Positions 1 through 64,000 of a stretch of 64,000 bases of DNA are shown here, in pieces. The stretch covers positions 32,276 to 96,275 of the forward strand of contig NZ_DASPLS010000072.1 of NCBI RefSeq assembly GCF_035627455.1. Reading direction: 5' to 3'. Position numbers and translations under genes: made by a program. The first letter of the stretch is position 1; every line of letters starts with the position of its first letter. The DNA comes from Noviherbaspirillum sp. (lineage in GTDB: Bacteria > Pseudomonadota > Gammaproteobacteria > Burkholderiales > Burkholderiaceae_D). The notes beneath the pieces are model-generated. The model worked only from the letters and a program-made list of their open reading frames with translations. It had not been told where the DNA came from and searched no databases.

Positions 1-108
1 CGGGCTGGCCAGCTTGATGCGCGCTAGCAGTTCGCTGTGCTCTTCGAAGAAATGCGGATTGTCCGAAAGAAAATCGGCAACGGCGTTGGAATCCAGTTGG
101 TAGGTCAT
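1..108 (-). CDS. DUF484 (YigA) family protein, 5' part only (runs off window)
   Basis: Manual translation MTYQLDSNAVADFLSDNPHFFEEHSELLARIKLASP matches the DUF484 N-terminus; the family normally follows dapF. Confidence 0.8.
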   Translation of the reverse strand, partial: MTYQLDSNAVADFLSDNPHFFEEHSELLARIKLASP

Positions 109-242
109 ATGCGCGGGTTGGAAAGGCTGGCCAAGCCGTGATTTTACCCGACAAAGGACGAAAGTTGCCGCCAGGATCGCGTGACAAGATGCAAACCGCG
201 TCTCCCGCGCGGCGCAGGTATTGGCAGACCGGCCAGCGGTTT

Positions 243-1241
243 TCAGAACTTGTGGCGGATGCCGAAGTTGAACGCGCGGTTGCCGGTGCCCGCCTCGCTC
301 GCATTGCCCACCGTATAGGCCGCGCCCGGATCATTGTTGATGCGCGCGAATGACGTGTACAGGTTGGTGCGGCGCGACAGCGCGTAGGTGTAGCCGACGG
401 CCCACTGGTCGGCGTCCGCATTGAAGGCGCTGCGGTCATCCTTGCGGATCCAGGAAGCGAGAAGAGCGCCGGCGCCGACCGGCACCGTCACGCCGAGCAT
501 GTAGTCGCGGCTTTCCGCCGCGCCGGTGCCGCGGTTCAGGCCGACGCCGAGGCTTGCCGCGGCCATGCCGAAGTCGAAGCGGCCGCCGACCAGGGTGTTT
601 CGCGTGCTGTCGGTGCCGATCGCGTTTTCCACCCGCTGGTGCGCCACTTTCAGCACCAGGGGCCCGCCGGCATAGCCGATCGATGCGCCGAGCTGGCGAT
701 TGGCAGTGGTGTCGCCGGGCACTTCGCCCAGCCCATACGCCAGTTCGCCGCTCAATCCGCTCCACGCCGGCGAGCTGTACTTGATGGTGTTGTCGGTGCG
801 CGTCACGGTGGCCATCAGGTTGGTGGAGGCGCCCGCCAGGCCGGTGCCGAAGGGATCGACCTGGTCGAGCAGCAGGAAATGCGGCGTGTGCTGGCGGCCG
901 AAAGTGAGGTCGCCCCAGCGTCCGCCCAAACCGGCCCAGGCCTGGCGTCCGAACAGGCGGCCGCCCTGTCCCAGCGTTCCGGTATCCTCGTTGAAGCCGG
1001 CCTCGAGCGCGAATTTCGCCGACAGGCCGCCGCCAAGATCCTCGATCCCCTTGAAGCCGAGCCGGGAGCCGGATTGCGTGCCGCCCGTCAGTTTCGTCAC
1101 ATTGCCGGCGGCTGCCCCGCGTTCGTAGACGACGCCGGCATCGACGATGCCGTACAGGGTGAGGGATGTCTGCGCATGAGCATTGCCGGACAGGGCACCG
1201 AGGACGCCGGTTGTTGCGAGGACAAGTACTGAGCGGTTCAT
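243..1241 (-). CDS. Gram-negative trimeric porin (Burkholderiales OmpC/Omp32 type)
   Basis: Signal peptide then QTSLTLYGIVDAG, SRLGFKGIEDLGGG, FGRQAWAGL, YALSRRT, C-terminal GIRHKF. Start chosen at MNRSV. Confidence 0.92.
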   Translation of the reverse strand: MNRSVLVLATTGVLGALSGNAHAQTSLTLYGIVDAGVVYERGAAAGNVTKLTGGTQSGSRLGFKGIEDLGGGLSAKFALEAGFNEDTGTLGQGGRLFGRQAWAGLGGRWGDLTFGRQHTPHFLLLDQVDPFGTGLAGASTNLMATVTRTDNTIKYSSPAWSGLSGELAYGLGEVPGDTTANRQLGASIGYAGGPLVLKVAHQRVENAIGTDSTRNTLVGGRFDFGMAAASLGVGLNRGTGAAESRDYMLGVTVPVGAGALLASWIRKDDRSAFNADADQWAVGYTYALSRRTNLYTSFARINNDPGAAYTVGNASEAGTGNRAFNFGIRHKF

Positions 1242-1429
1242 CGCCATCACTCCCATCCAGACTGATCGGCCTGACAATCAAAGCATAGGCCGCAAAACCG
1301 GTTCTGGTAAGGGAAGGAAGGGATAGCGTGCGGGCGCCGCGCGGGAATCGCGTTCCGCCGGCGCAGGCTGTGGCATTTTTCCCACAGGCGCCGCTCGATG
1401 CTACCGAAAAGAAATTGCGGGCAGGCTGC

Positions 1430-2281
1430 TCAGATGTCGATTTCGCCTTCGAAGACGCTGACCGCCGGGCCGGTCAGCATTACCGGTGCGCCTTCGCCGC
1501 CCCACGCGATCGACAGTTCGCCGCCACGGGTGCTCACCTTGACCGGCGAATCGAGCAGTCCGCGCCGGATGCCGGCGACGACCGCCGCGCAGGCGCCGGT
1601 GCCGCATGCCAGCGTTTCGCCGGCGCCGCGCTCGTACACGCGCAGCTTGATCGCATGACGGTCGACGACTTGCATGAAGCCGGCGTTGACGCGCTTCGGA
1701 AAGCGCGCGTGGTTTTCGATCACCGGGCCGTCGAGGTGCACGGCGGCGTCCTGCGCCGCGTCGACCACCTGCACCGCATGCGGATTGCCCATTGACACCA
1801 CCGAGAACCAGGTCGTCCTGCCATTGATGTCGAGCGGCCACAGCGTATCGGTCCCTTCCTGGCGTCCCGTCAGGCCGCCGGCGTCGAACGGCACGCGCGC
1901 CGGGTCGAGCACCGGCGCGCCCATGTCGACCGTGATGCGGCCGTCGGCTTCGAGCCGCGGTTCGATCACGCCGGCCATGGTTTCCACCTTGATTGCCTGC
2001 TTGTCGGTGAGTTTCTTGTCGGTCACGAACTTCACGAAGGCGCGCGCGCCGTTGCCGCATTGTTCCACTTCGCCGCCGTCGGCATTGAAGATGCGGTAAC
2101 GGAAATCCACGCCGGGCAGGCGTGGCTTCTCGACCACCAGCATCTGGTCGGCGCCCACGCCGAAGCGGCGGTCGGCCAGCTTCTTCCATTGCTCCGGGCT
2201 GAAGTCGATGTGCTGATGGATGGCATCGATCACGACGAAGTCGTTGCCGGCGCCGTGCATTTTCGTGAATTTGAGTTTCAT
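1430..2281 (-). CDS. dapF: Diaminopimelate epimerase
   Basis: [42 protein letters not shown] motifs. Confidence 0.97.
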
Positions 2282-2302
2282 GCGGAAATTATACTGGTGA
2301 GC

Positions 2303-3175
2303 TCAGCGGCGCGCGTAGATGCCCGGCGTGCCCGGCGGCCGGGTCTTGAAGCGCTTGTGCGCCCAGAAATATTCGGATGGCGCTTCCAGCACGCGTTCCT
2401 CGATGAAGGCGTTCATGCGGCGGGTGGCGGCCACGATGTCGCCGCCCGGATAGTCTTCCCAGGCCGGATGAAAGGTGACCTTCCAGCCCCGGTATCCCGG
2501 CAGGTAGGTTGCGATCACCGGAATCACTTTCGCGCCGGTGGCGGCGGCAATGCGGGCCGGCGCGGTCAGCGTGGCCGCCGGCACCCCGAAGAAGGAAACG
2601 AATTCCGCATCCTTTTCCCCGAAATCCATGTCCGGCAGCATGAAAAAGGGCAGCCCTTCGCGCATCGCGCGGATGATGGGCTTGACGCCTTCGCCACGCG
2701 AAAACAGCCGCACCGGGCGGAAGCGCGAACGGCCTTTGCGCAGCGCTTCGTCGAACACGGCGTTCTGCTGCCGCGTATAGATCGAGCAGAGCGCGGTCTC
2801 CAGCATCACTGCCACGCCGGCCACGTCGAGCGACACGAAATGCGGGCAGAGCAGGATGGTCGGTCCGGCTTCGATTGCGTCCAGCGGCACGCGCGGTTCG
2901 ACCCGGATCAGGCGGCGCAGGCGCGCCTCCGGCGCCCACCACAGGATGCCGCGTTCGAGCACGCTGCGCGCATACGCCTGGAAGTGTCTGCGCGCAATGG
3001 CGGTGCGTTCCGCTTCCGGCAGCTGCGGCAGGCACAGGCGCAGGTTGGTCAGCGCGATATGCCGGCGCGTGCGCACGGTGAGGAAGAGCAGTGCGCCGAC
3101 CGCTTCGCCGATGCGCGCGAGCACCGGCAGCGGCAGCCAGTGCAGCAGCCACATCATCCCCAGCAGCAGTCTCAT
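2303..3175 (-). CDS. Lipid A biosynthesis acyltransferase (LpxL/HtrB family)
   Basis: CPHFVSLD (HX4D), LPDMDFG, C-terminal YFWAHKRFKTRP. Start MRLLLG overlaps the upstream stop. Confidence 0.88.
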   Translation of the reverse strand: MRLLLGMMWLLHWLPLPVLARIGEAVGALLFLTVRTRRHIALTNLRLCLPQLPEAERTAIARRHFQAYARSVLERGILWWAPEARLRRLIRVEPRVPLDAIEAGPTILLCPHFVSLDVAGVAVMLETALCSIYTRQQNAVFDEALRKGRSRFRPVRLFSRGEGVKPIIRAMREGLPFFMLPDMDFGEKDAEFVSFFGVPAATLTAPARIAAATGAKVIPVIATYLPGYRGWKVTFHPAWEDYPGGDIVAATRRMNAFIEERVLEAPSEYFWAHKRFKTRPPGTPGIYARR

Positions 3176-4041
3176 CGGCTCCCTTCCTGTGCGGATGCGG
3201 CCGATTCCGGCGGCGCTTCCACGTCGTCCGGTTTCTTGTAACGGTTGTAGCTCCAGAAGTACTGTGCGGGACAGCGGCTGATCAGTTCTTCCATCGCGGC
3301 ATTGATCGCGCGCGCCTGCTGCTCCGGCGTGCCTTCCAGGCTGCCTTCGAAAGGCACGAAGCGCAGCGCGTAGCCGCGGCCGTGCGGCAGCCGCTCGCCG
3401 TAGGCCAGCACGATCGGCGCGCCGGTCATCTGGTGCAGCTTGGCGGGCAGCGTCATCGTATAAGCGGGCTTGCCGAAGAAGTCGGCCCACACGCCTTCGC
3501 CTTCCTGCGGCACCTGGTCGGGCAGGATCCCGATCGGCTCGCCCTGCCTGAGTTTCTTCAGCAGCGTGCGCACGCCGGACAGCGTGGCGGGCGCCAGGCC
3601 GAGGGTGTTGCGCGCGCGGGCGCCTTCCACCAGCGGCTTGAGCGCCTGCTTTTTCGGCGGACGGTACATGACGGTCAGCGGCGTGATGGTCGATACCTTT
3701 TGTGCAAGGATCTCGAAGCAGCCAAGGTGCGGCGTCAGGAAGATCAGTCCGCGCTTCGCATCCAGCGCGGCCTGCACCGCGTCCCAGTTTTCGACGTGCG
3801 CGGTCCTGAGCACCCGTTCCGACTCGGCGCACCAGACGAACGGCAGTTCGAGGATGTTGCGGCCGGCCTCGGCCACCGCTGCGTTGAGCGAGCCGGCATA
3901 GCCCGCGCGGGTAATGTTGTCCTTCAGGCGGCGGCGGTAGGACGGCGACGCAAGATAGACCACCCAGCCCAGCGCAGCGCCCAAACCGTGCAGGACGGGG
4001 AGCGGCAATCCGGACAACAGGCGAAAAAGTCTGACGAGCAT
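3172..4041 (-). CDS. Lipid A/lysophospholipid acyltransferase (LpxL/HtrB family), second paralogue
   Basis: TPHLGCFE, LPDQVP, QYFWSYNRYKKP; this is the C-terminal part of the 845-aa ORF call. Confidence 0.88.
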   Translation of the reverse strand: MLVRLFRLLSGLPLPVLHGLGAALGWVVYLASPSYRRRLKDNITRAGYAGSLNAAVAEAGRNILELPFVWCAESERVLRTAHVENWDAVQAALDAKRGLIFLTPHLGCFEILAQKVSTITPLTVMYRPPKKQALKPLVEGARARNTLGLAPATLSGVRTLLKKLRQGEPIGILPDQVPQEGEGVWADFFGKPAYTMTLPAKLHQMTGAPIVLAYGERLPHGRGYALRFVPFEGSLEGTPEQQARAINAAMEELISRCPAQYFWSYNRYKKPDDVEAPPESAASAQEGSR

Positions 4042-4108
4042 CAAAAACTGTTGAAATGTTGAGAAACTTTTGGAGAGGCGTAAAATATCATATTCGTACC
4101 TTGAATCA

Positions 4109-4158
4109 GCCGCCGAGTTAACAGACAACTTGCGAGGCGGCCTACAAATTTCGCTAAA
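4109..4158 (+). ncRNA. Candidate SAM-II (SAM_alpha) riboswitch upstream of metK
   Basis: P1 GCCGCC(4109-14)/GGCGGC(4136-41), GAGUUAAC loop, UUGCGA, then AAAU..GCUAAA: the order and motifs of the SAM-II consensus. Judged by eye. Confidence 0.6.
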
Positions 4159-4221
4159 GCGTCGCAGGCTCACTGGAATTGGCCGCGACATGGTCCAACA
4201 ATTCAACAACAGGAGCCCGCG

Positions 4222-5385
4222 ATGGCAAATGAATATCTCTTTACTTCGGAATCTGTTTCCGAGGGTCACCCCGACAAAGTCGCCGACCAGATTTCCGATT
4301 CGATTCTCGACGCCATCCTGGCGCAGGACCCGAAGGCGCGCGTCGCCGCCGAAACCCTGTGCAACACCGGCCTGGTGGTGCTCGCCGGCGAAATCACGAC
4401 GACCGCCAATGTCGACTATATCCATGTCGCACGCGACACCATCAAGCGCATCGGCTACGACAATGCCGACTACGGCATCGACTACAAGAGCTGCTCGGTG
4501 CTGGTCGCCTATGACAAGCAGTCCCCGGACATCGCGCAGGGCGTCGACGAAGGCCGCGGCCTCGACCTCGACCAGGGCGCGGGCGACCAGGGCCTGATGT
4601 TCGGTTACGCCTGCGACGAAACGCCGGAACTGATGCCGGCCGCGATCTACTATGCGCACCGCATCGTCGAGCGCCAGTCGCAGCTGCGCAAGGACGGCCG
4701 TCTGCCGTGGCTGCGCCCGGACGCGAAGTCCCAGGTCACGCTGCGCTATGTGGACGGCGTGCCGGTTGCGATCGACACCGTTGTGTTGTCCACGCAACAC
4801 AGCCCCGACATGGAACACAAGGCGATCGAGGAAGCCGCGATCGAGGAAATCATCAAGCCGGTGGTGCCGGCCGCGTGGCTGAAGAATACCCGCTACCTGG
4901 TCAATCCGACCGGACGCTTCGTGATCGGCGGCCCGCAGGGCGACTGCGGTCTGACCGGCCGCAAGATCATCGTCGACACCTATGGCGGCGCTGCGCCGCA
5001 CGGCGGCGGCGCCTTCTCCGGCAAGGATCCGTCCAAGGTCGACCGTTCCGCCGCCTATGCCGGCCGCTACGTGGCGAAGAACATCGTCGCCGCCGGCCTG
5101 GCCAAGCGCTGCCAGATCCAGGTCTCGTATGCGATCGGCATCGCCAAGCCGACCTCGGTGATGGTCACCACCTTCGGCACCGGCAAGATCAGCGACGACA
5201 AGCTGGCGATGCTGGTGCAGGAGTTGTTCGACCTGCGTCCGAAGGGTATCGTACAGATGCTCGACCTGCTGCGCCCGGTGTACGCGAAGACCGCCTCCTA
5301 CGGCCACTTCGGCCGCGAGGAGCCGGAATTCAGCTGGGAGCGCACCGACAAGGCAGCGGCGCTGAAGGCGGCTGCCGGTCTGTAA
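4222..5385 (+). CDS. metK: S-adenosylmethionine synthetase
   Basis: [35 protein letters not shown]. Confidence 0.98.
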
Positions 5386-5437
5386 TTCCCTGCGTGCGTT
5401 GGTGATGCAGTGGCTGAACTGACAGGATGAATCGATT

Positions 5438-6343
5438 GTGCAAATACTCCGCCATGTCACTGCATTGCTTGCCGTTGCGGCAAGCATCCCGGCTTTCGCC
5501 GCGCCGGCAACCCCGGCGCAGCATGCCGACTGGTGCCGGCGCCTGACCACACGCCTTCCCGGCGTGTCGGCCGCCCAGTGCCAGCGCGCCGCGCTGTCCA
5601 CCACCGGCGCGCTCTCGCGCAACGGTTTTCCCATTCTGATGCGTTCCATCCCCGCTGCCCGCGGCGGCAAGCAGGGTGAGCCGGTGCGCGTGCTGCTGTT
5701 GGGCGGCATTCACGGCGATGAACTGACCGCGGGCGCGATCGTGTTCCAGTGGATGCAGTGGATGCAGTCGCCCGAGGCGCGCGAATTCAGCTGGCACGTG
5801 GCTCCGGTCGTCAATCCGGACGGCCTGCTCGCACCCAAGCCGCAGCGCGTCAATGCCAACGGCGTCGACCTGAACCGCAATTTCCCCACGCCCGGCTGGG
5901 AGCAGGATGCGAAGCGCTACTGGATGAAGACCACCGGCAGCGACCCGCGCCGCTTCCCGGGCCAGTCGCCGCTGTCCGAGCCGGAAAGCCGCTGGCTGAA
6001 TGAAGAGATGGAGCGCTTCAAGCCGCATGTGATCATTTCGGTGCACGCGCCGTTCGGCGTGCTTGATTTCGACGGACCGGCGAAGAAGGCGCCGCGCCGC
6101 TTCGGCCGGCTGTACTTCAGCCGCGTCGGCGTGTATCCGGGGTCGCTCGGCAATTACGGCGGCATGCACAAGAATGTCCCGGTAATTACCATCGAGCTGC
6201 CCAATGCGCGCTCCATGCCGTCGCCGGACGAGGTGCGCCGCATCTGGCAGGACATGCTGGCATGGATCGCGCGCAGCATGACGCCGGACGGGCAGCCCGC
6301 GCAGATTCAGCGGGCGTCGAACAAGGCGCTGGCCGCGCATTGA
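5438..6343 (+). CDS. M14 zinc carboxypeptidase / murein peptide amidase A-like, secreted
   Basis: GGIHGDE (HxxE), NANGVDLNRNF, SEPE, ISVHAP, ITIELP; signal peptide. Confidence 0.85.
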   Translation: MQILRHVTALLAVAASIPAFAAPATPAQHADWCRRLTTRLPGVSAAQCQRAALSTTGALSRNGFPILMRSIPAARGGKQGEPVRVLLLGGIHGDELTAGAIVFQWMQWMQSPEAREFSWHVAPVVNPDGLLAPKPQRVNANGVDLNRNFPTPGWEQDAKRYWMKTTGSDPRRFPGQSPLSEPESRWLNEEMERFKPHVIISVHAPFGVLDFDGPAKKAPRRFGRLYFSRVGVYPGSLGNYGGMHKNVPVITIELPNARSMPSPDEVRRIWQDMLAWIARSMTPDGQPAQIQRASNKALAAH

Positions 6344-6386
6344 GATTTGGCAGATCACTCCGGGCTGACTAAGGTATAATTCTCGG

Positions 6387-6457
6387 TTCCAAGGAGCGTT
6401 GCAGCGCGGTTTTCATGGCCGCGTCAGGCTTGGATTTCTTTTCGCAACGGCGCTCAC
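6387..6457 (+). ncRNA. SAH riboswitch
   Basis: TCCAAG/CTTGGA stem, GAGCGTTGC, CAGGCT and downstream AACGGCGCTCA pseudoknot partner; directly upstream of ahcY; TATAAT at 6375-6380. Confidence 0.9.
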
Positions 6458-6495
6458 GTTACTTTTTTTCTATGTTTCCAGGAAAGGAGGGCGTG

Positions 6496-7917
<1,422 letters not shown>

Positions 7918-8025
7918 GACGCGCGCCCTCCCTGGGGAAGGGGAGGGCACCATGTGAAGTACGGTTTGCGGCAGCACCAGGCGCCCCCGCGGGGCGCCTG
8001 GTGCATTCGTCGAGCGGAGGAAAAC

Positions 8026-8364
8026 ATGCGCCTGCTTGTCACCTGGCTGATCAACGCGGCCGCGCTGTTTGCGCTGCCCTGGCTGATGAAGACGGTCTAT
8101 GTCGAGGGTTTCGGCACAGCGCTGCTCGCGGCGCTGGCGCTCGGCCTGGTCAACGTGCTGATCCGGCCGATCCTGGTCCTGCTGACGCTGCCGGTGACGG
8201 TGCTGACGCTGGGGCTGTTCATCTTCGTGATCAACGGCGTGATGTTCTGGCTGGTCGCCAATTTCGTCGGCGGCTTCTATGTCGCCGGCTTCGGCACGGC
8301 ACTGCTGGCGGCGCTGCTCTACAGCCTTATTTCCTGGGCGTTGTCCGCTTTGATACTCAAATAA
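8026..8364 (+). CDS. Phage-holin-superfamily (YvlD-like) 4-TM membrane protein
   Basis: Hydrophobic helices with LVNVLIRPILVLLTLP..LTLGLF..VINGVMF motif; GGAGG RBS. Confidence 0.85.
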   Translation: MRLLVTWLINAAALFALPWLMKTVYVEGFGTALLAALALGLVNVLIRPILVLLTLPVTVLTLGLFIFVINGVMFWLVANFVGGFYVAGFGTALLAALLYSLISWALSALILK

Positions 8365-8366
8365 TC

Positions 8367-9206
8367 ATGACGCAGAAAAATTTCAGCATCGAGTTTTTCC
8401 CGCCCAAGACACCCGAGGGTGTGGAAAAGCTGCGCGCCACGCGCGCGAAACTGGCTGAGCTGAAGCCGAAGTATTTTTCCGTGACCTTCGGCGCCGGCGG
8501 CACCACGCAAAAGGGCACCCTGGAAACCGTGCTCGAGATCCAGCGCGAAGGCCATGAGGCCGCGCCCCACCTGTCCTGCATCGGCGGCACGCGCGAGAGC
8601 GTGCGCGCAATCCTCGGCGAATACAAGGCCAGCGGCATCCGGCGCATCGTCGCGCTGCGCGGCGACCTGCCGAGCGGCTATGGCGCATCCGGCGAGTTCC
8701 GCCACGCGAACGAACTGGTGGAGTTCATCCGCGCCGAGACCGGCGACTGGTTCCAGATCGAGGTTGCCGCCTATCCGGAGGTGCATCCGCAGGCGAAATC
8801 GCCGCAGGACGACCTGCAGAATTTCGCGCGCAAGGTGAAGGCCGGCGCGAACGCGGCGATCACGCAGTATTTCTACAACGCCGACGCCTACTTCCGCTTT
8901 GTCGACGACGCGCGCAAGGCCGGCGTGGACGTGCCTATCGTGGCCGGCATCATGCCGATCACGAATTACACGCAACTGATGCGGTTTTCCGACATGTGCG
9001 GCGCCGAGATCCCGCGCTGGGTGCGGCTGAAGCTGGCCAGTTTCGGCGACGACGCCGAGTCGATCAAGGCCTTCGGCATGGATGTGGTGACGGGACTGTG
9101 CGAACGCCTGCTGGCCGGCGGCGCGCCGGGCATGCATTTCTATACGCTGAACCAGGCGGCGGCCACGACCGCGCTGTGGAAACGGCTCGATTTGTCGAAC
9201 CGCTGA
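8367..9206 (+). CDS. metF: 5,10-methylenetetrahydrofolate reductase
   Basis: SIEFFPPKT, SVTFGAGG, ALRGDLP, AAYPEVHP, ITQYFY, HFYTLN. Confidence 0.96.
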   Translation: MTQKNFSIEFFPPKTPEGVEKLRATRAKLAELKPKYFSVTFGAGGTTQKGTLETVLEIQREGHEAAPHLSCIGGTRESVRAILGEYKASGIRRIVALRGDLPSGYGASGEFRHANELVEFIRAETGDWFQIEVAAYPEVHPQAKSPQDDLQNFARKVKAGANAAITQYFYNADAYFRFVDDARKAGVDVPIVAGIMPITNYTQLMRFSDMCGAEIPRWVRLKLASFGDDAESIKAFGMDVVTGLCERLLAGGAPGMHFYTLNQAAATTALWKRLDLSNR

Positions 9207-9234
9207 GGCGTCCGTCTGCAGGACTGCAGGGCCG

Positions 9235-9267
9235 AGCGCGACCGCATCTGCGGCCGCGCTTTTTTTT
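9235..9267 (+). terminator. Rho-independent terminator after metF
   Basis: AGCGCG.CCGCA/TGCGG.CGCGCT stem followed by a T8 run. Confidence 0.75.
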
Positions 9268-9272
9268 GCCTG

Positions 9273-9827
9273 TCAGTTCGTCATCGCCTCGGTGATGATC
9301 GCGTCCAGAGCGACGTCGTGCACGTCTGACGGAAATTCGGTGCGCGCGCATTCGTAGGCGATGCCGATCGCCAGCGGCCGCTTCGCCGCGGCCAGCGTGC
9401 GGTCATAGAATCCCCCGCCGTAGCCCAGGCGGTAGCGCTGCGCATTGAAGCCGACGCAGGGAATCAGCAGCGCGGCCGGCTGCACCGTCGCGCCCGTCAC
9501 CGGGATCGCGACGCCGAAGCCGTCCTTCGTCATTGCGTCGCCCGGCTTCCATTCGATGAACGACAACGGCGCGTCCTTGCCGACCACGACCGGCAGAGCC
9601 AGCCGCGCACCGCGGGCGCACAACGCCTCGTAGGCGGCGCGCAGGTCCGGTTCGCCGCGGATCGGCCAGTACACGCCCAGCATCGCCGGCCGTTGCGTCT
9701 CCCACCACGCGGCGACGCGCTCGCCGATGGCGGCGTCCATTGCCGCGCGAACTTCAGGCGGGATCGCCTGTCTGTCCGCAAGCAGCTCGCGCCGCAGGGC
9801 GGCTTTTTGTGCAGTTGTTTTCGGCAT
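9273..9827 (-). CDS. 5-formyltetrahydrofolate cyclo-ligase
   Basis: YWPIRGEPD, IPCVGF, RLGYGGGFYDRTL. Confidence 0.93.
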   Translation of the reverse strand: MPKTTAQKAALRRELLADRQAIPPEVRAAMDAAIGERVAAWWETQRPAMLGVYWPIRGEPDLRAAYEALCARGARLALPVVVGKDAPLSFIEWKPGDAMTKDGFGVAIPVTGATVQPAALLIPCVGFNAQRYRLGYGGGFYDRTLAAAKRPLAIGIAYECARTEFPSDVHDVALDAIITEAMTN

Positions 9828-9895
9828 GATGACGGGACGAAATTCTCGGAACCACATGCTATCCTACAAGAGTAAATCGTTCTGAGGCGTTACCC

Positions 9896-11845
9896 ATGTT
9901 TTCAAATAAACGGATTGCCGGTTTTGCGCTTGCCGCGGCATCGGCAGTTCTGCTTGTCCCGGCGGCGCAGGCGAAAAAACCTGTTGCCACCTTTGCCAGC
10001 GAGGATGATATTTTCCTGGCGTTGCGCGACGCGTCGCGCAACGGCGATGCCGCGCGCGCCGCGGAACTCGCCGGACGCCTTGGCAACTATGCCATGCCGT
10101 CCTACGTCGACTATTTCCGGCTGCGCCCGCGCATCATCAGCGCGCCGGAGCAGGAAATCCGCGACTTCCTCAGCCGCTACGAAGGCAGCGCGATCGCCGA
10201 CCGCCTGCGCAACGACTGGCTGCTCGAACTCGGCCGCGCCCGCAACTGGATGCTGTTCGACGAGCAGTACCCGCAGTTCGTGCTCAACGACGATACCCAG
10301 GTCAAGTGCTATGCGCTGATGTCGAAGGCACTGAAGGGCCAGAATGTCGCCGACGACGCGCGCGGCGTGCTGGTCAATCCGCAGAATTACGGCGAAGCCT
10401 GCCCGGCGCTGATCACCACCCTGGTGCAGGCCAACCAGTTCACGCTGGATGACGTCTGGGCCCAGGTGCGGCTGATCGCCGACTCCGGCTTCGCCGGCAC
10501 CATCAAGCGGCTGGCGCCGGTCACCGAGGCCAGCGAGACGACACTGATGCAGGCGCTGGACAAGCCGGACGCGGTGCTGGCGCGCGGGCCGGGCGGCAAC
10601 CGCGCCTCGCATGAAGTGTTCATCGTCGCGCTCGGACGCAGCGCGAAGAACAATCCGTCGCGTGCGGTCGATGCGCTGGTTGCCGGCGCCGAGCGCCTGA
10701 ACGAGCGCGAGCGCGAGCATGCGTGGGCGCAGATCGCGCTGCAGACATCGATGAAGCTGGCCCCGGATGCGATCGTGTACTGGCATCGCACCAACGGCGC
10801 GCCGCTGTCCAACGACGCATATCAATGGAAAGCGCGCACCGCATTGCGCGCCGGCGAGTGGAAGCTGGTGAAATCGACCATCGAAGCCATGCCGGCGTCG
10901 CTGCGCAACGATCCCGCCTGGATCTATTGGCTGGGGCGCGCGCATCTGGCCGAAGGCGACCAGGAAACCGCGCGCAAGCTGTTCTCGTCGATCACCGACC
11001 AGACTAACTTCTACGGCCAGCTTGCGCTGGAGGAACTAGGCAAAAAGATCAGCATTCCGCAGCGCGCGGAGCCGGTGACGCCGGAAGAACTGGCGCCGAT
11101 GGCGGACAACGCGGGCTTTCGCCGCGCGCTGAAGTTCTTCGACCTGAACATGCGGTTCGAGGGCTACCGCGAGTGGAACTGGGAGCTGCGCAAGATGAAC
11201 GAGCGCCAGCACCTGGCGGCGGCCGAGTATGCGCGCCAGAAGAATGTGCTGGACCGGATGGTCAATACTTCGGACCGCACCAAGACCGAAGTCGACTTCA
11301 CGCAGCGCTTCCCGACGCCGTTCCGCGACGTGATGGCGGCCGCAACCGAAAAGCTGGGGCTGGACATGGCCTGGGTGTACGGCCTGATCCGCCAGGAGTC
11401 GCGCTTCATCCTGAACGCCCGCTCGCACGTCGGCGCCTCCGGCCTGATGCAGGTCATGCCGGCCACCGCGCAGTTCGTCGCGCGCAAGATCGGGCTGAGC
11501 GGCTACTCGCAGCAGCAGATGAACGATCTCGGCACCAACATCACGCTCGGCACCAACTACCTGAACATGGTGCTCCACGACCTCGAAGGATCGCAGGCAA
11601 TGGCGACCGCGGCCTACAATGCCGGCCCCGGCAGGCCGCGCGCCTGGCGCTCGACGCTCTCGCGGGCGGTGGAGGGCGCGATCTTCGCGGAGTCGATCCC
11701 GTTTACCGAGACGCGGGATTACGTGAAGAAGGTGCTGTCGAACGCGACGTATTATGCGGCGCTGTTCGAGAACAAGCCGCAGTCGCTGAAAAGCCGGCTC
11801 GGCATGGTGGCGCCGAAAGGATTCGTTCCGAGCGAGCTGCCCTGA
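9896..11845 (+). CDS. Soluble lytic murein transglycosylase (Slt70-like)
   Basis: IRQESRF, GASGLMQVMPATA, AYNAGPGR, IPFTETRDYVKKV. Confidence 0.93.
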   Translation: MFSNKRIAGFALAAASAVLLVPAAQAKKPVATFASEDDIFLALRDASRNGDAARAAELAGRLGNYAMPSYVDYFRLRPRIISAPEQEIRDFLSRYEGSAIADRLRNDWLLELGRARNWMLFDEQYPQFVLNDDTQVKCYALMSKALKGQNVADDARGVLVNPQNYGEACPALITTLVQANQFTLDDVWAQVRLIADSGFAGTIKRLAPVTEASETTLMQALDKPDAVLARGPGGNRASHEVFIVALGRSAKNNPSRAVDALVAGAERLNEREREHAWAQIALQTSMKLAPDAIVYWHRTNGAPLSNDAYQWKARTALRAGEWKLVKSTIEAMPASLRNDPAWIYWLGRAHLAEGDQETARKLFSSITDQTNFYGQLALEELGKKISIPQRAEPVTPEELAPMADNAGFRRALKFFDLNMRFEGYREWNWELRKMNERQHLAAAEYARQKNVLDRMVNTSDRTKTEVDFTQRFPTPFRDVMAAATEKLGLDMAWVYGLIRQESRFILNARSHVGASGLMQVMPATAQFVARKIGLSGYSQQQMNDLGTNITLGTNYLNMVLHDLEGSQAMATAAYNAGPGRPRAWRSTLSRAVEGAIFAESIPFTETRDYVKKVLSNATYYAALFENKPQSLKSRLGMVAPKGFVPSELP

Positions 11846-11884
11846 GCCTTACGGCCTGGATGCGGGCCTAAGATGCAACAGAGT

Positions 11885-11912
11885 CAAAGCCACGTCCACG
11901 GACGTGGCTTTG
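11885..11912. terminator. Perfect 13-bp hairpin, probable terminator after slt
   Basis: CAAAGCCACGTCC-AC-GGACGTGGCTTTG. Confidence 0.6.
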
Positions 11913-12168
11913 TCGTTTGCGCGGCTGGAAAATGTCCGGATTGTTTACAGCTTGCGGCGCGCCGGCGCCTTCCGAAGCGCAGGCGGGCGAGCAGCCGCTG
12001 CTCTTGCGCGCGCCGAAGGCATTGTCCGGGCCGCCGCCAACGCCTTCGCGGTGCCGGACCGCAGCGGCGTGTTCAGGTTGCTGCTGCCTTGAGGTAAGCG
12101 TCGCGGCAGGGCGACGGCGGGGCCTGATGGTCGTATCATGGCGACATAAGCTGAAAAGGAGTGCTGGC

Positions 12169-13113
12169 ATGGTAACCCGTACTGTCCTCGTCATCGGCGG
12201 TTCCGGCTTCATCGGTTCCCACCTTGTCGCCAGGCTGGCGGATGCGGAGTACCGCATCGCCGTGCCTACCCGCAGCGCATCCCGCGCGGCGCATCTGAGG
12301 CTGCTTCCGAACGTCGAGCAGGTGGTGCAGGCGGATGTGCATGACGATGCGGTGCTGGACCGGCTGGTCCAGGGCCGCGATGCCGTCATCAACCTGGTCG
12401 GCATTCTCCACGGGAAACAGGGACAGCCCTACGGTCCCGATTTCGCACGCGCGCACGTGGCGCTGCCGCGGCGCATCGCCAATGCCTGCGCCCGGCACCG
12501 CGTGCCGCGCTTCCTGCACATGAGCGCGCTCGGCGCCGACCGCAATGGTCCCTCGATGTACCAGCGCTCCAAGGCGGATGGCGAAGCGGCGGCTTTTTCC
12601 AGACCGGAAGTCGGGGTGACCGTATTCCGGCCGTCAGTGGTGTTCGGCGACAACGACCGTTTCCTCAACCTGTTCGCATCCCTGCAAAGGGTGCTGCCCG
12701 TGATGCTGCTGGCCGGCGCCGACGCGAAATTCCAGCCGGTGTATGTGGAAGATGTCGCGCAGGCCTTCGTCACCGCGCTGCGCGACAGGCGCACGGTCGG
12801 CAAGGTGTACGAGCTGGCCGGGCCGCAGGTCTACACGCTGCGCGAACTGGTCGCGCTGGCCGGCAGCTATGCCGGCCACCGGCGCCCGGTGATCGGGCTG
12901 CCCGGCGCGCTCGCGCGCATGCAGGCCTTCGTGATGGAGCACTTGCCGGGCGAGACGTTGATGAGCCGTGACAACCTCGATTCGATGAAGGTGGACAATA
13001 TCCGGCAGGACGCATCGGCCGACGAACTCGGGATACGCTGGACCGCATTGGAAGCGGTCGCGCCAGGCTATCTGAGCGGGCGCACGCCCCGGCGGGGCCA
13101 GGCGGCGCAGTGA
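12169..13113 (+). CDS. NAD-dependent epimerase / complex I NDUFA9-like SDR
   Basis: GGSGFIG, AVINLVGIL, YQRSKADGE, FRPSVVFG, FQPVYVEDVA. Confidence 0.9.
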   Translation: MVTRTVLVIGGSGFIGSHLVARLADAEYRIAVPTRSASRAAHLRLLPNVEQVVQADVHDDAVLDRLVQGRDAVINLVGILHGKQGQPYGPDFARAHVALPRRIANACARHRVPRFLHMSALGADRNGPSMYQRSKADGEAAAFSRPEVGVTVFRPSVVFGDNDRFLNLFASLQRVLPVMLLAGADAKFQPVYVEDVAQAFVTALRDRRTVGKVYELAGPQVYTLRELVALAGSYAGHRRPVIGLPGALARMQAFVMEHLPGETLMSRDNLDSMKVDNIRQDASADELGIRWTALEAVAPGYLSGRTPRRGQAAQ

Positions 13114-13221
13114 ACGCTCCGGCCCCGCATGCCGGTTTGCAAACCGGCGCAAAAGCTTTATCCTCGAAGACCGCGCGGCGCTGCCGTGCGAAGGCCACTC
13201 AATCTTCACAGGACTGGAAGC

Positions 13222-13935
13222 ATGCAAAGCACCGAACTCGACCCGACCCTGGAGCAAACCCTCGACGCCGCCGGCCGCGCCGGTTACAAGCTCGTCATCG
13301 GCAACAAGAATTATTCATCCTGGTCGATGCGCCCCTGGGTGGCGATGAAAGCGTTCGGCATTCCGTTCGAGGAAGTGCGCATTGCTCTGGGCCGTCCCGA
13401 GACGTCGTCCCTGATCGCGCGGCATTCGTCGGCCGGGCGCGTGCCGGTGCTGGTCGCCGGCGAAACCAGGGTCTGGGATTCGCTGGCGATCTGCGAATAC
13501 CTGGCCGAGCAGTTCCCCGACAAGGGATTGTGGCCGCATGACGTGGTCGCCCGCGCGCACGCGCGCTCGATCTGCGCGGAGATGCATTCCGGCTTCACCG
13601 GCTTGCGCTCGGCGATGTGGATGAACATCCGCGCCAGTTTCCCCGGCAAGGGGCGCACACCGGAGTCGCAGGCAGACATCGCGCGCGTGTGCGAGATCTG
13701 GGAAGACTGCCTGTCGGGGCCGGGAACGCGTACCTTCCTGTTCGGTGATTTTTCGATCGCCGATGCCTATTACGCGCCGGTGGTGATGCGCTTCCGTACC
13801 TACGGCGTGTGGCTGCCGCCGGTGCTGCAGGCTTATGTGGACCGCGTGGTCGCGCATCCGGCGGTGGCGCAGTGGATCGACGAGGCGCTGAAGGAAACCG
13901 AGCGGCTGGAAAAGTACGACGTCTATCCGGACTGA
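13222..13935 (+). CDS. Glutathione S-transferase family protein
   Basis: IGNKNYSSWSMRPW, GRVPVL, WDSLAICEYL, ARSICAEMHSGF. Confidence 0.93.
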   Translation: MQSTELDPTLEQTLDAAGRAGYKLVIGNKNYSSWSMRPWVAMKAFGIPFEEVRIALGRPETSSLIARHSSAGRVPVLVAGETRVWDSLAICEYLAEQFPDKGLWPHDVVARAHARSICAEMHSGFTGLRSAMWMNIRASFPGKGRTPESQADIARVCEIWEDCLSGPGTRTFLFGDFSIADAYYAPVVMRFRTYGVWLPPVLQAYVDRVVAHPAVAQWIDEALKETERLEKYDVYPD

Positions 13936-13950
13936 AATGGCGGGAATGCG

Positions 13951-14628
13951 ATGAAGACCTATGTCGTCGGCGGCGCGGTGCGCGATGCGATGCTCGGCTT
14001 GCCGGTGCAGGACCGCGACCACGTGGTCGTCGGCGCCACGCCCGAGCAGATGGCGGCGCTCGGCTTTCGCGCCGTCGGCAAGGACTTCCCGGTATTCCTG
14101 CACCCCGACACCCAGGAGGAATACGCGCTCGCGCGCACCGAACGCAAGACCGCGCCCGGCTACAAGGGGTTCGTGTTCCATGCGGCGGCCGACGTGACGC
14201 TGGAGCAGGACCTGGTGCGGCGCGACCTCACCATCAATGCGATGGCCCAGGCCGAGGACGGCAGCATTGTCGATCCTTTCGGCGGCCAGAAGGATTTGCA
14301 GGCGCGGCTGTTCCGCCACGTGTCCGACGCCTTCATCGAAGACCCGGTGCGGATCCTGCGCGTGGCGCGCTTTGCGGCGCGCTTCACCGATTTCAGCGTT
14401 GCACCCGAGACCAATGCGCTCATGCGCCGCATGGTCGAAGACGGCGAGGTCGATGCGCTGGTGCCGGAGCGCGTGTGGCAGGAATTGTCGCGCGGGCTGA
14501 TGGAAGCGAAACCGTCGCGCATGTTCGGCGTGCTGCGCGACTGCGGCGCGCTCGCCCGCATCCTGCCGGAACTGGATGCGCTGTGGGGCGTCCCGCAACG
14601 GGACAAGCAGCATCCTTCTCAGGACTAG
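13951..14628 (+). pseudogene. cca: CCA-adding enzyme, 5' part, truncated at the island junction
   Basis: [50 protein letters not shown]. Ends [15 protein letters not shown] where the family continues into the HD domain (about 400 aa full length). Confidence 0.88.
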
Positions 14629-14902
14629 CAATCAACGATGTCTGCTTCCAGGAGCGTGGTCGAGGCGCAGGCAAGGCCGTGACGAGGGGCTGTCTTACTT
14701 GCGCGCCGCCATGAACTCGTACGATGGAAAGTATGCCGGAGTGCCGGCTTTCATGCTTCTTCCGTTGTGAAAGTGGTTAAAGAGACATCGAGCGGCAGGA
14801 GTGCGAGTGCGGGGTTTTGTTCGCACTCGCCACTAACCACGGTTAGTCTGCAAAAAGAGGCGAGGGGAGGGCGCCGGGATGGCAGCGCACCTCGGTTCGC
14901 CT

Positions 14903-15235
14903 TTAATTGACTACCTCTATCATCGTCACGGTGAGCTTGCCGCCCACCATCTCGGCGACGAAGTTCACCTTGTCGCTAACCGCCAGCCGTTCGAGTTGTG
15001 TGGGGTCCAAAACACTGAATGCCATTGTCATTGGCCCCATCCCGAGGTTCTTCAAGTCGCCATGCTTGATGGTGACTTTCTTTGCAGCCTTGTCGACCTT
15101 CCGCACAACACCCTCGGAGACTGGTCCGCTTGGCTTGGAACGGTGCGAGTCGTGGTTATGATGCTGGGCACCAGCCGGCAGTACAAAGGAAAGTCCAAAT
15201 GCAACCGCGGCCGCGAGACTGACGAGCGTTCTCAT
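14903..15235 (-). CDS. CusF-like periplasmic copper-binding protein
   Basis: Signal peptide; KVTIKHGDLKNLGMGPMTMAF (H..M.M) motif. Confidence 0.88.
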   Translation of the reverse strand: MRTLVSLAAAVAFGLSFVLPAGAQHHNHDSHRSKPSGPVSEGVVRKVDKAAKKVTIKHGDLKNLGMGPMTMAFSVLDPTQLERLAVSDKVNFVAEMVGGKLTVTMIEVVN

Positions 15236-15249
15236 CTAGATTCCCCTCT

Positions 15250-15693
15250 TTAGTCGTGATGGCTGAAGACACGGGTCCGGCGGTTTCCGTCAACCAGCAA
15301 GACGTCGTACGAGTCTTTTCGGGATCCTTCCATGCCTGGAGAGCCCATTGGCATGCCAGGAGCGGCAAGGCCCTTTGCGTTGGGCCTTTCTGCAAGGAGG
15401 CGCTTGATATCGGCTGCGGGAACGTGCCCTTCAATGGCATAACCCGCGACCACACCGGTGTGGCACGACCCCAAATCATTGGGGATGCCGTGCTTTTCAC
15501 GATAGTCAGAAGGATTCGCGACATTATGGGTTCTCACGGTGAAGCCGTTACTTTCCAGATGCTTAACCCAATCGCCGCAGCAACCGCAGTACGCGCTCTT
15601 GTAGACGTCGATAACAGGTGCGGCGGCACTTGCAAGTACCGGGGCGGTGAGTAGCGCAGCCATTGCGGCTTTCAGTAGAAGTTGCGATTTCAT
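15250..15693 (-). CDS. DUF411 (CopG-like) periplasmic metal-binding protein
   Basis: YKSAYCGCCGDW, SCHT, EGHVPA, PGMPMGSPGME. Confidence 0.92.
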   Translation of the reverse strand: MKSQLLLKAAMAALLTAPVLASAAAPVIDVYKSAYCGCCGDWVKHLESNGFTVRTHNVANPSDYREKHGIPNDLGSCHTGVVAGYAIEGHVPAADIKRLLAERPNAKGLAAPGMPMGSPGMEGSRKDSYDVLLVDGNRRTRVFSHHD

Positions 15694-15696
15694 GAT

Positions 15697-16212
15697 TTAA
15701 CCTTTCAACACTTTGATTTTTCCAAACATCCCGGCTTCAAAATGCCCGGGAATAAGGCATGCGAAGTAGAAATCGCCCGCCTTCGTGAACTGCCAGACAA
15801 TGTCACCCTTTTGACCTGGCTCTACATGCGCGGATGACGGGTCATCGTGTCGAAGTTGACGCTGCTGGGACATTGCCTTGCCGTGAGCCTTTAACTCGTC
15901 CATCGTGCCGAGCACCATTTCATGCAAAAGCTTTCCCTTGTTCGTCACAACGAAGCGGATGGTTTCTCCTTGCTTCACGCTTACGGCGGCCGGACCAAAG
16001 CGCATGTCATCAGTCATCTCGACAGGAAGCGTGCGGCTAACTTTCCTCGCATTTCCCGGCTTGCCGAACATGTCGGCTTCCGGGGCATGCGCAGCGTTAT
16101 GAGACGTGCCTTGGCCGTGAGACCCGGCGACGGCAAGGGCATTGGTCGAGGCAAAGCTGAAAGCGATTACGACAGGCGAAATCACAGCGGCAACGGTATT
16201 CGTTTGAGTCAT
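15697..16212 (-). CDS. Cupredoxin/plastocyanin-like periplasmic protein
   Basis: MTDDMRF, HEMVLG, FACLIPGHFEAGM type-1 Cu ligands. Confidence 0.9.
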   Translation of the reverse strand: MTQTNTVAAVISPVVIAFSFASTNALAVAGSHGQGTSHNAAHAPEADMFGKPGNARKVSRTLPVEMTDDMRFGPAAVSVKQGETIRFVVTNKGKLLHEMVLGTMDELKAHGKAMSQQRQLRHDDPSSAHVEPGQKGDIVWQFTKAGDFYFACLIPGHFEAGMFGKIKVLKG

Positions 16213-16394
16213 CAGAAGTCCTTCCTGGTCATATTGGTACTCGGGCGCGATTCGCTGCGAATGCAGTCGCCACCCGGGGTATGGAACCACCGGCAGACCA
16301 TGCGCTGGCTATAGCGGGAATGTCGGTGACGGGTGAAGCTGGGGCGTCGAGCTAGGTTGCCGGGATGCGCGAACGCATCCCGCACAAGCTGGCT

Positions 16395-16808
16395 TTAACC
16401 GTGGAAGTACCGAGGAGGCCGTTCCAAGCCGGCCGGGATATGGCCGGTAAACGCGATCGGAGGGCGAGAGGTCACTGCCTCAGAGCCGGCGAAACGCTCT
16501 GCCCGGAGAAGACTTGACGGCGGCGCAACAGCGCCGATAAAACATGCCGAAGTACCGCAGCCAGTGCCCTTCAGGTGGCTTTGTCCATCGGCCTGCCCTT
16601 TATTGCTGCAGTGGTCACTGCCGCTTGCCGATAATTCATCATGGGCTTGAAGATGATGGGAACGGTCCTGATGATGTTTCATCTCGGCAGTCATTTCTGA
16701 CGGCGAGTGAGGACCGGTCGCACAAAACATGTCGCCAGCCGCCATCCCTCTCAATGGGAGAGAAGCAATGACGAGCAGAATCAACAGTGTTTTGAATATG
16801 CGGTTCAT
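16395..16808 (-). CDS. CopL/CzcI-like secreted His/Cys-rich protein, first ORF of the cop operon
   Basis: Signal peptide LLVIASLPLRGMAA, His-rich middle, CGTSAC, C-terminal ERPPR. Confidence 0.7.
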   Translation of the reverse strand: MNRIFKTLLILLVIASLPLRGMAAGDMFCATGPHSPSEMTAEMKHHQDRSHHLQAHDELSASGSDHCSNKGQADGQSHLKGTGCGTSACFIGAVAPPSSLLRAERFAGSEAVTSRPPIAFTGHIPAGLERPPRYFHG

Positions 16809-16855
16809 TACCGGGCAAGTGGCTGCAACGAAAGCGTCGGTCAGCTTTTCCGAAA

Positions 16856-16886
16856 AGAATAAACCTTGCTACGGGGGGAAGGTCAA
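16856..16886 (-). promoter_or_regulatory. CueR/MerR-type sigma70 promoter with 19-bp spacer
   Basis: Minus strand reads TTGACC-TTCCCCCCGTAGCAAGGTT-TATTCT; dyad ACCTT..AAGGT as in the E. coli copA CueR box. Confidence 0.85.
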
Positions 16887-16977
16887 GAAGAATCCGGGCG
16901 CTCCTTGACTTGTCCCCCAAAGCTGGCGTGCTGGCCCTTCTCGGTGTAACCTATTGGAAGTTTCTCGTTCGATTTAT

Positions 16978-17334
16978 ATGCGACGTTTTTTTTGCATTTT
17001 GATGATGTTGCTGCTGCCGCTGCATAGTTTTGCTATGCAGGGCGGCTGGTATTCGTCCGCAAGTGCATTTGACATCAGCCATGAGGTGGACCACCTGACA
17101 GGTGCCGCGCATCACCATGATGACCACCATGGTTCGGTTCATTACGATAATTCGAGCGACTCCAGCAGTCATTTCGCCGAACACTCTGCAGGTCATTCGT
17201 GCGCGGCGCTGCCGAGCACGGTTTGCCCGCCCCTGGCCATTGCGTTGTCCAGCGCAGCTGTTCCCGAAGCCCGTCAGTTCATCCCGGATCCCATTCCCGA
17301 GCGCTTGCAGCGCCCCCCAAAATCCCTCGGTTAA
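16978..17334 (+). CDS. CzcI-like secreted His-rich protein, first ORF of the RND operon
   Basis: Signal peptide, HEVDH..HHHDDHH, C-terminal PDPIPERLQRPPK. Confidence 0.75.
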   Translation: MRRFFCILMMLLLPLHSFAMQGGWYSSASAFDISHEVDHLTGAAHHHDDHHGSVHYDNSSDSSSHFAEHSAGHSCAALPSTVCPPLAIALSSAAVPEARQFIPDPIPERLQRPPKSLG

Positions 17335-17393
17335 TTCACCGAGGGCATTCCGCACTTTCCGAGTTTTACCCGTTGAGCGTCGCTGGGCGTTTT

Positions 17394-17426
17394 CGCGCTT
17401 AGTACGCGCTTAGTACGCGCTTAGTC
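17394..17426 (+). repeat. Three tandem copies of 11-bp CGCGCTTAGT(A/C)
   Basis: Read directly; 45 bp upstream of the TolC-family start. Confidence 0.9.
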
Positions 17427-17470
17427 CGTTTGCCTTCGGCCAGTTTTTCTGGATCCCGAATGGAGAACAT

Positions 17471-18694
17471 ATGCGTAAAGAATTAACAAAGCATCATCTG
17501 TGCTTTGCGCTAGCACTTGCACTGGGCGCAGCGTCGGCGCCGGCGCTGGCGCAGAGCCGACCGGCTGACCTGAAGGCGGTACTGGAAGCTGCATGGCAAC
17601 GGTCACCGCAAGCCAGGACACTGGAAGCGCGACGGGACGAAGCAGCGGCGGGCAGAGAAGCCGCGCAGTCCTGGATAGCGGGTTCGCCTGCAGTTGGCCT
17701 TTCCCAAAGAACCGACCGTTGGACGAAGCGCGAAGGGGTGCGCGAAACGGAGGTTTCCCTTTCAACACCTATTTGGCTGCCCTCTCAAAAGGCTGTCCGC
17801 CGCGCCCAGGCCGACATAGGCACCGAAGACCTGGAGGCGCAGATAGCCAATGCACGACTTTCGCTGGCAGGCGAAGTACGGGAGCGGCTTTGGGCAGTAG
17901 CGGCTGCCAGGGAAACATTGGACGAGGCGAAATCCCACCAAGAACATTTGGAAGCAATGACTGAGGAGGTCATGCGACGTGTTAATGCAGGCGACCTGGC
18001 AAGAACAGACGGAATGCTCGCGCAGCAAGAAGCGCTTGCCGGGAAGGCTGCCGTCGTTGAAGCCCAAGTGAAGCTGCAGGAAGCCTTGACGCACTACACG
18101 ACGTTGACCGGCCTGAGCGACGTTCCGCAGCTCGAGCCAGAACGAATCGGCGCCGAAATGCGAGACCCGCATCCAAGGCTGCTCGCGGCGAAAACAGCTG
18201 TCCGGCACGCGCAGGCGTCAATGAACGTGGTGAGCAAGTCACGCAGCGAGCCACCGACGGTTGGCGTGGCAATGCGAAGGGAACGGGACGGAGCTGCAGT
18301 CGATGCCGCTTCAAGCATTACGTTTGCAGTAGAGATTCCGATTGGGACGAATGCCCGAAACCGGCCTTTGGAAGCCGCTGCTCGAACCCTGATCGCAACA
18401 GCGTCGGCGGAATATGCCCAGGTAGAAGCATCACTGCGGGATGAAGTCGACCTTGCGCGCCGAAAAGTGCTGGCATCGCAACAGACACTGGAAACCGCGT
18501 CCTCGCGCGCCGCATTGGCCCGTGAACATGCGCGCCTGATAGAAAAAGCGTTCAGGGTCGGCGAGCGAGGACTTGCAGAGATGCTCCGTGCCCGGACCGC
18601 CGTGCACGAAGCCGAAGTTGCGGAGCGCCAGCAGCGCGTGGCCGTTGGTCTTGCACACGCTCGCCTGAATCAGGCATTAGGAATCTCACCATGA
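17471..18694 (+). CDS. TolC/CzcC-family outer-membrane efflux protein
   Basis: Signal peptide, repeated OEP helical pattern, position in an RND operon. Confidence 0.88.
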   Translation: MRKELTKHHLCFALALALGAASAPALAQSRPADLKAVLEAAWQRSPQARTLEARRDEAAAGREAAQSWIAGSPAVGLSQRTDRWTKREGVRETEVSLSTPIWLPSQKAVRRAQADIGTEDLEAQIANARLSLAGEVRERLWAVAAARETLDEAKSHQEHLEAMTEEVMRRVNAGDLARTDGMLAQQEALAGKAAVVEAQVKLQEALTHYTTLTGLSDVPQLEPERIGAEMRDPHPRLLAAKTAVRHAQASMNVVSKSRSEPPTVGVAMRRERDGAAVDAASSITFAVEIPIGTNARNRPLEAAARTLIATASAEYAQVEASLRDEVDLARRKVLASQQTLETASSRAALAREHARLIEKAFRVGERGLAEMLRARTAVHEAEVAERQQRVAVGLAHARLNQALGISP

Positions 18695-19233
18695 AAATCC
18701 TGAACATCATCTGGCTCTTCTTTGCCCTGACTTCTACTGCATATGCCCATGGTGACGAGGACCACTCCAAGGACGGCACGCCGGCCGCCCAAGCACAAAG
18801 TGCGGGACAGCCGCGTGTCGAAACGTTTACCGAGGCCTTTGAACTGGTGGGCCAACTGCAGGGAAAAGAGCTATCTGTCTTTATTGATAAATACGAGACG
18901 AACGAGCCCGTCTTGAACGGCAAGCTCGAAGTCGAGTTGAACGGCCTGAAGTCGGTGGGAAAGTATCGGCCGGAGCGTGGTGACTATGTCATTGCCGACG
19001 AGGGATTCATCAAAGCGCTGGCTGCGCCAGGCAAGCATGCACTTGTCTTCACACTGTCGGCGGCGGAGGAAACTGACCTTCTGGAGGGCACACTTGAAGT
19101 CCAACCGGCCGTCGAGCATGAAACAAACACACAGTTTCCGTTGGCATGGGCAGGCGCAGGACTGCTTGCTGCGCTTGCTTTGATAGCCCTGGCCGCAAAG
19201 CGCCGCCGTTCCACACATCCGACGGGGAAATAA
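18691..19233 (+). CDS. Hypothetical periplasmic protein with N-terminal HGDEDH and C-terminal TM anchor
   Basis: ATGA overlap with upstream gene, signal peptide, hydrophobic C-terminus plus KRRR. Confidence 0.7.
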   Translation: MKILNIIWLFFALTSTAYAHGDEDHSKDGTPAAQAQSAGQPRVETFTEAFELVGQLQGKELSVFIDKYETNEPVLNGKLEVELNGLKSVGKYRPERGDYVIADEGFIKALAAPGKHALVFTLSAAEETDLLEGTLEVQPAVEHETNTQFPLAWAGAGLLAALALIALAAKRRRSTHPTGK

Positions 19234-19235
19234 AC

Positions 19236-20354
19236 ATGCTTGACAAGATTTCATATTCAATCATTGGTTTGATCGTTTCCGCACTCTCGTCGGCAGCAAT
19301 CGCGGGGCCAGGGGCCCACGGGCCGAATGGCGAGCATTTGGACGGCCCGGCGGCATCAAGCGTAACCGGATTGGCGCGTTTGCCGGACGGGAGCGTGAAT
19401 GTGCCCAAACTCGCACAACGGAGAATGGCAATTCGCACCGTCATGGCGGGCGAAGCCGAGCATCCGCGCACCGTCGAACTGAACGGCCGCATCAGCATCG
19501 ACCCCAATGCCGGTGGCCGGGTGCAAGCACCGTTTGCCGGCCGGGTTGAGGCCGGACCAAAGGGGCTGCCGGTAGCTGGCGAGCGCGTGGAGAAAGGTCA
19601 GGTTCTCGTACATGTTCGACCAGTGGCGGGCGCCATCGAGCGCAGCAATCAGCAGGCCCAGCTCGTCGAACTTCGGTCCAACCGTCAGTTGGCTGAGCAA
19701 CGAGTAAGGCGGCTCGAGTCGCTTGAAGGTACCGTTCCCCAAAAGGAAATCGAGGCGGCAAAAGCCGAGCTGACAAGCCTGACGGGGCGGGAAAAGGCAG
19801 TTGCAAGCAGTATTGGGGGCAACGAGGCTATCACGTCGCCCGCCTCTGGAGTCATTGCTGCCGCAAACGTCCTCGCAGGCCAGATTGTCGAGGCACGCGA
19901 TGTCCTTTTTGAAATCGTCGACCCCAGCCGGATGATGGTTGAGGCACTCACGACGGACCCGGCACTCGCTGGACGTATCGATAGTGCCACGCTTGCCGGT
20001 ATCCCTGGCGTCGGCCTCAGCTTGTTAGGCGGAGGTCGAAGCCTTCGCGAGGGAGCATTACCTCTTAACTTTCGTGCTTCCGTTAAAGATGCGGCGCTGG
20101 CCGTTGGCCAGCCGGTGACAGTTGTGGCGAAACTGACCGAGAAGGTGAAGGGAATTGCGTTGCCTGCCGAGTCCGTTGTTCGCAATCCTTCAAACGAACC
20201 GGTTGTATGGATTAAGGCGGGCGCAGAGCGCTTCGTCGCCCAGCCCGTGGAAATGCGCCCGCTTGATGCAAAGACCGTTGTTGTGGTGAAGGGGCTGTCC
20301 GCCGAGAACCGTGTTGTGAGCTCTGGCGCGGCACTAATCAACCAGATCAGGTGA
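19236..20354 (+). CDS. RND periplasmic adaptor (CzcB/CusB-like MFP)
   Basis: [36 protein letters not shown]. Confidence 0.88.
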
Positions 20355-20364
20355 GGTCGAACAA

Positions 20365-23300
20365 ATGTTTAACTCGATTGTTCGATTCAGTCTGAGTAAC
20401 CGGTTATTCGTGCTGGTTGCCGCATTACTCCTGGTGGTGTACGGCACCCTGATGGCTTCCCGTACTCCTGTGGATGTCTTTCCGGACTTGAATAAACCGG
20501 TGGTCACGGTCATGACGGAAGCAGGCGGCATGGCCCCGGAGGAGGTCGAACAGCTTGTGTCATTCCCGATTGAGACGTCACTCAATGGCATGCCGGGCGT
20601 GACGCGGGTTCGCTCGGTATCCGGCGTCGGACTCTCTATTGTGTACGCGGAGTTTGACTGGGGGACGGACCTCTACCGCAACCGCCAGCTTGTGGCCGAG
20701 CGCCTTGCCTTGGTGAAGGAGCAGCTGCCGGGCGGAATCACCCCGATCATGGGGCCGGTGTCGTCCATCATGGGCGAAATCATGTTGATTGCCCTGCCAA
20801 TCGACGTTTCAAAAGCAAGCCCGATGCAGGCACGGGAGTATGCCGACTTCGTCCTGCGCCCGCGCTTGCTGTCGATTCCTGGTGTCTCCCAGGTCATTCC
20901 GATTGGCGGCGAGGTGCGCCAGCTTCGCGTCGAACCCGATACGGCGCGAATGGCGCAGTTCAATGTCACCCTCGACCAGATAGCAACGGTCCTCCAGGGA
21001 TTTGCGACCAACACCAGCGGCGGCTTTATCGACCTGCACAGTCGAGAATACTTGATCCGCAACCTTGGCCGGACCACCCGGGTGGAGGATATGAAAGGCC
21101 TTGCCGTCGCCTTCCGGAACGGTACTCCGGTTCTGCTGGAACAAGTGGCCTCCGTCAGATATGCGCCAGCGTTCAAGCGAGGTGATGGCGGCATGAACGG
21201 CCTGCCCGCGGTTATCGTAAGCGTGCAGAAGCAGCCGGCCGCCGATACGGTCAAGCTGACGCGGGAAATTGAAAACGCACTGAAGGAACTGAAGCAGGGC
21301 CTGCCCGCAGGGCTGTCCACGCCCGAAGTCCTGTTCCGACAGGCCGATTTCATCGAGGCGTCCATCGGCAATGTGGCCGAAGCATTGCGAGACGGCGCCA
21401 TCATGGTTGCCATCGTACTGTTCGCGTTCCTGTTGAACTTCCGGACCACTGCAATCTCCCTCATTGCCATCCCGTTGTCGCTTGCCGTTACCGCGGTCGT
21501 GTTTCACCTTCTCGGGCAGTCCATCAACGTGATGACCCTCGGAGGGCTGGCCATTGCAATCGGCGAGCTGGTCGACGACGCGGTGGTTGACGTGGAAAAC
21601 ATCCTGCGCCGACTCAAGCAGCGCAAGGCTGGCGAAGGCCCGCCGTCCGTCATGCACGTCATCTGGCAGGCTTCGGTCGAGGTCAGGTCCGGTATCGTCT
21701 ACGCGACTGTCATTGTCGTATTGGTGTTTGTGCCGCTGTTTGCATTGCCTGGCATCGAGGGCAGGCTCTTCGCGCCGCTCGGTGTGGCCTATATCGTATC
21801 CATATTGGCGTCGATGCTCGTGTCGATGACCGTGACACCCGTGCTGTCGTACTTCCTGTTGCCGCAAATGAAGCAGCTTGCACACGGCGACAGCCCTGTC
21901 GTCCGACGACTGAAGGCGTGGGATACGCGAATTCTGGAGTGGTCGTTTCCGCGCGTGAAAGGCATCCTTGCCGGTGCCGCATTGGTTGTGATCGGCGCTG
22001 CAGCCACGGTCCCGTTCTTCCCACGCGCCTTTTTGCCTCCGTTTAACGAGGGCTCCCTGGTCATGGGCATGACGTTCACACCCGGCACTTCGCTCGGGGA
22101 GGCAAACCGCATGGGCGCACTGGCGGAGACGCTCATCAGGGAAGTGCCGGAGGTGTCGAAAGTCGGCCGCCGAACCGGGCGCGCGGAGCTCGACGAGCAT
22201 GCGGAAGGCGTTCATTCCTCGGAAATCGATATCGACCTGAAGCGCTCAGAGCGGAACCGCGAAGAGGTCATGGCCGACTTGCGCAGCAAGCTGTCCGTCA
22301 TACCTGCGTCGATTGCGATCGGGCAGCCCATCTCGCATCGCCTTGACCACCTGTTGTCCGGTGTTCGCGCGCAGATTGCTCTCAAAATCTACGGAGACGA
22401 CCTCGATACCCTGCGCGGGCTCGCCGAGGGACTGCGCGGAAAGCTGACAGCTGTGCCGGGGCTGGTCGACTTGTCCGTTGAACGACAAGTGCTTATCCCG
22501 CAAATCAAAGTCCGGGTCGATTACCGGAGGGCGGCGCAGTACGGCCTGGCGCCGGGCCAGGTACTGCAGGCACTGGAAACGTTGTCGGAAGGCGACCGGG
22601 TAACGCAGGTTGTCGACGGGCCTCGCCGGTTTGACCTGATGGTCCGACTGCCGGACCAGAATCGTTCACCGCAGGACTTGTCGCGCGTCATGCTGGACAC
22701 GCCGGCCGGCCGGATTCCCCTGTCGGAGATCGCGGCGGTCGAGGAAAGCGACGGGCCGAACCAGATTGGCCGAGAAAACGGTCGTCGCCGGATCGTCGTG
22801 TACGCGAATACCGATGGCTCGGACATGTCGCGGGTGATCGGAGATATCCGCAGGGTTATCGCGTCAACTGCGCTGCCCGGCAGCTACTTCATCAGCATTG
22901 AAGGGCAGTTCCAGGCGCAGGAGCAGGCAACCAGGCTGATTATCGGCTTGTCGCTGGTGTCATTGATGATGATTTTCCTGGTGCTGTATTCACGATACCG
23001 TTCAACTGCCCTGGCACTGGTCATCATGGGAAATATCCCGTTCGCGTTGATCGGCAGCGTCGCCGCGATGTGGATCGCGGGCATTTCCTTGTCGGTCGCG
23101 TCAATGGTGGGTTTCATTACCTTGACCGGCATCGCGACACGTAACGGCATCCTGAAGGTCAGCCACTACATCAACCTGTGCAAATTTGAAGGCGAAACCT
23201 TCGGCACGAAGATGATTATTCGCGGCTCACTGGAGCGCTTGACGCCGGTGTTGATGACGGCGCTTGTCGCCGCATTTGCACTGGTGCCGCTGCTCTTGGC

Positions 23301-23469
23301 AGCGGACGCCCCTGGCAAGGAAATTCTGCACCCGGTGGCAGTCGTGATTTTTGGCGGTCTCGTGAGTTCAACAATCCTCGACTCCCTGCTGACACCGTTG
23401 ATTTTCTGGCTTGTGGGCCGCAAGCCCCTGGAGACGCTGGTTGCCGGACAATCAGAGGAAGCGTATTAA
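20365..23469 (+). CDS. CusA/CzcA-family heavy-metal RND permease
   Basis: [21 protein letters not shown]4 [27 protein letters not shown]. Confidence 0.95.
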
Positions 23470-23525
23470 GAACGGGCTATTGCAGCGGCGCCCATGGACG
23501 AGCCGCTGCACGTATGGAGGACGCA

Positions 23526-23903
23526 ATGAAAAAGTATCTCGCCCTGGTGGCAACGGCAGTAACGTTAGCAACAAGCGGAAGCGTGTGGGCACATGGGGAA
23601 AAGGCCAAACATGGCGGTATCGTTCAGGAATCCAGCAGTGGCGTCAGCCTCGAGCTGGTGGCCAGGGATGGGAAGGCCACGATTTACGTGGAAGACCATG
23701 GGAAGCCGGTTTCAACCGCGGGAGCCTCCGGGAAGCTGACCGTACTGAATGGGACGGATAAATCGGAAGTCCCGCTCGAGCCGGCTGGAGAAAATGCCCT
23801 GGTGTCGAAGGGGGACCCAAAGCTCGGCACGGGCGCGAAGGCGATTGCAGCCATCCACCTGGCTGATAAAAAGACAGTGAACGTCCGCTTTGCGGTCAAG
23901 TAA
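23526..23903 (+). CDS. Small periplasmic protein (HGEKAKHGG) typical of metal-efflux loci
   Basis: GGAGG RBS, signal peptide, His motif. Confidence 0.75.
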   Translation: MKKYLALVATAVTLATSGSVWAHGEKAKHGGIVQESSSGVSLELVARDGKATIYVEDHGKPVSTAGASGKLTVLNGTDKSEVPLEPAGENALVSKGDPKLGTGAKAIAAIHLADKKTVNVRFAVK

Positions 23904-23964
23904 GTGCCTGAGAGCGGCGGGCGCAAGAACAAGCGCTCGCCCGAATTAACGGAATGAGGAAGCA

Positions 23965-24462
23965 ATGAAAATCAAAAATGTTTCGACCATGTTTGCCCTT
24001 GTGGCGGCAGTCACGGCTCCAACAGCGCTTGCGCAACAATCGACTGCGCCAGGCCTGGCCGACAAGGTCAAGGGTTTGTTCGCTCAGCCAAAGGAAGACG
24101 AACTCATCGAGCCGGATCTGGCGTTCAAGTTAAGTGTGGTGGCCAAGAACACGAACGTATTGCACGTCGAGGTTGTGCCGGCAAACGGCTATTACGTCTA
24201 CAAGGAGCGCATGCGTTTTTCCATAGAGGATGGAAGCGGCGTGCGAATTAAAGACGTGAAGTTTCCCGGCGGTGAAATGAAGAATGACCAGATTTTCGGC
24301 CGCACCGAGGTCTTTAGGAAGACTGTCCCGGTCGCGCTTACCCTCGAAAATGCGGCAAAAGGGAAACCTATAACGCTGCAGGCGTCGTATCAGGGTTGCC
24401 ACGAGAAGCTTGGTGTTTGCTACCCACCGATTGATAAAACGGTACAACTGACGCTGCCTTAG
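23965..24462 (+). CDS. Stand-alone DsbD N-terminal domain protein
   Basis: PDLAF, GYYVYKERM, SYQGCHEKLGVCYPP (CX5C). Confidence 0.85.
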   Translation: MKIKNVSTMFALVAAVTAPTALAQQSTAPGLADKVKGLFAQPKEDELIEPDLAFKLSVVAKNTNVLHVEVVPANGYYVYKERMRFSIEDGSGVRIKDVKFPGGEMKNDQIFGRTEVFRKTVPVALTLENAAKGKPITLQASYQGCHEKLGVCYPPIDKTVQLTLP

Positions 24463-24578
24463 CCTTGCTGGCTAGCCTCTTTCGTGTCGTAAGTTAAACT
24501 AAACCAGACTGCCGGTATTCTCCTGCTGTCACTTTCCGACTAGTGGTTTCCTGATTTTTCAATTACCAGAGTAGCGTT

Positions 24579-25172
24579 ATGGGCAGCGACAACGACACCG
24601 TGAAAGAAAAAACCTTTGGACAGCTCGTGATGGAAGCCCTCGATATCGCTTCGCAGAAAAACGCGTCTTTAGCTGTTCGCTTTGCTTGCCTGGTCTCCGG
24701 CATCGGGAAGAATCAGCTAGCCGGTAATCAACAAGTCGACCAAGTTAGCGGGGCAGGACGCGCGAGAATCCTCGACCTGTGCGAGCGGTTGCGCGTGCCC
24801 ACCGAGTGCAAGGAGCTGGCATTGACCATGGAGCGAGAGCATGCTCAAGTCGATGACAGTCCGAGTTTCAATGCGGAAGAGATAGTAAATTTGCTCGAGC
24901 GGTGTGATGCAATTCGAAAACCTGGCCGGTTTCGCGAGCTCCTGACGGCATGTGAATGCATCGCGCAAGCGTACGATGAAAAAGGAGATTTTCAGTACCA
25001 AGCTTCGCAGCTCTTAAATGCTGCCGCAGACGCAGTTCGCAGAGTTGACACGGGCGCAATCGCAAAGAGAGCTGCCGCAGATGGAATGCAAGGCCCAGAC
25101 ATAGGCAAAGCCGTACACTCCGCCCGAGTGGAAATTCTCAAACAAACCTTACAGCCGGGATCTGGCATCTGA
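24579..25172 (+). CDS. Divergent CCA-enzyme C-terminal domain protein with degenerate HD motif
   Basis: LAVRFACL, LCERLRVPTECKELA, EH, LLERCDAIRKPGRF, DTGAIA, GPDIGKAVHSARV align to the CCA C-half; LTHDLGK is replaced by LVSGIGK. Confidence 0.8.
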   Translation: MGSDNDTVKEKTFGQLVMEALDIASQKNASLAVRFACLVSGIGKNQLAGNQQVDQVSGAGRARILDLCERLRVPTECKELALTMEREHAQVDDSPSFNAEEIVNLLERCDAIRKPGRFRELLTACECIAQAYDEKGDFQYQASQLLNAAADAVRRVDTGAIAKRAAADGMQGPDIGKAVHSARVEILKQTLQPGSGI

Positions 25173-25268
25173 CAAGCTCAAAAGGCTCCGTAACCTTTCT
25201 TCGCTGATGCCGCAGCTACTTTTATAGTCACGCGTCCGTTCGAACTGCAGGACGATTTCATTGCGTCG

Positions 25269-25438
25269 TTTCCGCAGGCGGTGTACCTGCATGGAGCGAT
25301 CGAGGCCGCGCGGGCGGTGAGCGCCGGCGCGATCGCGCAGCGCCTGCGACGGTGCCGAAGCGCATTCCGGAAGCGATCACCGCCGCACGTATCGGCGCTG
25401 TAACTGCTTTTCTGCGACAGCAAAAACACTTTGAGTAA
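25269..25438 (+). pseudogene. cca: Host cca 3' remnant, frameshifted
   Basis: FPQAVYLHGAIEAARAVSAGAIAQRL / shift / VPKRIPEAITAARIGAVTAFLRQQKHFE*; host-like GC. Confidence 0.75.
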
Positions 25439-25597
25439 CAGGATGTCTAGAGAACATTTTCTCTAGGGTAATTCTTTCTTCTTTTCCCGTCTCCCCGTCA
25501 AAAATCCCAGTTTTGCTTGTCAGGAATTCGAGTAACATTCTTGTCAGAAAAACTCTGGGGTGGTGCTGCGAAAAAGTTGCCACCGGGAAAATCAGTC

Positions 25598-27430
25598 ATG
25601 TCCAAACACGCTTCGCTCGTGCATGCACGAGACATGCGCGGGCCCGTCCCGGCGCCGGCGCCGAAACTCGAAGTCGCCGACCTGCTGGTCGCCTATCTCG
25701 AGCAGCTCGGCGTCGATTATGTGTTCGGCGTCCCCGGCGGCGCGATCGAGCCGATCTACAACGCCCTCGCGCGCAGCGCACGGCGCGGCGGTCCCCGTCC
25801 CGTCGTCGCCCGTCATGAAGCGGGCGCTGCGTTCATGGCCGATGGCTACACACGCGAGACCGGCAAGCTCGGCGTCTGCTGCGCAACATCGGGCCCGGGC
25901 GCGACCAACCTGATCACCGGCGTCGCGTGCGCGTACGACAACGGCATCCCGATGCTGGTGCTCACCGGTCAGCCCGTTCTGCCTGCATTCGGCAAGCGCG
26001 CATTGCAGGAATCCGCATGCACCGGCGTCAACACGCTGGCGATGTTCCGCCATTGCACGCGCTACAACTCCCTGGTATCGCATCCCGAGCAGATGGAAGC
26101 GAAGCTGACCGCGGCGCTCATGTGCGCGATGCGCTCGCCGCGCGGCCCGGTGCACCTGTCGATTCCGCTCGACATCCTGCGCAGCGCCGTTCCGCAAAGC
26201 GCGACTTCCTATGACTTGCGCAGGCTGCTGCAGCCGGCCCCGATGATCGACGAGACGGCGGTGGAACTGCTGGCGCGCGAAGTGCGGCAGGCTAAGCACA
26301 TCGTGATGCTGGTCGGCGGCTGGTGCGGCGAGGCCGCGGGCGCCATCCTGCAGTTCGCCGCGCAGACCGGCGCGCGCATTGTCGCCACGCCGGACGGCAA
26401 GGGGCTGGTCAGCCCGCGCCATCCGCTGTTTCGCGGCGTGTTCGGTTTCGCCGGCCACGCCTCCGCCGATGCAGCGCTGCGCGATAAATCTGTCGACCTG
26501 ATCCTGGCCGTCGGCACCAGCATGGGCGAGTGGACCAGCGCCGGCTGGAGCGATTCGCTGCTCAACAGCCGCCTCATTCACATCGACGAGTGCGAAGACC
26601 ATTTCGCGCGCAGCCCGATGGCCAAGCTGCATGTGCGCGGCCGTATCCTGACGGTGTTCGAACGCCTCGGCGAGAGGGTGCGCGAGCTGCAGCCGGCACA
26701 GGGCGCGGCCGCAGCCGCCGGCGAGCAAGACGCCGCCCTCGAAGCGGAACTCGCGGGCGAAGAAAAGCGGGACAGCGACGCCGTGCCCATCCTGCCGCAA
26801 CGGCTCATGCGCGATCTCGGACGCCTGTTTCCGCCAAGCACCCGCTTCCTGGCCGATGCCGGCAACAGCGTCGCCTGGGCGATTCACTGCCTGCGTCCGC
26901 AGGACAGGCGCATGAGCGAGCGGCGTCTGCCCGGCGAGCGCAAGAGCACGTCGGGCCGGCGCAAGACCGACGGCGGCTGGCTGCGCGTGACGATGGATTT
27001 CGCGCCGATGGGGTGGGCCATCGGCGGCGCCGTCGGCACCGCGCTGGGCAATCCCGAGGTGCCGGTGGTCTGCATCACCGGCGACGGCAGCATGCTGATG
27101 AACGGCCAGGAACTCTCGGTTGCCGTTGCCGAAAACCTGACCGTGATCTACATCGTGCTCAACGACGCCGCGCTCGGCATGGTCAAGCACGGCCAGCGCC
27201 TGGCGGGCGCCGAAAGGATCGCGCATAGCTTGCCGCGCACCGACTTCGCCGCACTGGCAAGGGCGCTCGGCGCCGATGCGTTCACCGTGCGCCGCCCGGA
27301 TGAACTCGGCGCGCTCGACATGACGGCCATCTGCAGCCGCAAGGGCCCAACCTTGATCGATGTGCACATCGACGGCGAGGAGGTGCCGCCGATGAATCTG
27401 CGGATGCGGGCGCTGGGGACCTTGTTGTGA
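25598..27430 (+). CDS. Thiamine-diphosphate-dependent enzyme (acetolactate synthase large-subunit fold)
   Basis: VFGVPGG, ARHEAGAAFMADGY, TSGPGATN, ITGDGSMLM..IVLND; no ilvN/H small subunit nearby. Confidence 0.9.
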   Translation: MSKHASLVHARDMRGPVPAPAPKLEVADLLVAYLEQLGVDYVFGVPGGAIEPIYNALARSARRGGPRPVVARHEAGAAFMADGYTRETGKLGVCCATSGPGATNLITGVACAYDNGIPMLVLTGQPVLPAFGKRALQESACTGVNTLAMFRHCTRYNSLVSHPEQMEAKLTAALMCAMRSPRGPVHLSIPLDILRSAVPQSATSYDLRRLLQPAPMIDETAVELLAREVRQAKHIVMLVGGWCGEAAGAILQFAAQTGARIVATPDGKGLVSPRHPLFRGVFGFAGHASADAALRDKSVDLILAVGTSMGEWTSAGWSDSLLNSRLIHIDECEDHFARSPMAKLHVRGRILTVFERLGERVRELQPAQGAAAAAGEQDAALEAELAGEEKRDSDAVPILPQRLMRDLGRLFPPSTRFLADAGNSVAWAIHCLRPQDRRMSERRLPGERKSTSGRRKTDGGWLRVTMDFAPMGWAIGGAVGTALGNPEVPVVCITGDGSMLMNGQELSVAVAENLTVIYIVLNDAALGMVKHGQRLAGAERIAHSLPRTDFAALARALGADAFTVRRPDELGALDMTAICSRKGPTLIDVHIDGEEVPPMNLRMRALGTLL

Positions 27431-28254
27431 CGCACCGGAATGAGAATGTGAGCGATCGGGATCCTTCCCCGGCCATCCGCACCCGCATCTGGCGCGAAGA
27501 ACCGGAGCCGGACAATCCTTTTTCCGCGCGCGCCGCCTATTGCCGCGGCTATGACGTATTCGGCGCGATGGTCGGGCGCGCCCGCTGGATCGAGATGCTG
27601 GTCCTGCTGTTCCGGGATGCACTGCCGCCGGCGGCCGAACTGGACATGCTCGAAGCGCTGTCCGTGGCCCTGGCCAATCCCGGTCCGCGCGATCCGTCGG
27701 TGCATGCCGCAATGTGCGGCGGCGTCGGCGGTTCGAGCGCGGCGGCGTCGCTGATGGCGGCGCTGTCGGTGGGAGCGGGACGCGTCGGCGGCGCGCGCGA
27801 CCTGTTCGACGCGATGCAGGTCTGGTCCGCTTGCGGCAGCGATTTTTCCGCGTGGGACAGGCATGCGGCGGAGCAGCCGAAGCACGCCGGCGTCTGGCCG
27901 GAGACGGAGCACCCGCCCGGATGCGAACCGCATGGCGCCACAACGTCGACCGTCGTCCGGCAGCTGCTTGCCACGCTGGCGCACATCGGCGGCACGCCGC
28001 GGCTGTGCTGGCTGGCCCAACAGCGAGAGGAACAGGAGCGCGCGCTCGGCCGTCCGCTTGCGATCACAGCGGTTGCCGCCGCCGCCTTCTGCGACCTCGG
28101 CTTTGCGCCGGCAGAAGGCGAGATGCTGTTCCTGCTGCTGCGTCTTCCCGGCGCGGCCGCGCATGCGCTGGAGCAGCAGGGCTACGGCTACAAGCGCTTT
28201 CCGTTCTTTCCGGTGGAGCTGGAGGACGACCCGTTGCGAAAGACGCAGGCATGA
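27427..28254 (+). CDS. Citrate synthase / citryl-CoA lyase fold protein 1 (catalytic motifs altered)
   Basis: YCRGYDV, NPGPRDPS, GAGRVGGA, AFCDLGF, LLRLPGAAAHALEQ; start overlaps the upstream stop. Confidence 0.75.
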   Translation: MTHRNENVSDRDPSPAIRTRIWREEPEPDNPFSARAAYCRGYDVFGAMVGRARWIEMLVLLFRDALPPAAELDMLEALSVALANPGPRDPSVHAAMCGGVGGSSAAASLMAALSVGAGRVGGARDLFDAMQVWSACGSDFSAWDRHAAEQPKHAGVWPETEHPPGCEPHGATTSTVVRQLLATLAHIGGTPRLCWLAQQREEQERALGRPLAITAVAAAAFCDLGFAPAEGEMLFLLLRLPGAAAHALEQQGYGYKRFPFFPVELEDDPLRKTQA

Positions 28255-29063
28255 ACGGCCCGGATCTTCTGCAGCAGCACGCCGGCTTGCTGAAGACCCG
28301 GGTCGGCGCCTGCTGGCCGGGCAGCCGCGCGGTATTCCGCGGGCATGACCTGCATGCCGACCTGCATGACATGGACTGGATGGCGTTGTACGTGTTCGGC
28401 ATTACCGGGCGGCGCTTTTCGCCGCAACAGATCCGCCTGATGCATGCGATCTGGACCTATACGAGTTATCCCGATGCGCGGATCTGGAACAACAGGGTGG
28501 CCGCGCTTGCCGGTTCCGCGCGCAGCGCTGCCGCTCTCGGCACGGCCGCCGCGCTCGCCGTGTCCGAAGCATCGATCTACGGCGGCGGCATCCTGGTGCG
28601 CGCCATCGATTTCTTCATCCGTACCCGTGCCAGGCTGGAGGACGGCGCATCGCTCGATGCATGCGTGCGCGAGGAACTCGACACCTTCCGCGTGATTGGC
28701 GGTTACGGCCGGCCGATTGCGTCGGGCGACGAAAGAATCGGGCCGATGCTGAGTCTCGCCGCGGAGCTGGAGCTCGACCAGGGGCCCCATCTGCAGCTGG
28801 CCTTCGCCGTCGAGGATGTGCTGCGCGCCGGCCGCTGGCGCATGAAGATGAACTACGCGGCGCTGGTGGCGGCGCTCGGCGCCGACCTGGGATTGTCGCA
28901 GCGGGAGTTCCAGCTGTACATGTTCCCCGTCTTCCTCGCCGGCATGCAGCCCTGCGTGGCCGAATCGCAGGAACGCCCGGCGGGAACATTGTTTCCGCTG
29001 CGCTGCACCGACATCCTGTACGAGGGACCGGTGGCACGCGCATGGCCGGCGCGCCCGCGGTAA
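28251..29063 (+). CDS. Citrate synthase / citryl-CoA lyase fold protein 2 (catalytic motifs altered)
   Basis: VFRGHDL, IGGYGRP, DERI, MNYAALVAALGADLG; ATGA overlap. Confidence 0.75.
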   Translation: MNGPDLLQQHAGLLKTRVGACWPGSRAVFRGHDLHADLHDMDWMALYVFGITGRRFSPQQIRLMHAIWTYTSYPDARIWNNRVAALAGSARSAAALGTAAALAVSEASIYGGGILVRAIDFFIRTRARLEDGASLDACVREELDTFRVIGGYGRPIASGDERIGPMLSLAAELELDQGPHLQLAFAVEDVLRAGRWRMKMNYAALVAALGADLGLSQREFQLYMFPVFLAGMQPCVAESQERPAGTLFPLRCTDILYEGPVARAWPARPR

Positions 29064-29103
29064 CGGCGGTTTTCACAACAGTCTTTTGACGAGAAACGAC
29101 AAC

Positions 29104-30372
29104 ATGGATAACAGGCCCAGCAGCTTTTACCATCCGCTTCCGACGAAGCTGTTCAACTTCGGCGCGCGCGCGTTGAACGCGGCCGGCATCGGCCGCATCG
29201 CGCTGTCCGAAGATGCGCTGGTCGCCGCCGCCCGGCGCGAGACCGGCCTCGAGCATTTCGGCGACGACAGCCACCTGCCGGGATTGCGCGTGCTGCTGCG
29301 GTCGCTGGAAGCGGAGGCGCGGCTCAACCCCTTTGGCCGTTTCTACGCGAAGACGAACATTGTCGGCTCGCTGAAAAACCGGCTCTGGGCCAATGCCTGC
29401 TTCGAAGCCCATCCCGAAATCCGCAGGCGCAAAATTGTCGCACCGATCGTCATCGTCGGCCCGCATCGCTCCGGCACCACGCGCATGCAAAGGATGATGT
29501 CGGCCGATACCCGCCTGTCGCACCTGAAGACCTGGGAAGGCTTCAATCCGGCGCCGCGGCCGGGCCTGCCCGACATGGGCAGGACGATACGCCGGGAGGA
29601 AGTGCGCAAGGCGCTCGGCGCGGTGGACCGGCTCTATCCGGGCGCATTTGTCGGCCATCCGATGGACGCCGACTGGGCAGAGGAGGAAATGCTTCTGCTT
29701 AACCATTCGTTCTGCAGTTTCTCCATCCTCGGCTCGTACCATGTGCCCGGTTACTTCAACTGGTTCCTGCAGCATGACAAGACCGGGCCGTACCGCTACA
29801 TGGCGGACCTGATGCGTCTGATCTCCTGGTCGCGCGGCGAGCCGGAGGGCACGCGCTGGGTCTTGAAGAACCCGCAGCACATGCTGGATCTGGATGCGTT
29901 GATGGCGGTCTTTCCGGATGCCAAAGTCGTGTTTACCCATCGCGATCCGCTCAAGACCGTGGCGTCGGTCATGTCTCTCATGTGGCATTACGCCGTCCAG
30001 CATACCGACGCCCCCATGCGCGGGCCGATGCGCGACACCTGGATGAGATTCTGCGAGACGGCCGCGCGGCGCTGCATCGAGAAGCGCCACCTGATTCCCG
30101 CGTCACAGCAGCTTGATGTGTATTACGACGATATGAACAGCGACTGGCGCGCGGTCATGCGGCGCGTCTACGACTTCGCCGGCATCGGATTTTCTGCGGA
30201 AGCGGAGCAGGCGCTCGGCGGCTGGCTGGCGCGCAGCGAAAGCGAAAGCAGGCATGGCAGCCATCGCTATTCGCTGGATGATTTCGGCATCACCAGGGAA
30301 GAGGTGGATGCGCGCATGATGTTCGTCCGCCGGGAATATGCGATTCCCTACGAAGGCAGGCGCGCCGCATAA
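29104..30372 (+). CDS. PAPS-dependent sulfotransferase (Sulfotransfer_3 / mycobacterial Stf-like)
   Basis: IVGPHRSGTTRMQ (5'-PSB), WVLKNPQH, FTHRDPLKTVAS (3'-PB), HRYSLDDFG. An alternative TTG start exists at 29086. Confidence 0.88.
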   Translation: MDNRPSSFYHPLPTKLFNFGARALNAAGIGRIALSEDALVAAARRETGLEHFGDDSHLPGLRVLLRSLEAEARLNPFGRFYAKTNIVGSLKNRLWANACFEAHPEIRRRKIVAPIVIVGPHRSGTTRMQRMMSADTRLSHLKTWEGFNPAPRPGLPDMGRTIRREEVRKALGAVDRLYPGAFVGHPMDADWAEEEMLLLNHSFCSFSILGSYHVPGYFNWFLQHDKTGPYRYMADLMRLISWSRGEPEGTRWVLKNPQHMLDLDALMAVFPDAKVVFTHRDPLKTVASVMSLMWHYAVQHTDAPMRGPMRDTWMRFCETAARRCIEKRHLIPASQQLDVYYDDMNSDWRAVMRRVYDFAGIGFSAEAEQALGGWLARSESESRHGSHRYSLDDFGITREEVDARMMFVRREYAIPYEGRRAA

Positions 30373-30390
30373 CACGCAAAGTGAGCATGT

Positions 30391-31047
30391 ATGAACGACG
30401 AGCGAGTGTTTGAGACCGACGCGGCGCCGGACTGCGGGGGGCGCATTGATGTGACCTGGCACCGCAGCGCGGTCGCTGCGGCCGACCGCGCCCGGCTGCT
30501 GGGCCAGGAGCCGGTTACCGTCTGGCTGACCGGCCTGTCCGGTGCCGGCAAGTCGACGATTGCTTTCGAACTCGAGCGGAGACTGATCGCGCAGGGCCGG
30601 CTTGCATTCGTGCTGGACGGCGACAACGTGCGGCACGGATTGAGCCGCGACCTCGGGTTTTCTCCCGAGGACAGGATGGAAAATATCCGGCGGGCCGCTG
30701 AAGTGTCCAAACTCTTTAATGATGCAGGTCTACTAGTGGTTACAGCTTTTATTTCTCCCTATCGTTGCGACAGGGAGCTTGCGCGCGCCGTCATTGGCGC
30801 GGACCGGTTCATTGAGATCCACCTCTGCACCGACCTGCGTGTATGTGAAGAGCGCGATCCGAAGGGACTGTACCAGAAGGTGCGGCGGGGAGCGATCGGC
30901 GGATTCACCGGCGTGTCTGCTCCCTACGAGCCGCCCGAGGCGCCGGCCATGCGCATCGACACGGCGCGTTCGACCGTGGAGGAAAGTGTGGCGGAAATCC
31001 TGCGGAAACTTGCCCCGGGATTGCAACAGAAGCGATACACTTCCTGA
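30391..31047 (+). CDS. cysC: Adenylyl-sulfate (APS) kinase
   Basis: WLTGLSGAGKST, LDGDNVRHGL, DLGFS, RDPKGLY, FTGVSAPYEPP. Confidence 0.95.
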   Translation: MNDERVFETDAAPDCGGRIDVTWHRSAVAAADRARLLGQEPVTVWLTGLSGAGKSTIAFELERRLIAQGRLAFVLDGDNVRHGLSRDLGFSPEDRMENIRRAAEVSKLFNDAGLLVVTAFISPYRCDRELARAVIGADRFIEIHLCTDLRVCEERDPKGLYQKVRRGAIGGFTGVSAPYEPPEAPAMRIDTARSTVEESVAEILRKLAPGLQQKRYTS

Positions 31048-31055
31048 AAATAATA

Positions 31056-33179
31056 ATGCCTGGGAGACATATCGTGCGGCCATCAGGATGCCTGACGCTG
31101 GCCATGGCTTCGGCCTTGGCGTGGTACTCGGCGGGAGCGTATGCCGAGAGCATGGAGGAGGACGATCTCGCGCTGGTCTACGGCGACAAGTCCATGGTCA
31201 GTATCGCCACCGGCAGCCAGCAATCCCTGCGCCGCGCGCCGGCGGTAGCGACGGTGATCACCGCCGACGACATTGCGGCGATGGGCGCCACCGACCTGGA
31301 TGAGGTGCTGGAATCGGTGCCCGGGGTGCACGTGTCCCGCAATCCCATCGTCTACTCGCCGGTTTACGTGATCCGCGGCATCGGTGCCAGCGGTCCGACC
31401 AACCCGCAGGTCCTGCTGCTGCGAAACGGGATCCCGATGACGTCGATGTACACCGGCGACAAGGGTAACATGTGGAGCGGCATGCCCGTCGAGCACATCG
31501 CGCGCATCGAAATCATTCGCGGACCGGGCTCCGCGCTCTATGGCGCGGACGCGTACTCCGGCGTAATCAACATCATCACCAAGAATGCTGCCGAGATCCA
31601 GGGAACGCAGGTCGGCGCCCGCGCCGGCTCGTTCCGGACCGGGGACGCGTGGGTGCAGCATGGCGGGGCGCTGGGGGCGGTGGATGTTTCGGCCTATCTG
31701 CAGGTGGGCAGCACCGCAGGATTCAAGGAAACCATCGCTGCCGATGCGCAGACGCGCAACGACAGGGCCTTCGGTACGAACGCGAGCCTCGCGCCCGGTT
31801 CGATCAACACCGGGCGCGATGCGGTCGACGCCAGCCTCGATTTCGCTTACGGCAAATGGCGGCTGCGCACCCATTATGCGCGGCGCGACAATGTCGGCAC
31901 CGGCGCGGGGGTGTCGTCCGCACTGGACCCGGCCGGCTACGCGAAGAGCCATCGCGCCGGCGGCGACCTGTCCTGGACCGATCCGCAGTTCGCGCAGGAT
32001 TGGGGCGCCGGCCTTACCGCCAGCTATCTCCGTTACGTGGAACTGACGCCCAACCGGCTGACCCTGCTGCCTCCCGGGCTGCGCCTGCCGACCGGCCTGT
32101 TTCCCGAGGGGATGATAGGCGGGCCGAACCGATGGGAACGGCAGTTGCGCCTCGGCGCCTACGCGGTCTACACGGGCTTCGCTGCGCACCAGCTGCGCTT
32201 CGGTGTCGGCCATGATGATCTCGACCTGTACAAGACCACCACCTACAAGAACTTCATGCTGAGCCCGGCCGGCGTGCCGATCCCGACCGGCCCGGTGATC
32301 GAATACTCTGCGCTCCAGCCGCATATCCTGCCCCAAAGGCGCAAGGTGAATTACGTCTACGTGCAGGACGAGTGGAAGTTTACGCGAGACTGGGCGCTGA
32401 CGGCGGGCGTGCGGCATGACCGCTATTCAGATTTTGGCGGCACCACGAATCCTCGTCTTGCGCTCGTATGGGACGCCGCGCTCGACGTCACCACCAAGCT
32501 GCTGTACGGAAGGGCATTCCGCGCACCCTCCTTTAACGAGCAGTACGGGATCAACCCGGTCGCCAACGGCAATCCGGGTCTCCGTCCGGAACTGATCAAC
32601 ACCCTGGAATGGACCGCCTCCTGGCAGGCGCGGCGTGACCTGCAGTTCAATATGACCATCTTCAAGTACGCCATGTCCGACATTATCCGCGCCGTGCCGA
32701 ACGCGGTGGCGGGAACCGGCTCGACCTATACCAATGCCGGCAGCCAGCACGGCAGCGGGCTGGAGCTGGAGCTGGCATGGGATGCTTCGCGCACCCTGCG
32801 CGTCACCGGCAACTACGCATACCAGCGCTCGATCGACGAGGCAACCGGCCAGGACGCCGGATATGCGCCGCGCCAGCAGATTTACGGGCGGGCCGACTGG
32901 CGCTTTGGCGGCGGCTGGATCCTCAGTCCCCAGCTGAACTGGGTGGCAGCCCGGAAAAGGCCGGTGGGCGACCCCCGGCCGGCCGTACGCGATTACACCT
33001 CGGTCGACGTGACGCTGCGTAGCAATCGCGGGCGCGACCAGTGGGATTTTGCATTCTCGGCGCGCAATCTGTTCAACGCGGATATCCGCGAACCCAGCCT
33101 GGCGCCGGGCGTGGCCATCCCGAACGACCTGCCGATGGCCGGGCGGGCGTTCTACCTGCAGGCGGTCTACAGGATGTAG
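31056..33179 (+). CDS. TonB-dependent receptor
   Basis: Plug APAVATVIT, IEIIRGPGSALYG..GVINIIT; beta-barrel; ARNLFN, C-terminal YLQAVYRM. Confidence 0.92.
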   Translation: MPGRHIVRPSGCLTLAMASALAWYSAGAYAESMEEDDLALVYGDKSMVSIATGSQQSLRRAPAVATVITADDIAAMGATDLDEVLESVPGVHVSRNPIVYSPVYVIRGIGASGPTNPQVLLLRNGIPMTSMYTGDKGNMWSGMPVEHIARIEIIRGPGSALYGADAYSGVINIITKNAAEIQGTQVGARAGSFRTGDAWVQHGGALGAVDVSAYLQVGSTAGFKETIAADAQTRNDRAFGTNASLAPGSINTGRDAVDASLDFAYGKWRLRTHYARRDNVGTGAGVSSALDPAGYAKSHRAGGDLSWTDPQFAQDWGAGLTASYLRYVELTPNRLTLLPPGLRLPTGLFPEGMIGGPNRWERQLRLGAYAVYTGFAAHQLRFGVGHDDLDLYKTTTYKNFMLSPAGVPIPTGPVIEYSALQPHILPQRRKVNYVYVQDEWKFTRDWALTAGVRHDRYSDFGGTTNPRLALVWDAALDVTTKLLYGRAFRAPSFNEQYGINPVANGNPGLRPELINTLEWTASWQARRDLQFNMTIFKYAMSDIIRAVPNAVAGTGSTYTNAGSQHGSGLELELAWDASRTLRVTGNYAYQRSIDEATGQDAGYAPRQQIYGRADWRFGGGWILSPQLNWVAARKRPVGDPRPAVRDYTSVDVTLRSNRGRDQWDFAFSARNLFNADIREPSLAPGVAIPNDLPMAGRAFYLQAVYRM

Positions 33180-33334
33180 GCGGCGACGTACGACAAGTGC
33201 CGCTGCCGGGTAGCCGGGTGCGCAGCGGCGGGAATACGGTTTTTCCGGCTGCAAGACAGGGTACGGTTTTTCCCCTCGGTTCTTTTTGGGATATCGTCTG
33301 ATGAATCGGCGTCACAGTTTGCTGCAGTAAGAAA

Positions 33335-34450
33335 ATGGCGGAGGCTAGTTTCCTGATCGGCCGCCGGATGCGGGTAGGCGCGCACGCCTTGGGTTGCGTG
33401 CTGTGCCTGCCGCTGGCATTCGCGCCGGGAGCGGCGCAGGCGGCGTCCGCCGACGCCGATGCCATCCATCAGCAGGGCAGCCCCTTCGAGTCCCGTCGTT
33501 CCGTACGCGGCGCGCGCACCGATCTCTCCCCGATCAGCCTGGCAGAACCGGGTGACGGCGCCAGGCGTGCCGACACGCAGGCCGCCGGCACGCTGGCGGT
33601 GGTCTACCCCGACATCGGCGAGCCCTATCGCAGCGTATTCGCGAAGATCATCGAAGGCATCGAAGACGGTGCCCGCAGCGCGGTGCGCAGTTATCCGATC
33701 GCCGCCAACCAGGATCCGGCCGAGCTCAACGCGCAGCTCAAACGCAACGGCACCAGGGGGGTGATCGCGCTGGGCCGCCAGGGCCTGCGTGCGACAGCGG
33801 GGCTCGACCGCGACATTCCGGTGGTCGTCGGCGGCGTGCTCGCGATCCCGGACGCGGAAAACCGCAGCCTGACCGGCATCAGCCTCACGCCCGATCCGGC
33901 GCTGCTGTTCGCCCGCCTCAAGAGCCTGATGCCGGGCGTAAAACGCGTCATCGTCGTCTACGATCCGCAGCACAACGAATGGCTCATCAGGCTGGCGCGC
34001 GAGGCTGCCAGGACTCAGGGGCTCGAACTCGCCGCACACGAAGCGCGCGACATGAGTACTGCCGCCCGCGCCTATGAAAGCGTGTTTGCCGGCAGCGACA
34101 GCCGCCGCGACGCGGTATGGCTGCCGCAGGACACGACCACCGTCGACGAAAACACCATCCTGCCGCTGGTGCTGAAGGAGTCGTGGAACCGCAGCGTGCC
34201 GGTCTTCTCCAGCAGCTTCGTGCATGTGAAAAAGGGCGCCTTGTTTGCGCTTTATCCGAACAACGTCGAGCTCGGGCGCACGCTGGCCGGTTCCGCGCAA
34301 GCGCTCATGGCGGGTGACGCGCGGCGCCGCGGGCTGGTGCCCCTGCGGGAAGTGCAAACCGCGGTCAACCTGCGCACCGCCAGCCACATCGGCCTGAACA
34401 TCAGCTTTCAGCAGCAACGCAGTTTCGATTTCATCTTTCCGGAGCCCTGA
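33335..34450 (+). CDS. Orphan periplasmic binding protein (ABC_sub_bind-like)
   Basis: Signal region, LTGISLTPDP, VKRVIVVYDP, DAVWLPQD, GALFALYP; no permease or ATPase genes adjacent. Confidence 0.8.
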   Translation: MAEASFLIGRRMRVGAHALGCVLCLPLAFAPGAAQAASADADAIHQQGSPFESRRSVRGARTDLSPISLAEPGDGARRADTQAAGTLAVVYPDIGEPYRSVFAKIIEGIEDGARSAVRSYPIAANQDPAELNAQLKRNGTRGVIALGRQGLRATAGLDRDIPVVVGGVLAIPDAENRSLTGISLTPDPALLFARLKSLMPGVKRVIVVYDPQHNEWLIRLAREAARTQGLELAAHEARDMSTAARAYESVFAGSDSRRDAVWLPQDTTTVDENTILPLVLKESWNRSVPVFSSSFVHVKKGALFALYPNNVELGRTLAGSAQALMAGDARRRGLVPLREVQTAVNLRTASHIGLNISFQQQRSFDFIFPEP

Positions 34451-34556
34451 TGCATAGAGCGAGAGACAACAGGAGCATGCTTGCACCGTTGCGGTACCGT
34501 GCGGCGGCAAGCAAGGCACATGTCGGCCGTGGCGGCCGCCCCACTTTTGTTCGGAC

Positions 34557-37500
34557 ATGATGTTTCGCGATTTCCTCAGCCGCACCGGTTTTCGCCGGCA
34601 GCTCACCGTCGTCGTCAGCGCCGCCATTCTCGGCCTGGCGCTGTTTTCCTCGCTGATGAATTCCTGGGAGGCCAGCCGCCGCATGGAGCGCTATCTCGTC
34701 GAACAGGGGCAGCGCATCAGCGAGAACCTGGCGCTGCAGAGCGTACTCTCCATGCTCTACCATTCGGCCGACAATGCCCGCGACGGCGTCAATACCACGC
34801 TTGCCTTCCCCGATGTGCTGCGCGTCGAACTGATCGACAGCGCGAACCAGGTGCTGTTGTCGCAGGCCAAGCAGGGCGCCGACGCGAGCCGGACCAAACG
34901 CGCCGGCGGCGACGTCTCGCGCGCGACGCTGGTGCACGAGGACAACGACGAATGGCATTTCAAGGCGCCGGTCTACAGCGGCCAGTCCGATACCAATCCG
35001 TTCGATCTCACCGAGCGCAAGCCGGAACTGCTGGGCCATGTCTATGTCGTCATCGGCAAGGGCACCCTGAACCGCCTCGTGACCTCGCTGTTGATCGGCA
35101 ATCTCGCGATCACGCTGTCGTTCGCCGCCGTTCTGCTCGGCATCATGCGGCTTCTGGCACGCCACATGATTCGTCCCCTGAACGCGCTGTCGCGCCTGAT
35201 GGGCCGCGCCGAAGCCGGGGAATCCGGCATGCGGGCCAAGCCCGCCGGTCCGCGCGACATCGTCGATATGGCGCATGCATTCAACAAGATGATGGACGTG
35301 CTGGAGGAGCGCGAGGCCGAACTCAAGAAATCCCGCGACGAAGCGTTGCGTACCGCCCTGATGAAGACCCAGTTCGCCGCTACCGTCAGCCATGAAGTGC
35401 GCACCCCCCTCAACGGCGTTGTCGGCATGCTCGACATGCTCAAGGAAATGCGGCTGACCAAGCGCCAGCAGGAATGCGTGGATGTCGCGTGGAACTCGGC
35501 ACGCGCGCTGATCGAGCTGATCAACGACATTCTCGATTTCTCGAAGATGGAGGCGGGCAAGCTGGAGCTGGACGAGATCGAATTCGACCTGCGCAAGCTG
35601 GTCGAGGAAGTGATCGAACTGCTTGCCAAGCAGGCACAACAGAAAGGGCTCGAGATCGGCTACCTGATCGCGCCGGATGTGCCCGACCGGATCTGCGGCG
35701 ACTCCCTGCGCCTGCGCCAGGTGCTGCTGAACCTGATCGGCAATGCAGTGAAATTCACCGAGCACGGGGAAGTGGCGGTGCGCATCTCGCTCGCGCCCGC
35801 CGCCGAGGGGGGATTCGGGCTGCGTTTCGAGGTGGCGGACACCGGCATCGGCATGAGCGAAGAAGCGGTCCAGCATATCTTTGAATCCTTCGCGCAGGCC
35901 GATCGCTCCACCACGCGCAAGTACGGCGGCACCGGGCTGGGGCTCGCGATCTGCCGGCAGCTGGTGGCGCTGATGCAGGGCGAGATCGCGGTCAGCAGCG
36001 AGCCGGGAAGGGGCAGCGCGTTCTGGTTCACCGTCCTTTGCAGGCGCGCCGGGCAGGCTGCGCCCGTCGAGCGCCGGGCACTGCCGGGCGTGCGCGTCCT
36101 GGTGGTCGACGCGAGCGACATTGTGCGTGCCTTCGTCGAGCAGACGCTCGCGCGCGCCGGCGCATACTGCCTCGCCCTGCCGTCGGGCGCTGCAGTGCCG
36201 GCCGAACTGGCACGCGCGGAGCAGGCCGGTCTGTGCTATGACCTCGTGATCATGGATGTCGATACCGTGGATGAGCGCGGCACCGATCTGGTGCGCCGCA
36301 TTCGGATCGATGCGAGCGCATCGGGCCCGCGCATCCTGGTGCTGGACCGGTATGCGGCGCCGATGGGAAGCAGGTCGCTCGGGGCTGATCTCTATCTGGG
36401 CAAACCGCTGCGCCAGCAGCGCCTGCTGGAAGCGGTGCAGCGCCTGCAGCCGGGCGAGCAGGTGACGGCGGCCGCGGCGTTCGCGCTGCCGCCTCCGGCC
36501 GGCGTGGCGAGCGCGGCCAAGGAGTACCGCGTACTGGTGGCCGAAGACAACCGGACCAACCAGATGGTGGCGGGCGGCATGCTGACGATGAACGGCTGCG
36601 AATGCGAGTTCGCCGCGAACGGACGGGAAGCGGTGGAAGCGGCGCGCCGCACGCGCTTCGACCTGATCCTGATGGATTGCAGCATGCCGGAAATGGACGG
36701 CTACGAGGCGACCGCCCATATCCGCAGTTTCGAAGAGCCGTCCGGCCGCCGGACACCGATTGTCGCGATGACCGCCAATACCCAGCAGGGCGATGCGGAG
36801 AAGTGCCTCGCCGCCGGCATGGACGATTACCTTGCCAAGCCGATCACGCTGGTCGAACTGCGCCACAAGCTCGAGCGCTGGCTGGCGCGCGGCGCGGCGC
36901 AGACCCGGGCGCTGCCGCCCGAAGCCGCCGCGCACGAGGGGGATGGCGGCGCGCTCGACCTGGATGTGTTCGACAAACTGCGCGAGATCCTCGGTCCGGC
37001 ATTGCAGCAGACGGTCACGCCTTTCATCGAAGATACGCCCGGCTATCTGAGCCAGCTCGAGCAGGCGGTGCACGATGGCGACAGCGACACCGCGCGGGCG
37101 ATGGCGCATTCGATCAAGGGCAGCAGCGGCAACCTCGGCGCCAGCACGCTGGCGCAGCTGTCAAAGGAGATCGAAGAGCTGGCGATCGAGCGGCGCACCA
37201 CCGACATCCAGCCGCTGCTCGTACGCCTGCGCCAGGCGTACGAAGCGGTGGCGGTGGTGTTGCGCGGCGAGATGTTCAGCGAGGACAGGTTGAGTGTGCG
37301 CCAGGGCGAGGAAATCGCGCAGGTGCTGGTGGTCGACGATGACCGCAGTACCCGCAGTTCGCTGCGCCATACCTTGCAGCGCGACGGGTTCCGGGTCGAG
37401 GAGGCGGCCGACGGGCTGCAGGCGCTGCAGCTGCTCAAGCGCATGCGTCCCGACGTCATCCTGATGGATGCGGTGATGCCGGTGATGGACGGCTTCACCG

Positions 37501-39029
37501 CCTGTGCGCGGGTACAGGAGCTGCCTAACGGCAGCTCGATCCCGGTCCTGATGATCACCGCGCTGGAGGACAACAACTCCGTCGAGCGTGCGTTCGCCGC
37601 GGGCGCGAGCGACTACATTCCCAAGCCCATCCATTTCGCCGTGCTGTCGCAGCGGGTGCGGCGCATCATCGAGGCCAACCAGGCGGAGAAACGGATCCGC
37701 CATCTCGCCTATAACGACCTGCTCACCGGCTTGCCGAACCGCGCGCTGTTCATGGACCAGCTTGGACGGCGCATCGAGCAGGCGCGAGCCGCCGGCGAAG
37801 CGATCGCGGTGCTGTTCCTCGACCTCGACCGCTTCAAGAACGTCAACGACACGCTCGGCCATGACGTGGGCGACCGCCTGCTGGTCGCGGTCGCGCAGCG
37901 GATCCGGCGCAGCGTGCGCAATGCCGACTGCGTGGCGCGTCTGGGCGGCGACGAATTCACCGTGGTGCTGGCGGAGGTGAACGGACCGAACGCCGCAGTC
38001 AGTGCCGCTCAAAACATCTGCCGTGCGCTGGCCACCCCGTTCCAGATCGACGGCCACGATATCTTCGTCACCACCAGCGTCGGCATCTCCATGTATCCGC
38101 ATGACGCCACCGACGTCGGTACCCTGCTCAAGCATGCCGACACCGCGATGTACCGTGCGAAGCGCACCAACGGCGGATTCCAGTTCTTCGAGGCGTCGAT
38201 GGAACACTCGATTTCGGAGCATGTGCGCATGGAGAGCGACCTGCGCCGGGCGATCGAGCGCAATGAACTGGAAGTGTTCTACCAGCCGCAGGCGCGCGTC
38301 GATAACGGCCAGGTGATCGGCGCCGAGGCGCTGCTGCGCTGGCGCCATCCGACGCGCGGCATGGTTTCTCCGGCGGATTTCATCCCGCTGGCGGAGGAGA
38401 CCGGCCTGATCAACCAGATCGGCGCGTGGGTGCTGCATACGGCCTGCGCCCAGCTGCAGGCCTGGGCGAAGGCCGGCCTGCCGCAGCTTCGGATCGCGGT
38501 CAACCTGTCGGTCAAGCAATTGCTGAAGAAGGACTTCGCGGCCACGGTCGAGCAGGCGCTGGGCGACAGTGGTCTGTCGCCCAGCCTGCTGGAACTGGAA
38601 ATCACTGAAAGCACCTTGATGGAAAACGCACAGGATACGCTGGAAGCGTTGCATCGCCTGCGCAACCTCGGGGTGCGGCTGTCGATCGATGATTTCGGTA
38701 CCGGCTATTCTTCCCTGTCCTACCTGAAGCGCTTCCCGGTCGACATCATCAAGATCGACCGCTCCTTCGTGCGCGACGTGCCCACCGACGCCGACGACGC
38801 ATCGATCGTGACGGGCATCATCGCGCTCGCGCACAGCCTGCGGCTGGAGGTGGTCGCCGAAGGCGTGGAAACCGAGGCGCAGCTGCGCTTCCTGCGCGAA
38901 CAGTCCTGCGACCTGCTGCAGGGGTATTACCTGAGCCAGCCGGTGCCGGCGGAGCAGTTCGAGCGCAACATCCTGAGCAGGGCCGGCGCGCGCTGGGAGG
39001 GAAGGGCAAGGAGTCTGCCGGGGATCTGA
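34557..39029 (+). CDS. Membrane hybrid sensor: HAMP-HisKA-HATPase-REC-REC-HPt-REC-GGDEF-EAL
   Basis: SHEVRTPLNG, NLIGNAVKFT, DTGIGM, GGTGLGL, DLILMDCSMPEMDG, AHSIKGSSGNLG, DVILMDAVMP, RLGGDEF, EALLRW, DDFGTGYSSL. Confidence 0.95.
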   Translation: MMFRDFLSRTGFRRQLTVVVSAAILGLALFSSLMNSWEASRRMERYLVEQGQRISENLALQSVLSMLYHSADNARDGVNTTLAFPDVLRVELIDSANQVLLSQAKQGADASRTKRAGGDVSRATLVHEDNDEWHFKAPVYSGQSDTNPFDLTERKPELLGHVYVVIGKGTLNRLVTSLLIGNLAITLSFAAVLLGIMRLLARHMIRPLNALSRLMGRAEAGESGMRAKPAGPRDIVDMAHAFNKMMDVLEEREAELKKSRDEALRTALMKTQFAATVSHEVRTPLNGVVGMLDMLKEMRLTKRQQECVDVAWNSARALIELINDILDFSKMEAGKLELDEIEFDLRKLVEEVIELLAKQAQQKGLEIGYLIAPDVPDRICGDSLRLRQVLLNLIGNAVKFTEHGEVAVRISLAPAAEGGFGLRFEVADTGIGMSEEAVQHIFESFAQADRSTTRKYGGTGLGLAICRQLVALMQGEIAVSSEPGRGSAFWFTVLCRRAGQAAPVERRALPGVRVLVVDASDIVRAFVEQTLARAGAYCLALPSGAAVPAELARAEQAGLCYDLVIMDVDTVDERGTDLVRRIRIDASASGPRILVLDRYAAPMGSRSLGADLYLGKPLRQQRLLEAVQRLQPGEQVTAAAAFALPPPAGVASAAKEYRVLVAEDNRTNQMVAGGMLTMNGCECEFAANGREAVEAARRTRFDLILMDCSMPEMDGYEATAHIRSFEEPSGRRTPIVAMTANTQQGDAEKCLAAGMDDYLAKPITLVELRHKLERWLARGAAQTRALPPEAAAHEGDGGALDLDVFDKLREILGPALQQTVTPFIEDTPGYLSQLEQAVHDGDSDTARAMAHSIKGSSGNLGASTLAQLSKEIEELAIERRTTDIQPLLVRLRQAYEAVAVVLRGEMFSEDRLSVRQGEEIAQVLVVDDDRSTRSSLRHTLQRDGFRVEEAADGLQALQLLKRMRPDVILMDAVMPVMDGFTACARVQELPNGSSIPVLMITALEDNNSVERAFAAGASDYIPKPIHFAVLSQRVRRIIEANQAEKRIRHLAYNDLLTGLPNRALFMDQLGRRIEQARAAGEAIAVLFLDLDRFKNVNDTLGHDVGDRLLVAVAQRIRRSVRNADCVARLGGDEFTVVLAEVNGPNAAVSAAQNICRALATPFQIDGHDIFVTTSVGISMYPHDATDVGTLLKHADTAMYRAKRTNGGFQFFEASMEHSISEHVRMESDLRRAIERNELEVFYQPQARVDNGQVIGAEALLRWRHPTRGMVSPADFIPLAEETGLINQIGAWVLHTACAQLQAWAKAGLPQLRIAVNLSVKQLLKKDFAATVEQALGDSGLSPSLLELEITESTLMENAQDTLEALHRLRNLGVRLSIDDFGTGYSSLSYLKRFPVDIIKIDRSFVRDVPTDADDASIVTGIIALAHSLRLEVVAEGVETEAQLRFLREQSCDLLQGYYLSQPVPAEQFERNILSRAGARWEGRARSLPGI

Positions 39030-39127
39030 GGCGGCGCCGATCAATGCGGCAGGGCAGGGGGCGGGCCGGCAAGGGCCGGTATGAACGGCCAGCCCCGTCC
39101 CTTGTCCGGAAGCCTGGTCCGACAGCC

Positions 39128-40261
39128 CTAGCGCACGAACTTTCCGTTGCGGCCGATCATCGTCAATTCGACGAATTCGCTGCCGGTATGATCGTCCGGC
39201 CCGTACGTCACCATCAGACCGCCGAAGTCCACGCGCTGCATCGATTCGAGCGCGCGGATGAAGGCTTCGCGCGTCAGCTTCGGGCCGGCGCGGCGCAGTC
39301 CCTCGACCAGCACCTTCGCGTTCACGAAGCCTTCCATTGCCGCATACGAAACCGTCACGCCAGACGCCTTGGCCAGCAGGTTGAATTCCTGACCGAGCGG
39401 CGTGGATATCAGGTGCGGCGCCGGCGTGATCTGCGTGACGACGACGCCATTGCCGGCGGCGCCGAGATCCTTGACGAAGGACTGCGAGGAGTTGTTCGAC
39501 ATCGTCATGATCTGCATCTGCCCGCCCTGGGCACGGATGGCCTTGATCACTTCCGCGGTGTTCTTTGCCGAGCTGACAATGATGAGCGCGGCCGGCGCGG
39601 CCTTGATCACCTCTGCTGCGGTTGCCGCGACATCCGGATTGACGCGCGCGAACTTGACGATGGAAACCGGCTTCAGCTTGCGTGACTCCATCGCTTTCCT
39701 GAAGCCTTCGAGACCATCCTGGCCGAATGCGTCGTCCACATGCAGGATGCTGATGTCGCGGATGCCGATGGTCGCGAAGTGCTCCACCGCCCTGGTGATT
39801 TCATCCTGGTATTTCGCCCGGATATTGAAGACGAGCCGGTTGAGCGGCTGATGGAACACCGCCGCCCCGGTGCTCGGCGCCAGCAGCGGGACGCCGCTGG
39901 CCTCGAGCAGCGGCAGGATGCCCTGGGTATGCGGTGTGCCGCGGGTCTGGAACAACGCGAAAACCCGCTCCTTGCGAATCAGGGTTTCCGCATTGGCAAG
40001 GGTCTGCGCCGGGTCGAACTTGTCGTCAAGCGTGTGCAGCGTGATCTTGCGCCCGTGTACGCCGCCCTTGCGGTTCACCTGCTCGAAATACGCCCGTGCG
40101 CCTTCGTTCATTTCTTTTACCGGGCCGGCTACCGTGCCTGTCACACCGACGGTCTGCCCGATCACGACTGTGGTATCGGAGACACCATCTTCGGCGGAGG
40201 CTGAAATCGCAGTGCAAGTAAGCAATAATGCTGTAAAGAGATACCGACAGTGCCTGCGCAT
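39128..40261 (-). CDS. Periplasmic binding protein, Leu/Ile/Val (Peripla_BP_6) family
   Basis: Signal peptide, VIGQT, GGVHGRKI, LDDKFDP, EGFVNAK. Confidence 0.87.
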   Translation of the reverse strand: MRRHCRYLFTALLLTCTAISASAEDGVSDTTVVIGQTVGVTGTVAGPVKEMNEGARAYFEQVNRKGGVHGRKITLHTLDDKFDPAQTLANAETLIRKERVFALFQTRGTPHTQGILPLLEASGVPLLAPSTGAAVFHQPLNRLVFNIRAKYQDEITRAVEHFATIGIRDISILHVDDAFGQDGLEGFRKAMESRKLKPVSIVKFARVNPDVAATAAEVIKAAPAALIIVSSAKNTAEVIKAIRAQGGQMQIMTMSNNSSQSFVKDLGAAGNGVVVTQITPAPHLISTPLGQEFNLLAKASGVTVSYAAMEGFVNAKVLVEGLRRAGPKLTREAFIRALESMQRVDFGGLMVTYGPDDHTGSEFVELTMIGRNGKFVR

Positions 40262-40439
40262 GTCTTGTCCTGTTTCGAGGGGGGAACAGGCATTGTTGGA
40301 GCTTGCACTACCGACAGCAATTGTGGGTTTTACGTAACGCTCTGCCTGCAGAATGTGCAGTTTGCATTGATGGAGGTCAAGCGCAGCCGTTTTGCGGGGC
40401 AGGTTTCGTTGCGCGGGCGCGAGATCGCATAAAATGCGA

Positions 40440-40454
40440 TTGTGCGTTGCACAA
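40440..40454. promoter_or_regulatory. Palindrome TTGTGC-N3-GCACAA upstream of the GNAT gene (PhaR-like operator?)
   Basis: Perfect 6-bp inverted repeat just before the RBS; regulator identity is inferred. Confidence 0.45.
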
Positions 40455-40476
40455 ATTGCAGTGAAAGGAGTGCATT

Positions 40477-41178
40477 ATGAAATCGAATGAACTCGGGGGT
40501 CTCGGCCCTCCTTCCGACATGACCATCGACGACGTCAAGCAGCAGCCCAGTGAGAAAGCCTCGGTTCGTGTGAAGGAATTGTCGGAGCGTGACCGCCGGC
40601 GCCTGCTGATGCATTTCCTTGACCTGGACAGCAACGACCGTCTGTTGCGCTTCGGCATGGTCCTGCCCGACGACCTTGTCACGCGTTATGTGCAGACCTT
40701 GGATTTTTCGCGCGATACCGTGTTCGGCGTGTACGACGACAACCTTGCGCTGGTGGGAGTCGGCCACCTGGCATTCGCTCCGCGCGACGCGATGCCTGTG
40801 CTGTCCGAGGCGACGCTGAAGGAGCGCATTGCCGAATTCGGCGTGTCCGTGTCGGCGGCGGCGCGCGGCAGGGGCGTGGGCAGCAAGCTTTTCGAGCGCG
40901 CGGCGATCCACTGCCGAAACGAGGATGTGGATACCCTGTACATGCATTGCCTGTCGTCAAACCAGACGATGATCCATATCGCAAAGAAGGCGGGCATGGA
41001 AATCCGCCGCGACTATGGCGAAGCCGACGCCTACCTGAAGCTGACGCCGGCCAATCCCGTCACCATGCTGGCCGAGGCGGTGGAGGAACAGTTCGCGAGC
41101 CTGGATTACACCCTCAAGGCGAACACCAAGGCGGCGCTGAAGCTGCTGCGCAAGCTGCCCGGCGTGAAGGGAAAGTAG
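40477..41178 (+). CDS. GNAT family N-acetyltransferase
   Basis: DRLLRFG, AEFGVSV, RGRGVGSKLF, NQTMIHIAKKAG. Confidence 0.87.
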   Translation: MKSNELGGLGPPSDMTIDDVKQQPSEKASVRVKELSERDRRRLLMHFLDLDSNDRLLRFGMVLPDDLVTRYVQTLDFSRDTVFGVYDDNLALVGVGHLAFAPRDAMPVLSEATLKERIAEFGVSVSAAARGRGVGSKLFERAAIHCRNEDVDTLYMHCLSSNQTMIHIAKKAGMEIRRDYGEADAYLKLTPANPVTMLAEAVEEQFASLDYTLKANTKAALKLLRKLPGVKGK

Positions 41179-41197
41179 CCGTACGCATGCCGCGGCG

Positions 41198-41692
41198 TCA
41201 TACCAGCGGTAGCGCCGTAGTGTCCTTGATCCTTTGCAACGCGAAGCTCGACTTCACATCCAGCACCGCCGGATGCTTGAGCAGCGTCTCCATCATGAAT
41301 TGCGAGAAGTGCTCCATGTCTTCCACGTGCACCCGCAACAGGTAATCCATTTCCCCGGTCATCGCATAGCAGGCCACCACTTCCGGCCAGTTTTCGACCG
41401 ATGCGGCAAAGTCCGCGCGTGGCGAGCGCGAGCCGGCACCACCCGGCGCGTCGCTGTGCTTCTCCAGCCGCACATTCACGTAGGCGAGCAGCCCCAGCCC
41501 GATCTTGTCCGGGTCGAGCAGCGCCACGTACTGGCGGATCACGCCGGATTCCTCGAGGCTGCGGATGCGCCGCAGGCAGGGGGAGGGCGACAGGTTCACC
41601 CGGTCGGCCACCTCCTGGTTCGTGAGACGCCCATTGGCTTGCAGGATTGCAAGGATCTTCCGGTCCGTCTTATCCAGGTTTATTTTTGACAT
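41198..41692 (-). CDS. Lrp/AsnC transcriptional regulator, divergent from hppD
   Basis: LDKTDRKIL, LSPSPCLRRIRSLEE, MTGEMDYLL. Confidence 0.93.
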   Translation of the reverse strand: MSKINLDKTDRKILAILQANGRLTNQEVADRVNLSPSPCLRRIRSLEESGVIRQYVALLDPDKIGLGLLAYVNVRLEKHSDAPGGAGSRSPRADFAASVENWPEVVACYAMTGEMDYLLRVHVEDMEHFSQFMMETLLKHPAVLDVKSSFALQRIKDTTALPLV

Positions 41693-41830
41693 GGATCACC
41701 AATTTCAAAAATTCGTTAGCAATATTATTGCCGCTATTTCGATTTTGTGGCTGCGCTTTGCAATTTTCTGCCTCGTCGCCTTGACTATACTGTACTCAGA
41801 TTTTTGCCAAATAATTATGAGGAGACAGGC

Positions 41831-42943
<1,113 letters not shown>

Positions 42944-42990
42944 CTACGGTTTCCCTCCCCTTTGCAGGGGAAGGAGCAAGGAGGAGCGAG

Positions 42991-43887
42991 ATGAATACCG
43001 CAGTCGACCAAGCCGACTTTTTCAAGACCCTGGAGGAAAAGTCCGACGGCGGCAAATTGCGCGGCGACTACAGCCGCTGCGACAGCCGCTATGTCGTCGA
43101 GCAGGACTGTTCGTTGTATACACCCGAGCAGCATGCGCTCTGGCGCAGGCTCTACCAGCGCCAGGCGAAACTGGTGCCGGACCGCGCGTGCGAGCTGTTC
43201 ATCGAAAGCCTCGACAAGCTCGATGCCTCGCATGAAATCCCGCAGCTGGAGCGCACCAGCGCCGCGCTGCGCAAGGCAACCGGCTGGGAACTGGTCGCGG
43301 TGCCGGGCCTGATCCCCGACCTGACCTTCTTCGAGCACCTCGCCGAGCGCCGCTTCCCGGTCACCGTCTGGCTGCGCGAGCCGGAAGAGTTCGATTACAT
43401 CGTGGAGCCGGATATCTTCCACGACTTCTTCGGGCACGTGCCGCTGCTGTTCAATCCGGTGTTCGCGGACCACCTGCAGCAGTTCGGCAAGGGCGGCATC
43501 AAGGCGCTCGGGCTGGATGCGCTGCAGTACCTTGCGCGGCTGTACTGGTATACGGTGGAATTCGGCCTGATCGAAAGCCCGAAGGGGCTGCGCGCCTACG
43601 GCGCCGGCATCCTGTCGTCCGGCGGCGAGATCGAGCATTGCCTGACGAGCCCGGCCCCGCGCCGTGTCGCGCTCGACGCGGAGCGCGTGATGCGCACGCT
43701 GTACAAGATCGATTCGTACCAGGAAACCTACTTCGTGATCCGCGATTACCAGCAGCTGTTCGATGCCACCGCGCCGGACTTCACGCCGATCTACGAACGG
43801 CTGAAGCAGCTGGAGCCTTTGCCTGCGAATACGCTGTTGCCGGGAGAAGTGAACCTGCCGCCGAACCGGGTCGGCACGCCGGCATAA
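42991..43887 (+). CDS. phhA: Phenylalanine-4-hydroxylase
   Basis: EPDIFHDFFGHVPLL, LYWYTVEFGL, YGAGILSS. Confidence 0.94.
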   Translation: MNTAVDQADFFKTLEEKSDGGKLRGDYSRCDSRYVVEQDCSLYTPEQHALWRRLYQRQAKLVPDRACELFIESLDKLDASHEIPQLERTSAALRKATGWELVAVPGLIPDLTFFEHLAERRFPVTVWLREPEEFDYIVEPDIFHDFFGHVPLLFNPVFADHLQQFGKGGIKALGLDALQYLARLYWYTVEFGLIESPKGLRAYGAGILSSGGEIEHCLTSPAPRRVALDAERVMRTLYKIDSYQETYFVIRDYQQLFDATAPDFTPIYERLKQLEPLPANTLLPGEVNLPPNRVGTPA

Positions 43888-43897
43888 CGCGCGGCGC

Positions 43898-44194
43898 TCA
43901 GCTGGAAATCCGCATCCGCAGCGCCGAGCGGATTTCCTCGCGGGTCACCTTGCCGTCCTGGTTCACGTCGAGCCGGTCGAAATTGTCGGTGACGCGGTCG
44001 AGGCCGGCACTTTTCGCTTCTTCCCGGGTCAATGCGCCGTCGGCGTCCTTGTCGGCTGCCTTGAACCGCTCGTCGAACCGGGCGAGGAAGTGCGGCTGTT
44101 TCGGTACGGGCGCCGGTTCGGCGGAAGACTGGGCCAGCGCCATGCCGCCGCCGAACAGGGCGCCCACCAGCATGGATAACAGAACGTATTGCAT
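43898..44194 (-). CDS. Secreted EF-hand protein
   Basis: Signal peptide; DKDADGALTREE and DVNQDGKVTREE. Confidence 0.82.
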   Translation of the reverse strand: MQYVLLSMLVGALFGGGMALAQSSAEPAPVPKQPHFLARFDERFKAADKDADGALTREEAKSAGLDRVTDNFDRLDVNQDGKVTREEIRSALRMRISS

Positions 44195-44429
44195 TGGGAA
44201 CTCCGGGCTGCTTTGATTTTTACTGTACGCAGCCGCCGCACGTTTCACTATGGCATTTACGGGTTGTTACAGCTTGTGGCGCCAGGCATGCTGCGCCGTG
44301 CATTGAGCGAAACGAACGCGTGTGCTATGGTGCGGAGTGTCAAAACGATAAAACGGCGTGCCCACAAGGCGCGCCTGTTTGACTGCGAACCATCGCACCC
44401 AAGAACACAATTTTTGGCTGGAGACTGAA

Positions 44430-47400
44430 TTGAACGCACCCCTCACTTCCGGGCAGCGGCAGCTGCTGGAAAACATTTCCCTCGACGACAAGTTCACGCT
44501 GGAGCAAGGCCGCGCCTTCCTGACCGGCACCCAGGCACTGATCCGCCTGCCTATGATGCAGCGCCAGCGCGACCTGAAGGCCGGGCTCAATACCGCCGGC
44601 TTCATCACCGGCTACCGCGGCTCGCCGCTGGGAAATGTCGACATGACGGCGATGAAAGCGCGCAAGTATCTCGAAGCGCACCATGTCAAGTTCCATCCCG
44701 GCGTCAACGAAGACCTCGCCGCGACCTCGGTGTGGGGCACGCAGCAGGTGAACCTGTTCCCGGACGCGAAGTATGACGGCGTGTTTGCGATGTGGTACGG
44801 CAAGGGCCCCGGCGTGGACCGCTGCGGCGACGTCTTCAAGCATGCGAACATGGCCGGCACCGACAGGAACGGCGGCGTGCTGGTGCTGGCCGGCGACGAT
44901 CATGCGGCCAAGTCTTCCACCACTGCGCACCAGAGCGAGCACATCCTGAAGGCCTGCGGCATTCCGGTGCTGTATCCGTCGTCGATCCAGGAATACCTCG
45001 ACTACGGCATGCACGGCTGGGCGCTGTCGCGCTACACCGGGCTGTGGGTGGCGATGAAATGCGTGACCGACCTGGTCGAATCCGGCGCCACCGTCGATGT
45101 CGATCCGATGCGCGTGCCGATCGTGATCCCGACCGACTTCGAGCTGCCGCCCGGCGGCCTGAACATCCGCTACCCCGACGCCGTGCTGGAGCAGGAAGCG
45201 CGGATGAACAATTTCAAGTGGTATGCGGCGCTGGCATATGCGCGCGCCAACAAGCTCAACCAGGTCATCTGGGACAGCCCGCACGCGCGCATGGGCATCA
45301 TCACCGCCGGCAAGTCCTACCTCGACACCCGTCAGGCGCTGAACGACCTCGGCATCGACGAGGCGGTCGCGCGCGACATCGGCATCCGCCTGTACAAGAT
45401 CGGCATGACCTGGCCGCTCGAGGCGGAAGGCGTGCAGCAATTCGCGCTGGGCCTGGACGAAATCCTGGTGGTCGAAGAGAAGCGCCAGATCCTCGAATAC
45501 CAGCTCAAGGAAGAACTGTACAACCTGCCCGACGGCCAGCGCCCGCGCGTGGTCGGCAAGTTCGACGACACCGGAGAGTGGAGCGGCAACCACCGCGAGG
45601 GACACGGCAACTGGCTGCTGCCGGCGACCTATGAACTGACGCCGGCGCAGATCGCGCGCGCCATCGCCGCGCGCATCTCGAAGTATTTCGCCGGCCACCC
45701 GATCGAGCAGCGCGTCAAGGAACGCATCGCCTACCTGGAAGCGAAGGAAACGGTGCTGAAGGTCGGGGGCACCCGGCCCGATCCGGCCAAGGACCGCATC
45801 CCGCACTTCTGCTCCGGCTGCCCGCACAACACCTCGACCAAGGTGCCCGAAGGAAGCCGCGCGCTGGCCGGCATCGGCTGCCACTATATGGTGCTGTGGA
45901 TGGACCGCAAGACCTCGACCTTCACCCACATGGGCGCCGAAGGCGTGACCTGGGTCGGCCATGCGCCGTTCACCAACGAGCAGCATGTGTTCGCCAATCT
46001 CGGCGACGGCACCTATTTCCACTCCGGCCTGCTGGCGATCCGCGCCGCGGTCGCCGGCAAGGTCAACATGACCTACAAGATCCTGTACAACGATGCGGTC
46101 GCGATGACCGGCGGCCAGAACGTCGATGGCCCGCTCGACCCGGCGATGATCTCGCGCCAGATCGCCGCCGAGGGCGTCAAGCCCATCGTGGTCGTCACCG
46201 ACGATCCGGACAAGTACCCGGCCGGCATCAACTGGGCGCCGGGCGTCACGGTCCGCCACCGCGACGAACTCGATGCGGTGCAGAAGGAATTGCGTGAAGT
46301 GAAGGGTGTGTCGGCGATCATCTATGACCAGACCTGCGCGTCCGAAAAGCGGCGCCGCCGCAAGAAGATCGGTCCGGACGGCAAGCCGGCCTACCCCGAT
46401 CCGGCCAAGCGCGCGGTGATCAATGAAGCCGTGTGCGAAGGCTGCGGCGACTGCAGCGTGCAGTCCAACTGCCTGTCGGTGGAGCCGCTGGAAACCGAGC
46501 TCGGCCGCAAGCGCCAGATCAACCAGTCGTCCTGCAACAAGGACTTTTCCTGCGTCAAGGGTTTCTGCCCGAGCTTCGTGACGGTCGAAGGCGGCCAGCT
46601 GAAGAAGCCGAAAAAGGCGGCGGGCGGCGAGGCCGGCGGCACGAAGAAGCTGCCGATCCTGCAGGGCACCAACCTGCCGCAGCCGGCCGTGCCGACCACC
46701 GAGCAGCCGTTCGGCATTATCGTAACCGGCATCGGCGGCACCGGGGTGATCACCATCGGCCAGATCGTCGCGATGGCGGCGCACCTGGAGGGCAAGGGCG
46801 TGTCGGTGCTCGACATGACCGGGCTGGCGCAGAAGGGCGGCGCGGTGATGTCGCACGTGCGGCTGGCGGATCGCCAGGAAGACATCCATTCGACCCGTGT
46901 CGGTACCGGCGCGGCCGACCTCGTGATCGGTTGCGACGTGATCGTGACCGGCAGCCGCGACGCGCTCACGCGCATGGGCGAGGGCCGCACGTATGCGGCG
47001 GTCAATTCCACCGGCGCACCGACTGCAGCCTTCGTGCGCAACCCGGACTGGAAATTCCCCGGTTCGTCCGCGGAAAACGATATCCGCAATGCCTGCGGTG
47101 CCGACCGCGTCGATTTCATCGATGCCGGCCGTGTCGCCACCGCATTGATGGGCGACAGCATCGCGACCAACATGTTCATGCTCGGCTATGCGTGGCAGAA
47201 GGGCTGGGTGCCGCTGTCGGAGGCGGCGCTGACCAAGGCGATCGAGTTGAACGGCGTGTCCGTCGACTTCAACAAGCAGGCTTTCGTGTGGGGCCGCAAC
47301 GCCGCGCACGACTGGGCCGCGGTCGAACGTCTCGCGAAACTGAACGACGCGCAGGCGCAGGTGATCGAGTTCAAGCGCAGCCCGTCGCTGGATGAGCTGA

Positions 47401-48056
47401 TCGAGTCTCGCTCGGCCTTCCTGACGAAATACCAGGATGCCGGCTACGCGGCGCAGTACCGCGCCTTCGTCGAGAAGGTGCGCGCCGCGGAATCCGAGCT
47501 GGTCGGCGAGGGACGTGCGCTGCGCCTGACCGAGACGGTCGCGCGCAACCTGTCCAAGCTGATGGCCTACAAGGACGAGTACGAAGTCGCGCGCCTACAT
47601 GCGGATACTGCATTCAAGGCCAAGATCGAAGGCATGTTCGAAGGCGACTACAAGCTCAAGTTCCACCTCGCGCCGCCGCTGTTTGCGAAACGCGATGCGG
47701 AAGGGCACCTGGTCAAGCAGGAATTCGGTCCGTGGATGATGAAGGCCTTCGGCGTGCTGGCGAAGCTCAAGTTCCTGCGTGGCGGCGCCTTCGATATTTT
47801 CGGCCGCACCGAGGAGCGCAAGACCGAGCGTGCGCTGATCGGCCGCTACAAGGACACGGTATCGGCGCTGCTGCCGAAGCTGACCGGGCAGAACCTGGGC
47901 AAGGCAGTGGCGATCGCCAACATTCCGGAAGAGATCCGCGGCTTCGGCCATGTGAAGGAAAGGAACCTGAAGGCCGCGCAGCAGAAGGAAGCGGCCTTGC
48001 TCAAGGAATTCGACCTCCCGGCCGGCACCGCCGCATCGTCGCAGCACGCCGCCTGA
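44430..48056 (+). CDS. Indolepyruvate:ferredoxin oxidoreductase family protein (fused alpha/beta)
   Basis: LTGTQAL, GYRGSPLG, FCSGCPHN, GDGTYFHSG, CEGCGDC..C ferredoxin, GLAQKGG; TTG start inferred. Confidence 0.94.
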   Translation: MNAPLTSGQRQLLENISLDDKFTLEQGRAFLTGTQALIRLPMMQRQRDLKAGLNTAGFITGYRGSPLGNVDMTAMKARKYLEAHHVKFHPGVNEDLAATSVWGTQQVNLFPDAKYDGVFAMWYGKGPGVDRCGDVFKHANMAGTDRNGGVLVLAGDDHAAKSSTTAHQSEHILKACGIPVLYPSSIQEYLDYGMHGWALSRYTGLWVAMKCVTDLVESGATVDVDPMRVPIVIPTDFELPPGGLNIRYPDAVLEQEARMNNFKWYAALAYARANKLNQVIWDSPHARMGIITAGKSYLDTRQALNDLGIDEAVARDIGIRLYKIGMTWPLEAEGVQQFALGLDEILVVEEKRQILEYQLKEELYNLPDGQRPRVVGKFDDTGEWSGNHREGHGNWLLPATYELTPAQIARAIAARISKYFAGHPIEQRVKERIAYLEAKETVLKVGGTRPDPAKDRIPHFCSGCPHNTSTKVPEGSRALAGIGCHYMVLWMDRKTSTFTHMGAEGVTWVGHAPFTNEQHVFANLGDGTYFHSGLLAIRAAVAGKVNMTYKILYNDAVAMTGGQNVDGPLDPAMISRQIAAEGVKPIVVVTDDPDKYPAGINWAPGVTVRHRDELDAVQKELREVKGVSAIIYDQTCASEKRRRRKKIGPDGKPAYPDPAKRAVINEAVCEGCGDCSVQSNCLSVEPLETELGRKRQINQSSCNKDFSCVKGFCPSFVTVEGGQLKKPKKAAGGEAGGTKKLPILQGTNLPQPAVPTTEQPFGIIVTGIGGTGVITIGQIVAMAAHLEGKGVSVLDMTGLAQKGGAVMSHVRLADRQEDIHSTRVGTGAADLVIGCDVIVTGSRDALTRMGEGRTYAAVNSTGAPTAAFVRNPDWKFPGSSAENDIRNACGADRVDFIDAGRVATALMGDSIATNMFMLGYAWQKGWVPLSEAALTKAIELNGVSVDFNKQAFVWGRNAAHDWAAVERLAKLNDAQAQVIEFKRSPSLDELIESRSAFLTKYQDAGYAAQYRAFVEKVRAAESELVGEGRALRLTETVARNLSKLMAYKDEYEVARLHADTAFKAKIEGMFEGDYKLKFHLAPPLFAKRDAEGHLVKQEFGPWMMKAFGVLAKLKFLRGGAFDIFGRTEERKTERALIGRYKDTVSALLPKLTGQNLGKAVAIANIPEEIRGFGHVKERNLKAAQQKEAALLKEFDLPAGTAASSQHAA

Positions 48057-48077
48057 AGCCGGAAGCCCGGGTCCATC

Positions 48078-48114
48078 ACCGCCGTTACGGCCTGGCCGCA
48101 ACGGCGGTTTTTTT
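48078..48114 (+). terminator. Rho-independent terminator after the IOR gene
   Basis: ACCGCCGTT/AACGGCGGT stem plus T-run. Confidence 0.75.
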
Positions 48115-48124
48115 ACGCGAATGC

Positions 48125-48670
48125 ATGCAAGAGAAACAGATTTGCGACTGGATTGCCGCCGACCCGCTGCGCATGCGCGCGCTTCATATCGCACGCGCGC
48201 TCGACCTGCCCGACTGGTGCATCGCCGCAGGCTTCGTGCGCAACCTCGTATGGGACAAGCTGCACGGCTATGCGGTGCCGACGCCGCTGGACGATATCGA
48301 CCTGGTGTATTTCGATCCGGCCGAGGCCACCGGGGCGCGCGACCGGTGCGTGGAGGAAGCGCTCGCCGCGCTTGACGCAAGCTTGCCCTGGTCTGTGCGC
48401 AACCAGGCGCGCATGCACACGCGCAACGACGATCCGCCCTACCTTTCGACTGCGGATGCAATGCGTTACTGGGTGGAGCAGGAAACCGCGGTGGGCGTGC
48501 GCCTGGAGAAGGACGGCGCGCTGCGCGTGGTGGCAGTGTTCGGTCTCGACAGCCTGCTGGCAGGACGCATCACGCCGAACCGCGGCCGGCGCAAGGCGCA
48601 CGAATTCGCCGTGCGGCTCACCAAAAAGGACTGGCTGCGCAAATGGCCGGACTTGCGGGTGGATGCGTGA
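48125..48670 (+). CDS. Nucleotidyltransferase family protein (DUF925)
   Basis: AAGFVRNLVWD, DIDLVYFD, WSVRNQARMH, WVEQETAVG. Confidence 0.88.
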   Translation: MQEKQICDWIAADPLRMRALHIARALDLPDWCIAAGFVRNLVWDKLHGYAVPTPLDDIDLVYFDPAEATGARDRCVEEALAALDASLPWSVRNQARMHTRNDDPPYLSTADAMRYWVEQETAVGVRLEKDGALRVVAVFGLDSLLAGRITPNRGRRKAHEFAVRLTKKDWLRKWPDLRVDA

Positions 48671-48726
48671 GCGTTGCCCCAGCCTGAGGGAAACGCGCCA
48701 GGGGCTCTGGTGCATAACACCCTGTA

Positions 48727-48885
48727 GTGGCCTGAGTCCCTAATTCATTGACAAAAAGCGATGGAACGGACGCCATGCGCCGCCGTCAATCCTCGCGACA
48801 GCCCGCATTATCGCTGCGGCCGTCGACAGCACCTGCCGCCCGTTGCATTACTTTTTCCTGTCAACGAATTAGCAGCTCAGGCCAT
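48727..48885. mobile_element. 159-bp MITE-like element with 27-bp imperfect TIRs and TA flanks
   Basis: Left GTGGCCTGAGTCCCTAATTCATTGACA vs right (reverse complement) ATGGCCTGAGCTGCTAATTCGTTGACA, 22/27 identical; TA at 48725-26 and 48886-87. Confidence 0.7.
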
Positions 48886-49214
48886 TAGGCAAGCTGGTGG
48901 CGCAGCGCCGACACTTCGATATGCGCCAGGATCACCGCGCTTTTCACATCGTAGTTCATGTCATCGGCGGGGTGGATGCGGCGCTGTGCCTGGTAACTGA
49001 TGCGCGCAAGGTCGTCGACGCTTTCTCGCACGCCGCGCTCATCCTCGCGGGCCAGCGCCCGCTGCGCCTGCGTCGAGCGCTGGCCGAGCTGGTCCACGTA
49101 ATCCTTCAGTTCTTCCGGGACCTTGTCGTCCGACTGGCACGCGCGAACGGCGTGGTCGATGGTGCGGTCAATGAAGCCAAGGCGTTGCTGAATTTCTTCG
49201 CGTTGTACATTCAT
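48885..49214 (-). CDS. Hypothetical 109-aa alpha-helical protein
   Basis: MNVQREEIQQRLG...HQLA*; GAGAGAGG upstream; codon pattern looks coding. Confidence 0.65.
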   Translation of the reverse strand: MNVQREEIQQRLGFIDRTIDHAVRACQSDDKVPEELKDYVDQLGQRSTQAQRALAREDERGVRESVDDLARISYQAQRRIHPADDMNYDVKSAVILAHIEVSALRHQLA

Positions 49215-49463
49215 TCGAGACCTCTCTCTGAACCGTATGCAAGCAAGGTTGACCGGAGCCGCGCCGCACTGTCGGCATGCTTCGCGCAAAGTGTTTCGTG
49301 CTGCCTTCTTCTTCGTCGCGGGCACGGTGCATGGTTTGCGTATTCTGCCCCTGGCAGCGGCACGGATCAATTCGCACTGCACAATGTCTAACCGACAAAC
49401 GAGAGCTTGCTGCGGCCTCGGCGTCCGGCGGCAAGGGGTCTGGATACTTCTGGTGGAAAAAAC

Positions 49464-50213
49464 GTGAATACCGGTACCTTCAAGGCGTACGTTGGTTGTG
49501 CCGGCTGGAGTCTGTCCAGCGCCGTGCACGACGACTTTCCGGCGACGGGGACGCACCTGGCGCGCTATGCATCGGTTTTTCCGGCGGTGGAAATCAACAC
49601 CTCCTTCTACCGTCCGCATCGCGCCGCCACCTACGAGCGTTGGCGCGACAGCGTGCCGCCTGACTTTCGCTTTTCGGCAAAGGTGCCCAAGGCGATCACT
49701 CACGAAGCGCGGCTGCGCGGCGTGCACGAGGCGTTGGAAAAATTCATCGGGGAAGTGTCCCATCTCGAGCCGAAGCTGGGCTGCCTGCTGGTGCAGCTGC
49801 CGCCGAGCCTGCAGTACGATGCCGCCACCGCTCTGCCGTTCTTCCGGCACCTGCGCGCGCTCACTTCCGTGCACCCGGTGTGCGAGGCGCGGCATGCGAC
49901 GTGGTTTGCGCCGGCCGTGGCGAACGCGCTCGCCGCGCTCGACGTTTCCTGCGTTCTTGCCGATCCGCCTGTCGCGCCGCTGCCGGAAACGGCAGCCAAG
50001 GTCCTGTATATCCGCCTGCACGGAGCGCCCGTCGTCTACCACTCGGCATACGCGGAGGACTTCCTGGACGGCCTCGCGGAAAGGATCAAACGCGAAGCCT
50101 GCGGCGGGCGCCAGGTGTGGTGCGTGTTCGACAATACCGCCAGCGGCGCCGCGGTGCCTAATGCGTTGTCGCTTCTTGCTCGTCTGCGGCTTGCCGAAGC
50201 GGTGCCGGCGTGA
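49464..50213 (+). CDS. DUF72 family protein
   Basis: VGCAGW, AVEINTSFYR, FRFSAKVPK, LVQLPPSL, YIRLHG, WCVFDN. Confidence 0.92.
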   Translation: MNTGTFKAYVGCAGWSLSSAVHDDFPATGTHLARYASVFPAVEINTSFYRPHRAATYERWRDSVPPDFRFSAKVPKAITHEARLRGVHEALEKFIGEVSHLEPKLGCLLVQLPPSLQYDAATALPFFRHLRALTSVHPVCEARHATWFAPAVANALAALDVSCVLADPPVAPLPETAAKVLYIRLHGAPVVYHSAYAEDFLDGLAERIKREACGGRQVWCVFDNTASGAAVPNALSLLARLRLAEAVPA

Positions 50214-51657
50214 CCGGCTGCTTGCCGGCGCCGTTGATGCTGCTGCCGGTGCTCTTGACCACGGTGACGGTGCAGTCCGCGGCGGCGACCACCTGCGACG
50301 ACACGCTGCCGAGGTAGCGCCGGAACGCGGAACTGCCGCGCGAGCCGATCACGATGTGGTCGACCGCATTGCCGTTCGCATATTCCACGATGGCGGCGGC
50401 CGGATCCGGCGCTTCAAGCACGTGGAAGGTAATCTTTTCCGGCGGAATAGACAGCGGCCTCGCCCAGTGCTTCAGGCCGACCAGGTGCTTGACGTGGATG
50501 TTGCGGCCAGCCTTGTCGACGTATTCGTCCATGCCGAGCCGGTTGGTCTTCTGCACAGTGACGCAAGCCAGGCGGGCGCCCGGCTCGGTCTGCAGCACTC
50601 GCCGCGCGGCCACCCGCAATGCTTCCGCCAGCGCCTCCGACCCGTGCGCGAGGTCGATCGCCACCATGATGATCGGCGCGCGTGCGAGCTGGGTCGACGC
50701 GGATTGCTGCGGCACCGGCTCCATGCCGGCGGCCCGGAACCAGCGCCGCGTCACTGTCCAGAAGCCGTCGCGCACGCGCTTGCGCGCCCGCGCGGTGAGC
50801 TGGACCTGTTCCGGGTGCTGCAGCTCGAATGCCAGCTGGGCAGCGGTGTCGTGCCGCTTGTTGGGGTTGACTTCCAGGCAGCGCAGGATGATTTCCTGCA
50901 ACCATTCCGGAATCTTGGGATTCAATGCGCGCGGCGGCACCGGGTCGCGGTAGAGGCGGCGGCGCAGGCCGGATACCGAGGTCGGGAAGCCGTACGGGCG
51001 TTCCCCGGTCGCAAGGTGGTACATCAGCACGCCGAGCGCGAACAGGTCGCTGCGCGGATCGTTGCGGATGTGCAGCACCTGCTCCGGCGAGATATACGGT
51101 CCGGTCCCCATCGGCAGCCGGAATTCCTCGGCCAGCAGGTCCGGCAGCTTGTCATGGCGCGCCAGGCCATAGTCGATCAGGATGGCCTCGCCGGTTTCGC
51201 GGAACATGATGTTGCTCGGCTTGAGGTCGAGATGAATCACATTCTGCCGGTGCAGGTCGTGCAGCGCGGTCGCCACGCGGACGGCGGTGGCGACCACTTC
51301 CTCGATCGGCAGCGGCGCCGCATCGAAGCGCGCCCGCAGCGACTTGCCGGCGATCTCTTCCATCACGATGTAGGGCTGGCCGGTGAAATCGCCGGAGGCA
51401 ACGAAATGCGGCACATGGATGCCGGTCAGCTTGGGCATGATCATCTGCTCGACTTCGAAGCCGACGATCGCCGCCGGATCGTTGTGGTCGCCGACGATGG
51501 GGATTTTCATCATCAGCGGCGGACTGCCCTCGCTACCCTCGCTGCTGCCGCCGGCGTCGATGCGCCGCACGCGCCACAGCAGCGCCATGCCCCCCTTGTG
51601 CAGCTTCTCTTCCAGCCGGAAGCTGTCGATCACCATGCCCGGTTCGAGACGTTCCAT
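50158..51657 (-). CDS. Hanks-type Ser/Thr kinase fused to a universal stress protein domain
   Basis: KGGMA, MMK, HLDLKPSN, DYG, GPYISPE, SDLFALG; C-terminal IMVAID...HIVIGSRG..LGSVSSQV..CTVTVVK. Confidence 0.92.
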   Translation of the reverse strand: MERLEPGMVIDSFRLEEKLHKGGMALLWRVRRIDAGGSSEGSEGSPPLMMKIPIVGDHNDPAAIVGFEVEQMIMPKLTGIHVPHFVASGDFTGQPYIVMEEIAGKSLRARFDAAPLPIEEVVATAVRVATALHDLHRQNVIHLDLKPSNIMFRETGEAILIDYGLARHDKLPDLLAEEFRLPMGTGPYISPEQVLHIRNDPRSDLFALGVLMYHLATGERPYGFPTSVSGLRRRLYRDPVPPRALNPKIPEWLQEIILRCLEVNPNKRHDTAAQLAFELQHPEQVQLTARARKRVRDGFWTVTRRWFRAAGMEPVPQQSASTQLARAPIIMVAIDLAHGSEALAEALRVAARRVLQTEPGARLACVTVQKTNRLGMDEYVDKAGRNIHVKHLVGLKHWARPLSIPPEKITFHVLEAPDPAAAIVEYANGNAVDHIVIGSRGSSAFRRYLGSVSSQVVAAADCTVTVVKSTGSSINGAGKQPVTPAPLRQAADEQEATTH

Positions 51658-51666
51658 AAGTCGCGC

Positions 51667-52410
51667 TCAGCGTCCGTGTTCGAGGCGGTTGCCTATGCTT
51701 TGCGGCAAGCCTGCGGCGCGGATCTTCGCCGCGGTGGTTTCGTGGTCGTAGGGTACGCGGAAATACACCAGTTCGTTGGTCGCATCGTCGAACAAGGCGT
51801 AGCATGCGGCCGGATTGCCGTCGCGCGGCTGGCCGACCGATCCCGGCAAGACCAGCCAGCGGCGCTGCGTGCCAAGCGGAATGCTGCTGTCGCCGGTCGG
51901 CACGAAGGAAGAGACCTTGCCGGTCGGCGAGAGGTTGTATAGCGCCGGCTCGTGCACATGGCCGACGAAGGTGATGCGGCAGCGCGTCGCGTGCATGCTC
52001 TTGACCGCTTCCAGCGTGCCGTTGATGTATTCCCAGCTTTTCGGCTCGGCCGCCGTCGCATGCACGAACAGCAGGTTGTTGAACTCCTGCGTCAGCGGCA
52101 GCCGGTCGAGGAAGCGGAGCTGGCTTTCATTGAGCTGCGCCCGCGTCCATTCGATCACTTCGCGCGCGGCCGGATTCATGTTCCTGTTCGGCGCCTGGGT
52201 GGCGGCAACGTCATGGTTGCCTTGCACCGCGAACGCGCCCTGGTCGACATATTCCATCACGGTATCGACCACCCAGGCCGGATCGGCGCCGTAGCCGACG
52301 AAGTCGCCGAGGAAGGCATAGCGCTGCGCATTGCGCTCCTTCGCATGGGCGAGACAGGAGGTCAGCGCTTCGCGGTTGGCATGGATGTCGGTCAGTATGG
52401 CGATCAGCAT
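51667..52410 (-). CDS. Metallophosphoesterase (calcineurin-like)
   Basis: DIHAN, GDFVGYG, GNHD, GHVH, GSVGQPRDG. Confidence 0.93.
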   Translation of the reverse strand: MLIAILTDIHANREALTSCLAHAKERNAQRYAFLGDFVGYGADPAWVVDTVMEYVDQGAFAVQGNHDVAATQAPNRNMNPAAREVIEWTRAQLNESQLRFLDRLPLTQEFNNLLFVHATAAEPKSWEYINGTLEAVKSMHATRCRITFVGHVHEPALYNLSPTGKVSSFVPTGDSSIPLGTQRRWLVLPGSVGQPRDGNPAACYALFDDATNELVYFRVPYDHETTAAKIRAAGLPQSIGNRLEHGR

Positions 52411-52503
52411 GGCTTATGCCTCAGGATGTAAATGGGGTTTTGTTATGTTGAGACATTCCATCCTACTCCCCGATTCTTTGAGTTTGCTTACAGCCACGGC
52501 CTT

Positions 52504-52950
52504 TCAGCCCAGCGTCAGCAGGTCGTTCGCATGCCGCAGCCGCTGGGACAGCAGCCGGGCAATGTTGCGGAACAGCTTGGAAGCAATGTCCGGCAGCTTT
52601 GTGATCTGCGCCCCGTCCAGGCGCAGCAGGCGGCAATGGGTGATCGCCCTGACCGAAGCGGATCGGCTGCGGCATTCGATGAGGGACATTTCGCCGAAAC
52701 ACTCGCCCGGTCCCAGTTCCTTGATCAGTTTGTTCACCCCCAGCGAGCGCTTGTAGATCGCCGCCTTGCCGGCCAGGATGATGAACAGGTGGATATCCTG
52801 CTCGCCCTCGCGGATCGGGTATTTGCCGGCACGGCATTCGATCAGTTCCGCTTCCGTCAGCAGGCGGACGAGCTCCGCCGCCTCCAGCCCGCGGAACAGG
52901 TCGAGGCGGAGCAGCAGCTGACAGGTTTCGGGCTCGCAGTGGACGGACAT
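52504..52950 (-). CDS. Stand-alone cyclic-nucleotide-binding domain protein
   Basis: LFRGL, IREGE, GECFGEMSL..RSASV; no HTH. Confidence 0.85.
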   Translation of the reverse strand: MSVHCEPETCQLLLRLDLFRGLEAAELVRLLTEAELIECRAGKYPIREGEQDIHLFIILAGKAAIYKRSLGVNKLIKELGPGECFGEMSLIECRSRSASVRAITHCRLLRLDGAQITKLPDIASKLFRNIARLLSQRLRHANDLLTLG

Positions 52951-53003
52951 GGCTTGCTCGCGGGTTGTTTTGCGGCAAGCGTAGAGCGGATTGGCGCCAT
53001 TGT

Positions 53004-53711
53004 CTATGTCGTATGGTCGAGGAACTGCCGGTAACCGCGGGCGCGCAGTTCGCAGGCCGGGCAGCTGCCGCAGCCATAGCCCCAGTCGTGCAGCGCGCCG
53101 CGTTCGCCGAGGTAGCAGGTATGGGTGTCCGAGCGGATCAGGTCGACCAGCGGGTCGCCGCCAAGGGCGCGCGCCAGCCGCCAGGTGGCGGCCTTGTCGA
53201 TCCACATCAGCGGCGTTTCCAGCTTGAAGCGGGTGGCCATGCCGAGGTTGAGCGCGACCTGCAGCGCCTTCATCGTGTCGTCACGGCAGTCGGGATAGCC
53301 GGAGAAATCGGTTTCGCACATGCCGCCGACCAGCACATCCAGGCCCCGGCGGTAGGCCACGGTTGCCGCCACCATCATGAACAGCAGGTTGCGCCCGGGG
53401 ACGAAGGTATTCGGCAAGCCATTGGCCTGCATCGCGATTTCGACGTCCGCGGTGAGCGCGGTGTCCGAAATCTTCCCGAGCAGGCCGAGGTCGATCATGT
53501 GGTCCTCGCCCAGCCGCGCCGCCCATTCCGGCGTCAGCCTCCGCATCTTTTGCAGCAATGCCGGGCGTACCTCGAGCTCGATCGCATGCCGCTGTCCGTA
53601 GTCGAAGCCGATGGTTTCCACCTTCGCGTAGCGGGCGAGCGCCCAGGCAAGGCAGGTGGTCGAATCCTGTCCGCCGCTGAACAGGACAAGTGCGCCGTTG
53701 GGGAGAGTCAT
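53004..53711 (-). CDS. queC: 7-cyano-7-deazaguanine synthase
   Basis: [44 protein letters not shown]. Confidence 0.96.
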
Positions 53712-53801
53712 GGTCGTAAACAATTGCGTTGGGTGGGGGGCGGTGGGCGGCAGCGCCGCACTGACCGAAAGCCCACGCATTGTACCGCCGCCGCGACTGG
53801 T

Positions 53802-54545
53802 TTACGGCGCGGTCCTGCTCACGTTCTGCAAGGTCTGCTCGATGTAGTCGCCGTTGTCGTCGGAAAAGCGCAGCCGTGCCGGATACCATTCGAGCGCCGG
53901 CGCAAGCCAGATGTCGACATGCTGGTCGGTCGAATCCGGCTGCGGCACGCGGGTGACATGCAGCGTGTTCAGCTCGCCCAGCGGGGTACGGATCTTTTCC
54001 TGCTTGACCACGCGGAAGGTCCACGGGTCGGCGTCGCGCAGGCCGGCCACGAAGAAATTCCACGAGACCCCCGGCTTGACCCTGGAAGCCATGCCGCGCG
54101 CGACCGCCACCAGTTCCCAGATCACGCTGTTGCGGTCCTGCTCGCCGCCCTTCAGCGGATAGGTCTGCCCGGACGCGCTGAAACGGATCGTCCCGGATGC
54201 GCGATCGAAGGAGGTGGTCGTCTGCTCCCGGCGAAACCGCTTTTCCACGAAGCTGGCCGGCGCCAGGCCCCAGGCATCGATCTCGCCTTCGCTGCGCGCT
54301 TCGAGGATCTTTCCGACGAGCGCAGCGCGCGCCTGGTTGGTCACGCTGAACTTGCCGCCCTTCATCGACCAGCGCATCACCGCATCGCCCTCGACCGGAA
54401 AGCCTTTCTGTTTCGCCTTGATGGCATAGGACAGCTCCGCCGACGGCGGGAAGCTGGTCTTGTATTTCGGCGCGGCGCCGGCTGTCCCGGCCGTCAGGGC
54501 GGCGGCGAGGATGGCTGCGGCGAAGCGCGGCGTGAAATGCTTCAT
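53802..54545 (-). CDS. DUF3108-like secreted protein
   Basis: PPSAELSY, QDRNSV, TPLG, DIWLAP..WYPARLR. Confidence 0.8.
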   Translation of the reverse strand: MKHFTPRFAAAILAAALTAGTAGAAPKYKTSFPPSAELSYAIKAKQKGFPVEGDAVMRWSMKGGKFSVTNQARAALVGKILEARSEGEIDAWGLAPASFVEKRFRREQTTTSFDRASGTIRFSASGQTYPLKGGEQDRNSVIWELVAVARGMASRVKPGVSWNFFVAGLRDADPWTFRVVKQEKIRTPLGELNTLHVTRVPQPDSTDQHVDIWLAPALEWYPARLRFSDDNGDYIEQTLQNVSRTAP

Positions 54546-55678
54546 TCTGTTCCTGCGGCGGCAACGCCCGGGGCGTTGCGGTTCATTTGGGAAAGCAGCA
54601 TATCGAGATAATCCCCGTTGGCATAGGTGAAGCGCACCCGGGCCGGATACCAGTCATGCTGCGGCGTCAGCCAGAAATCGATCGTCTGGTCATGGGAATC
54701 CGACTTCGGCGCGCGCCGCAAGTGCCAGGCCGTCAATTTGCCGAGCGGCGTATCGATCTCTTCCTCTCCGACAACTTTCACGCGCCAGGTATCCGCGTTG
54801 CGCGCGCCTGCGACCACGATCTCGAAGCTGGTGCCCGGCGTCAACTGTGCGGGATCGCCGCGGCCGATGCCTGCCAGCTGCCACATGATGCTTGCGCGGT
54901 CCTGCTCGCCGCCCTTGTACGGGAACACCGCTTCCGACGCGGAGAAGGTGATCTTGCCCTGCTCGCGCTGGAAATGGGTGTTCGTCGTCGACTTGTTGCG
55001 CGGTTTTTCGGTGTAAAGCTGTGGCGCGATGCCAAACGGCGCGATCGCGCCTTCACTGCGGAAATTCAGTACGGTGAGCTTGAACAGGATGGTCACGTAC
55101 GCTTCGCCCGAGATGCTATAGCTGCCGCCGTCCGCGTTCCAGCGAAACAGGCCGTTGCCATACCATTGCTTGCCTTCGCGCAGCGCCTGCACCTCGTAGG
55201 AGAGCTCGGCCGAGGGCGGCGGGCTGAACTTCAGGTCGCCGGGCGTCGCTTCGGCTGGCGGCGGCTCGGTGAACTGCGGCTCGGGATCGGCTTCGGCGAA
55301 GGTGACGGGCGGCATCGCGGTCTCCTCCGGCGTCGCGGGCATGTCCAGAGCGCCAGCCGCCTGCACGGCGGTTGGCGCTGTCTCGGGCGGTGCGCGCCGC
55401 GGCTTCGGCTTCGGCCTGGGTTTCGGCTTTGGCGCCGCCGCAACCCGTTTCTCGGGCTGCGCCGCAACGGGCGGTGCGGGCAGCGGCGCGGGCGGCCGCA
55501 GCTGGGCCGTCACCACCTCAGGCTGCTCGTCCCGCGGCGCGGGCGCGGTGATATGCCCGTTGGCCCAGTTGTAGAGCAACAAATGCCACAGCAGCGATGC
55601 GCCCAGCAACACGGCCAGCCGCACAGGCCGGCGGGGCCGAAGCGGCAATGGCGGGGCGTGGCGGGAAGTGCTGGGCAT
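54542..55678 (-). CDS. DUF3108-like protein with N-terminal TM and Pro-rich linker
   Basis: PPSAELSY, QDRASI, DFWLTP..WYPARVR; KPKPRPKP linker. Confidence 0.8.
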   Translation of the reverse strand: MPSTSRHAPPLPLRPRRPVRLAVLLGASLLWHLLLYNWANGHITAPAPRDEQPEVVTAQLRPPAPLPAPPVAAQPEKRVAAAPKPKPRPKPKPRRAPPETAPTAVQAAGALDMPATPEETAMPPVTFAEADPEPQFTEPPPAEATPGDLKFSPPPSAELSYEVQALREGKQWYGNGLFRWNADGGSYSISGEAYVTILFKLTVLNFRSEGAIAPFGIAPQLYTEKPRNKSTTNTHFQREQGKITFSASEAVFPYKGGEQDRASIMWQLAGIGRGDPAQLTPGTSFEIVVAGARNADTWRVKVVGEEEIDTPLGKLTAWHLRRAPKSDSHDQTIDFWLTPQHDWYPARVRFTYANGDYLDMLLSQMNRNAPGVAAAGTE

Positions 55679-55829
55679 GGCGCTAGTGTATCAACCTCTC
55701 CCTTGGTCATTGAGATGCAAGACAAAGTTTAAGACCGGCAATAGGCACGAGAATGATCAAAACTGAACCTTTATCATTCTGCTCACTCACCTAATCTGTT
55801 ACGCTCCCAGTTTTCAACGGAGGCCTGCG

Positions 55830-56558
55830 ATGATGAAGCCGAATTTGCCGAATATGCCGAGCATCCCTGGCATCGGCGCGATGACGGATACCCTCGATTT
55901 CGTGAAGAACCTTTGGGGCAGCATGGGGCTGCCCGGAATGAACATGCCGGGAATGACCGGCATGAATGTGCCCGGCATCCCGGGCATGGTCATGCCGACC
56001 CTGTCGGTCGACGAGGTCAACAAGCAGATCTCCGACCTGAAGGCGGTGGAGACCTGGCTCAACCTGAACATGGGAATGCTGCGCAGCACAATCCAGGCAC
56101 TGGAAGTGCAGGCGGCGACCATCGCGACGCTGCAGACCATGGGCGAACAGTTTACGGCGACGATGAGCTCGATGACGCAGGACACCAGTCGGGCGGCGGC
56201 GTCGCCCGCCAATGGAACGTCCACGGGCAATGGCGCTTCGCAGGGCAGCAATGGCGCCGACAGTCACGGTGCCACCCGCGCCCATGCGCCGGCGCCGGAA
56301 CCGACCAGCAAGGATGAGCAGGATGCCGCGAGCCTGACGGCGCCGCTGGTCAACGCGGCGGCCTGGTGGAACATGCTGCAAGACCAGTTCAAGCAGGCGG
56401 TCAGCGGCGCAATGACGGAACCGCCGGCGGCGCCGGCCGCAAAGCCGAAGGCCAAGCCGGCGGCAAAGTCGGCGTCAAAGCCGGCGGCAAAGTCGAAAAC
56501 CTCATCGTCTTCTTCCGCATCGTCGTCCGCGCGCAAGCGCAAGAGCGGCAGCAAGTAG
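55830..56558 (+). CDS. phaM: PhaM-like PHA granule/nucleoid-associated protein
   Basis: PTLSVDEVNKQISDLKAVETWL, WWNMLQDQF, Lys/Ala-rich AAKPKAKP tail. Confidence 0.85.
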   Translation: MMKPNLPNMPSIPGIGAMTDTLDFVKNLWGSMGLPGMNMPGMTGMNVPGIPGMVMPTLSVDEVNKQISDLKAVETWLNLNMGMLRSTIQALEVQAATIATLQTMGEQFTATMSSMTQDTSRAAASPANGTSTGNGASQGSNGADSHGATRAHAPAPEPTSKDEQDAASLTAPLVNAAAWWNMLQDQFKQAVSGAMTEPPAAPAAKPKAKPAAKSASKPAAKSKTSSSSSASSSARKRKSGSK

Positions 56559-56581
56559 CCGCATGCCGGGCAAACGGCGCG

Positions 56582-57847
56582 TCAGGCGCGCCGCCTGCCC
56601 GGTTCCTGGTCCTGTTGCGGCGGCGACGCCTGCCACATCTTCAGGCGTCCGGCCATCCACACGCTGGCCAGTCCGCATCCGACCGCAAGCCACCCCACGA
56701 TGCCGTAATGCTCGACCTGGCCGAGCGGATTGCGGCTGATGATCAGTCCGGCGGCCAGCGATGCCAGTCCCGATGACATCATCTGCACCGACGCGCCAAG
56801 GCTCATGAAAGTGCCGCGCACCCGCGGCGCCGCAGCCGCGCTCACCATCGCCATGCCGGGAATCATGCGTCCCGACACCAGCACGAAGAAAATCGTCGAG
56901 TTCGCCAGCACCGCCCACCAGGGCACCGGCACCAGGTGTGTCGTCACCAGCAGCGGCACGAAGGATGCCAGCGCGACCCAGCGGAAGACGCGCAGCTTGC
57001 CGTGCCGGTCCGCCAGCTTGCCGATCGCGCGGGCGCTGAAAAAGGTGGCTGCGCCGCCTGCCAGGTACACCACCGTGATGAAGCTTTCCGAGATCCCGAC
57101 GTTGGCGGTGTAGTACAGCGCGATGTACGGGATTACCGAGAAGCTGGTCATCATCAGCAGCGACACGAAGAAATACGCGCGCAGGTGATCCGGTTCGCGC
57201 GCGACCGCCAACAGCTGGCTGAACACGTTGCCGGCGTGGCCCGCATGCAGGTGCGCGGTCAGCGACGGCAGGCGCCGCCAGCCGACGAACAGGAAGACGC
57301 CGGAAAGCAGCACGATGAAGAAAAACGGCGCGCGCCAGCCGAGCGCCGGAATGTGTTCCGCGAAGAACAGGCCGAGCGGCACGCCGGCCACCGTCGACAG
57401 GGAAAACGCCGCCATCACCGTGCCCATTGCCTGCCCGCGGCGCTCGAACGGCACCACGTCGGCCACCATCGTCTGCACCATCGCGCCGAGGATGCCGCCG
57501 AAGGCTCCGGCCAGCGCCCGCGCCACCAGCAGCGCCGCATAGTTCGGCGCCAGGCCGCAGAATAGCGTGGCGAGGATGAACAGCGCATATAGCGACAGCA
57601 TCATCGCGCGCCGGTCGAAGCGGTCGATCCAGGCGGCGGCAAGCAGGCCGGAAGCCGCGGCGGTAAATGTATAGGAAGACAGCAGCAGGCCGAACTCATG
57701 GGTGTCGATGTGCAGCGTGCGGATCAGTTGTGGTCCGAGCGGCATCATGATCATGAAATCCAGGATGTGCGTGAACTGGATGCCGGCCAGCACGAGGAGC
57801 AGCGAACGCTCCTGCTTCGGCGCGGAAATTTGCGGAGCGTGATTCAA
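56582..57847 (-). CDS. MFS transporter (DHA-like)
   Basis: FTHILDFMIMMPLGP, DRFDRR, RGQAMG; 12-TM pattern. Confidence 0.9.
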   Translation of the reverse strand: MNHAPQISAPKQERSLLLVLAGIQFTHILDFMIMMPLGPQLIRTLHIDTHEFGLLLSSYTFTAAASGLLAAAWIDRFDRRAMMLSLYALFILATLFCGLAPNYAALLVARALAGAFGGILGAMVQTMVADVVPFERRGQAMGTVMAAFSLSTVAGVPLGLFFAEHIPALGWRAPFFFIVLLSGVFLFVGWRRLPSLTAHLHAGHAGNVFSQLLAVAREPDHLRAYFFVSLLMMTSFSVIPYIALYYTANVGISESFITVVYLAGGAATFFSARAIGKLADRHGKLRVFRWVALASFVPLLVTTHLVPVPWWAVLANSTIFFVLVSGRMIPGMAMVSAAAAPRVRGTFMSLGASVQMMSSGLASLAAGLIISRNPLGQVEHYGIVGWLAVGCGLASVWMAGRLKMWQASPPQQDQEPGRRRA

Positions 57848-57946
57848 GAATGAAGCCTGCGAAGTCGGGTTGCAAAGCCGATAGCTTAGCAGTGTGCGGA
57901 AATGTTTTCCTGACGCGTCCGGTTGCCGCCCCGGCGCCGGCCGGAA

Positions 57947-59098
57947 TTACTGCAGCGTCTCGAGAAAGGCATCGATGCGTTCGAAGTGCTGCCCCCAGGT
58001 CGGCAGCGCCAGGGCGCGGCTGCGTTCGATCTGCGCGACGCGACGCGGGAAAGCCGCGTCACTGTACGCTTCGATGCGCTCGGCCCAGCCGGTGCCGTCG
58101 AGCGGATCGAGGTAATCCGGGACGTCGCCCGCGATTTCGCGGAACACCGGCAGGTCGCTGGCGATGACGGGCGTGCCAAGCTGCAGCGCCTCCGTCAGCG
58201 GCATGCCGTCACCTTCTGCAAATGACGGAAAGAGCAGCGCCCGCGCGTGACGCAGATAGGTCGACAGGTCGCGCTCGGAACAGTGCGGCAGTTCGGTGAC
58301 GACCGAGCGCAGCGATGCGCAGCGGTCGAGCAGGTCCGCAACGTTCTCGCATTCCCGGCCGCGCCGGCCGATGACGAGCAGGCGCGGTGTGCGGCGCCCC
58401 ATGCGCTGCTGCAGCCTGCGCCACGCCTGGAGCAGCAGCCAGTGGTTCTTGCGCGCCTCGATCGTGCCCAGCACCACGAAGTAGGGCTTGGCGAGCGGCG
58501 GGCGGGAGGCGGGCGCCGGCAGCAGCGCCGGCGCCGGCAGCACCGCCGCCGGCGGCATTGCCGCGCCGGTCTTGCTGGCGAAACCGGCAAGTTCGTCGAG
58601 CGTCGCCTGCGATTGGGTGATCATGCCGGCCGCACCGGCAAGCATGCCGTTCAGGCGCGCCACATGCTTGTCGCGTTCGCCCGGGCGGCAGTATTCCGGA
58701 TGGGTGACTGGAATCAGGTCAGGCACGAAGAACATCTGCTTCACGCCGAGCCGGTCGAGGTCGTTCGGATGGCAGCGCTGTTCCGGGCCAGCATGGCCGG
58801 TGTTGAACAGGAACGCGCCTTCCAGCCCGCACCGCTGGCGCGCGCACAGCACTTCCTTGCCCACCGTCAGTACGGCCGCGGCGCGAGAGCCGCTTGCCGG
58901 ATTGAGCAGCTGCGCATAAAGCAAACGCGAGGCTTGCCGCGGCAGCACGACGCTGCGCCCGCGCAGGCGGATGACCGCGTTCGCACGCGGCGCATAGTGC
59001 CTCACATATTCCCGGCTGATCCGGTCGGCCATGGCTGGCGGGCGGCCAGTGATGAAGCGGCGCAGCAGGCGCGTGACGTCGATCAGAATTTCTTGCAT
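57947..59098 (-). CDS. Group 1 (GT4) glycosyltransferase resembling capsule-locus enzymes
   Basis: LIDVTRLL, DLIPVTHPEY, LGTIEARKNH, FPSFAEG..P..EA, ASDLPVFRE. Confidence 0.85.
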   Translation of the reverse strand: MQEILIDVTRLLRRFITGRPPAMADRISREYVRHYAPRANAVIRLRGRSVVLPRQASRLLYAQLLNPASGSRAAAVLTVGKEVLCARQRCGLEGAFLFNTGHAGPEQRCHPNDLDRLGVKQMFFVPDLIPVTHPEYCRPGERDKHVARLNGMLAGAAGMITQSQATLDELAGFASKTGAAMPPAAVLPAPALLPAPASRPPLAKPYFVVLGTIEARKNHWLLLQAWRRLQQRMGRRTPRLLVIGRRGRECENVADLLDRCASLRSVVTELPHCSERDLSTYLRHARALLFPSFAEGDGMPLTEALQLGTPVIASDLPVFREIAGDVPDYLDPLDGTGWAERIEAYSDAAFPRRVAQIERSRALALPTWGQHFERIDAFLETLQ

Positions 59099-59280
59099 GG
59101 CGGTCAAAGAGAGAAACGTGACAACACTCTCCGGGCGTGGCGGGATGCACGACGAAGATGATGAGTTCGAGAGGTTTCTTATACTCAACACTCGCGGTGT
59201 TGGACGCCCAAAATACGCTTTTGTTCTGCAAGGAAAGCTTTTCCAGACGAGAAAAATGTTGCCGCGCGATGTTTGGCAGC

Positions 59281-60461
59281 CTACTTGCGCCGCAGAATCA
59301 GCAATCCGAGCGCGAGCGCGGCAAACAGGGCGTCGGCATGGAAGGTCGTCGCGGCAACGAAACGATCCCACAGTACGCCCGCGAAGACGCTTGCCAGCAG
59401 CATCGCGACGACGCTAGAGATTGAAAAGCCCGAAGGCCGTGCCGCGCAATTGCGCCAGCGCCGTATCGGCGACCATTGCCGAGAGCAGGCCGTGCGTTGC
59501 TGCCATGTGCAGTCCCCAGCACACCAGGCCGGCGCCGACCCACGGCAGTTGAGTGCTATGCGCCAGCAGCAGGTCGGCAAGCAGCAGCGGTGCGATACCC
59601 GCCATCAGCAGGCGGCGGTGCGGCAGCGTATCCGCGAGCCTGCCGAGAGGATAGGCGCCTGCCGAATACACCACGTTCATCAGCACCAGCACCAGCGGCG
59701 CCAGCGCCAGCGGCAGGCCGCCCTGGTGCGCCCGCAGCACGAGGAAGGCTTCCGAGAATCGCGCCAGCGTCAGCGCCGCGCCCGCCAGCACCACCCGCCA
59801 GGAAGCCGCGGGCAGCAGGCGCAGCGCCTTGCGCGAAATGGGAAAGGGGGCCGCCGGCGCGGGCCTGGGCCGCTCCGGTTCGCGCACGCCGACGATCAGC
59901 AGCACCGCGAGCATGCCGGGAATTGCCGCCACCCAGAATACGGCGCGGAAATCGTTTGCCCACAGGAGCATCAGGCCCATCGCGAGCAGCGGGCCGAGGA
60001 AGGCGCCTGCCGTATCGAGCGACTGGCGCAAGCCGAACGCGGCGCCGCGCATCGAGGGGCGGTGACGTCGGCGATCAGCGCGTCGCGCGGGGGCCGCAGA
60101 TGCCCTTGCCGATCCGGTCCAGGAAGCGCGCACCGAGCACCCAGCCGGCGCCCGCTGCCAGCGCGAACAACGGTTTGGTCGCCGCGCCGAGGCCGTAACC
60201 GAGCACCGCGAGCCATTTGCGCTTGCCGATCCAGTCGCTGATTACTCCCGAAAAGACCTTCGTGATCTGTGCCGTCGCTTCCGCCACGCCTTCGACTATC
60301 CCCACCGTCATGGCACTTGTTCCGAGGACAACGGTCATAAATAGTGGCAGAAGGCTATGGACCATCTCTGACGAAATGTCCATCAATAGACTGACAAAGC
60401 CGAGTGCCCGGACGGTGGATGGAATGCGCGCCGGCGCAACGGGGTAGACCTTGTTATCCAT
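59281..60461 (-). pseudogene. MFS transporter pseudogene with three frameshifts
   Basis: Segments in different frames: LGFVSLLMDISSEM..DRIGKGI / PRDALIADVT / RGAAFGLRQSLD..GTAFGLFNL* / SVVAMLLASVFAGVLWD. Confidence 0.85.
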
Positions 60462-60609
60462 ATCTTTGCTGTAGGGCGTGCGTGCGCGGCGCGCATTGCT
60501 GAACTGTGGCGAAGCCGCCGTCCGGGTCGGCTGCGGAAATTCTGCCGGTTCACGGGGATCGCTGTTTTCCTGCTAAAATCAACAACTTATTACATATCGA
60601 AGGTGCGTG

Positions 60610-61467
60610 ATGCTGTACCCAGAACTATTCAAATCGTTGGAACAAGTCCGCTGGAACATGGAAAAGGATATTCCTTGGGACAAGTTCGATGCGTCCAAGC
60701 TGTCAGACGAACAAGCACAAACCATACGGATGAACGCCATCACCGAATGGTCAGCGCTTCCCGCCACTGAAATGTTTTTGCGTGACAATCGCGGCGACAG
60801 CGACTTTTCCGCCTTCATGTCGGTCTGGTTCTTTGAAGAGCAGAAGCATTCGCTGGTTCTGATGGAATACCTGCGCCGCTTCCGCCCGGAACTGGTGCCG
60901 ACCGAAGCGGAATTGCATAATGTGCGCTTCGAGTTCGACCCGGCGCCGCCGCTCGAAACCCTGATGTTGCATTTCTGCGGTGAAATCCGCCTCAACCACT
61001 GGTACCGCTGCGCATCCGAGTGGCACACCGAACCGGTGATCAAGCACATCTACCGCGTGATCAGCCAGGACGAGGCGCGCCACGGTGGCGCCTACCTGCG
61101 CTACATGAAGAAGGCGCTGTCCGAGGTCGGCGACAGCGCTCGCGCCGCGTTCGCCAAGATCGGCGTGCTGATGGCATCGGCACGCCGTACCGACAAGCCG
61201 CTGCATCCCACCAATCTGCATGTGAACCAGGCACTGTTCCCGAATGATACCGTGCAGAGCCGGCTGCCCGATCCGAACTGGCTGGAGCGCTGGCTCGACG
61301 GCCAGATCAACTTCGACGGCGAATGGGAAAAGAAGGTGGTCGACCGCATCCTGCACAACATGTCGCTGCTGTTCGAGCGCACCTTCGAATCGGTGCAGGA
61401 CCTGAACCGCTACCGCAAGGAAATCACGGCGCGGCTGGGACAGGCCAATCCGCAGCCTGCCTCCTGA
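60610..61467 (+). CDS. Ferritin-like diiron-carboxylate protein (acyl-ACP desaturase-like)
   Basis: ITEWS, EEQKH, CGEIR, DEARH (E..ExxH twice). Confidence 0.82.
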   Translation: MLYPELFKSLEQVRWNMEKDIPWDKFDASKLSDEQAQTIRMNAITEWSALPATEMFLRDNRGDSDFSAFMSVWFFEEQKHSLVLMEYLRRFRPELVPTEAELHNVRFEFDPAPPLETLMLHFCGEIRLNHWYRCASEWHTEPVIKHIYRVISQDEARHGGAYLRYMKKALSEVGDSARAAFAKIGVLMASARRTDKPLHPTNLHVNQALFPNDTVQSRLPDPNWLERWLDGQINFDGEWEKKVVDRILHNMSLLFERTFESVQDLNRYRKEITARLGQANPQPAS

Positions 61468-61490
61468 ACGCCGGTCTGGGTTAAAGTACG

Positions 61491-61519
61491 AGCCGCAAGC
61501 ATTCCGCTTGCGGCTTTTT
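61491..61519 (+). terminator. Rho-independent terminator-like hairpin
   Basis: AGCCGCAAGC/GCTTGCGGCT plus T-run. Confidence 0.65.
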
Positions 61520-61529
61520 CATTTTCAGC

Positions 61530-62006
61530 ATGCCGACTTTCGAGAAAAAAATCTGCGCGCGCGCCGAGCTCCGGCAGCGGACCGCCCAACTGCCCGGGCC
61601 GGTGGTGCTCACCAACGGCGTCTTCGACATCCTGCACCGCGGCCACGTGACCTACCTCGCGCAGGCGCGCGAACTCGGTGCCTCGCTGGTGGTCGCAGTC
61701 AATACCGACGCCTCGGTCAGGCGGCTGGGCAAGGGCGAGGACCGGCCGATCAACACCTGCGAGGACCGCATGGCGATACTCGCCGCGCTGGAAGCGGTGA
61801 GCATGGTGGTGCCGTTTGACGAAGACACCGCGCTTGAAGTGGTGCAGGAAGCGCGTCCGGACATCTATGTGAAAGGCGGCGACTACGACATGGCCGCGAT
61901 CCCGGAGGGAAAAGCAGTGCTTGCCTATGGCGGGCGCGCGCTTGCCATCGATTTCGAACACGACCGCTCGACCACCAAGCTGCTGTCGAAGGTCCGCAGG
62001 AGCTGA
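61530..62006 (+). CDS. rfaE2: D-glycero-beta-D-manno-heptose 1-phosphate adenylyltransferase (RfaE domain II)
   Basis: TNGVFDILHRGH, NTDASVRRLGKG, VKGGDY, STT. Confidence 0.9.
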   Translation: MPTFEKKICARAELRQRTAQLPGPVVLTNGVFDILHRGHVTYLAQARELGASLVVAVNTDASVRRLGKGEDRPINTCEDRMAILAALEAVSMVVPFDEDTALEVVQEARPDIYVKGGDYDMAAIPEGKAVLAYGGRALAIDFEHDRSTTKLLSKVRRS

Positions 62007-62011
62007 CCGAC

Positions 62012-63019
62012 ATGAACCTTGCCCCCCTTGCCGAAGTCACCCGCGGCGCACAGGTCGAATCGATCCATTACGGCGCGGTCGCGGTCGTCGACCGGCGCGG
62101 CGAACTGCTGTACAGCGCGGGCGATCCGCACTTCCTGACCTTTACCCGCTCGACCATCAAGCCGTTCCAGGCGCTGCCTTTCCTGCGCGCCGGCGGTCCT
62201 GGCCGTTTCGGCTACGGCAGCAGGGAAATGGCGCTGCTGTGCGCCAGCCACTCGGGCGAGGCGATGCATGTCGATACGGTGCAAGGGATGCTGCGCAAGG
62301 CGGGCTGCGATGAGCACCATCTGCGCTGCGGCTGCCATGTGCCGATCCTTTACGCGACGCAGGGCAGCACCCCGCCGCCGGGCGAAACGTTTACCCAGCT
62401 GCACAACAACTGCAGCGGCAAGCATGCCGGCTTCCTCGCGCATTGCGTGCAGCAGGGGCTGCCGCTCGATACCTACATCGATCCGTCGCATCAGCTGCAG
62501 CAGGCGATCCGCGAAGACCTGGGGCGCGTGGCCGGTATCGCGCAGGATGGGATGGCGATGGGCATCGACGGCTGTTCGGCGCCCAACTACGCGTTGCCGC
62601 TGTCGCGCCTGGCCTATACCTATGCGCGGCTGGCGCAGGGCGACGCCGACCCGGACCACGGGAGCCTGATGGGCGACCTGTTCCGCGCAATGACCGCGCA
62701 TCCGGAACTGGTATCCGGCACCGGCCGCGTCGATCTCGCGCTGATGCAGGCGGCGCCGGGGGACTGGGTGGCAAAGGGCGGTGCGGAAGGCGTGCAGGTG
62801 CTCGGGATCCGCTCCGCCGGACTCGGCATCGCGATCAAGGTCGCGGATGGACATGCGCGCGGCCTGGCGGCGGCGACCGTGTCGGTCCTGGAACAGCTTG
62901 GGCTGCTTGCGGCGGCGGACACCACGCCGCTCGATTCCTGGCGCAGCACCGAACAGCGCAACCTGCGCGGCCTGCACACCGGGGAGGTCCGCGCCGCCGT
63001 CACGCTCGCGAGAACTTGA
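62012..63019 (+). CDS. L-asparaginase II (Rhizobium AnsA-type)
   Basis: RSTIKPFQA, CASHSGE, HNNCSGKH, IDGCSAP, KGGAEG. Confidence 0.9.
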   Translation: MNLAPLAEVTRGAQVESIHYGAVAVVDRRGELLYSAGDPHFLTFTRSTIKPFQALPFLRAGGPGRFGYGSREMALLCASHSGEAMHVDTVQGMLRKAGCDEHHLRCGCHVPILYATQGSTPPPGETFTQLHNNCSGKHAGFLAHCVQQGLPLDTYIDPSHQLQQAIREDLGRVAGIAQDGMAMGIDGCSAPNYALPLSRLAYTYARLAQGDADPDHGSLMGDLFRAMTAHPELVSGTGRVDLALMQAAPGDWVAKGGAEGVQVLGIRSAGLGIAIKVADGHARGLAAATVSVLEQLGLLAAADTTPLDSWRSTEQRNLRGLHTGEVRAAVTLART

Positions 63020-63103
63020 TCTGGCGCCGCTGCGCGGCGGCCGCCATTGTGCTACCGTGAGTCCTCATTCACGCATCACGCTTTATGCAGTTGGAAAAAC
63101 ATC

Positions 63104-63553
63104 ATGCAAAGACGTTCATTCCTGCAGGGGACGCTCGCCGCGCTCCTGCTTCCCGCGTTTTCCGCCCGTGCCGCCCAGCCGGTCATCGAGGTGTACAAGA
63201 CGCCGACCTGCGGTTGCTGCCATCTCTGGGTTGACCATTTGCGCGCGAACGGTTTCACGGTGACCGCCCGCGACGTTTCCGACACCTCTCCCTATCGCCG
63301 CAAGTTCGGCGTGCCCGAGGAGCTCGGCTCCTGCCACACCGGCGTCGTCGGCGGCTACGCGATCGAAGGTCATGTCCCAGCCCAGGACATCAAGCGGCTG
63401 CTGGCGGAAAAGCCGAAGGCGAAAGGCCTGGCGGTGCCGGGAATGCCGATGGGCTCGCCCGGCATGGAGCAGGGATCGCGCAAGGATCCCTACGATGTGA
63501 TGCTGATCCAGGCCGACGGCCGGCACAAGGTGTACCGGCACGTCGGCGCATGA
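63104..63553 (+). CDS. DUF411 (CopG-like) metal-binding protein, core copy
   Basis: RRSFL Tat-like leader, YKTPTCGCC, SCHT, EGHVP, PGMPMGSPGME. Confidence 0.9.
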   Translation: MQRRSFLQGTLAALLLPAFSARAAQPVIEVYKTPTCGCCHLWVDHLRANGFTVTARDVSDTSPYRRKFGVPEELGSCHTGVVGGYAIEGHVPAQDIKRLLAEKPKAKGLAVPGMPMGSPGMEQGSRKDPYDVMLIQADGRHKVYRHVGA

Positions 63554-64000
63554 TCAGTGACCGTGATGCATGCCGCCATGGCCGGCGGCTGCGTCGCGCA
63601 CGGTGACCTTCACGTCCGTCTTGCCGGCTTTCTCGAAGACCAGCGTCACCGGGAAGGACTCGCCCGCCTTGAGCGGCTGCTTCAGGCCCATCAGCATCAG
63701 GTGGTAGCCGTCACCCGGCTTCATCTCGATGCGCTCGCCGGCCTTGATCTCGACGCGGCCGACTTCGCGCATCTTCATCACGTTGCCCTCCATCGACATG
63801 GTATGGATCTCGACGCTCTTGGCCACCGGCGAACTGGCGCCGACCAGCGCATCGTTCGCCTTGCCCTTGTTCTCGATCGTGACATAAGCGCCGCCCGCCG
63901 GCTGTTTCGGCGCGGTGGCGCGCGCGAAAGAATTATGTATCCGCAAGTCGTTCAGCCGGGTTTCCTCGGCATGGGCAGGGATGCTGAAAGCGGCGGCAAT
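63554..64000 (-). CDS. PCu(A)C copper chaperone, 5' end outside the window
   Basis: GGAYVTI, VEIHTM...MKMR, PGDGYHLML, His-rich C-terminus. Confidence 0.9.
   Translation of the reverse strand: MAAAFSIPAHAEETRLNDLRIHNSFARATAPKQPAGGAYVTIENKGKANDALVGASSPVAKSVEIHTMSMEGNVMKMREVGRVEIKAGERIEMKPGDGYHLMLMGLKQPLKAGESFPVTLVFEKAGKTDVKVTVRDAAAGHGGMHHGH

Follow-up and report, generated by a model that had tools for sequence, protein, structure and literature searches.

How a housekeeping gene comes to lie in two pieces, and whether its products still act as one enzyme, are the questions raised by a 64,000-nucleotide stretch of Noviherbaspirillum sp. DNA (the window, throughout), in which two halves of cca, the gene for the CCA-adding enzyme, stand 10 kb apart. 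An earlier note, made from the sequence alone, had proposed that a host N-half and an island-borne C-half tile one full-length protein, either as a natural two-subunit enzyme lacking the repair phosphatase or as the work of a cca-targeting element whose replacement 3' end was pushed off the junction by later cargo. The tiling was borne out, the two ORFs covering positions 1-225 and 229-404 of the NF008137 model. Members of this family are single polypeptides of some 410 aa with scores no lower than the cut-off of 451 bits (621-653 bits for full-length relatives), whereas the separate ORFs score 419.3 and 108.8 bits. The window probably preserves what is left of a site-specific integrative island, now immobilised, that is aimed at one conserved spot in cca (Table 1).

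Table 1. Features of the interrupted cca locus, with positions in the window.
Feature	Position	Strand	Basis
N-half ORF of host cca (225 aa) with catalytic head and neck	13951-14628	+	NF008137 positions 1-225 of 409, 419 bits; PF01743 and PF12627
CATCCT, His221-Pro222 codons, left junction and insertion core	14610-14615	+	Host homology stops at 14615
Foreign island, ~10.6 kb, GC 0.52-0.62	14616-25250		Composition; ORF list and Pfam; no counterpart in relatives
cusF-like gene	14903-15235	-	PF11604
DUF411 gene	15250-15693	-	PF04214
Cupredoxin gene	15697-16290	-	PF00127
Putative outer-membrane factor	17471-18694	+	ORF list
180-aa ORF between outer-membrane factor and membrane-fusion protein	within 17471-23469	+	ORF list
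Putative membrane-fusion protein	to 20354	+	ORF list
Putative RND pump, 1034 aa	20365-23469	+	ORF list
Secreted ORF, 129 aa	23514-23903	+	No family found
DsbD N-terminal-domain protein	23965-24462	+	PF11412
Element-borne cca C-half gene, 197 aa	24579-25172	+	NF008137 positions 229-404, 108.8 bits
Decayed stump of element right arm	25173-25250	+	Alignment of three regions downstream of C-half
Remnant of host cca 3' end, codons ~345-405	25255-25423	+	tblastn of genus Cca; DNA alignments
TPP-enzyme gene, host synteny resumes	25667-27430	+	blastn

Entry of the island into the sole cca gene

The N-half ORF retains a Pol-beta-type head and neck with their catalytic motifs (PF01743, 72.5 bits; PF12627, 43.8 bits; EDPVRILR is visible in the sequence) and is 82-87% identical to the intact cca of same-genus genomes. 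The ten same-genus genes extracted encode 404-416 aa, and in all 30 relatives searched with the N-half the cca frame runs uninterrupted for 367 aa or more. In blastn comparisons of 11 same-genus loci, host homology breaks at 14615. The search for another full-length cca suggested in the earlier note found none in the assembly (94.6% complete), the only other PolyA_pol gene being pcnB (TIGR01942, 489 bits). The host's sole cca was thus entered by the island after codon 222, and the N-half ORF therefore ends three codons into island DNA: its C-terminus reads ...VPQRDKQHP from the host, followed by SQD and a stop from the island. Nothing is fused in frame at this junction. In the AF2 model of the N-half (pLDDT 88), the last helix spans residues 206-211 and is followed by coil; the break falls in the coil between this last neck helix and the first helix of the C-half.

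Relatives have no counterpart of the island between cca and the downstream gene, and its right boundary is approximate (25236-25262). The plus-strand cargo at 17471-23469 looks like a cusCBA-like copper/silver efflux set, named from ORF sizes and order and from the neighbouring cusF; the island is referred to as a copper-resistance island. Neither the ORF list nor Pfam revealed a recombinase or transposase gene between 14616 and 25250. PF00589 matches do occur elsewhere in the genome; the closest of them is on the host side, about 15 kb upstream of the junction.

A frameshifted remnant of the host cca 3' end, overlooked in the earlier note, follows the island. With Cca of the genus as tblastn queries, aa 355-379 matched 25269-25343 and aa 381-405 matched 25346-25420 in different frames, the frameshift resulting from a one-base deletion near 25344. 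The blastn alignments of relatives L006, L010 and L013-L016 pick up again at 25667-25676. A later deletion took the element right arm and host codons 223 to ~345, so the element C-half is the sole body/tail module left in the genome. With its right arm gone and no recombinase found, the window copy is immobilised.

A shared insertion site in three elements

Related low-GC C-half genes were found on two metagenome contigs of 3.6-3.8 kb (L017 and L022). In both, the C-half gene is followed by a conserved AT-rich arm that borders directly on an intact host C-half at its CAYCCT GAAATCGAYACCGG (His-Pro-Glu-Ile-Asp-Thr-Gly). The right junction of L022 runs from ...GCGATAAT into CACCCTGAAATCGACACCGGCGTGCAT, and that of L017 from ...CTACCTAAC into CATCCTGAAATCGATACCGGTGCACAT, immediately before CACCCT in L022 and CATCCT GAAATCGA in L017. 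Three independent junctions (left in the window, right in L017 and L022) therefore fall at the His221-Pro222 codons. The intact, HD-bearing host C-halves of both contigs group inside the clade of the window's genus; the L017 and L022 elements thus sit in two other hosts of that genus. Since their right junctions are the His-Pro codons at which the window N-half breaks, the three copies form a family of integrative elements specific to cca and carrying a conserved, HD-dead C-half gene. The target is the DNA for His-Pro/Glu-Ile-Asp-Thr-Gly, where the HD domain begins. The tiling of cca halves, which also escaped the earlier note outside the window, recurs in these other genomes, and the window case is therefore not a one-off coincidence.

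In each of the three elements the C-half gene stands immediately within the right end and points outward; two of them have the displaced host C-half beside it. The targeting of cca, one of the two options in the earlier note, is essentially borne out, whereas the separation of the C-half from the 5' half by later cargo is not supported. Downstream of the C-half stop, L017 and L022 share the arm blocks AAAAGTATAATAGTT..AGAATTTT and CAATAGTTAC; the window arm is decayed and truncated and has neither AAAAGTATAATAGTT nor CAATAGTTAC, and the left end is known from the window copy alone. The C-half ORF is 197-199 aa long and begins at the same codon with its own start codon in the window and in L022, where the 5' end is on the contig. 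The family comprises three members in all collections searched, none of them a complete element.

Two explanations would dispense with a site-specific element. Under one, the island and a donor cca C-half entered by homologous or homology-facilitated illegitimate recombination with the N-half as anchor. The absence of a detected recombinase from the island, the untidy right join with its 370-bp host deletion and the last N-half codons, which depart from the genus pattern, would fit such an event. It is nonetheless very unlikely, given three independent junctions on the same CAYCCT, exact to the base, the resumption of the host C-half without loss in L017 and L022, arm motifs shared by these two copies although their C-halves are only 46% identical, and a VPA1267-family gene in L022. 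Under the other, the contig wrongly joins two organisms at cca, as might be suspected of a 109-contig metagenome-assembled draft with 4% contamination. However, a single contig of 102 kb shows synteny with same-genus genomes to either side of the locus, the left join lies outside shared sequence, and junctions of the same kind occur on independent contigs from other samples; we regard an artefact as most improbable.

The VPA1267-family neighbour gene in L022 is full-length (174 bits, cut-off 90), and this family (NCBIfam VPA1267_fam) is found beside gmtX/gamma-mobile-trio genes on plasmids. From this gene, on one short contig, the element recombinase would be of the multi-tyrosine-recombinase kind. 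No VPA1267-like gene or arm copy was found elsewhere in the window's assembly. SEs, GInts and gamma-mobile-trio elements (PMC10214605, PMC5385486) resemble this family in that they are specific for a target site with a short core, differ in cargo and in some cases insert within genes; for GInts, outward promoters are reported to limit the damage to target genes (PMC5385486). The searched passages of these two papers mention neither a cca target nor a carried gene half, and in the SE survey Tfp or Srap homologues, the latter probably corresponding to VPA1267, were not found in Betaproteobacteria (PMC10214605). Unlike in those elements, a recombinase was seen in none of the three copies, the L017 and L022 contigs being short; only the accessory gene in L022 was observed.

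Phage 21 and e14 in icd, and SXT in prfC, are in-gene integrative elements that bring along a replacement for the displaced gene end; its in-frame fusion to the host part restores a single polypeptide. The present family likewise combines site-specific insertion in a conserved housekeeping gene with a copy of the displaced part. In contrast, the left junction here meets a stop after three codons, and the replacement is an ORF in its own right, located at the element's other end, with its own start and a dead HD site.

Origin and maintenance of the element-borne C-half

The C-half gene starts with an ATG of its own and encodes a 13-residue leader before homology sets in at Glu223; it scores 109 bits against NF008137, versus ~210-240 bits for a normal C-half. 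Its identity to C-halves from the host genus is 32-37%, and among billions of proteins searched no full-length Cca exceeds 48%. Its low GC, pointed out earlier, was verified (GC3 0.56 versus 0.80-0.87 in host genes) and agrees with the island composition. The genus identity, this composition and the host remnant downstream rule out the C-half as the host's own displaced half. It is 72% identical to its L017 counterpart (P0002) and 40% to that of L022 (P0235), and the C-halves of all three elements group as a single clade (SH-aLRT 97) with very long branches.

The losses of HD residues listed in the earlier note were each confirmed in an alignment with 80 full-length Cca proteins: the first His is Leu, HD is SG, H..HE is Q..GA and ECD is ECI. 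All metal ligands of the H...HD...H..HE...D pattern are thus lost, and RGR is changed to QAY in the same alignment. Pfam found no HD domain in the C-half. The ECD and RGR losses are common to the window C-half and P0002, and the HD site therefore died before these copies split.

The ORF is intact, with no stops or frameshifts, as had been noted. The dN/dS check proposed earlier gave 0.16 between copies (dN 0.185, dS 1.13), with zero indels over 122 codons, arguing against neutral evolution. There were 34 amino-acid changes, versus 58.6 +/- 3.6 expected under neutral simulation, a count reached in none of 20,000 runs (P<5e-5); the simulated probability of no stop was 0.047. The gene descends from a cca C-half and has evolved very fast but under purifying selection, which has kept it. 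AF2 models the protein with confidence (pLDDT 89.8), and among PDB structures the fold is matched best by chains of class II CC-adding enzymes. A sigma-70-like promoter was looked for upstream of the gene and not found; the gene has a weak Shine-Dalgarno sequence and is preceded by a weak terminator-like hairpin.

The host N-half also seems to be still constrained. Its DNA identity to the genus (0.821) matches the genus norm (0.823), and its pairwise dN/dS is 0.09-0.15. Genus-invariant sites are changed at 5/390 positions in the N-half and 3/44 in the remnant, a weak contrast (Fisher p=0.038) suggesting a core without decay, unlike the remnant and the last four N-half codons.

Possible fates of the split enzyme

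Like E. coli-type Cca (NF008137/PRK10885), the locus encodes a full head/neck core and a C-half of same-family HD/body-tail descent with the helical fold kept; unlike it, it does so in two distant ORFs of different origin, each below the family cut-off. E. coli Cca has a 2',3'-cyclic phosphodiesterase/phosphatase role (PMC6961547), which cannot be present here because all HD metal ligands are lost. [quoted passage not shown] If the two halves work together, CCA synthesis would likewise be divided between two polypeptides; such pairs, however, are two complete paralogues, each with a head, whereas here one head would need a head-less partner, and the only other head-bearing gene is pcnB. The beta-subunit of bacterial (alpha-beta)2 glycyl-tRNA synthetase contains an HD-fold domain, partly resembling the class II CCA-enzyme body domain, in which the catalytic His-Asp is replaced by Ser-Lys and which helps to bind the tRNA acceptor arm (PMC8464048). 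It resembles the C-half as a dead HD-fold domain on a polypeptide separate from the catalytic subunit, but belongs to another enzyme and is ancient, universal and not on a mobile element.

The cca gene may simply be dead: a dispensable repair gene knocked out, with the N-half a not-yet-decayed stump and the C-half a passenger without a role in the host, selection on it having acted earlier or serving the mobile element. CCA is encoded in 40 of the 43 tRNA genes, answering a check that the earlier note had proposed, and delta-cca strains of E. coli survive (PMC6961547); the gene could therefore be dispensable. The immobilised island with its decayed arm and the poor expression signals of the C-half point the same way, and the normal divergence of the N-half fits a fairly recent event equally well. 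However, a dead gene sits poorly with a dN/dS of 0.16 and no indel or stop between copies at dS above 1, with ORFs of 197 and 199 aa kept at 40% identity and, weakly, with decay of the remnant and tail beside an intact N-half core; we consider it somewhat unlikely. A working two-piece enzyme, in which the N-half and HD-dead C-half come together non-covalently to add or repair CCA but lack the phosphatase function, would account for purifying selection after HD loss, an own start codon at the same boundary in copies only 40% identical, the intact N-half core and a break in inter-domain coil. Body/tail domains bind acceptor and T-arm helices (PMC3925840), and the synthetase beta-subunit provides a precedent for a dead HD domain aiding tRNA binding from a separate polypeptide (PMC8464048). 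It is nevertheless unlikely, the genes being 10 kb apart under different control and the C-half only 32-37% identical to its partner's native half; cca is dispensable where tRNA genes encode CCA (PMC6961547), and an intact host C-half beside the element in L017 and L022 makes the element copy not obviously needed there.

The preferred reading of a cca-specific element suggests that its C-half may be a functional tRNA-binding module encoded by the element. The role most likely for it, put forward tentatively and itself doubtful, would be to compensate for the disruption of cca through non-covalent pairing with the host N-half. The element would thereby cut the gene of a housekeeping enzyme at the linker between two domains and provide the missing domain as a separate, remodelled protein. 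Should the HD-dead C-half bind the host N-half, the result would be a natural two-piece class II CCA-adding enzyme without its end-healing phosphatase, an outcome to which we give a low probability; the window host, its own half being deleted, would have become dependent on that of the element.

Structure of the divided cca gene and origin of its second half

The earlier note had proposed that the host ORF for the head and neck of the CCA-adding enzyme (hereafter referred to as the N-half) and an island-borne ORF some distance away (the C-half) tile a single protein, the second having lost its HD residues. Both ORFs are present as claimed and match successive parts of NF008137, which models the E. 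coli-type CCA addition/repair protein in NCBIfam. With this model, full-length relatives reach 621-653 bits, so the share of a normal C-half would be roughly 210-240 bits. In an alignment with 80 full-length Cca, each residue loss listed was observed, together with further ones: the first His is replaced by Leu, HD by SG, H..HE by Q..GA, ECD by ECI and RGR by QAY. No second cca was found in the 94.6%-complete assembly, in which the only other gene with a PolyA_pol domain is pcnB (TIGR01942, 489 bits).

Features of the cca locus, its island and neighbouring or related loci (window positions unless a contig or locus is named)
Feature	Position	Strand	Length	Description
N-half ORF	13951-14628		225 aa	NF008137 positions 1-225 of 409, 419 bits; Pfam head and RNA-binding domains
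C-half ORF	24579-25172		197 aa	NF008137 positions 229-404, only 109 bits
Remnant of host cca 3' end	about 25255-25423			Downstream of C-half; residues 355-379 and 381-405 in two different frames
Small island ORF	16395-16808	minus		His- and Cys-rich, signal-peptide-like start, without Pfam family
Small island ORF	16954-17334	plus		His- and Cys-rich, signal-peptide-like start, without Pfam family
Island ORF	18691-19233		180 aa	Signal-peptide-like start; no Pfam or NCBIfam family
Island ORF	23514-23903		129 aa	Signal-peptide-like start; no Pfam or NCBIfam family
Tyrosine recombinase ORF	G000:C72:30805-31299 (the window's own contig)		328 aa	PF00589, 120 bits
VPA1267-family gene	L022:164-601	minus		Full-length protein adjoining the C-half; NF040697, 174 bits (cut-off 90)

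Searches with the N-half yielded 30 relatives, 18 of them from the same genus. The cca frame was unbroken over at least 367 aa in all 30, and the 10 same-genus genes extracted were 404-416 aa long. The DNA of these relatives matches the window up to position 14615, and then again from about 25667. The order at the locus is the host N-half (codons 1-222), an island of about 10.6 kb ending in the foreign C-half, and a stump of the host C-half, in which the reading frame changes because of a 1-base deletion; host codons 223-~345 are missing. Identity between the C-half and the C-halves of the genus is only 32-37%, and the GC3 of the former (0.56) lies with that of the island genes (0.56-0.75) rather than that of host genes (0.80-0.87). 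Given these values and the true host remnant downstream, the C-half is not the displaced half of the host gene. Nor is it a piece of a normal Cca from a living low-GC lineage, as no close full-length relative was found in two word-indexed searches (one with the N- and C-halves fused in the query, to admit full-length proteins) and an exhaustive phmmer search (1.84 billion representatives). Among the billions of proteins covered, none was more than 57% identical to the C-half, a metagenomic fragment (P0002, 72%) aside, and the 57% match extended over a short stretch only; full-length Cca were at most 48% identical. The first 94 residues of the C-half, searched separately, gave no match.

The island cargo concerns copper and silver handling and comprises cusF, DUF411, a cupredoxin, a cusCBA-like efflux set and a DsbD N-domain protein. 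The two His- and Cys-rich ORFs are divergent and head the two operons of the island, and the two ORFs of 180 and 129 aa lie inside the copper-efflux cluster. No recombinase or transposase gene was found among the island genes. In syntenic DNA on the host side, the tyrosine recombinase ORF precedes the window start by about 1 kb and the cca junction by about 15 kb; this is probably an Xer-type housekeeping gene.

Related elements at the same site

Two related element-borne C-halves were identified on metagenome contigs. P0002 is truncated by a contig edge at locus L017 (metagenome-assembled genome GCA_050262395.1); P0235, of 199 aa and 40% identical to the window C-half, lies at locus L022 (JGI metagenome 3300029999). 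Both genes have a low GC content inside higher-GC contigs, and are followed on their 3' side by about 200 nt of AT-rich DNA (hereafter referred to as the arm) with the common blocks AAAAGTATAATAGTT..AGAATTTT and CAATAGTTAC. The right junctions read ...GATAAT|CAC CCT GAA ATC GAC ACC GGC GTG CAT in L022 and ...CCTAAC|CAT CCT GAA ATC GAT ACC GGT GCA CAT in L017, and the host DNA beyond them encodes His-Pro-Glu-Ile-Asp-Thr-Gly, running into an intact, HD-bearing C-half. In the tree, these displaced host C-halves group within the clade of the window's genus. The window N-half ends with the same His-Pro codons (...CAG CAT CCT|). The element C-halves of L017 and L022 are only 46% identical, and the arm motifs are conserved between them. 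Three independent junctions on one hexamer (CAYCCT), with arm motifs conserved at this level of divergence, point to site-specific integration into cca, and argue against a one-off illegitimate event. The arm motifs are absent from the window copy, and neither a VPA1267-like gene nor a second arm was found in the window's genome; this copy is therefore a stranded remnant, and is immobilised.

The VPA1267 family, to which the full-length protein of L022 belongs, is found on gammaproteobacterial plasmids directly after gmtX of the "gamma-mobile-trio". The association suggests a multi-recombinase element akin to the SEs or GInts (PMC10214605, PMC5385486), and we infer that VPA1267 corresponds to the SE protein Srap. 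No recombinase was seen in any of the three element copies. A published survey reports no homologues of the SE core genes (Tfp/Srap) in Betaproteobacteria (PMC10214605); the VPA1267-family gene, associated with the gamma-mobile-trio, is now placed on an island whose host, by its cca, groups with a betaproteobacterial genus. Elements of this kind are already known; neither a cca target nor a remodelled half-gene carried along is described in the passages searched of published accounts of such elements.

No further copies or complete elements were recovered by a protein scan of genome contigs or an order-level DNA search, or from plasmids searched by DNA and protein. A family-level protein search with P0235 returned ordinary cca only, the metagenome scan a single ordinary cca, and the arm-motif pattern scan 15 chance matches in AT-rich genomes with no cca nearby. 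Nothing convincing was found in the window by way of terminal direct or inverted repeats. Several apparent split genes were set aside. P0028 is a plain frameshift. The cca genes of L054 (G551, C2, about 736376-737537; a single frameshift at codon 187/188) and L021 (9453-10681; a single frameshift at 10001) look divided in gene calls, but no element has inserted there, and they are either pseudogenes or errors of assembly. Four HD-less metagenome sequences, P0236 (L051), P0237 (L052), P0239 (L023) and P0241 (L053), were excluded from this element on the basis of their GC content (0.71-0.76) and high-GC flanks. In these Cca C-terminal regions the HD doublet is changed to YA (P0239), deleted (P0236), or changed to GG (P0237) or HA (P0241). 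P0239 and P0241 (running off the contig edge) seem to be degenerate-HD Cca of other lineages, otherwise ordinary cca genes, and loss of the phosphatase site may recur in full-length Cca enzymes.

Constraint on the two halves

The three element-borne C-halves formed one clade (SH-aLRT 97), whose branches have 10-20 times the length seen in ordinary Cca C-halves, such that a long-branch artefact is possible. Neutral evolution, which would have counted against the earlier note, was not observed: the window C-half and the L017 copy differ by a dN of 0.185 and a dS of 1.13 (dN/dS 0.16; 122 codons, no indel), in the range of the C-halves of working cca genes in the genus (median dN/dS 0.15). When the 96 observed nucleotide differences were placed at random in 20,000 runs, 58.6 +/- 3.6 amino-acid differences were obtained (minimum 44), against 34 observed, and only 4.7% of the runs were free of stop codons. 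The losses of ECD and RGR are common to these two copies, so the HD site was dead before they diverged. The window and L022 C-halves, despite their 40% identity, both have open frames of 197-199 aa with their own start codons and some 13 leader residues before the homology, which starts at Glu223, directly after the insertion core. The element C-half is a maintained gene, not decaying scrap. Its AlphaFold2 model is all-helical (pLDDT 89.8), with low confidence only at residues 41-58, the remodelled HD loop. In the PDB, the folds closest to this model are those of class II CC-adding enzyme chains (TM 0.5-0.57, weak E-values), with HD-fold proteins next; PDB sequence searches with the C-half or its profile gave no match.

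The N-half is as similar to its genus relatives in DNA sequence (identity 0.821) as is the norm for the genus (0.823), with pairwise dN/dS values of 0.09-0.15. Within 14590-14615, three of its last four codons before the junction carry amino-acid changes with respect to all genus relatives, PQPE[QK]HHP having become PQRDKQHP. These changes could have arisen by drift once the tail was freed, or the element could have brought in a short tract. The Arg of this tail is reminiscent of VPQR(A)EYHP, a pattern of Comamonadaceae-type Cca. Genus-invariant sites were changed at 3/44 positions in the host 3' remnant, which is also frameshifted, versus 5/390 in the N-half (Fisher p=0.038); these small numbers give a weak hint that the catalytic core remained under constraint over a time long enough for drift in unconstrained DNA. 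In the structural models, the last helix of the N-half (206-211) is followed by coil, and the C-half begins with coil and then a helix from residue 13, so the break is predicted to fall in an inter-domain linker.

Possible function of the carried half

We consider the structural and evolutionary account, a cca-targeting element carrying a separate half, to be probable. The earlier note had offered such an element as one of two readings, and this part of it stands; its idea that the carried half is a replacement 3' end parted from the gene by cargo does not, the half being a gene in its own right, conserved and located at the island's far end. The other reading, that the N-half and C-half form a working split enzyme, looks unlikely. 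[quoted passage not shown] The Shine-Dalgarno sequence of the C-half is weak in the window and good (GGAG) in L022, and the DNA preceding the window C-half showed no sigma-70-like promoter. That cca is simply dead here, with the C-half idle in this host, is also doubtful, if somewhat easier to accept. CCA is encoded in 40 of the 43 predicted tRNA genes, a point that the earlier note had left to be checked, and the other three, of which two have an atypical length, are in our view doubtful predictions. The enzyme of E. coli, a species with CCA encoded in every tRNA gene, is used for repair, and delta-cca strains of this species are viable (PMC6961547); taken with the count in this genome, this indicates that loss of cca is tolerable.

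Islands inserting into conserved genes are common, and some bring a replacement for the gene end, which is joined back to the gene. The cca element family differs from these in keeping a free-standing copy of half an enzyme, fast-evolving yet selected, from which the catalytic site of that half has been removed. If the C-half pairs with the host N-half, the pair would be the first class II CCA-adding enzyme found naturally in two pieces, and would represent a novel means by which a mobile element offsets its insertion cost, or creates host dependence. If it does something else, it would be a tRNA-binding module recruited by a mobile element. Either way, the locus is a clean natural experiment that bears on whether head/neck and body/tail can act in trans, and on whether the enzyme can do without the HD phosphatase.

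Follow-up and report, generated by a model that had tools for sequence, protein, structure and literature searches.

Leaders that sense metals through ribosome stalling have been described only recently: the copper-sensing examples, i.e., CruR, CutF and the "CutF-like" proteins CopL, CzcI, CusD and SilD, were published between 2022 and 2025. Only two of them, CutF and CruR, have been studied, and they respond in opposite directions and use different read-outs. CutF is the small, Sec-exported and cis-acting product of the first gene of the copper operon cutFOG in Rhodobacter capsulatus. It senses periplasmic copper through a CxxxC metal-ligand motif located ~40 residues ahead of a C-terminal proline motif (PPP), at which the ribosome stalls, and the stall opens the stem over the RBS of the next gene (PMC9973294; bioRxiv 10.1101/2025.02.05.636593). 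Because the spacer behind CutF is short, the stalled ribosome melts this stem directly, and the stall is modulated by EF-P.

CutF-like proteins were defined operationally as proteins of <150 aa with a Sec signal peptide, a metal-ligand motif and PP within the last 15 residues, encoded by the first gene of a metal operon and followed by a long spacer, with the next same-strand gene within 1000 nt, and they were collected by an iterative search seeded with CutF (PMC9973294). CopL (Xanthomonas/Stenotrophomonas) and CzcI, CusD and SilD (Cupriavidus metallidurans), all products of first genes of copper or heavy-metal operons, are counted among them, and the commonest neighbours of CutF-like genes are outer-membrane efflux genes (PMC9973294). 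Both the Xanthomonas CopL and CutF act in cis only (PMC9973294), and copper was found to increase cusCBAF, not cusD, in C. metallidurans (PMC7563307). The reading of CopL/CzcI-like proteins as translational sensors is already in print (PMC9973294; bioRxiv 10.1101/2025.02.05.636593).

CruR (Bp2923) of Bordetella pertussis is likewise an exported leader with a Cys motif and a proline motif a few residues before the stop codon, with ~43-45 conserved residues between the two and no fold reported beyond its signal helix, and it is followed by a long, G+C-rich spacer containing a C>G stretch. In contrast to CutF, it heads an uptake operon, and copper relieves the stall at its RAPP motif, three residues before the stop, upon which Rho terminates transcription and the operon is turned off (PMC9426467; the arrest was shown in PMC12992588).

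The two leader genes and their operons

In the 64,000-nt stretch of DNA analysed here (the window), two genes diverge from a common 169-nt region. ORF-L (P0001; 16395-16808, minus strand) encodes a CopL-like, exported, His/Cys-rich leader of 137 aa ending in GLERPPRYFHG, whereas ORF-R (P0002; 16978-17334, plus strand) encodes a CzcI-like, exported, His-rich leader of 118 aa, counted from its ATG, ending in RLQRPPKSLG. The RPP codons lie at 16413-16421 (CGG CCT CCT, minus strand) and 17311-17319 (plus strand), respectively. The N-termini, MNRIFKTLLILLVIASLPLRGMAA in ORF-L and MRRFFCILMMLLLPLHSFA in ORF-R, resemble Sec signal peptides as judged by eye. The pair is present exactly as the initial annotation had described it, i.e., as back-to-back ORFs with Sec-like N-termini, His/Cys-rich middles and these two C-termini. 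With 118-137 aa, both are large for mere leaders.

The genes behind ORF-L (14903-16212, minus strand) encode a CopI-like cupredoxin (15697-16212), a DUF411/CopG protein (15250-15693) and CusF (14903-15235), and the same order is repeated in three further loci, L094, L095 and L098. ORF-R is followed on the plus strand by an efflux operon (17471-23469) encoding an outer-membrane factor (17471-18694), an unknown anchored protein of 180 aa (18691-19233), an adaptor (19233-20354) and a CusA/CzcA-family RND pump that is closer to CusA than to ZneA (20365-23469). ORF-L is separated from the CopI-like gene, which starts with the ATG at 16212, by a spacer of 182 nt, and ORF-R from the outer-membrane efflux gene, which starts with the ATG at 17471, by one of 136 nt. 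The divergent pair of leaders was found again in 3 metagenome contigs, while a search of a plasmid collection returned a single weak match for ORF-L and none for ORF-R. The annotated island setting is consistent with the base composition, as G+C drops to 0.53-0.62 over 15-25 kb versus 0.64-0.69 in the flanks.

Upstream of ORF-L, a CueR/MerR-type promoter (16856-16886, minus strand; TTGACC, a 19-bp spacer with CCTTCC-N7-GCAAGG, and TATTCT) is the best-conserved part of the divergent region among four loci; we take it to resemble the E. coli copA promoter. No MerR-type regulator is encoded in the window, and ten are encoded elsewhere in the genome. A sigma-70 promoter scan of both spacers found no promoter-like site, and the single terminator-like site returned by an intrinsic terminator scan of the spacers lies inside the efflux gene, on the opposite strand.

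Both proteins share the anatomy of the CutF-like set: they are 137 and 118 aa long, carry PP 6-7 and 5-6 residues before the C-terminus, are followed by spacers of 182 and 136 nt, and have a signal peptide by eye. Their connection to that set consists of weak CopL, CzcI and DUF2946 matches only. Membership in this known class of metal-sensing, ribosome-pausing leaders is partly supported. The NCBIfam CopL_fam model (NF033807) matches ORF-L over nearly its whole length (residues 7-132 of 137) with 20.6 bits (E 5e-4; cut-off 40), and the CzcI family model (NF045614) matches ORF-R at 26.2 bits (E 1e-5), both far below cut-off, the latter being 100; the CzcI alignment covers residues 1-97 only, leaving the RPP tail outside. 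CzcI and CzcI2 were reported to be without a C-terminal proline motif (PMC9973294), whereas RPP is kept in 119 of 121 ORF-R relatives. The two leader families are themselves related (hhalign probability 96%).

The alignment of homologues that the initial annotation had proposed as a check bears out the conservation of RPP, which is kept far more often than chance would give, and of its distance to the stop codon, mostly 4-5 residues. Among 148 ORF-L family representatives, each <50% identical to the others, R(x)PP occurs in 146 and is followed by exactly 5 residues in 126; 97 of the ORF-R relatives have 4 residues after RPP. In both families this spacing is conserved over hundreds of sequences while the middles of the proteins vary freely, although it is not absolute, since five relatives have 14-17 residues after RPP. 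In a set of 74 diverse ORF-L relatives, every alignment column varies except those of one Cys and of R-P-P. Most relatives carry CxxCxxCC, ORF-L of the window has C-x4-C together with ERPP, and the ligand motif lies ~40-43 residues from the proline motif (counted from alignments). ORF-R has QRPP, a single Cys and a His-rich block that is strongly conserved among its relatives. Of 301 genomes of the bacterial family, 191 contain a member of the ORF-L family, which comprises 2480 representatives (E<=0.001), and 44 contain one of the ORF-R family. An outer-membrane efflux gene comes next after the ORF-R relatives in 30/30 loci, and the spacers measure ~105-145 nt in loci with RPP 4-5 codons before the stop.

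These data also bear on whether the two ORFs are instead working periplasmic metal-binding proteins (buffers, chaperones, or sensor partners as proposed for CzcI), with RPP as a protein motif and the RNA stems merely tuning coupling or mRNA stability. The strongly conserved His-rich block of ORF-R, the length of 118-137 aa, the doubtful intrinsic stalling power of RPP (PMC4176338) and the CopL and CzcI matches, weak here but found in 32/74 and 18/74 ORF-L family members, speak for such a role. However, AlphaFold2 predicts a signal helix and otherwise no fold for ORF-L and ORF-R (pLDDT 63 and 57, pTM 0.21), the ORF-L family is invariant only at one Cys and RPP, the distance to the stop is constant and the synonymous codons beside the stop are fixed (see below), which are features of RNA or ribosome rather than of a protein, and CopL of Xanthomonas and CutF function only in cis (PMC9973294). 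We therefore regard this explanation as improbable; ORF-L and ORF-R are probably not stable chaperones.

The initial annotation had drawn its parallel from CruR, correctly described as a DUF2946 protein with a RAPP motif and a copper response (PMC9426467). Neither ORF-L nor ORF-R has a Pfam match to DUF2946 (PF11162), the family of CruR and CutF, at E<=1, and hhalign comparison with 30 DUF2946 proteins of the same bacterial family gives probabilities of 0.25% and 0.05%; only 5/74 ORF-L relatives match DUF2946 (E<=0.01), and the DUF2946 pattern of CxxC and C-terminal RAPP ~45 residues apart is absent from both ORFs. A true DUF2946 gene, ending in RAPPAHS, is located on another contig of this genome. 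RAPP-class arrest peptides (SecM, ApdA, ApdP and CruR) are built on an R-(A/G)-P-P core whose Arg, two residues ahead of PP, cannot be replaced, and the position directly preceding PP tolerates small residues only (PMC12992588), whereas ORF-L and ORF-R read E-R-P-P and Q-R-P-P, with Arg immediately before PP. Thus, of the earlier proposal that CopL/CzcI-like proteins here are translational sensors, the CutF-like anatomy, the missing fold and the RNA arrangement after ORF-R speak in favor, while the link through DUF2946 and RAPP does not hold. Because the tripeptide RPP was reported to be non-stalling in an E. coli reporter (PMC4176338), any arrest at RPP must depend on context, and it would have to stem from the upstream sequence (IPAGLE / PDPxPERLQ) or from export. 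EF-P, the modulator of the CutF stall, is encoded in this genome.

Predicted RNA helices in the spacers

In the trp operon and in the translational attenuation of ermC and cat, a ribosome stalled on segment 1 of the leader RNA causes helix 2:3 to replace helices 1:2 and 3:4; in ermC, segment 4 carries the RBS of the regulated gene, and a ribosome at the stop codon covers segment 2. ORF-R and its spacer contain the same arrangement, i.e., mutually exclusive 1:2, 2:3 and 3:4 helices with compensatory changes. Segment 1 (A, CCCTCGG, 17324-17330, plus strand) lies within the final Ser-Leu-Gly codons and pairs with segment 2 (B, CCGAGGGCA, 17339-17347), with the stop codon (17332-17334) in the loop. 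B can alternatively form a 9-bp long-range helix with segment 3 (C, TGCCTTCGG, 17431-17439), which in turn can pair with segment 4 (D, CCGAATGGAGAAC, 17456-17468). D contains the Shine-Dalgarno sequence of the efflux operon (GGAGA, 17462-17466), shortly before the start codon at 17471. The domain closed by B:C includes three tandem 11-nt units (CGCGCTTAGTA, 17394-17426), of which close relatives have 2-3 copies. An Rfam search of 14500-19000 (E<=1) found no known RNA family.

In an alignment of 24 loci, the A:B helix is paired in 97% of the cells with both sides changed at 3/7 pairs, B:C in 92% with both sides changed at 4/9, and the C:D core in 84.5% with double changes at 2/7, compared to 33-57% in slid controls; the helices were spotted by eye in this same alignment, and the counts overstate independence because the loci are related. 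The folding energies in the window are -14.5 kcal/mol for A:B (z -5.1) and -15.7 kcal/mol for C:D (z -2.55). Within segment A, the Leu codon is CTC in 14/14 leaders, versus 23% in this genome, and the Ser codon is TCC or TCT in 15/15, whereas the RPP codons of these leaders, for Arg and Pro alike, vary freely. We note that coding also constrains segment A.

A first, cruder read-out, the probability that the four bases GGAG are unpaired, indicated no opening (0.29 vs. 0.27); after this null result, we used the free energy required to open the ribosome-binding window as a whole. By this measure, the predicted cost is 7.6 kcal/mol for the free RNA, 4.3 kcal/mol with a ribosome at RPP and 6.9 kcal/mol with a ribosome at the stop, and it is reduced with the ribosome at RPP in 22/24 loci. 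Replacing B by its complement in silico lowers the effect from 3.6 to 0.5 kcal/mol. The model thus predicts that the RBS in segment 4 is opened by a ribosome on segment 1, but not by one at the stop codon.

It may be asked whether such a relay, if real, needs a specific metal-dependent arrest at RPP, or is run by ordinary leader translation as a coupling device or translation-rate sensor. By the geometry, every ribosome passing segment A briefly frees B, and RPP by itself is a weak pause site (PMC4176338). However, once a ribosome advances, it takes at most four codons to cover B, with local refolding of A:B, and the near-invariant RPP and the conserved metal ligands would be left unexplained, which makes this version very unlikely. 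A ribosome dwelling at RPP is favored because the geometry of the relay makes sense only then.

The left spacer is organized differently. The annotated 9-bp hairpin is found precisely at 16361-16382 on the transcribed minus strand, 12 nt past the ORF-L stop; it has a UUCG loop, an energy of -19.4 kcal/mol (z -2.8 vs. dinucleotide shuffles), and forms the core of an extended stem that begins directly after the stop. The hairpin is retained with G-U changes in 3 close relatives, and a stem occupies the equivalent place in 20/20 ORF-L family loci (z<0 in all, mean about -1.6). It is beyond the reach of a ribosome positioned at RPP. Both spacers are long, as had been claimed, and the right one is structured beyond shuffles (z -2.67), but the left one as a whole is not (z -0.43). 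A matching relay or leader:RBS pairing was considered for the left operon and not adopted. The RPP region (CCT CCT) is weakly complementary to the CopI Shine-Dalgarno sequence in the window (-14.2 kcal/mol, z about -1) but strongly so in L094, a single relative (-22 kcal/mol, z about -3.7). The predicted RBS-opening effect in the left operon of the window is small, from 5.3 to 4.0 kcal/mol.

The left hairpin is followed by a C-rich, G-poor stretch (16299-16360, minus strand; ~29 C vs. 11 G per 60 nt), a candidate Rho-loading site by composition only. Neither the left hairpin nor the C:D stem is followed by a U-tract. These observations bring in Rho-dependent attenuation of the CruR/TnaC type, in which a ribosome held at RPP, or queued behind it, would shield a C-rich site and its release would lead to Rho termination in the spacer; it could act in combination with the RNA relay or by itself, the latter most plausibly in the left operon. 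C>G stretches are present on the left (+22 to +96 past the stop, 29 C vs. 11 G in 60 nt) and on the right (from 70 nt before the end of ORF-R to 30 nt into the spacer, 25-27 C vs. 10-12 G), the coding strand of both spacers is free of intrinsic terminators, and the spacers, at 136-182 nt, are close in length to that of cruR-bfrG (162 nt), in which Rho termination was shown (PMC9426467). However, this support is one of base composition alone, a ribosome at RPP does not extend as far as the left C-rich stretch, copper turns the CruR operon off, which is opposite to what resistance genes need, and the model offers no reason for the covariation in A:B, B:C and C:D. Rho attenuation is thus an unlikely explanation for the two operons.

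Proposed mechanism and its meaning

We favor the reading that ORF-L and ORF-R are cis-acting sensor leaders of the CutF/CopL/CzcI kind, with the right operon controlled via the RNA relay, and give it a probability of roughly 0.55. Each leader would be translated and co-translationally exported. With the ribosome at the invariant Arg-Pro-Pro, the His/Cys ligand region would be ~40-80 residues behind and therefore at or past the membrane channel; bound metal may then lower the pull on the chain and lengthen the dwell of the ribosome at RPP, as we infer by analogy with CutF. Without a ribosome, A would pair with B just past the stop and C with D, so that the C:D stem masks the Shine-Dalgarno sequence of the outer-membrane efflux gene. 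With either Pro codon of RPP in the P site, the ribosome would cover A and leave B free; B would then pair with C ~90 nt downstream, D would be released and the pump operon translated. A ribosome reaching the stop would cover B too, and the RBS would remain closed. The fixed distance of 4 (sometimes 5) codons from RPP to the stop would follow because the stalled ribosome must cover A, not B. Sequence comparison and computed folding show a conserved motif, three mutually exclusive helices, biased codons and the differences in opening energy; the stalling, its metal dependence and its direction, i.e., on with metal, are what we infer. In the left operon, the CueR-type promoter probably sets transcription, and ORF-L may add a second layer of control, using the stem that follows its stop codon, Rho at the C-rich stretch, or the two together.

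The proposed scheme shares with CutF its direction (on with metal) and the opening, by a stall, of an RNA stem that covers the RBS of the following gene, and we note how it differs from the known systems. First, CutF uses PPP and CxxxC, whereas the motif here is (E/Q)RPP, and ORF-R uses His ligands. Second, the spacer behind CutF is short, whereas that of ORF-R is 136 nt, across which the signal would be relayed via three alternative helices. Third, the stall signal of the trp, ermC and cat attenuators is tRNA charging or an antibiotic, whereas for ORF-R it would be an extracytoplasmic metal sensed via the exported nascent chain; the leader is also >100 codons long, and segment 1 is made of its last three codons. 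We tentatively go one step further, with somewhat less confidence than in the main reading, and propose that the RPP-to-stop gap is set by the RNA rather than by the protein, giving a "transmembrane attenuator" for RND heavy-metal efflux operons, in which a stall at a wholly context-dependent, non-RAPP and non-polyproline (E/Q)RPP motif, governed by external metal via the exported nascent chain, would unmask an RBS ~130 nt away.

The class of leaders is not new; what appears to be new, as judged from sequence, is that the last three codons of ORF-R serve as segment 1 of a conserved trp/erm-like four-segment relay. If true, such a relay in efflux leaders would be a third read-out besides those of CutF and CruR, would provide a reason for the conserved spacing and would show how a weak pause motif is made into a switch. 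With ~2,500 representative clusters, the ORF-L family occurs in about two-thirds of the sampled genomes, and both families head copper-resistance or heavy-metal efflux operons; genes of the ORF-L and ORF-R type, annotated as hypothetical or "cobalt transporter", are better read as regulatory leaders. The ORF-R element could be used as a compact sensor of periplasmic metal.

Two divergent leaders with a conserved RPP motif

The two divergent metal operons (14.9–23.5 kb) lie in a stretch of lower G+C (0.53–0.62, versus 0.64–0.69 in the flanks), and each is headed by a small exported His/Cys-rich leader, i.e., ORF-L (16395–16808, minus strand; 137 aa) and ORF-R (16978–17334, plus strand; 118 aa). 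On either side of this island lie the two halves of a CCA-adding enzyme, at 13951–14628 and 24579–25172, the second of which corresponds to positions 229–404 of the 409-position family model. ORF-L is followed on the minus strand, after 182 nt, by genes for a CopI-like cupredoxin, a DUF411/CopG protein and CusF. ORF-R is followed on the plus strand, after 136 nt, by genes for an outer-membrane efflux protein, an uncharacterised 180-aa protein, a membrane-fusion adaptor and an RND pump of the CusA/CzcA family. The pump scores higher against CusA (467 bits) than against ZneA (400 bits). The 180-aa ORF (18691–19233, plus strand), located between the outer-membrane factor and adaptor genes, carries, besides a signal peptide, the motif HGDEDH and a hydrophobic anchor at its C-terminus that ends in a basic tail; neither Pfam nor NCBIfam gave a matching family, and the gene is also carried by L094, one of the compared contigs.

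The initial annotation read the leader tails as GLERPPRYFHG and RLQRPPKSLG, each directly before the stop codon, which is correct, and proposed metal-dependent ribosome arrest at the shared RPP. The motif is more than a chance resemblance: RPP is present in 119/121 relatives of ORF-R (identity down to ~38%), and R(x)PP is present in 146/148 ORF-L family representatives, these being the best 148, pairwise <50% identical, of the 2480 cluster representatives found by the profile of ORF-L relatives at E ≤ 0.001. The distance to the stop is also largely kept, with four residues after the motif in 97 of the 119 RPP-bearing ORF-R relatives and five in 126 of the ORF-L representatives; five relatives without the original stop carry 14–17 residues after RPP. 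When 74 ORF-L family members are aligned, no column is invariant apart from one Cys and those of R, P and P. hhalign links the two families with a probability of 96%, and they occur in 191 (ORF-L) and 44 (ORF-R) of 301 sampled genomes of the same bacterial family. By the names that the nearest proteins bear, the host is probably a Noviherbaspirillum-like member of the Oxalobacteraceae.

Judged by the codon usage of this genome, the RPP codons are often rare ones. The Arg codon is the rare CGA or CGT in 13/19 ORF-R relatives, and the first Pro codon is CCT in 10/19 versus 9% genome-wide; both Pro codons are the rare CCT in ORF-L and its three close relatives. Such codons might add to pausing.

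Relationship to published metal-sensing leaders

In the DUF2946 leader CruR of Bordetella pertussis, a RAPP motif arrests the ribosome, and copper relieves the arrest so that Rho terminates ahead of the next gene (PMC9426467); the arrest was later demonstrated by toeprinting (PMC12992588). CutF of Rhodobacter capsulatus undergoes co-translational export and senses periplasmic copper, and the operationally defined "CutF-like" proteins, whose commonest neighbours are outer-membrane efflux genes, include CopL, CzcI, CusD and SilD, CzcI lacking the proline motif (PMC9973294). Thus, the suggestion in the initial annotation that CopL/CzcI-like proteins may act as translational metal sensors had already been published as a hypothesis for the superfamily; it is partly supported here, but it is not new as a concept and errs in detail, the leaders being neither DUF2946 members nor bearers of RAPP.

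ORF-L matches the NCBI CopL family weakly along its full length (20.6 bits; cut-off 40), and ORF-R matches the CzcI family weakly (26.2 bits; cut-off 100). Neither matches Pfam DUF2946, and a profile of 30 DUF2946 proteins from related genomes, all of whose tails read Q(S/P)R(A/G)PP plus 2–3 residues, showed no similarity to either family (probability <1%). Apart from the signal helix, AlphaFold2 models based on the family alignments contain no fold (pLDDT 63 for ORF-L and 57 for ORF-R; pTM 0.21).

The only true DUF2946 (CruR-type) gene of this genome lies on another contig (L001, 1489–1965, minus strand; G000 contig C7); its tail is RAPPAHS, and it is followed by a gene for a 323-aa outer-membrane-like protein, not a TonB-dependent receptor. 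In a related genome (loci L078/L055; G025 contig C203), a true DUF2946 gene and an ORF-L-type leader stand back to back, ~340 nt apart, a pairing different from that of ORF-L and ORF-R. Across loci L039–L063, the ORF-L-type leader is followed in most genomes, ~100 nt on, by a small exported protein of ~110–130 aa, which is not CopI and carries a conserved DPADP...VP...Y.SAF..Y motif of unassigned function.

Peptides of the RAPP class do not tolerate replacement of the Arg located two residues ahead of PP, and they accept only small residues at the position immediately preceding PP (PMC12992588), whereas ORF-L and ORF-R read E/Q-R-P-P. The tripeptide RPP reportedly does not stall in an E. coli reporter, while RPPP stalls strongly (PMC4176338). 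Any arrest must then depend on the conserved context upstream of the motif or on export.

Candidate read-out of the left operon

As the initial annotation described, a 9-bp hairpin follows ORF-L (16361–16382, minus strand); it lies 12 nt past the stop, its loop on the transcribed strand is UUCG, and its folding energy is −19.4 kcal/mol (z −2.8). Three close relatives retain it, partly via G-C to G-U changes. An extended stable stem beginning 6–12 nt past the stop is general in the family, with z < 0 in 20/20 loci tested (mean about −1.6; z ≤ −2 in 9). The whole ORF-L spacer is not more structured than shuffles (z −0.43). A ribosome at the RPP of ORF-L, six codons ahead of the stop, would leave the post-stop stem out of reach. 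The leading candidate for the read-out is Rho-dependent attenuation; downstream of the stem lies a C-rich, G-poor stretch (29 C versus 11 G in 60 nt), which would suit Rho loading. There is also some complementarity between the CopI ribosome-binding site and the RPP codons together with those that follow; it is strong in one relative but weak in the window.

Upstream of ORF-L lies a CueR/MerR-type promoter (16856–16886, minus strand; TTGACC, 19-bp spacer, TATTCT) whose spacer contains CCTTCC-N7-GCAAGG, and which stands out across four loci as the best-conserved block of the divergent region. No MerR-family gene is present in the window, and ten lie elsewhere in the genome. Given this conserved promoter, transcription of the left operon is probably copper-controlled, and the ORF-L leader would add a second level of control.

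A proposed four-segment relay behind ORF-R

An alignment of the leader end and spacer from 24 loci revealed four plus-strand segments with alternative pairings. Segment A (CCCTCGG, 17324–17330) lies within the Ser-Leu-Gly codons, B (CCGAGGGCA, 17339–17347) directly past the ORF-R stop, C (TGCCTTCGG, 17431–17439) ~90 nt downstream of B, and D (CCGAATGGAGAAC, 17456–17468) contains the GGAGA Shine-Dalgarno ahead of the ATG at 17471. A:B forms a hairpin whose loop contains the stop codon (−14.5 kcal/mol, z −5.1), C:D a stem in which the Shine-Dalgarno is buried (−15.7 kcal/mol, z −2.55), and B:C a 9-bp long-range helix that is the minimum-energy fold once A is omitted. The spacer domain closed by B:C contains an 11-nt unit, CGCGCTTAGTA, three times in tandem (17394–17426); close relatives have two or three copies, i.e., the copy number is variable.

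Across the 24 loci, which are related to one another, and with the helices spotted by eye in the same alignment as was used for counting, 97% of cells are paired for A:B, 92% for B:C and 84.5% for the C:D core, versus 33–57% in slid controls; both sides have changed in 3/7, 4/9 and 2/7 pairs, respectively. The Leu codon of segment A is CTC in 14/14 leaders (versus 23% of this genome's Leu codons) and the Ser codon TCC or TCT in 15/15, while the RPP Arg and Pro codons vary freely in the same leaders. The computed cost of opening the ribosome-binding window is 7.6 kcal/mol for free RNA, 4.3 with a ribosome at RPP and 6.9 with a ribosome at the stop, and it is lower at RPP than in free RNA in 22/24 loci; the window's own locus gives 5.4, 2.3 and 4.3. 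When B is swapped in silico for its complementary sequence, the effect drops from 3.6 to 0.5 kcal/mol. A cruder measure, the unpaired probability of just GGAG, shows no opening.

Beyond sequence, structure conservation and computed energetics, the mechanistic steps are ones that we infer. A ribosome holding either the first or the second Pro codon in its P site would reach ~15–16 nt downstream, covering A and stopping short of B, whereas a ribosome at the stop codon would cover most of B. This geometry would explain why RPP lies four, sometimes five, codons before the stop, and the logic is that of the trp and ermC leaders. The ORF-L and ORF-R families form new and as yet unnamed branches within a known kind of leader, and the relay behind ORF-R is a variant of its read-out that the literature searched does not describe.

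What the first reader, a model, noticed from the sequence alone, without database searches (positions are those of the whole stretch)
25598..39029. Candidate undescribed make-and-sense system: TPP enzyme, two CS-fold proteins, sulfotransferase and CysC linked to a TonB receptor, binding protein and c-di-GMP phosphorelay
Seen: eight co-directional genes; the first three are translationally coupled (GTGA/ATGA overlaps) and gaps to the receptor are 31 bp or less. Established: ALS-fold TPP enzymes without a small subunit make acyloins in secondary metabolism (e.g. ScyA); CysC supplies PAPS to sulfotransferases; TonB receptors import ligands; GGDEF/EAL domains set c-di-GMP. Inference: the cluster makes a small, possibly sulfated keto-acid-derived molecule that is imported, bound in the periplasm and read by the sensor, i.e. 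a new quorum-sensing-like circuit. I know no characterised pathway with this gene set, but could not search.
Basis: partly seen in the sequence, partly recalled or inferred. Interest (0 to 1): 0.88.

Follow-up and report, generated by a model that had tools for sequence, protein, structure and literature searches.

The report
Sulfating variant of make-and-sense cluster
This eight-gene operon is a sulfate-adding version of a widespread gene module with no description in the papers I could search; it pairs a three-protein enzyme set that probably makes a small molecule with an outer-membrane importer and a periplasmic sensor controlling the biofilm messenger c-di-GMP.

Summary
Eight co-directional genes at 25598-39029 encode a ThDP enzyme, two citryl-CoA-lyase-fold proteins, a sulfotransferase, an APS kinase, a TonB-dependent receptor (TBDR), a PF04392 binding protein (SBP) and a 1490-aa phosphorelay kinase ending in GGDEF-EAL.

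The enzyme and sensory halves co-occur:
- In 41 related genomes, exactly the same 17 carry both the second lyase-fold gene (CCL2) and the SBP.
- In a 401-genome class sample the counts are 37 both, 3 CCL2 only, 13 SBP only, 348 neither.
- The same six-gene core recurs, with shuffled gene order, in Thiogranum, Methylomonas, Nitrosomonadales and Geoanaerobacter.

The sulfotransferase and kinase are not core. They are one of several interchangeable tailoring sets; others are a short-chain dehydrogenase (SDR), a carbamoyltransferase, an O-methyltransferase and an amidotransferase. Anabolic tailoring argues for a small-molecule product.

Both lyase-fold proteins lack the catalytic His-His-Asp. Natural fusions (ThDP enzyme::CCL1, CCL1::CCL2) suggest one complex. 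Within the genus the receptor type follows the tailoring set rather than the sensor.

My searches found no description of the module. Product, secretion and sensing are all inferred. Best reading, about 50%: make, re-import and sense a decorated hydroxy-keto acid.

The parts
25598..27430 (+). ThDP-dependent carboligase-type enzyme (610 aa), ALS fold, no small subunit gene beside it
   Evidence: Pfam TPP_enzyme_N/M/C. It scores below every NCBIfam equivalog cut-off: TIGR00118 297 vs 538, ScyA 243 vs 1020. Best solved relatives are BbmA 8x3x (294 bits) and CsmA 8x3z, against E. coli ALS I at 203 bits. Orthologs at 43-71% identity lie in nearly all related loci.
27427..28254 (+). CCL1: citryl-CoA-lyase-fold protein without the His-His-Asp triad; start overlaps the ThDP gene stop (GTGA)
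   Evidence: NF004864 E 8e-14 but 51 bits vs a cut-off of 261. PDB 6hxp E 1e-8, with triad positions read as H>V, H>P, D>A. Family invariants are E24, N84, G86, R88, H246, E249. A natural ThDP::CCL1 fusion exists, P0129.
28251..29063 (+). CCL2: second citryl-CoA-lyase-fold protein with a rebuilt, Arg-rich conserved site; ATGA overlap with CCL1
   Evidence: 6hxp E 2e-4, with triad positions H>Y110, H>R154, D>A. Invariant across 57 orthologs: R77, W79, N81, Y110, G111, R154, P155, D160, E161, R162, N201, D212, R263. AF2 model (pLDDT 63) gives Foldseek top hits 6hxp, ACLY and citrate synthases. CCL1::CCL2 fusions exist, P0212 and P0239.
29086..30372 (+). Sulfotransferase (428 aa; alternative ATG start at 29104): accessory tailoring enzyme
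   Evidence: PF13469 E 2e-39. Best solved relatives are 2zq5 and 2z6v, E 5e-42 and 6e-39. The motif GPHRSGTT is read from the sequence. Present only in the window and L019-L023, where it sits after the receptor. A separate 32%-identical sulfotransferase lies in the distant locus L070.
30391..31047 (+). APS kinase (CysC), likely PAPS supply for the sulfotransferase
   Evidence: PF01583 E 1e-62; TIGR00455 232 bits vs 138.7. In all six ST-bearing genus loci a CysC gene lies next to the sulfotransferase. The genome encodes CysD elsewhere.
31056..33179 (+). TonB-dependent outer-membrane receptor (707 aa), no N-terminal signalling extension
   Evidence: Plug plus beta-barrel. No close solved relative; only the plug aligns. 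Adjacent to the CCL pair in most loci. Its phylogeny follows the tailoring set, not the sensor.
33335..34450 (+). Periplasmic solute-binding protein (PF04392) with a signal peptide and no permease or ATPase partner
   Evidence: PF04392 E 9e-14. The Sec-type leader ending AQA is read from the sequence. Always next to the sensor gene. Present in exactly the same 17 of 41 relatives as CCL2.
34557..39029 (+). Membrane sensor: sCache_4 periplasmic domain, HAMP, His kinase, REC, REC, Hpt, REC, GGDEF, EAL (1490 aa)
   Evidence: Pfam. Motifs intact: H279 box, N-box, DTGIG, Hpt H851, GGDEF 1130 with RNAD I-site, EAL 1257, DDFGTG, EGVE. The N-terminal sensor part is conserved next to the SBP even where the output differs.
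25173..25597 (.). Upstream intergenic region with a 9-bp-arm palindrome at 25446-25467; role unknown
   Evidence: No Rfam family. No Fur-box-like site: best match has 9 mismatches of 19.

Best explanation
The cluster is a self-contained make, re-import and sense circuit.

Making the molecule (inferred). The ThDP enzyme probably works in one cytoplasmic complex with the CCL1/CCL2 heterodimer. It joins 2-oxo-acid-derived units into a small hydroxy-keto(carboxy) acid. In this genome the sulfotransferase then O-sulfates it, using PAPS from the in-cluster APS kinase. Other lineages reduce, carbamoylate, methylate or amidate it instead.

Sensing it (inferred). The anionic product leaves the cell by an unidentified route. 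The dedicated TonB-dependent receptor pulls it back into the periplasm. There the PF04392 binding protein captures it and docks on the sCache_4 domain of the sensor. The His-Asp-His-Asp relay then sets the terminal REC-GGDEF-EAL module, and so c-di-GMP and the motile/sessile choice.

Shown here: gene content, conservation, co-inheritance of the two halves, variable tailoring, loss of the citrate-synthase triad, natural fusions, intact signalling motifs.

Not shown: the chemistry, the secretion, which protein binds what, and the direction of the c-di-GMP change.
For: 1. Positional linkage. Among 26 related loci with at least 8 kb on both sides of CCL2, 23 have the ThDP gene, 25 CCL1, 21 the TBDR (plus 2 broken copies), 21 the SBP and 21 the sensor. 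Gene order and strand are shuffled. Two apparent exceptions have the sensory triad 14 kb away. The module also occurs in Geoanaerobacter, Methylomonas, Nitrosomonadales and Thiogranum.
2. Phyletic linkage. The same 17 of 41 relatives carry CCL2 and the SBP (Fisher p 7e-12). In the class sample the counts are 37/3/13/348 (p 1e-37, not corrected for phylogeny).
3. Anabolic tailoring genes sit inside clusters: SDR in 11 loci, sulfotransferase in 7, APS kinase in 6, carbamoyltransferase in 2, O-methyltransferase in 1, Asn-synthase-like in 1.
4. No inner-membrane permease is present in the conserved set, so the imported ligand ends in the periplasm.
5. Fusions ThDP::CCL1 and CCL1::CCL2, plus translational coupling.
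6. The ThDP enzyme is closest to BbmA and CsmA, not ALS. The BbmA family includes Thermosporothrix homologs.
7. In the genus, TBDR clade A holds all SDR-type loci and clade B all sulfotransferase-type loci. The window's sensor and SBP group with SDR-type loci, but its TBDR does not (AU p 2e-42).
8. Neighbours are often chemosensory or flagellar genes.
Against: - No product, export route or ligand is known, and no exporter recurs near the module.
- A TonB-dependent receptor is unusual for a small autoinducer and typical of chelates or scarce nutrients.
- The CCL pair lacks the known catalytic residues, so it may not be enzymatic.
- The SBP does not co-vary with the tailoring set as the receptor does. 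That fits poorly if the SBP reads the decorated part.
- The receptor/tailoring co-variation could reflect mere adjacency in one recombined block. The tested groups were named after seeing the trees.
- Clade-B receptors also occur without a sulfotransferase (L025).
- Some genomes have only the sensory triad (L071) or only the enzymes plus receptor (L051).
Confidence: 0.5

Rival explanations
1. Metallophore circuit. The enzymes make a small hydroxy-carboxylate chelator. The receptor imports the metal-loaded form. The SBP-sensor pair reports metal availability rather than cell density.
For: TonB-dependent receptors are the standard route for metal chelates. CCL2 keeps an Arg-rich site at the citrate-synthase substrate position, suggesting a polycarboxylate. 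Named carriers include Gallionella, Nitrosomonadales, Geoanaerobacter, Desulfuromonadaceae and Thiogranum, which from my own knowledge live at redox or metal interfaces.
Against: No Fur-box-like site lies upstream of the operon here or in 13 genus orthologs. There is no NRPS or NIS synthetase, no inner-membrane uptake system and no reductase. The output is c-di-GMP or chemosensory rather than transcriptional control of uptake.
Confidence: 0.2
2. Sense-and-respond to a foreign compound. The receptor, SBP and sensor detect an exogenous molecule. The co-transcribed enzymes make an intracellular or secreted response product that is not the sensed ligand.
For: Sensory triads exist without the enzymes (L071, L072, L080). 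The SBP and sensor phylogeny is uncoupled from the tailoring set.
Against: It does not explain why the receptor type follows the tailoring genes, nor why presence and absence match exactly in the genus. Orphan receivers are equally expected for shared signals or pirated chelators.
Confidence: 0.13
3. Uptake and catabolism. The receptor imports a scarce substrate, the sensor detects it, and the ThDP/CCL enzymes degrade it.
For: ThDP enzymes and citryl-CoA lyases also act in cleavage reactions. TBDR-plus-periplasmic-sensor logic is known from polysaccharide utilisation loci (my own knowledge).
Against: No inner-membrane transporter is present in the conserved set. Sulfotransferase plus APS kinase, carbamoyltransferase, O-methyltransferase and amidotransferase are anabolic. 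The CCL catalytic triad is absent.
Confidence: 0.1
4. The two halves are unrelated neighbours that happen to share an operon.
For: None beyond the lack of direct functional data.
Against: They co-occur across orders and phyla with rearranged gene order, and presence and absence match.
Confidence: 0.02

Closest known systems
ScrABC of Vibrio parahaemolyticus, NspS-MbaA of V. cholerae, LuxS/LuxP-LuxQ (from my own knowledge)
   Same: A periplasmic binding protein with no transporter partners a membrane sensor, which is GGDEF-EAL in ScrC and MbaA and a hybrid kinase in LuxQ. In ScrABC the signal synthase is in the same operon. The output is c-di-GMP or a phosphorelay.
   Different: The synthase type differs: a ThDP enzyme plus a degenerate CCL pair instead of an aminotransferase or LuxS. 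The SBP family differs (PF04392). A TonB-dependent receptor sits in the loop, and tailoring sets are interchangeable. No sequence relationship of the synthase was found. Physical SBP-sensor contact was not tested.
Citryl-CoA lyase of Hydrogenobacter thermophilus (PDB 6hxp) and the CCL module of ATP-citrate lyase
   Same: Same fold and size. These are the only sequence and fold matches for CCL1 and CCL2.
   Different: The catalytic His, His and Asp are replaced in both proteins. Scores are far below family cut-offs. The proteins form a heteromeric pair tied to a ThDP enzyme, and no CoA ligase is nearby.
BbmA and CsmA (PDB 8x3x, 8x3z), and the acyloin-forming ThDP enzymes of secondary metabolism such as Thermosporothrix Thzk0150 and ScyA (the last three named from memory)
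   Same: Stand-alone ALS-fold ThDP enzyme with no regulatory subunit. About 40% identity to BbmA by my reading of the printed alignment, with a better score than any ALS.
   Different: The BbmA-type gene sits beside a KAS III-like gene, with no CCL pair, receptor or sensor. The ScyA models score 243-250 bits against cut-offs of 1000 or more. I could not find the BbmA paper in the library.
SusC-type TonB transporters feeding periplasmic hybrid two-component sensors in Bacteroides polysaccharide utilisation loci (from my own knowledge)
   Same: TonB-dependent import delivers the ligand to a periplasmic sensor domain.
   Different: Those systems sense imported nutrients and control transcription of catabolic genes. 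Here there is no SusD, no glycosidases and no permease, and the partner genes are biosynthetic.
Siderophore clusters with a cognate TonB receptor (for example Fec, and pyoverdine-type surface signalling)
   Same: Biosynthesis genes are linked to a cognate outer-membrane receptor. Receptor type co-varies with product variant.
   Different: No Fur box, no NRPS or NIS enzymes, no inner-membrane uptake, no ECF sigma/anti-sigma, and no N-terminal signalling domain on the receptor.

Membership tests
Citrate synthase / citryl-CoA lyase (catalytically active members) | Citrate-synthase fold | tested here: met
   NCBIfam CCL models E 8e-14 and 4e-10. PDB 6hxp E 1e-8 and 2e-4. For the CCL2 model all 50 top Foldseek matches listed are CCL, ACLY or (methyl)citrate synthase structures, TM about 0.5 on a low-confidence model.
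Citrate synthase / citryl-CoA lyase (catalytically active members) | Catalytic His-His-Asp triad | tested here: not met
   Alignment to 6hxp: CCL1 V/P/A and CCL2 Y/R/A at the three positions. The substitutes Y110 and R154 are invariant in 57 CCL2 orthologs.
Citrate synthase / citryl-CoA lyase (catalytically active members) | Score above the curated family cut-off | tested here: not met
   51 and 39 bits against 261 for NF004864. Pfam Citrate_synt gives 15.6 against 27, or no hit.
Biosynthetic acetolactate synthase large subunit | Three ThDP-enzyme domains, activating Glu and GDG...N motif | tested here: met
   Pfam N/M/C domains. 'RHEAGAAF' and 'GDGSMLMNG...LND' are read from the sequence.
Biosynthetic acetolactate synthase large subunit | Equivalog score, and an adjacent regulatory small subunit | tested here: not met
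   TIGR00118 297 bits against 538. No ACT-domain small subunit gene in the operon.
ScyA / ScyA-related ThDP enzymes | NCBIfam NF035923 / NF035927 cut-off | tested here: not met
   243 and 250 bits against 1020 and 1000.
Binding-protein-dependent membrane sensors (LuxPQ, TorTS, NspS-MbaA, ScrBC type) | Secreted SBP encoded next to a sensor with a periplasmic domain, with no cognate permease or ATPase | tested here: met
   PF04392 protein with a signal peptide beside the sCache_4-HAMP sensor in the window and in nearly all related loci; no BPD_transp or ABC_tran gene in the conserved set.
Binding-protein-dependent membrane sensors (LuxPQ, TorTS, NspS-MbaA, ScrBC type) | Ligand-dependent physical contact between the SBP and the sensor | not testable with these tools
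   Needs pull-down, ITC or a multimer structure prediction, none of which is offered here.
Quorum-sensing-type autoinducer circuit | Synthase and receptor genes co-inherited | tested here: met
Quorum-sensing-type autoinducer circuit | Product is released, accumulates with density and triggers the sensor | not testable with these tools
   Needs metabolite and reporter experiments.
Siderophore / metallophore cluster | Metal-responsive operator (Fur box) upstream | tested here: not met
   Best match to the 19-bp Fur consensus has 7-10 mismatches in the window and 13 genus orthologs. Only the E. coli-type consensus was tried.
Siderophore / metallophore cluster | Inner-membrane uptake system and NRPS or NIS synthetase | tested here: not met
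   None in the window cluster or recurrent in flanks.
APS kinase (CysC) | TIGR00455 / PF01583 above cut-off | tested here: met
   232 bits against 138.7; 211 bits against 21.
PAPS-dependent sulfotransferase (Sulfotransfer_3) | Pfam score and a 5'-phosphosulfate-binding loop | tested here: met
   136 bits against 27. 'GPHRSGTT' is read from the sequence. Solved relatives 2zq5 and 2z6v. The acceptor substrate was not tested.
GGDEF-EAL c-di-GMP enzymes | Intact GGDEF with I-site; EAL, DDFGTG and EGVE motifs | tested here: met
   Enzymatic activity was not tested.

The most novel reading that the evidence does not exclude
A previously unrecognised, widespread family of chemically diversified extracellular signals: hydroxy-keto acids that are sulfated, carbamoylated, methylated, amidated or reduced depending on lineage. 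They would be made by a new enzyme machine, a ThDP carboligase bound to a catalytically rebuilt citrate-synthase-fold heterodimer. Reception would be gated by a dedicated TonB-dependent receptor, and a binding-protein/kinase pair in the periplasm would read the signal to set c-di-GMP. In short, a TonB-gated quorum-sensing-like system with 'dialects' defined by tailoring and receptor type.
Probability: 0.4. Interest if true: 0.9.

Novelty: new variant of a known kind. Interest (0 to 1): 0.78.

Why it matters
If the reading is right, about a tenth of sampled genomes in this class carry a signalling system that nobody has characterised; carriers include iron-, sulfur-, methane- and nitrogen-cycling bacteria. 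It would link a new small-molecule family to biofilm and motility control.

It would add a third role for TonB-dependent receptors beside nutrient uptake and sigma-factor signalling: gating access of a self-made signal to a periplasmic sensor.

It would also assign a function to a citrate-synthase-fold pair that has lost the textbook active site.

The sulfating variant in this window is practically useful. A sulfate ester gives a mass-spectrometric handle (loss of 80 Da, m/z 97) and a 35S label for finding the unknown product.

Tried and rejected
- Rfam scan of 23000-41000 at E up to 1: no family, so no riboswitch or leader found.
- Promoter and terminator scan: not above shuffled expectation. 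Only a palindrome at 25446-25467.
- Fur box search upstream of the ThDP gene in 14 loci: nothing.
- Literature: nine full-text searches on combinations of citryl-CoA lyase, ThDP, TonB receptor, sulfotransferase, PF04392, sCache_4/DUF2222, COG2984 and BbmA/CsmA found no description of the module. Apparent hits in Caulobacter and Cupriavidus papers were unrelated.
- BbmA lead: I rebuilt its sequence from the PDB alignment and traced it to Brevibacillus. Its gene context has a KAS III-like gene and no CCL, receptor or sensor, so it is not this module.
- The 197-aa ORF upstream (24579-25172) is not part of the cluster. It is a CCA-adding-enzyme C-terminal half. In relatives a full-length cca gene sits there, so this is synteny only.
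- The RND pump at 19146-23469 as exporter: rejected. It lies in a low-GC insert absent from the relatives I checked, and no exporter recurs in other loci.
- The AF2 monomer of CCL2 was poor (pLDDT 63), adequate for fold assignment only.

Full report
**1. What is there**

Between 25598 and 39029 the + strand carries eight ORFs. Pfam and NCBIfam assign them as follows:
- An ALS-fold ThDP enzyme of 610 aa.
- Two proteins of about 270 aa that match only citryl-CoA lyase, and only weakly. I call them CCL1 and CCL2.
- A Sulfotransfer_3 protein.
- An APS kinase.
- A plug-plus-barrel TonB-dependent receptor (TBDR).
- A PF04392 solute-binding protein (SBP) with a Sec leader.
- A 1490-aa membrane sensor: sCache_4-HAMP-HisKA-HATPase-REC-REC-Hpt-REC-GGDEF-EAL.

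All signalling motifs in the sensor are intact, including the H-box, Hpt His, GGDEF with an RNAD I-site, EAL, DDFGTG and EGVE.

The first three genes overlap by GTGA and ATGA. Gaps up to the receptor are 8-22 bp, or 40 bp if the sulfotransferase starts at the ATG at 29104.

**2. The two halves belong together**

They do co-occur.

*Close relatives.* CCL2 is found in 17 of 41 related genomes: 16 of 24 in the genus, which source names suggest is Noviherbaspirillum, plus one other genus of the order. The SBP ortholog is found in exactly the same 17 and in none of the other 24. Fisher p is 7e-12, not corrected for phylogeny.

*Class sample.* In an even sample of 401 genomes of the class, 40 have CCL2 and 50 have the SBP. 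The counts are 37 both, 3 CCL2 only, 13 SBP only and 348 neither.

*Position.* I fetched 20-kb stretches around the matches and mapped all eight proteins. Among the 26 loci with at least 8 kb on both sides of CCL2:
- 23 have the ThDP gene and 25 have CCL1.
- 21 have an intact TBDR. Two more have a broken one; in L054 an integrase-family (rve) gene lies between the two receptor fragments.
- 21 have the SBP and 21 have a sensor whose N-terminal part is homologous to this one.

Two 'enzyme-only' loci (L052, L053) turned out to have the TBDR-SBP-sensor triad 14 kb away on the same contig.

*Distant lineages.* Gene order is not fixed. The receptor lies before or after the CCL pair, and the SBP-sensor pair is co-directional or divergent. 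The same set appears in a Thiogranum MAG, Geoanaerobacter pelophilus, a Methylomonas MAG and a Nitrosomonadales MAG.

The sensor output varies: the full phosphorelay-GGDEF-EAL, a kinase-REC, or HAMP-PAS-GGDEF-EAL. The SBP plus periplasmic-domain pairing persists throughout. Linkage that survives rearrangement across phyla indicates a functional unit.

**3. The sulfation genes are an accessory**

The sulfotransferase and CysC occur in the window and in five other genus loci (L019-L023). There they sit after the receptor, not before it. A separate sulfotransferase, 32% identical, follows CCL2 in a distant locus (L070).

Other clusters carry other tailoring genes in the same positions:
- A short-chain dehydrogenase (SDR) between the ThDP gene and CCL1, in 11 loci.
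- A carbamoyltransferase, in 2 loci.
- An O-methyltransferase, in 1 locus.
- An asparagine-synthase-like amidotransferase, in 1 locus.

These enzymes are anabolic. Taken together they imply a product with a hydroxyl, a carbonyl and a carboxyl group. That fits the acyloin or alpha-hydroxy-beta-keto-acid products of ThDP carboligases; this step is inference from established ThDP chemistry.

The genome has CysD elsewhere, so APS is available. Two partial APS-kinase matches on other contigs mean the in-cluster CysC may not be the only copy.

**4. The enzyme trio**

*ThDP enzyme.* It fails every NCBIfam equivalog cut-off, including ALS and ScyA. Its best solved relatives are BbmA and CsmA at 294 and 247 bits, against 203 for E. 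coli ALS I.

I traced BbmA to Brevibacillus. Its family includes Thermosporothrix homologs, which I recall as acyloin synthases. Its gene context has a KAS III-like gene and none of the present partners.

*CCL1 and CCL2.* Both have the citrate-synthase fold. Aligned to 6hxp, the catalytic His, His and Asp read V/P/A in CCL1 and Y/R/A in CCL2.

Across 57 orthologs CCL2 keeps an invariant polar set at those places: R77, W79, N81, Y110, R154, D160-E161-R162, N201, D212 and R263. CCL1 keeps fewer: E24, N84, R88, H246 and E249. I read this as a rebuilt site, not a decayed one.

*One complex?* The representative library holds a natural ThDP::CCL1 fusion (P0129, 885 aa, with about 30 residues, by my reading of its sequence, joining the two parts). 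It also holds two CCL1::CCL2 fusions (P0212, P0239). With the translational coupling, this suggests one complex.

**5. Receptor type follows tailoring type**

In the genus the SDR-type and sulfotransferase-type loci are mutually exclusive.

The TBDR tree has two deep, fully supported clades:
- One holds all SDR-type loci. It also holds L014, whose SDR region lies off the fetched stretch, and L017, which has no SDR.
- The other holds all six sulfotransferase-type loci, plus L025 and a Nitrosomonadales receptor.

The sensor and SBP trees place the window with the SDR-type loci L013 and L014 (SH-aLRT 97 and 93). Forcing that grouping on the TBDR costs 350 log-likelihood units (AU p 2e-42). CCL1 behaves like the TBDR, and CCL2 like the sensor.

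So the window's cluster is a mosaic in which receptor and tailoring genes share a history. This is what one expects if the receptor recognises the decorated product.

Three cautions apply. The groups were named after seeing the trees. It is essentially one informative event. Simple adjacency of ST, CysC and TBDR in one recombined block would give the same tree.

**6. Surroundings**

- No Rfam family lies in or near the operon.
- There is no Fur-box-like site and no recurrent exporter.
- In about ten non-genus loci the module is flanked by chemosensory genes: MCP, CheW, CheR, CheD, CheB and a REC-PP2C protein.
- Flagellar rod and hook genes follow it in Methylomonas, and an MCP lies two genes from the receptor in Geoanaerobacter.
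- These neighbours point to control of behaviour rather than nutrition.
- In this genome the upstream 197-aa ORF is a CCA-enzyme C-terminal half. Relatives have a full-length cca gene there. The RND pump further upstream lies in a low-GC insert. Neither belongs to the cluster.

**7. Explanation and rivals**

*Best reading (about 0.5).* The trio makes a small hydroxy-keto acid, which is sulfated here. It leaves the cell and is pumped back into the periplasm by the dedicated receptor. The orphan SBP binds it and the sensor reads it, setting c-di-GMP. A sulfated or polycarboxylate anion at low concentration would plausibly need active outer-membrane transport.

*Rivals.*
- A metallophore whose loaded form is sensed (0.2).
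- Sensing of a foreign compound, with the enzymes as co-expressed response (0.13).
- Uptake and catabolism (0.1). The lack of a permease and the anabolic tailoring count against it.
- Chance adjacency (0.02).

Orphan sensory triads (L071 and others) fit eavesdropping on a shared signal, chelator piracy, or sensing of a foreign compound, so they do not separate those readings.

**8. Known or new**

Nine full-text searches found no description of this gene set. The library lacks most subscription papers, so this is not proof of absence.

Earlier agents of this scan reached a similar 'undescribed conserved module' view for homologous clusters in other genomes. I treated those notes as leads and re-derived the points here.

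- The tailoring census, which identifies sulfation as one variant among several.
- The exact match of presence and absence in the genus.
- The mosaic history linking receptor and tailoring genes.
- The chemosensory neighbourhoods.
- The orphan sensory triads.
- The BbmA trace.

In kind the system resembles binding-protein-dependent signal circuits such as ScrABC, NspS-MbaA and LuxPQ. Three things set it apart: a new synthase machine, a TonB receptor in the loop, and modular product 'dialects'. I therefore class it as a new variant of a known kind, with high interest.

Noticed in passing
window 24579-25172 (+), and L017, L021-L023 upstream of the ThDP gene: The 197-aa ORF matches only the C-terminal half of the CCA-adding enzyme (NF008137, model positions 229-404 of 409). 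In relatives a full-length cca gene (about 410 aa, starting [12 protein letters not shown]) occupies this position directly upstream of the cluster. The window therefore seems to have a rearranged or split cca next to a low-GC insert.
   Followed up: partly
window about 14000-26000: GC is 0.57-0.60, against 0.64-0.69 on both sides. The stretch carries an HlyD/CusB-like plus AcrB-family RND pump (19146-23469) and a DsbD_N protein (23965-24462). It looks like an inserted metal-resistance island between cca and the cluster.
   Followed up: partly
window 25446-25467: Perfect 9-bp-arm palindrome TCTAGAGAA-CATT-TTCTCTAGG, about 130 bp upstream of the ThDP start. It could be an operator or a terminator. 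Conservation in orthologous loci was not examined.
   Followed up: no
window 27427-28254, CCL1 residue 166: The window's CCL1 has Cys (PPGCEPH) where 98% of 54 orthologs have Phe in the near-invariant P-G-F motif.
   Followed up: no
G000 contigs C21:40603-40944 and C59:161249-161497: Two partial APS-kinase matches (model positions 38-152 and 2-84) lie on other contigs of the same genome. They may be a second cysC or a cysNC split by the assembly.
   Followed up: no
L054 11454-12425: An integrase-family (rve) transposase gene lies between the plug-bearing and barrel-bearing fragments of the TonB receptor in this locus (G403). The rest of the module there is intact.
   Followed up: no
L071 (G342), L072 (G364), L080 (G329): TBDR-sensor-SBP or SBP-sensor sets occur with no ThDP or CCL genes within 10 kb. 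No CCL2 is found genome-wide at E 1e-20. These are possible 'receiver-only' genomes.
   Followed up: partly
L076 8222-10442, L079 12574-13515: Between the receptor and the ThDP gene these variant loci have gaps of 2.2 kb and 0.9 kb where the CCL pair would be, but my queries do not match there. They may hold very divergent or different partner genes.
   Followed up: no
L086, L087 (BbmA-like ThDP genes in Elusimicrobia and a proteobacterial MAG): Stand-alone BbmA-family ThDP enzymes also sit directly beside large sensor kinases or response regulators. This may be chance.
   Followed up: no
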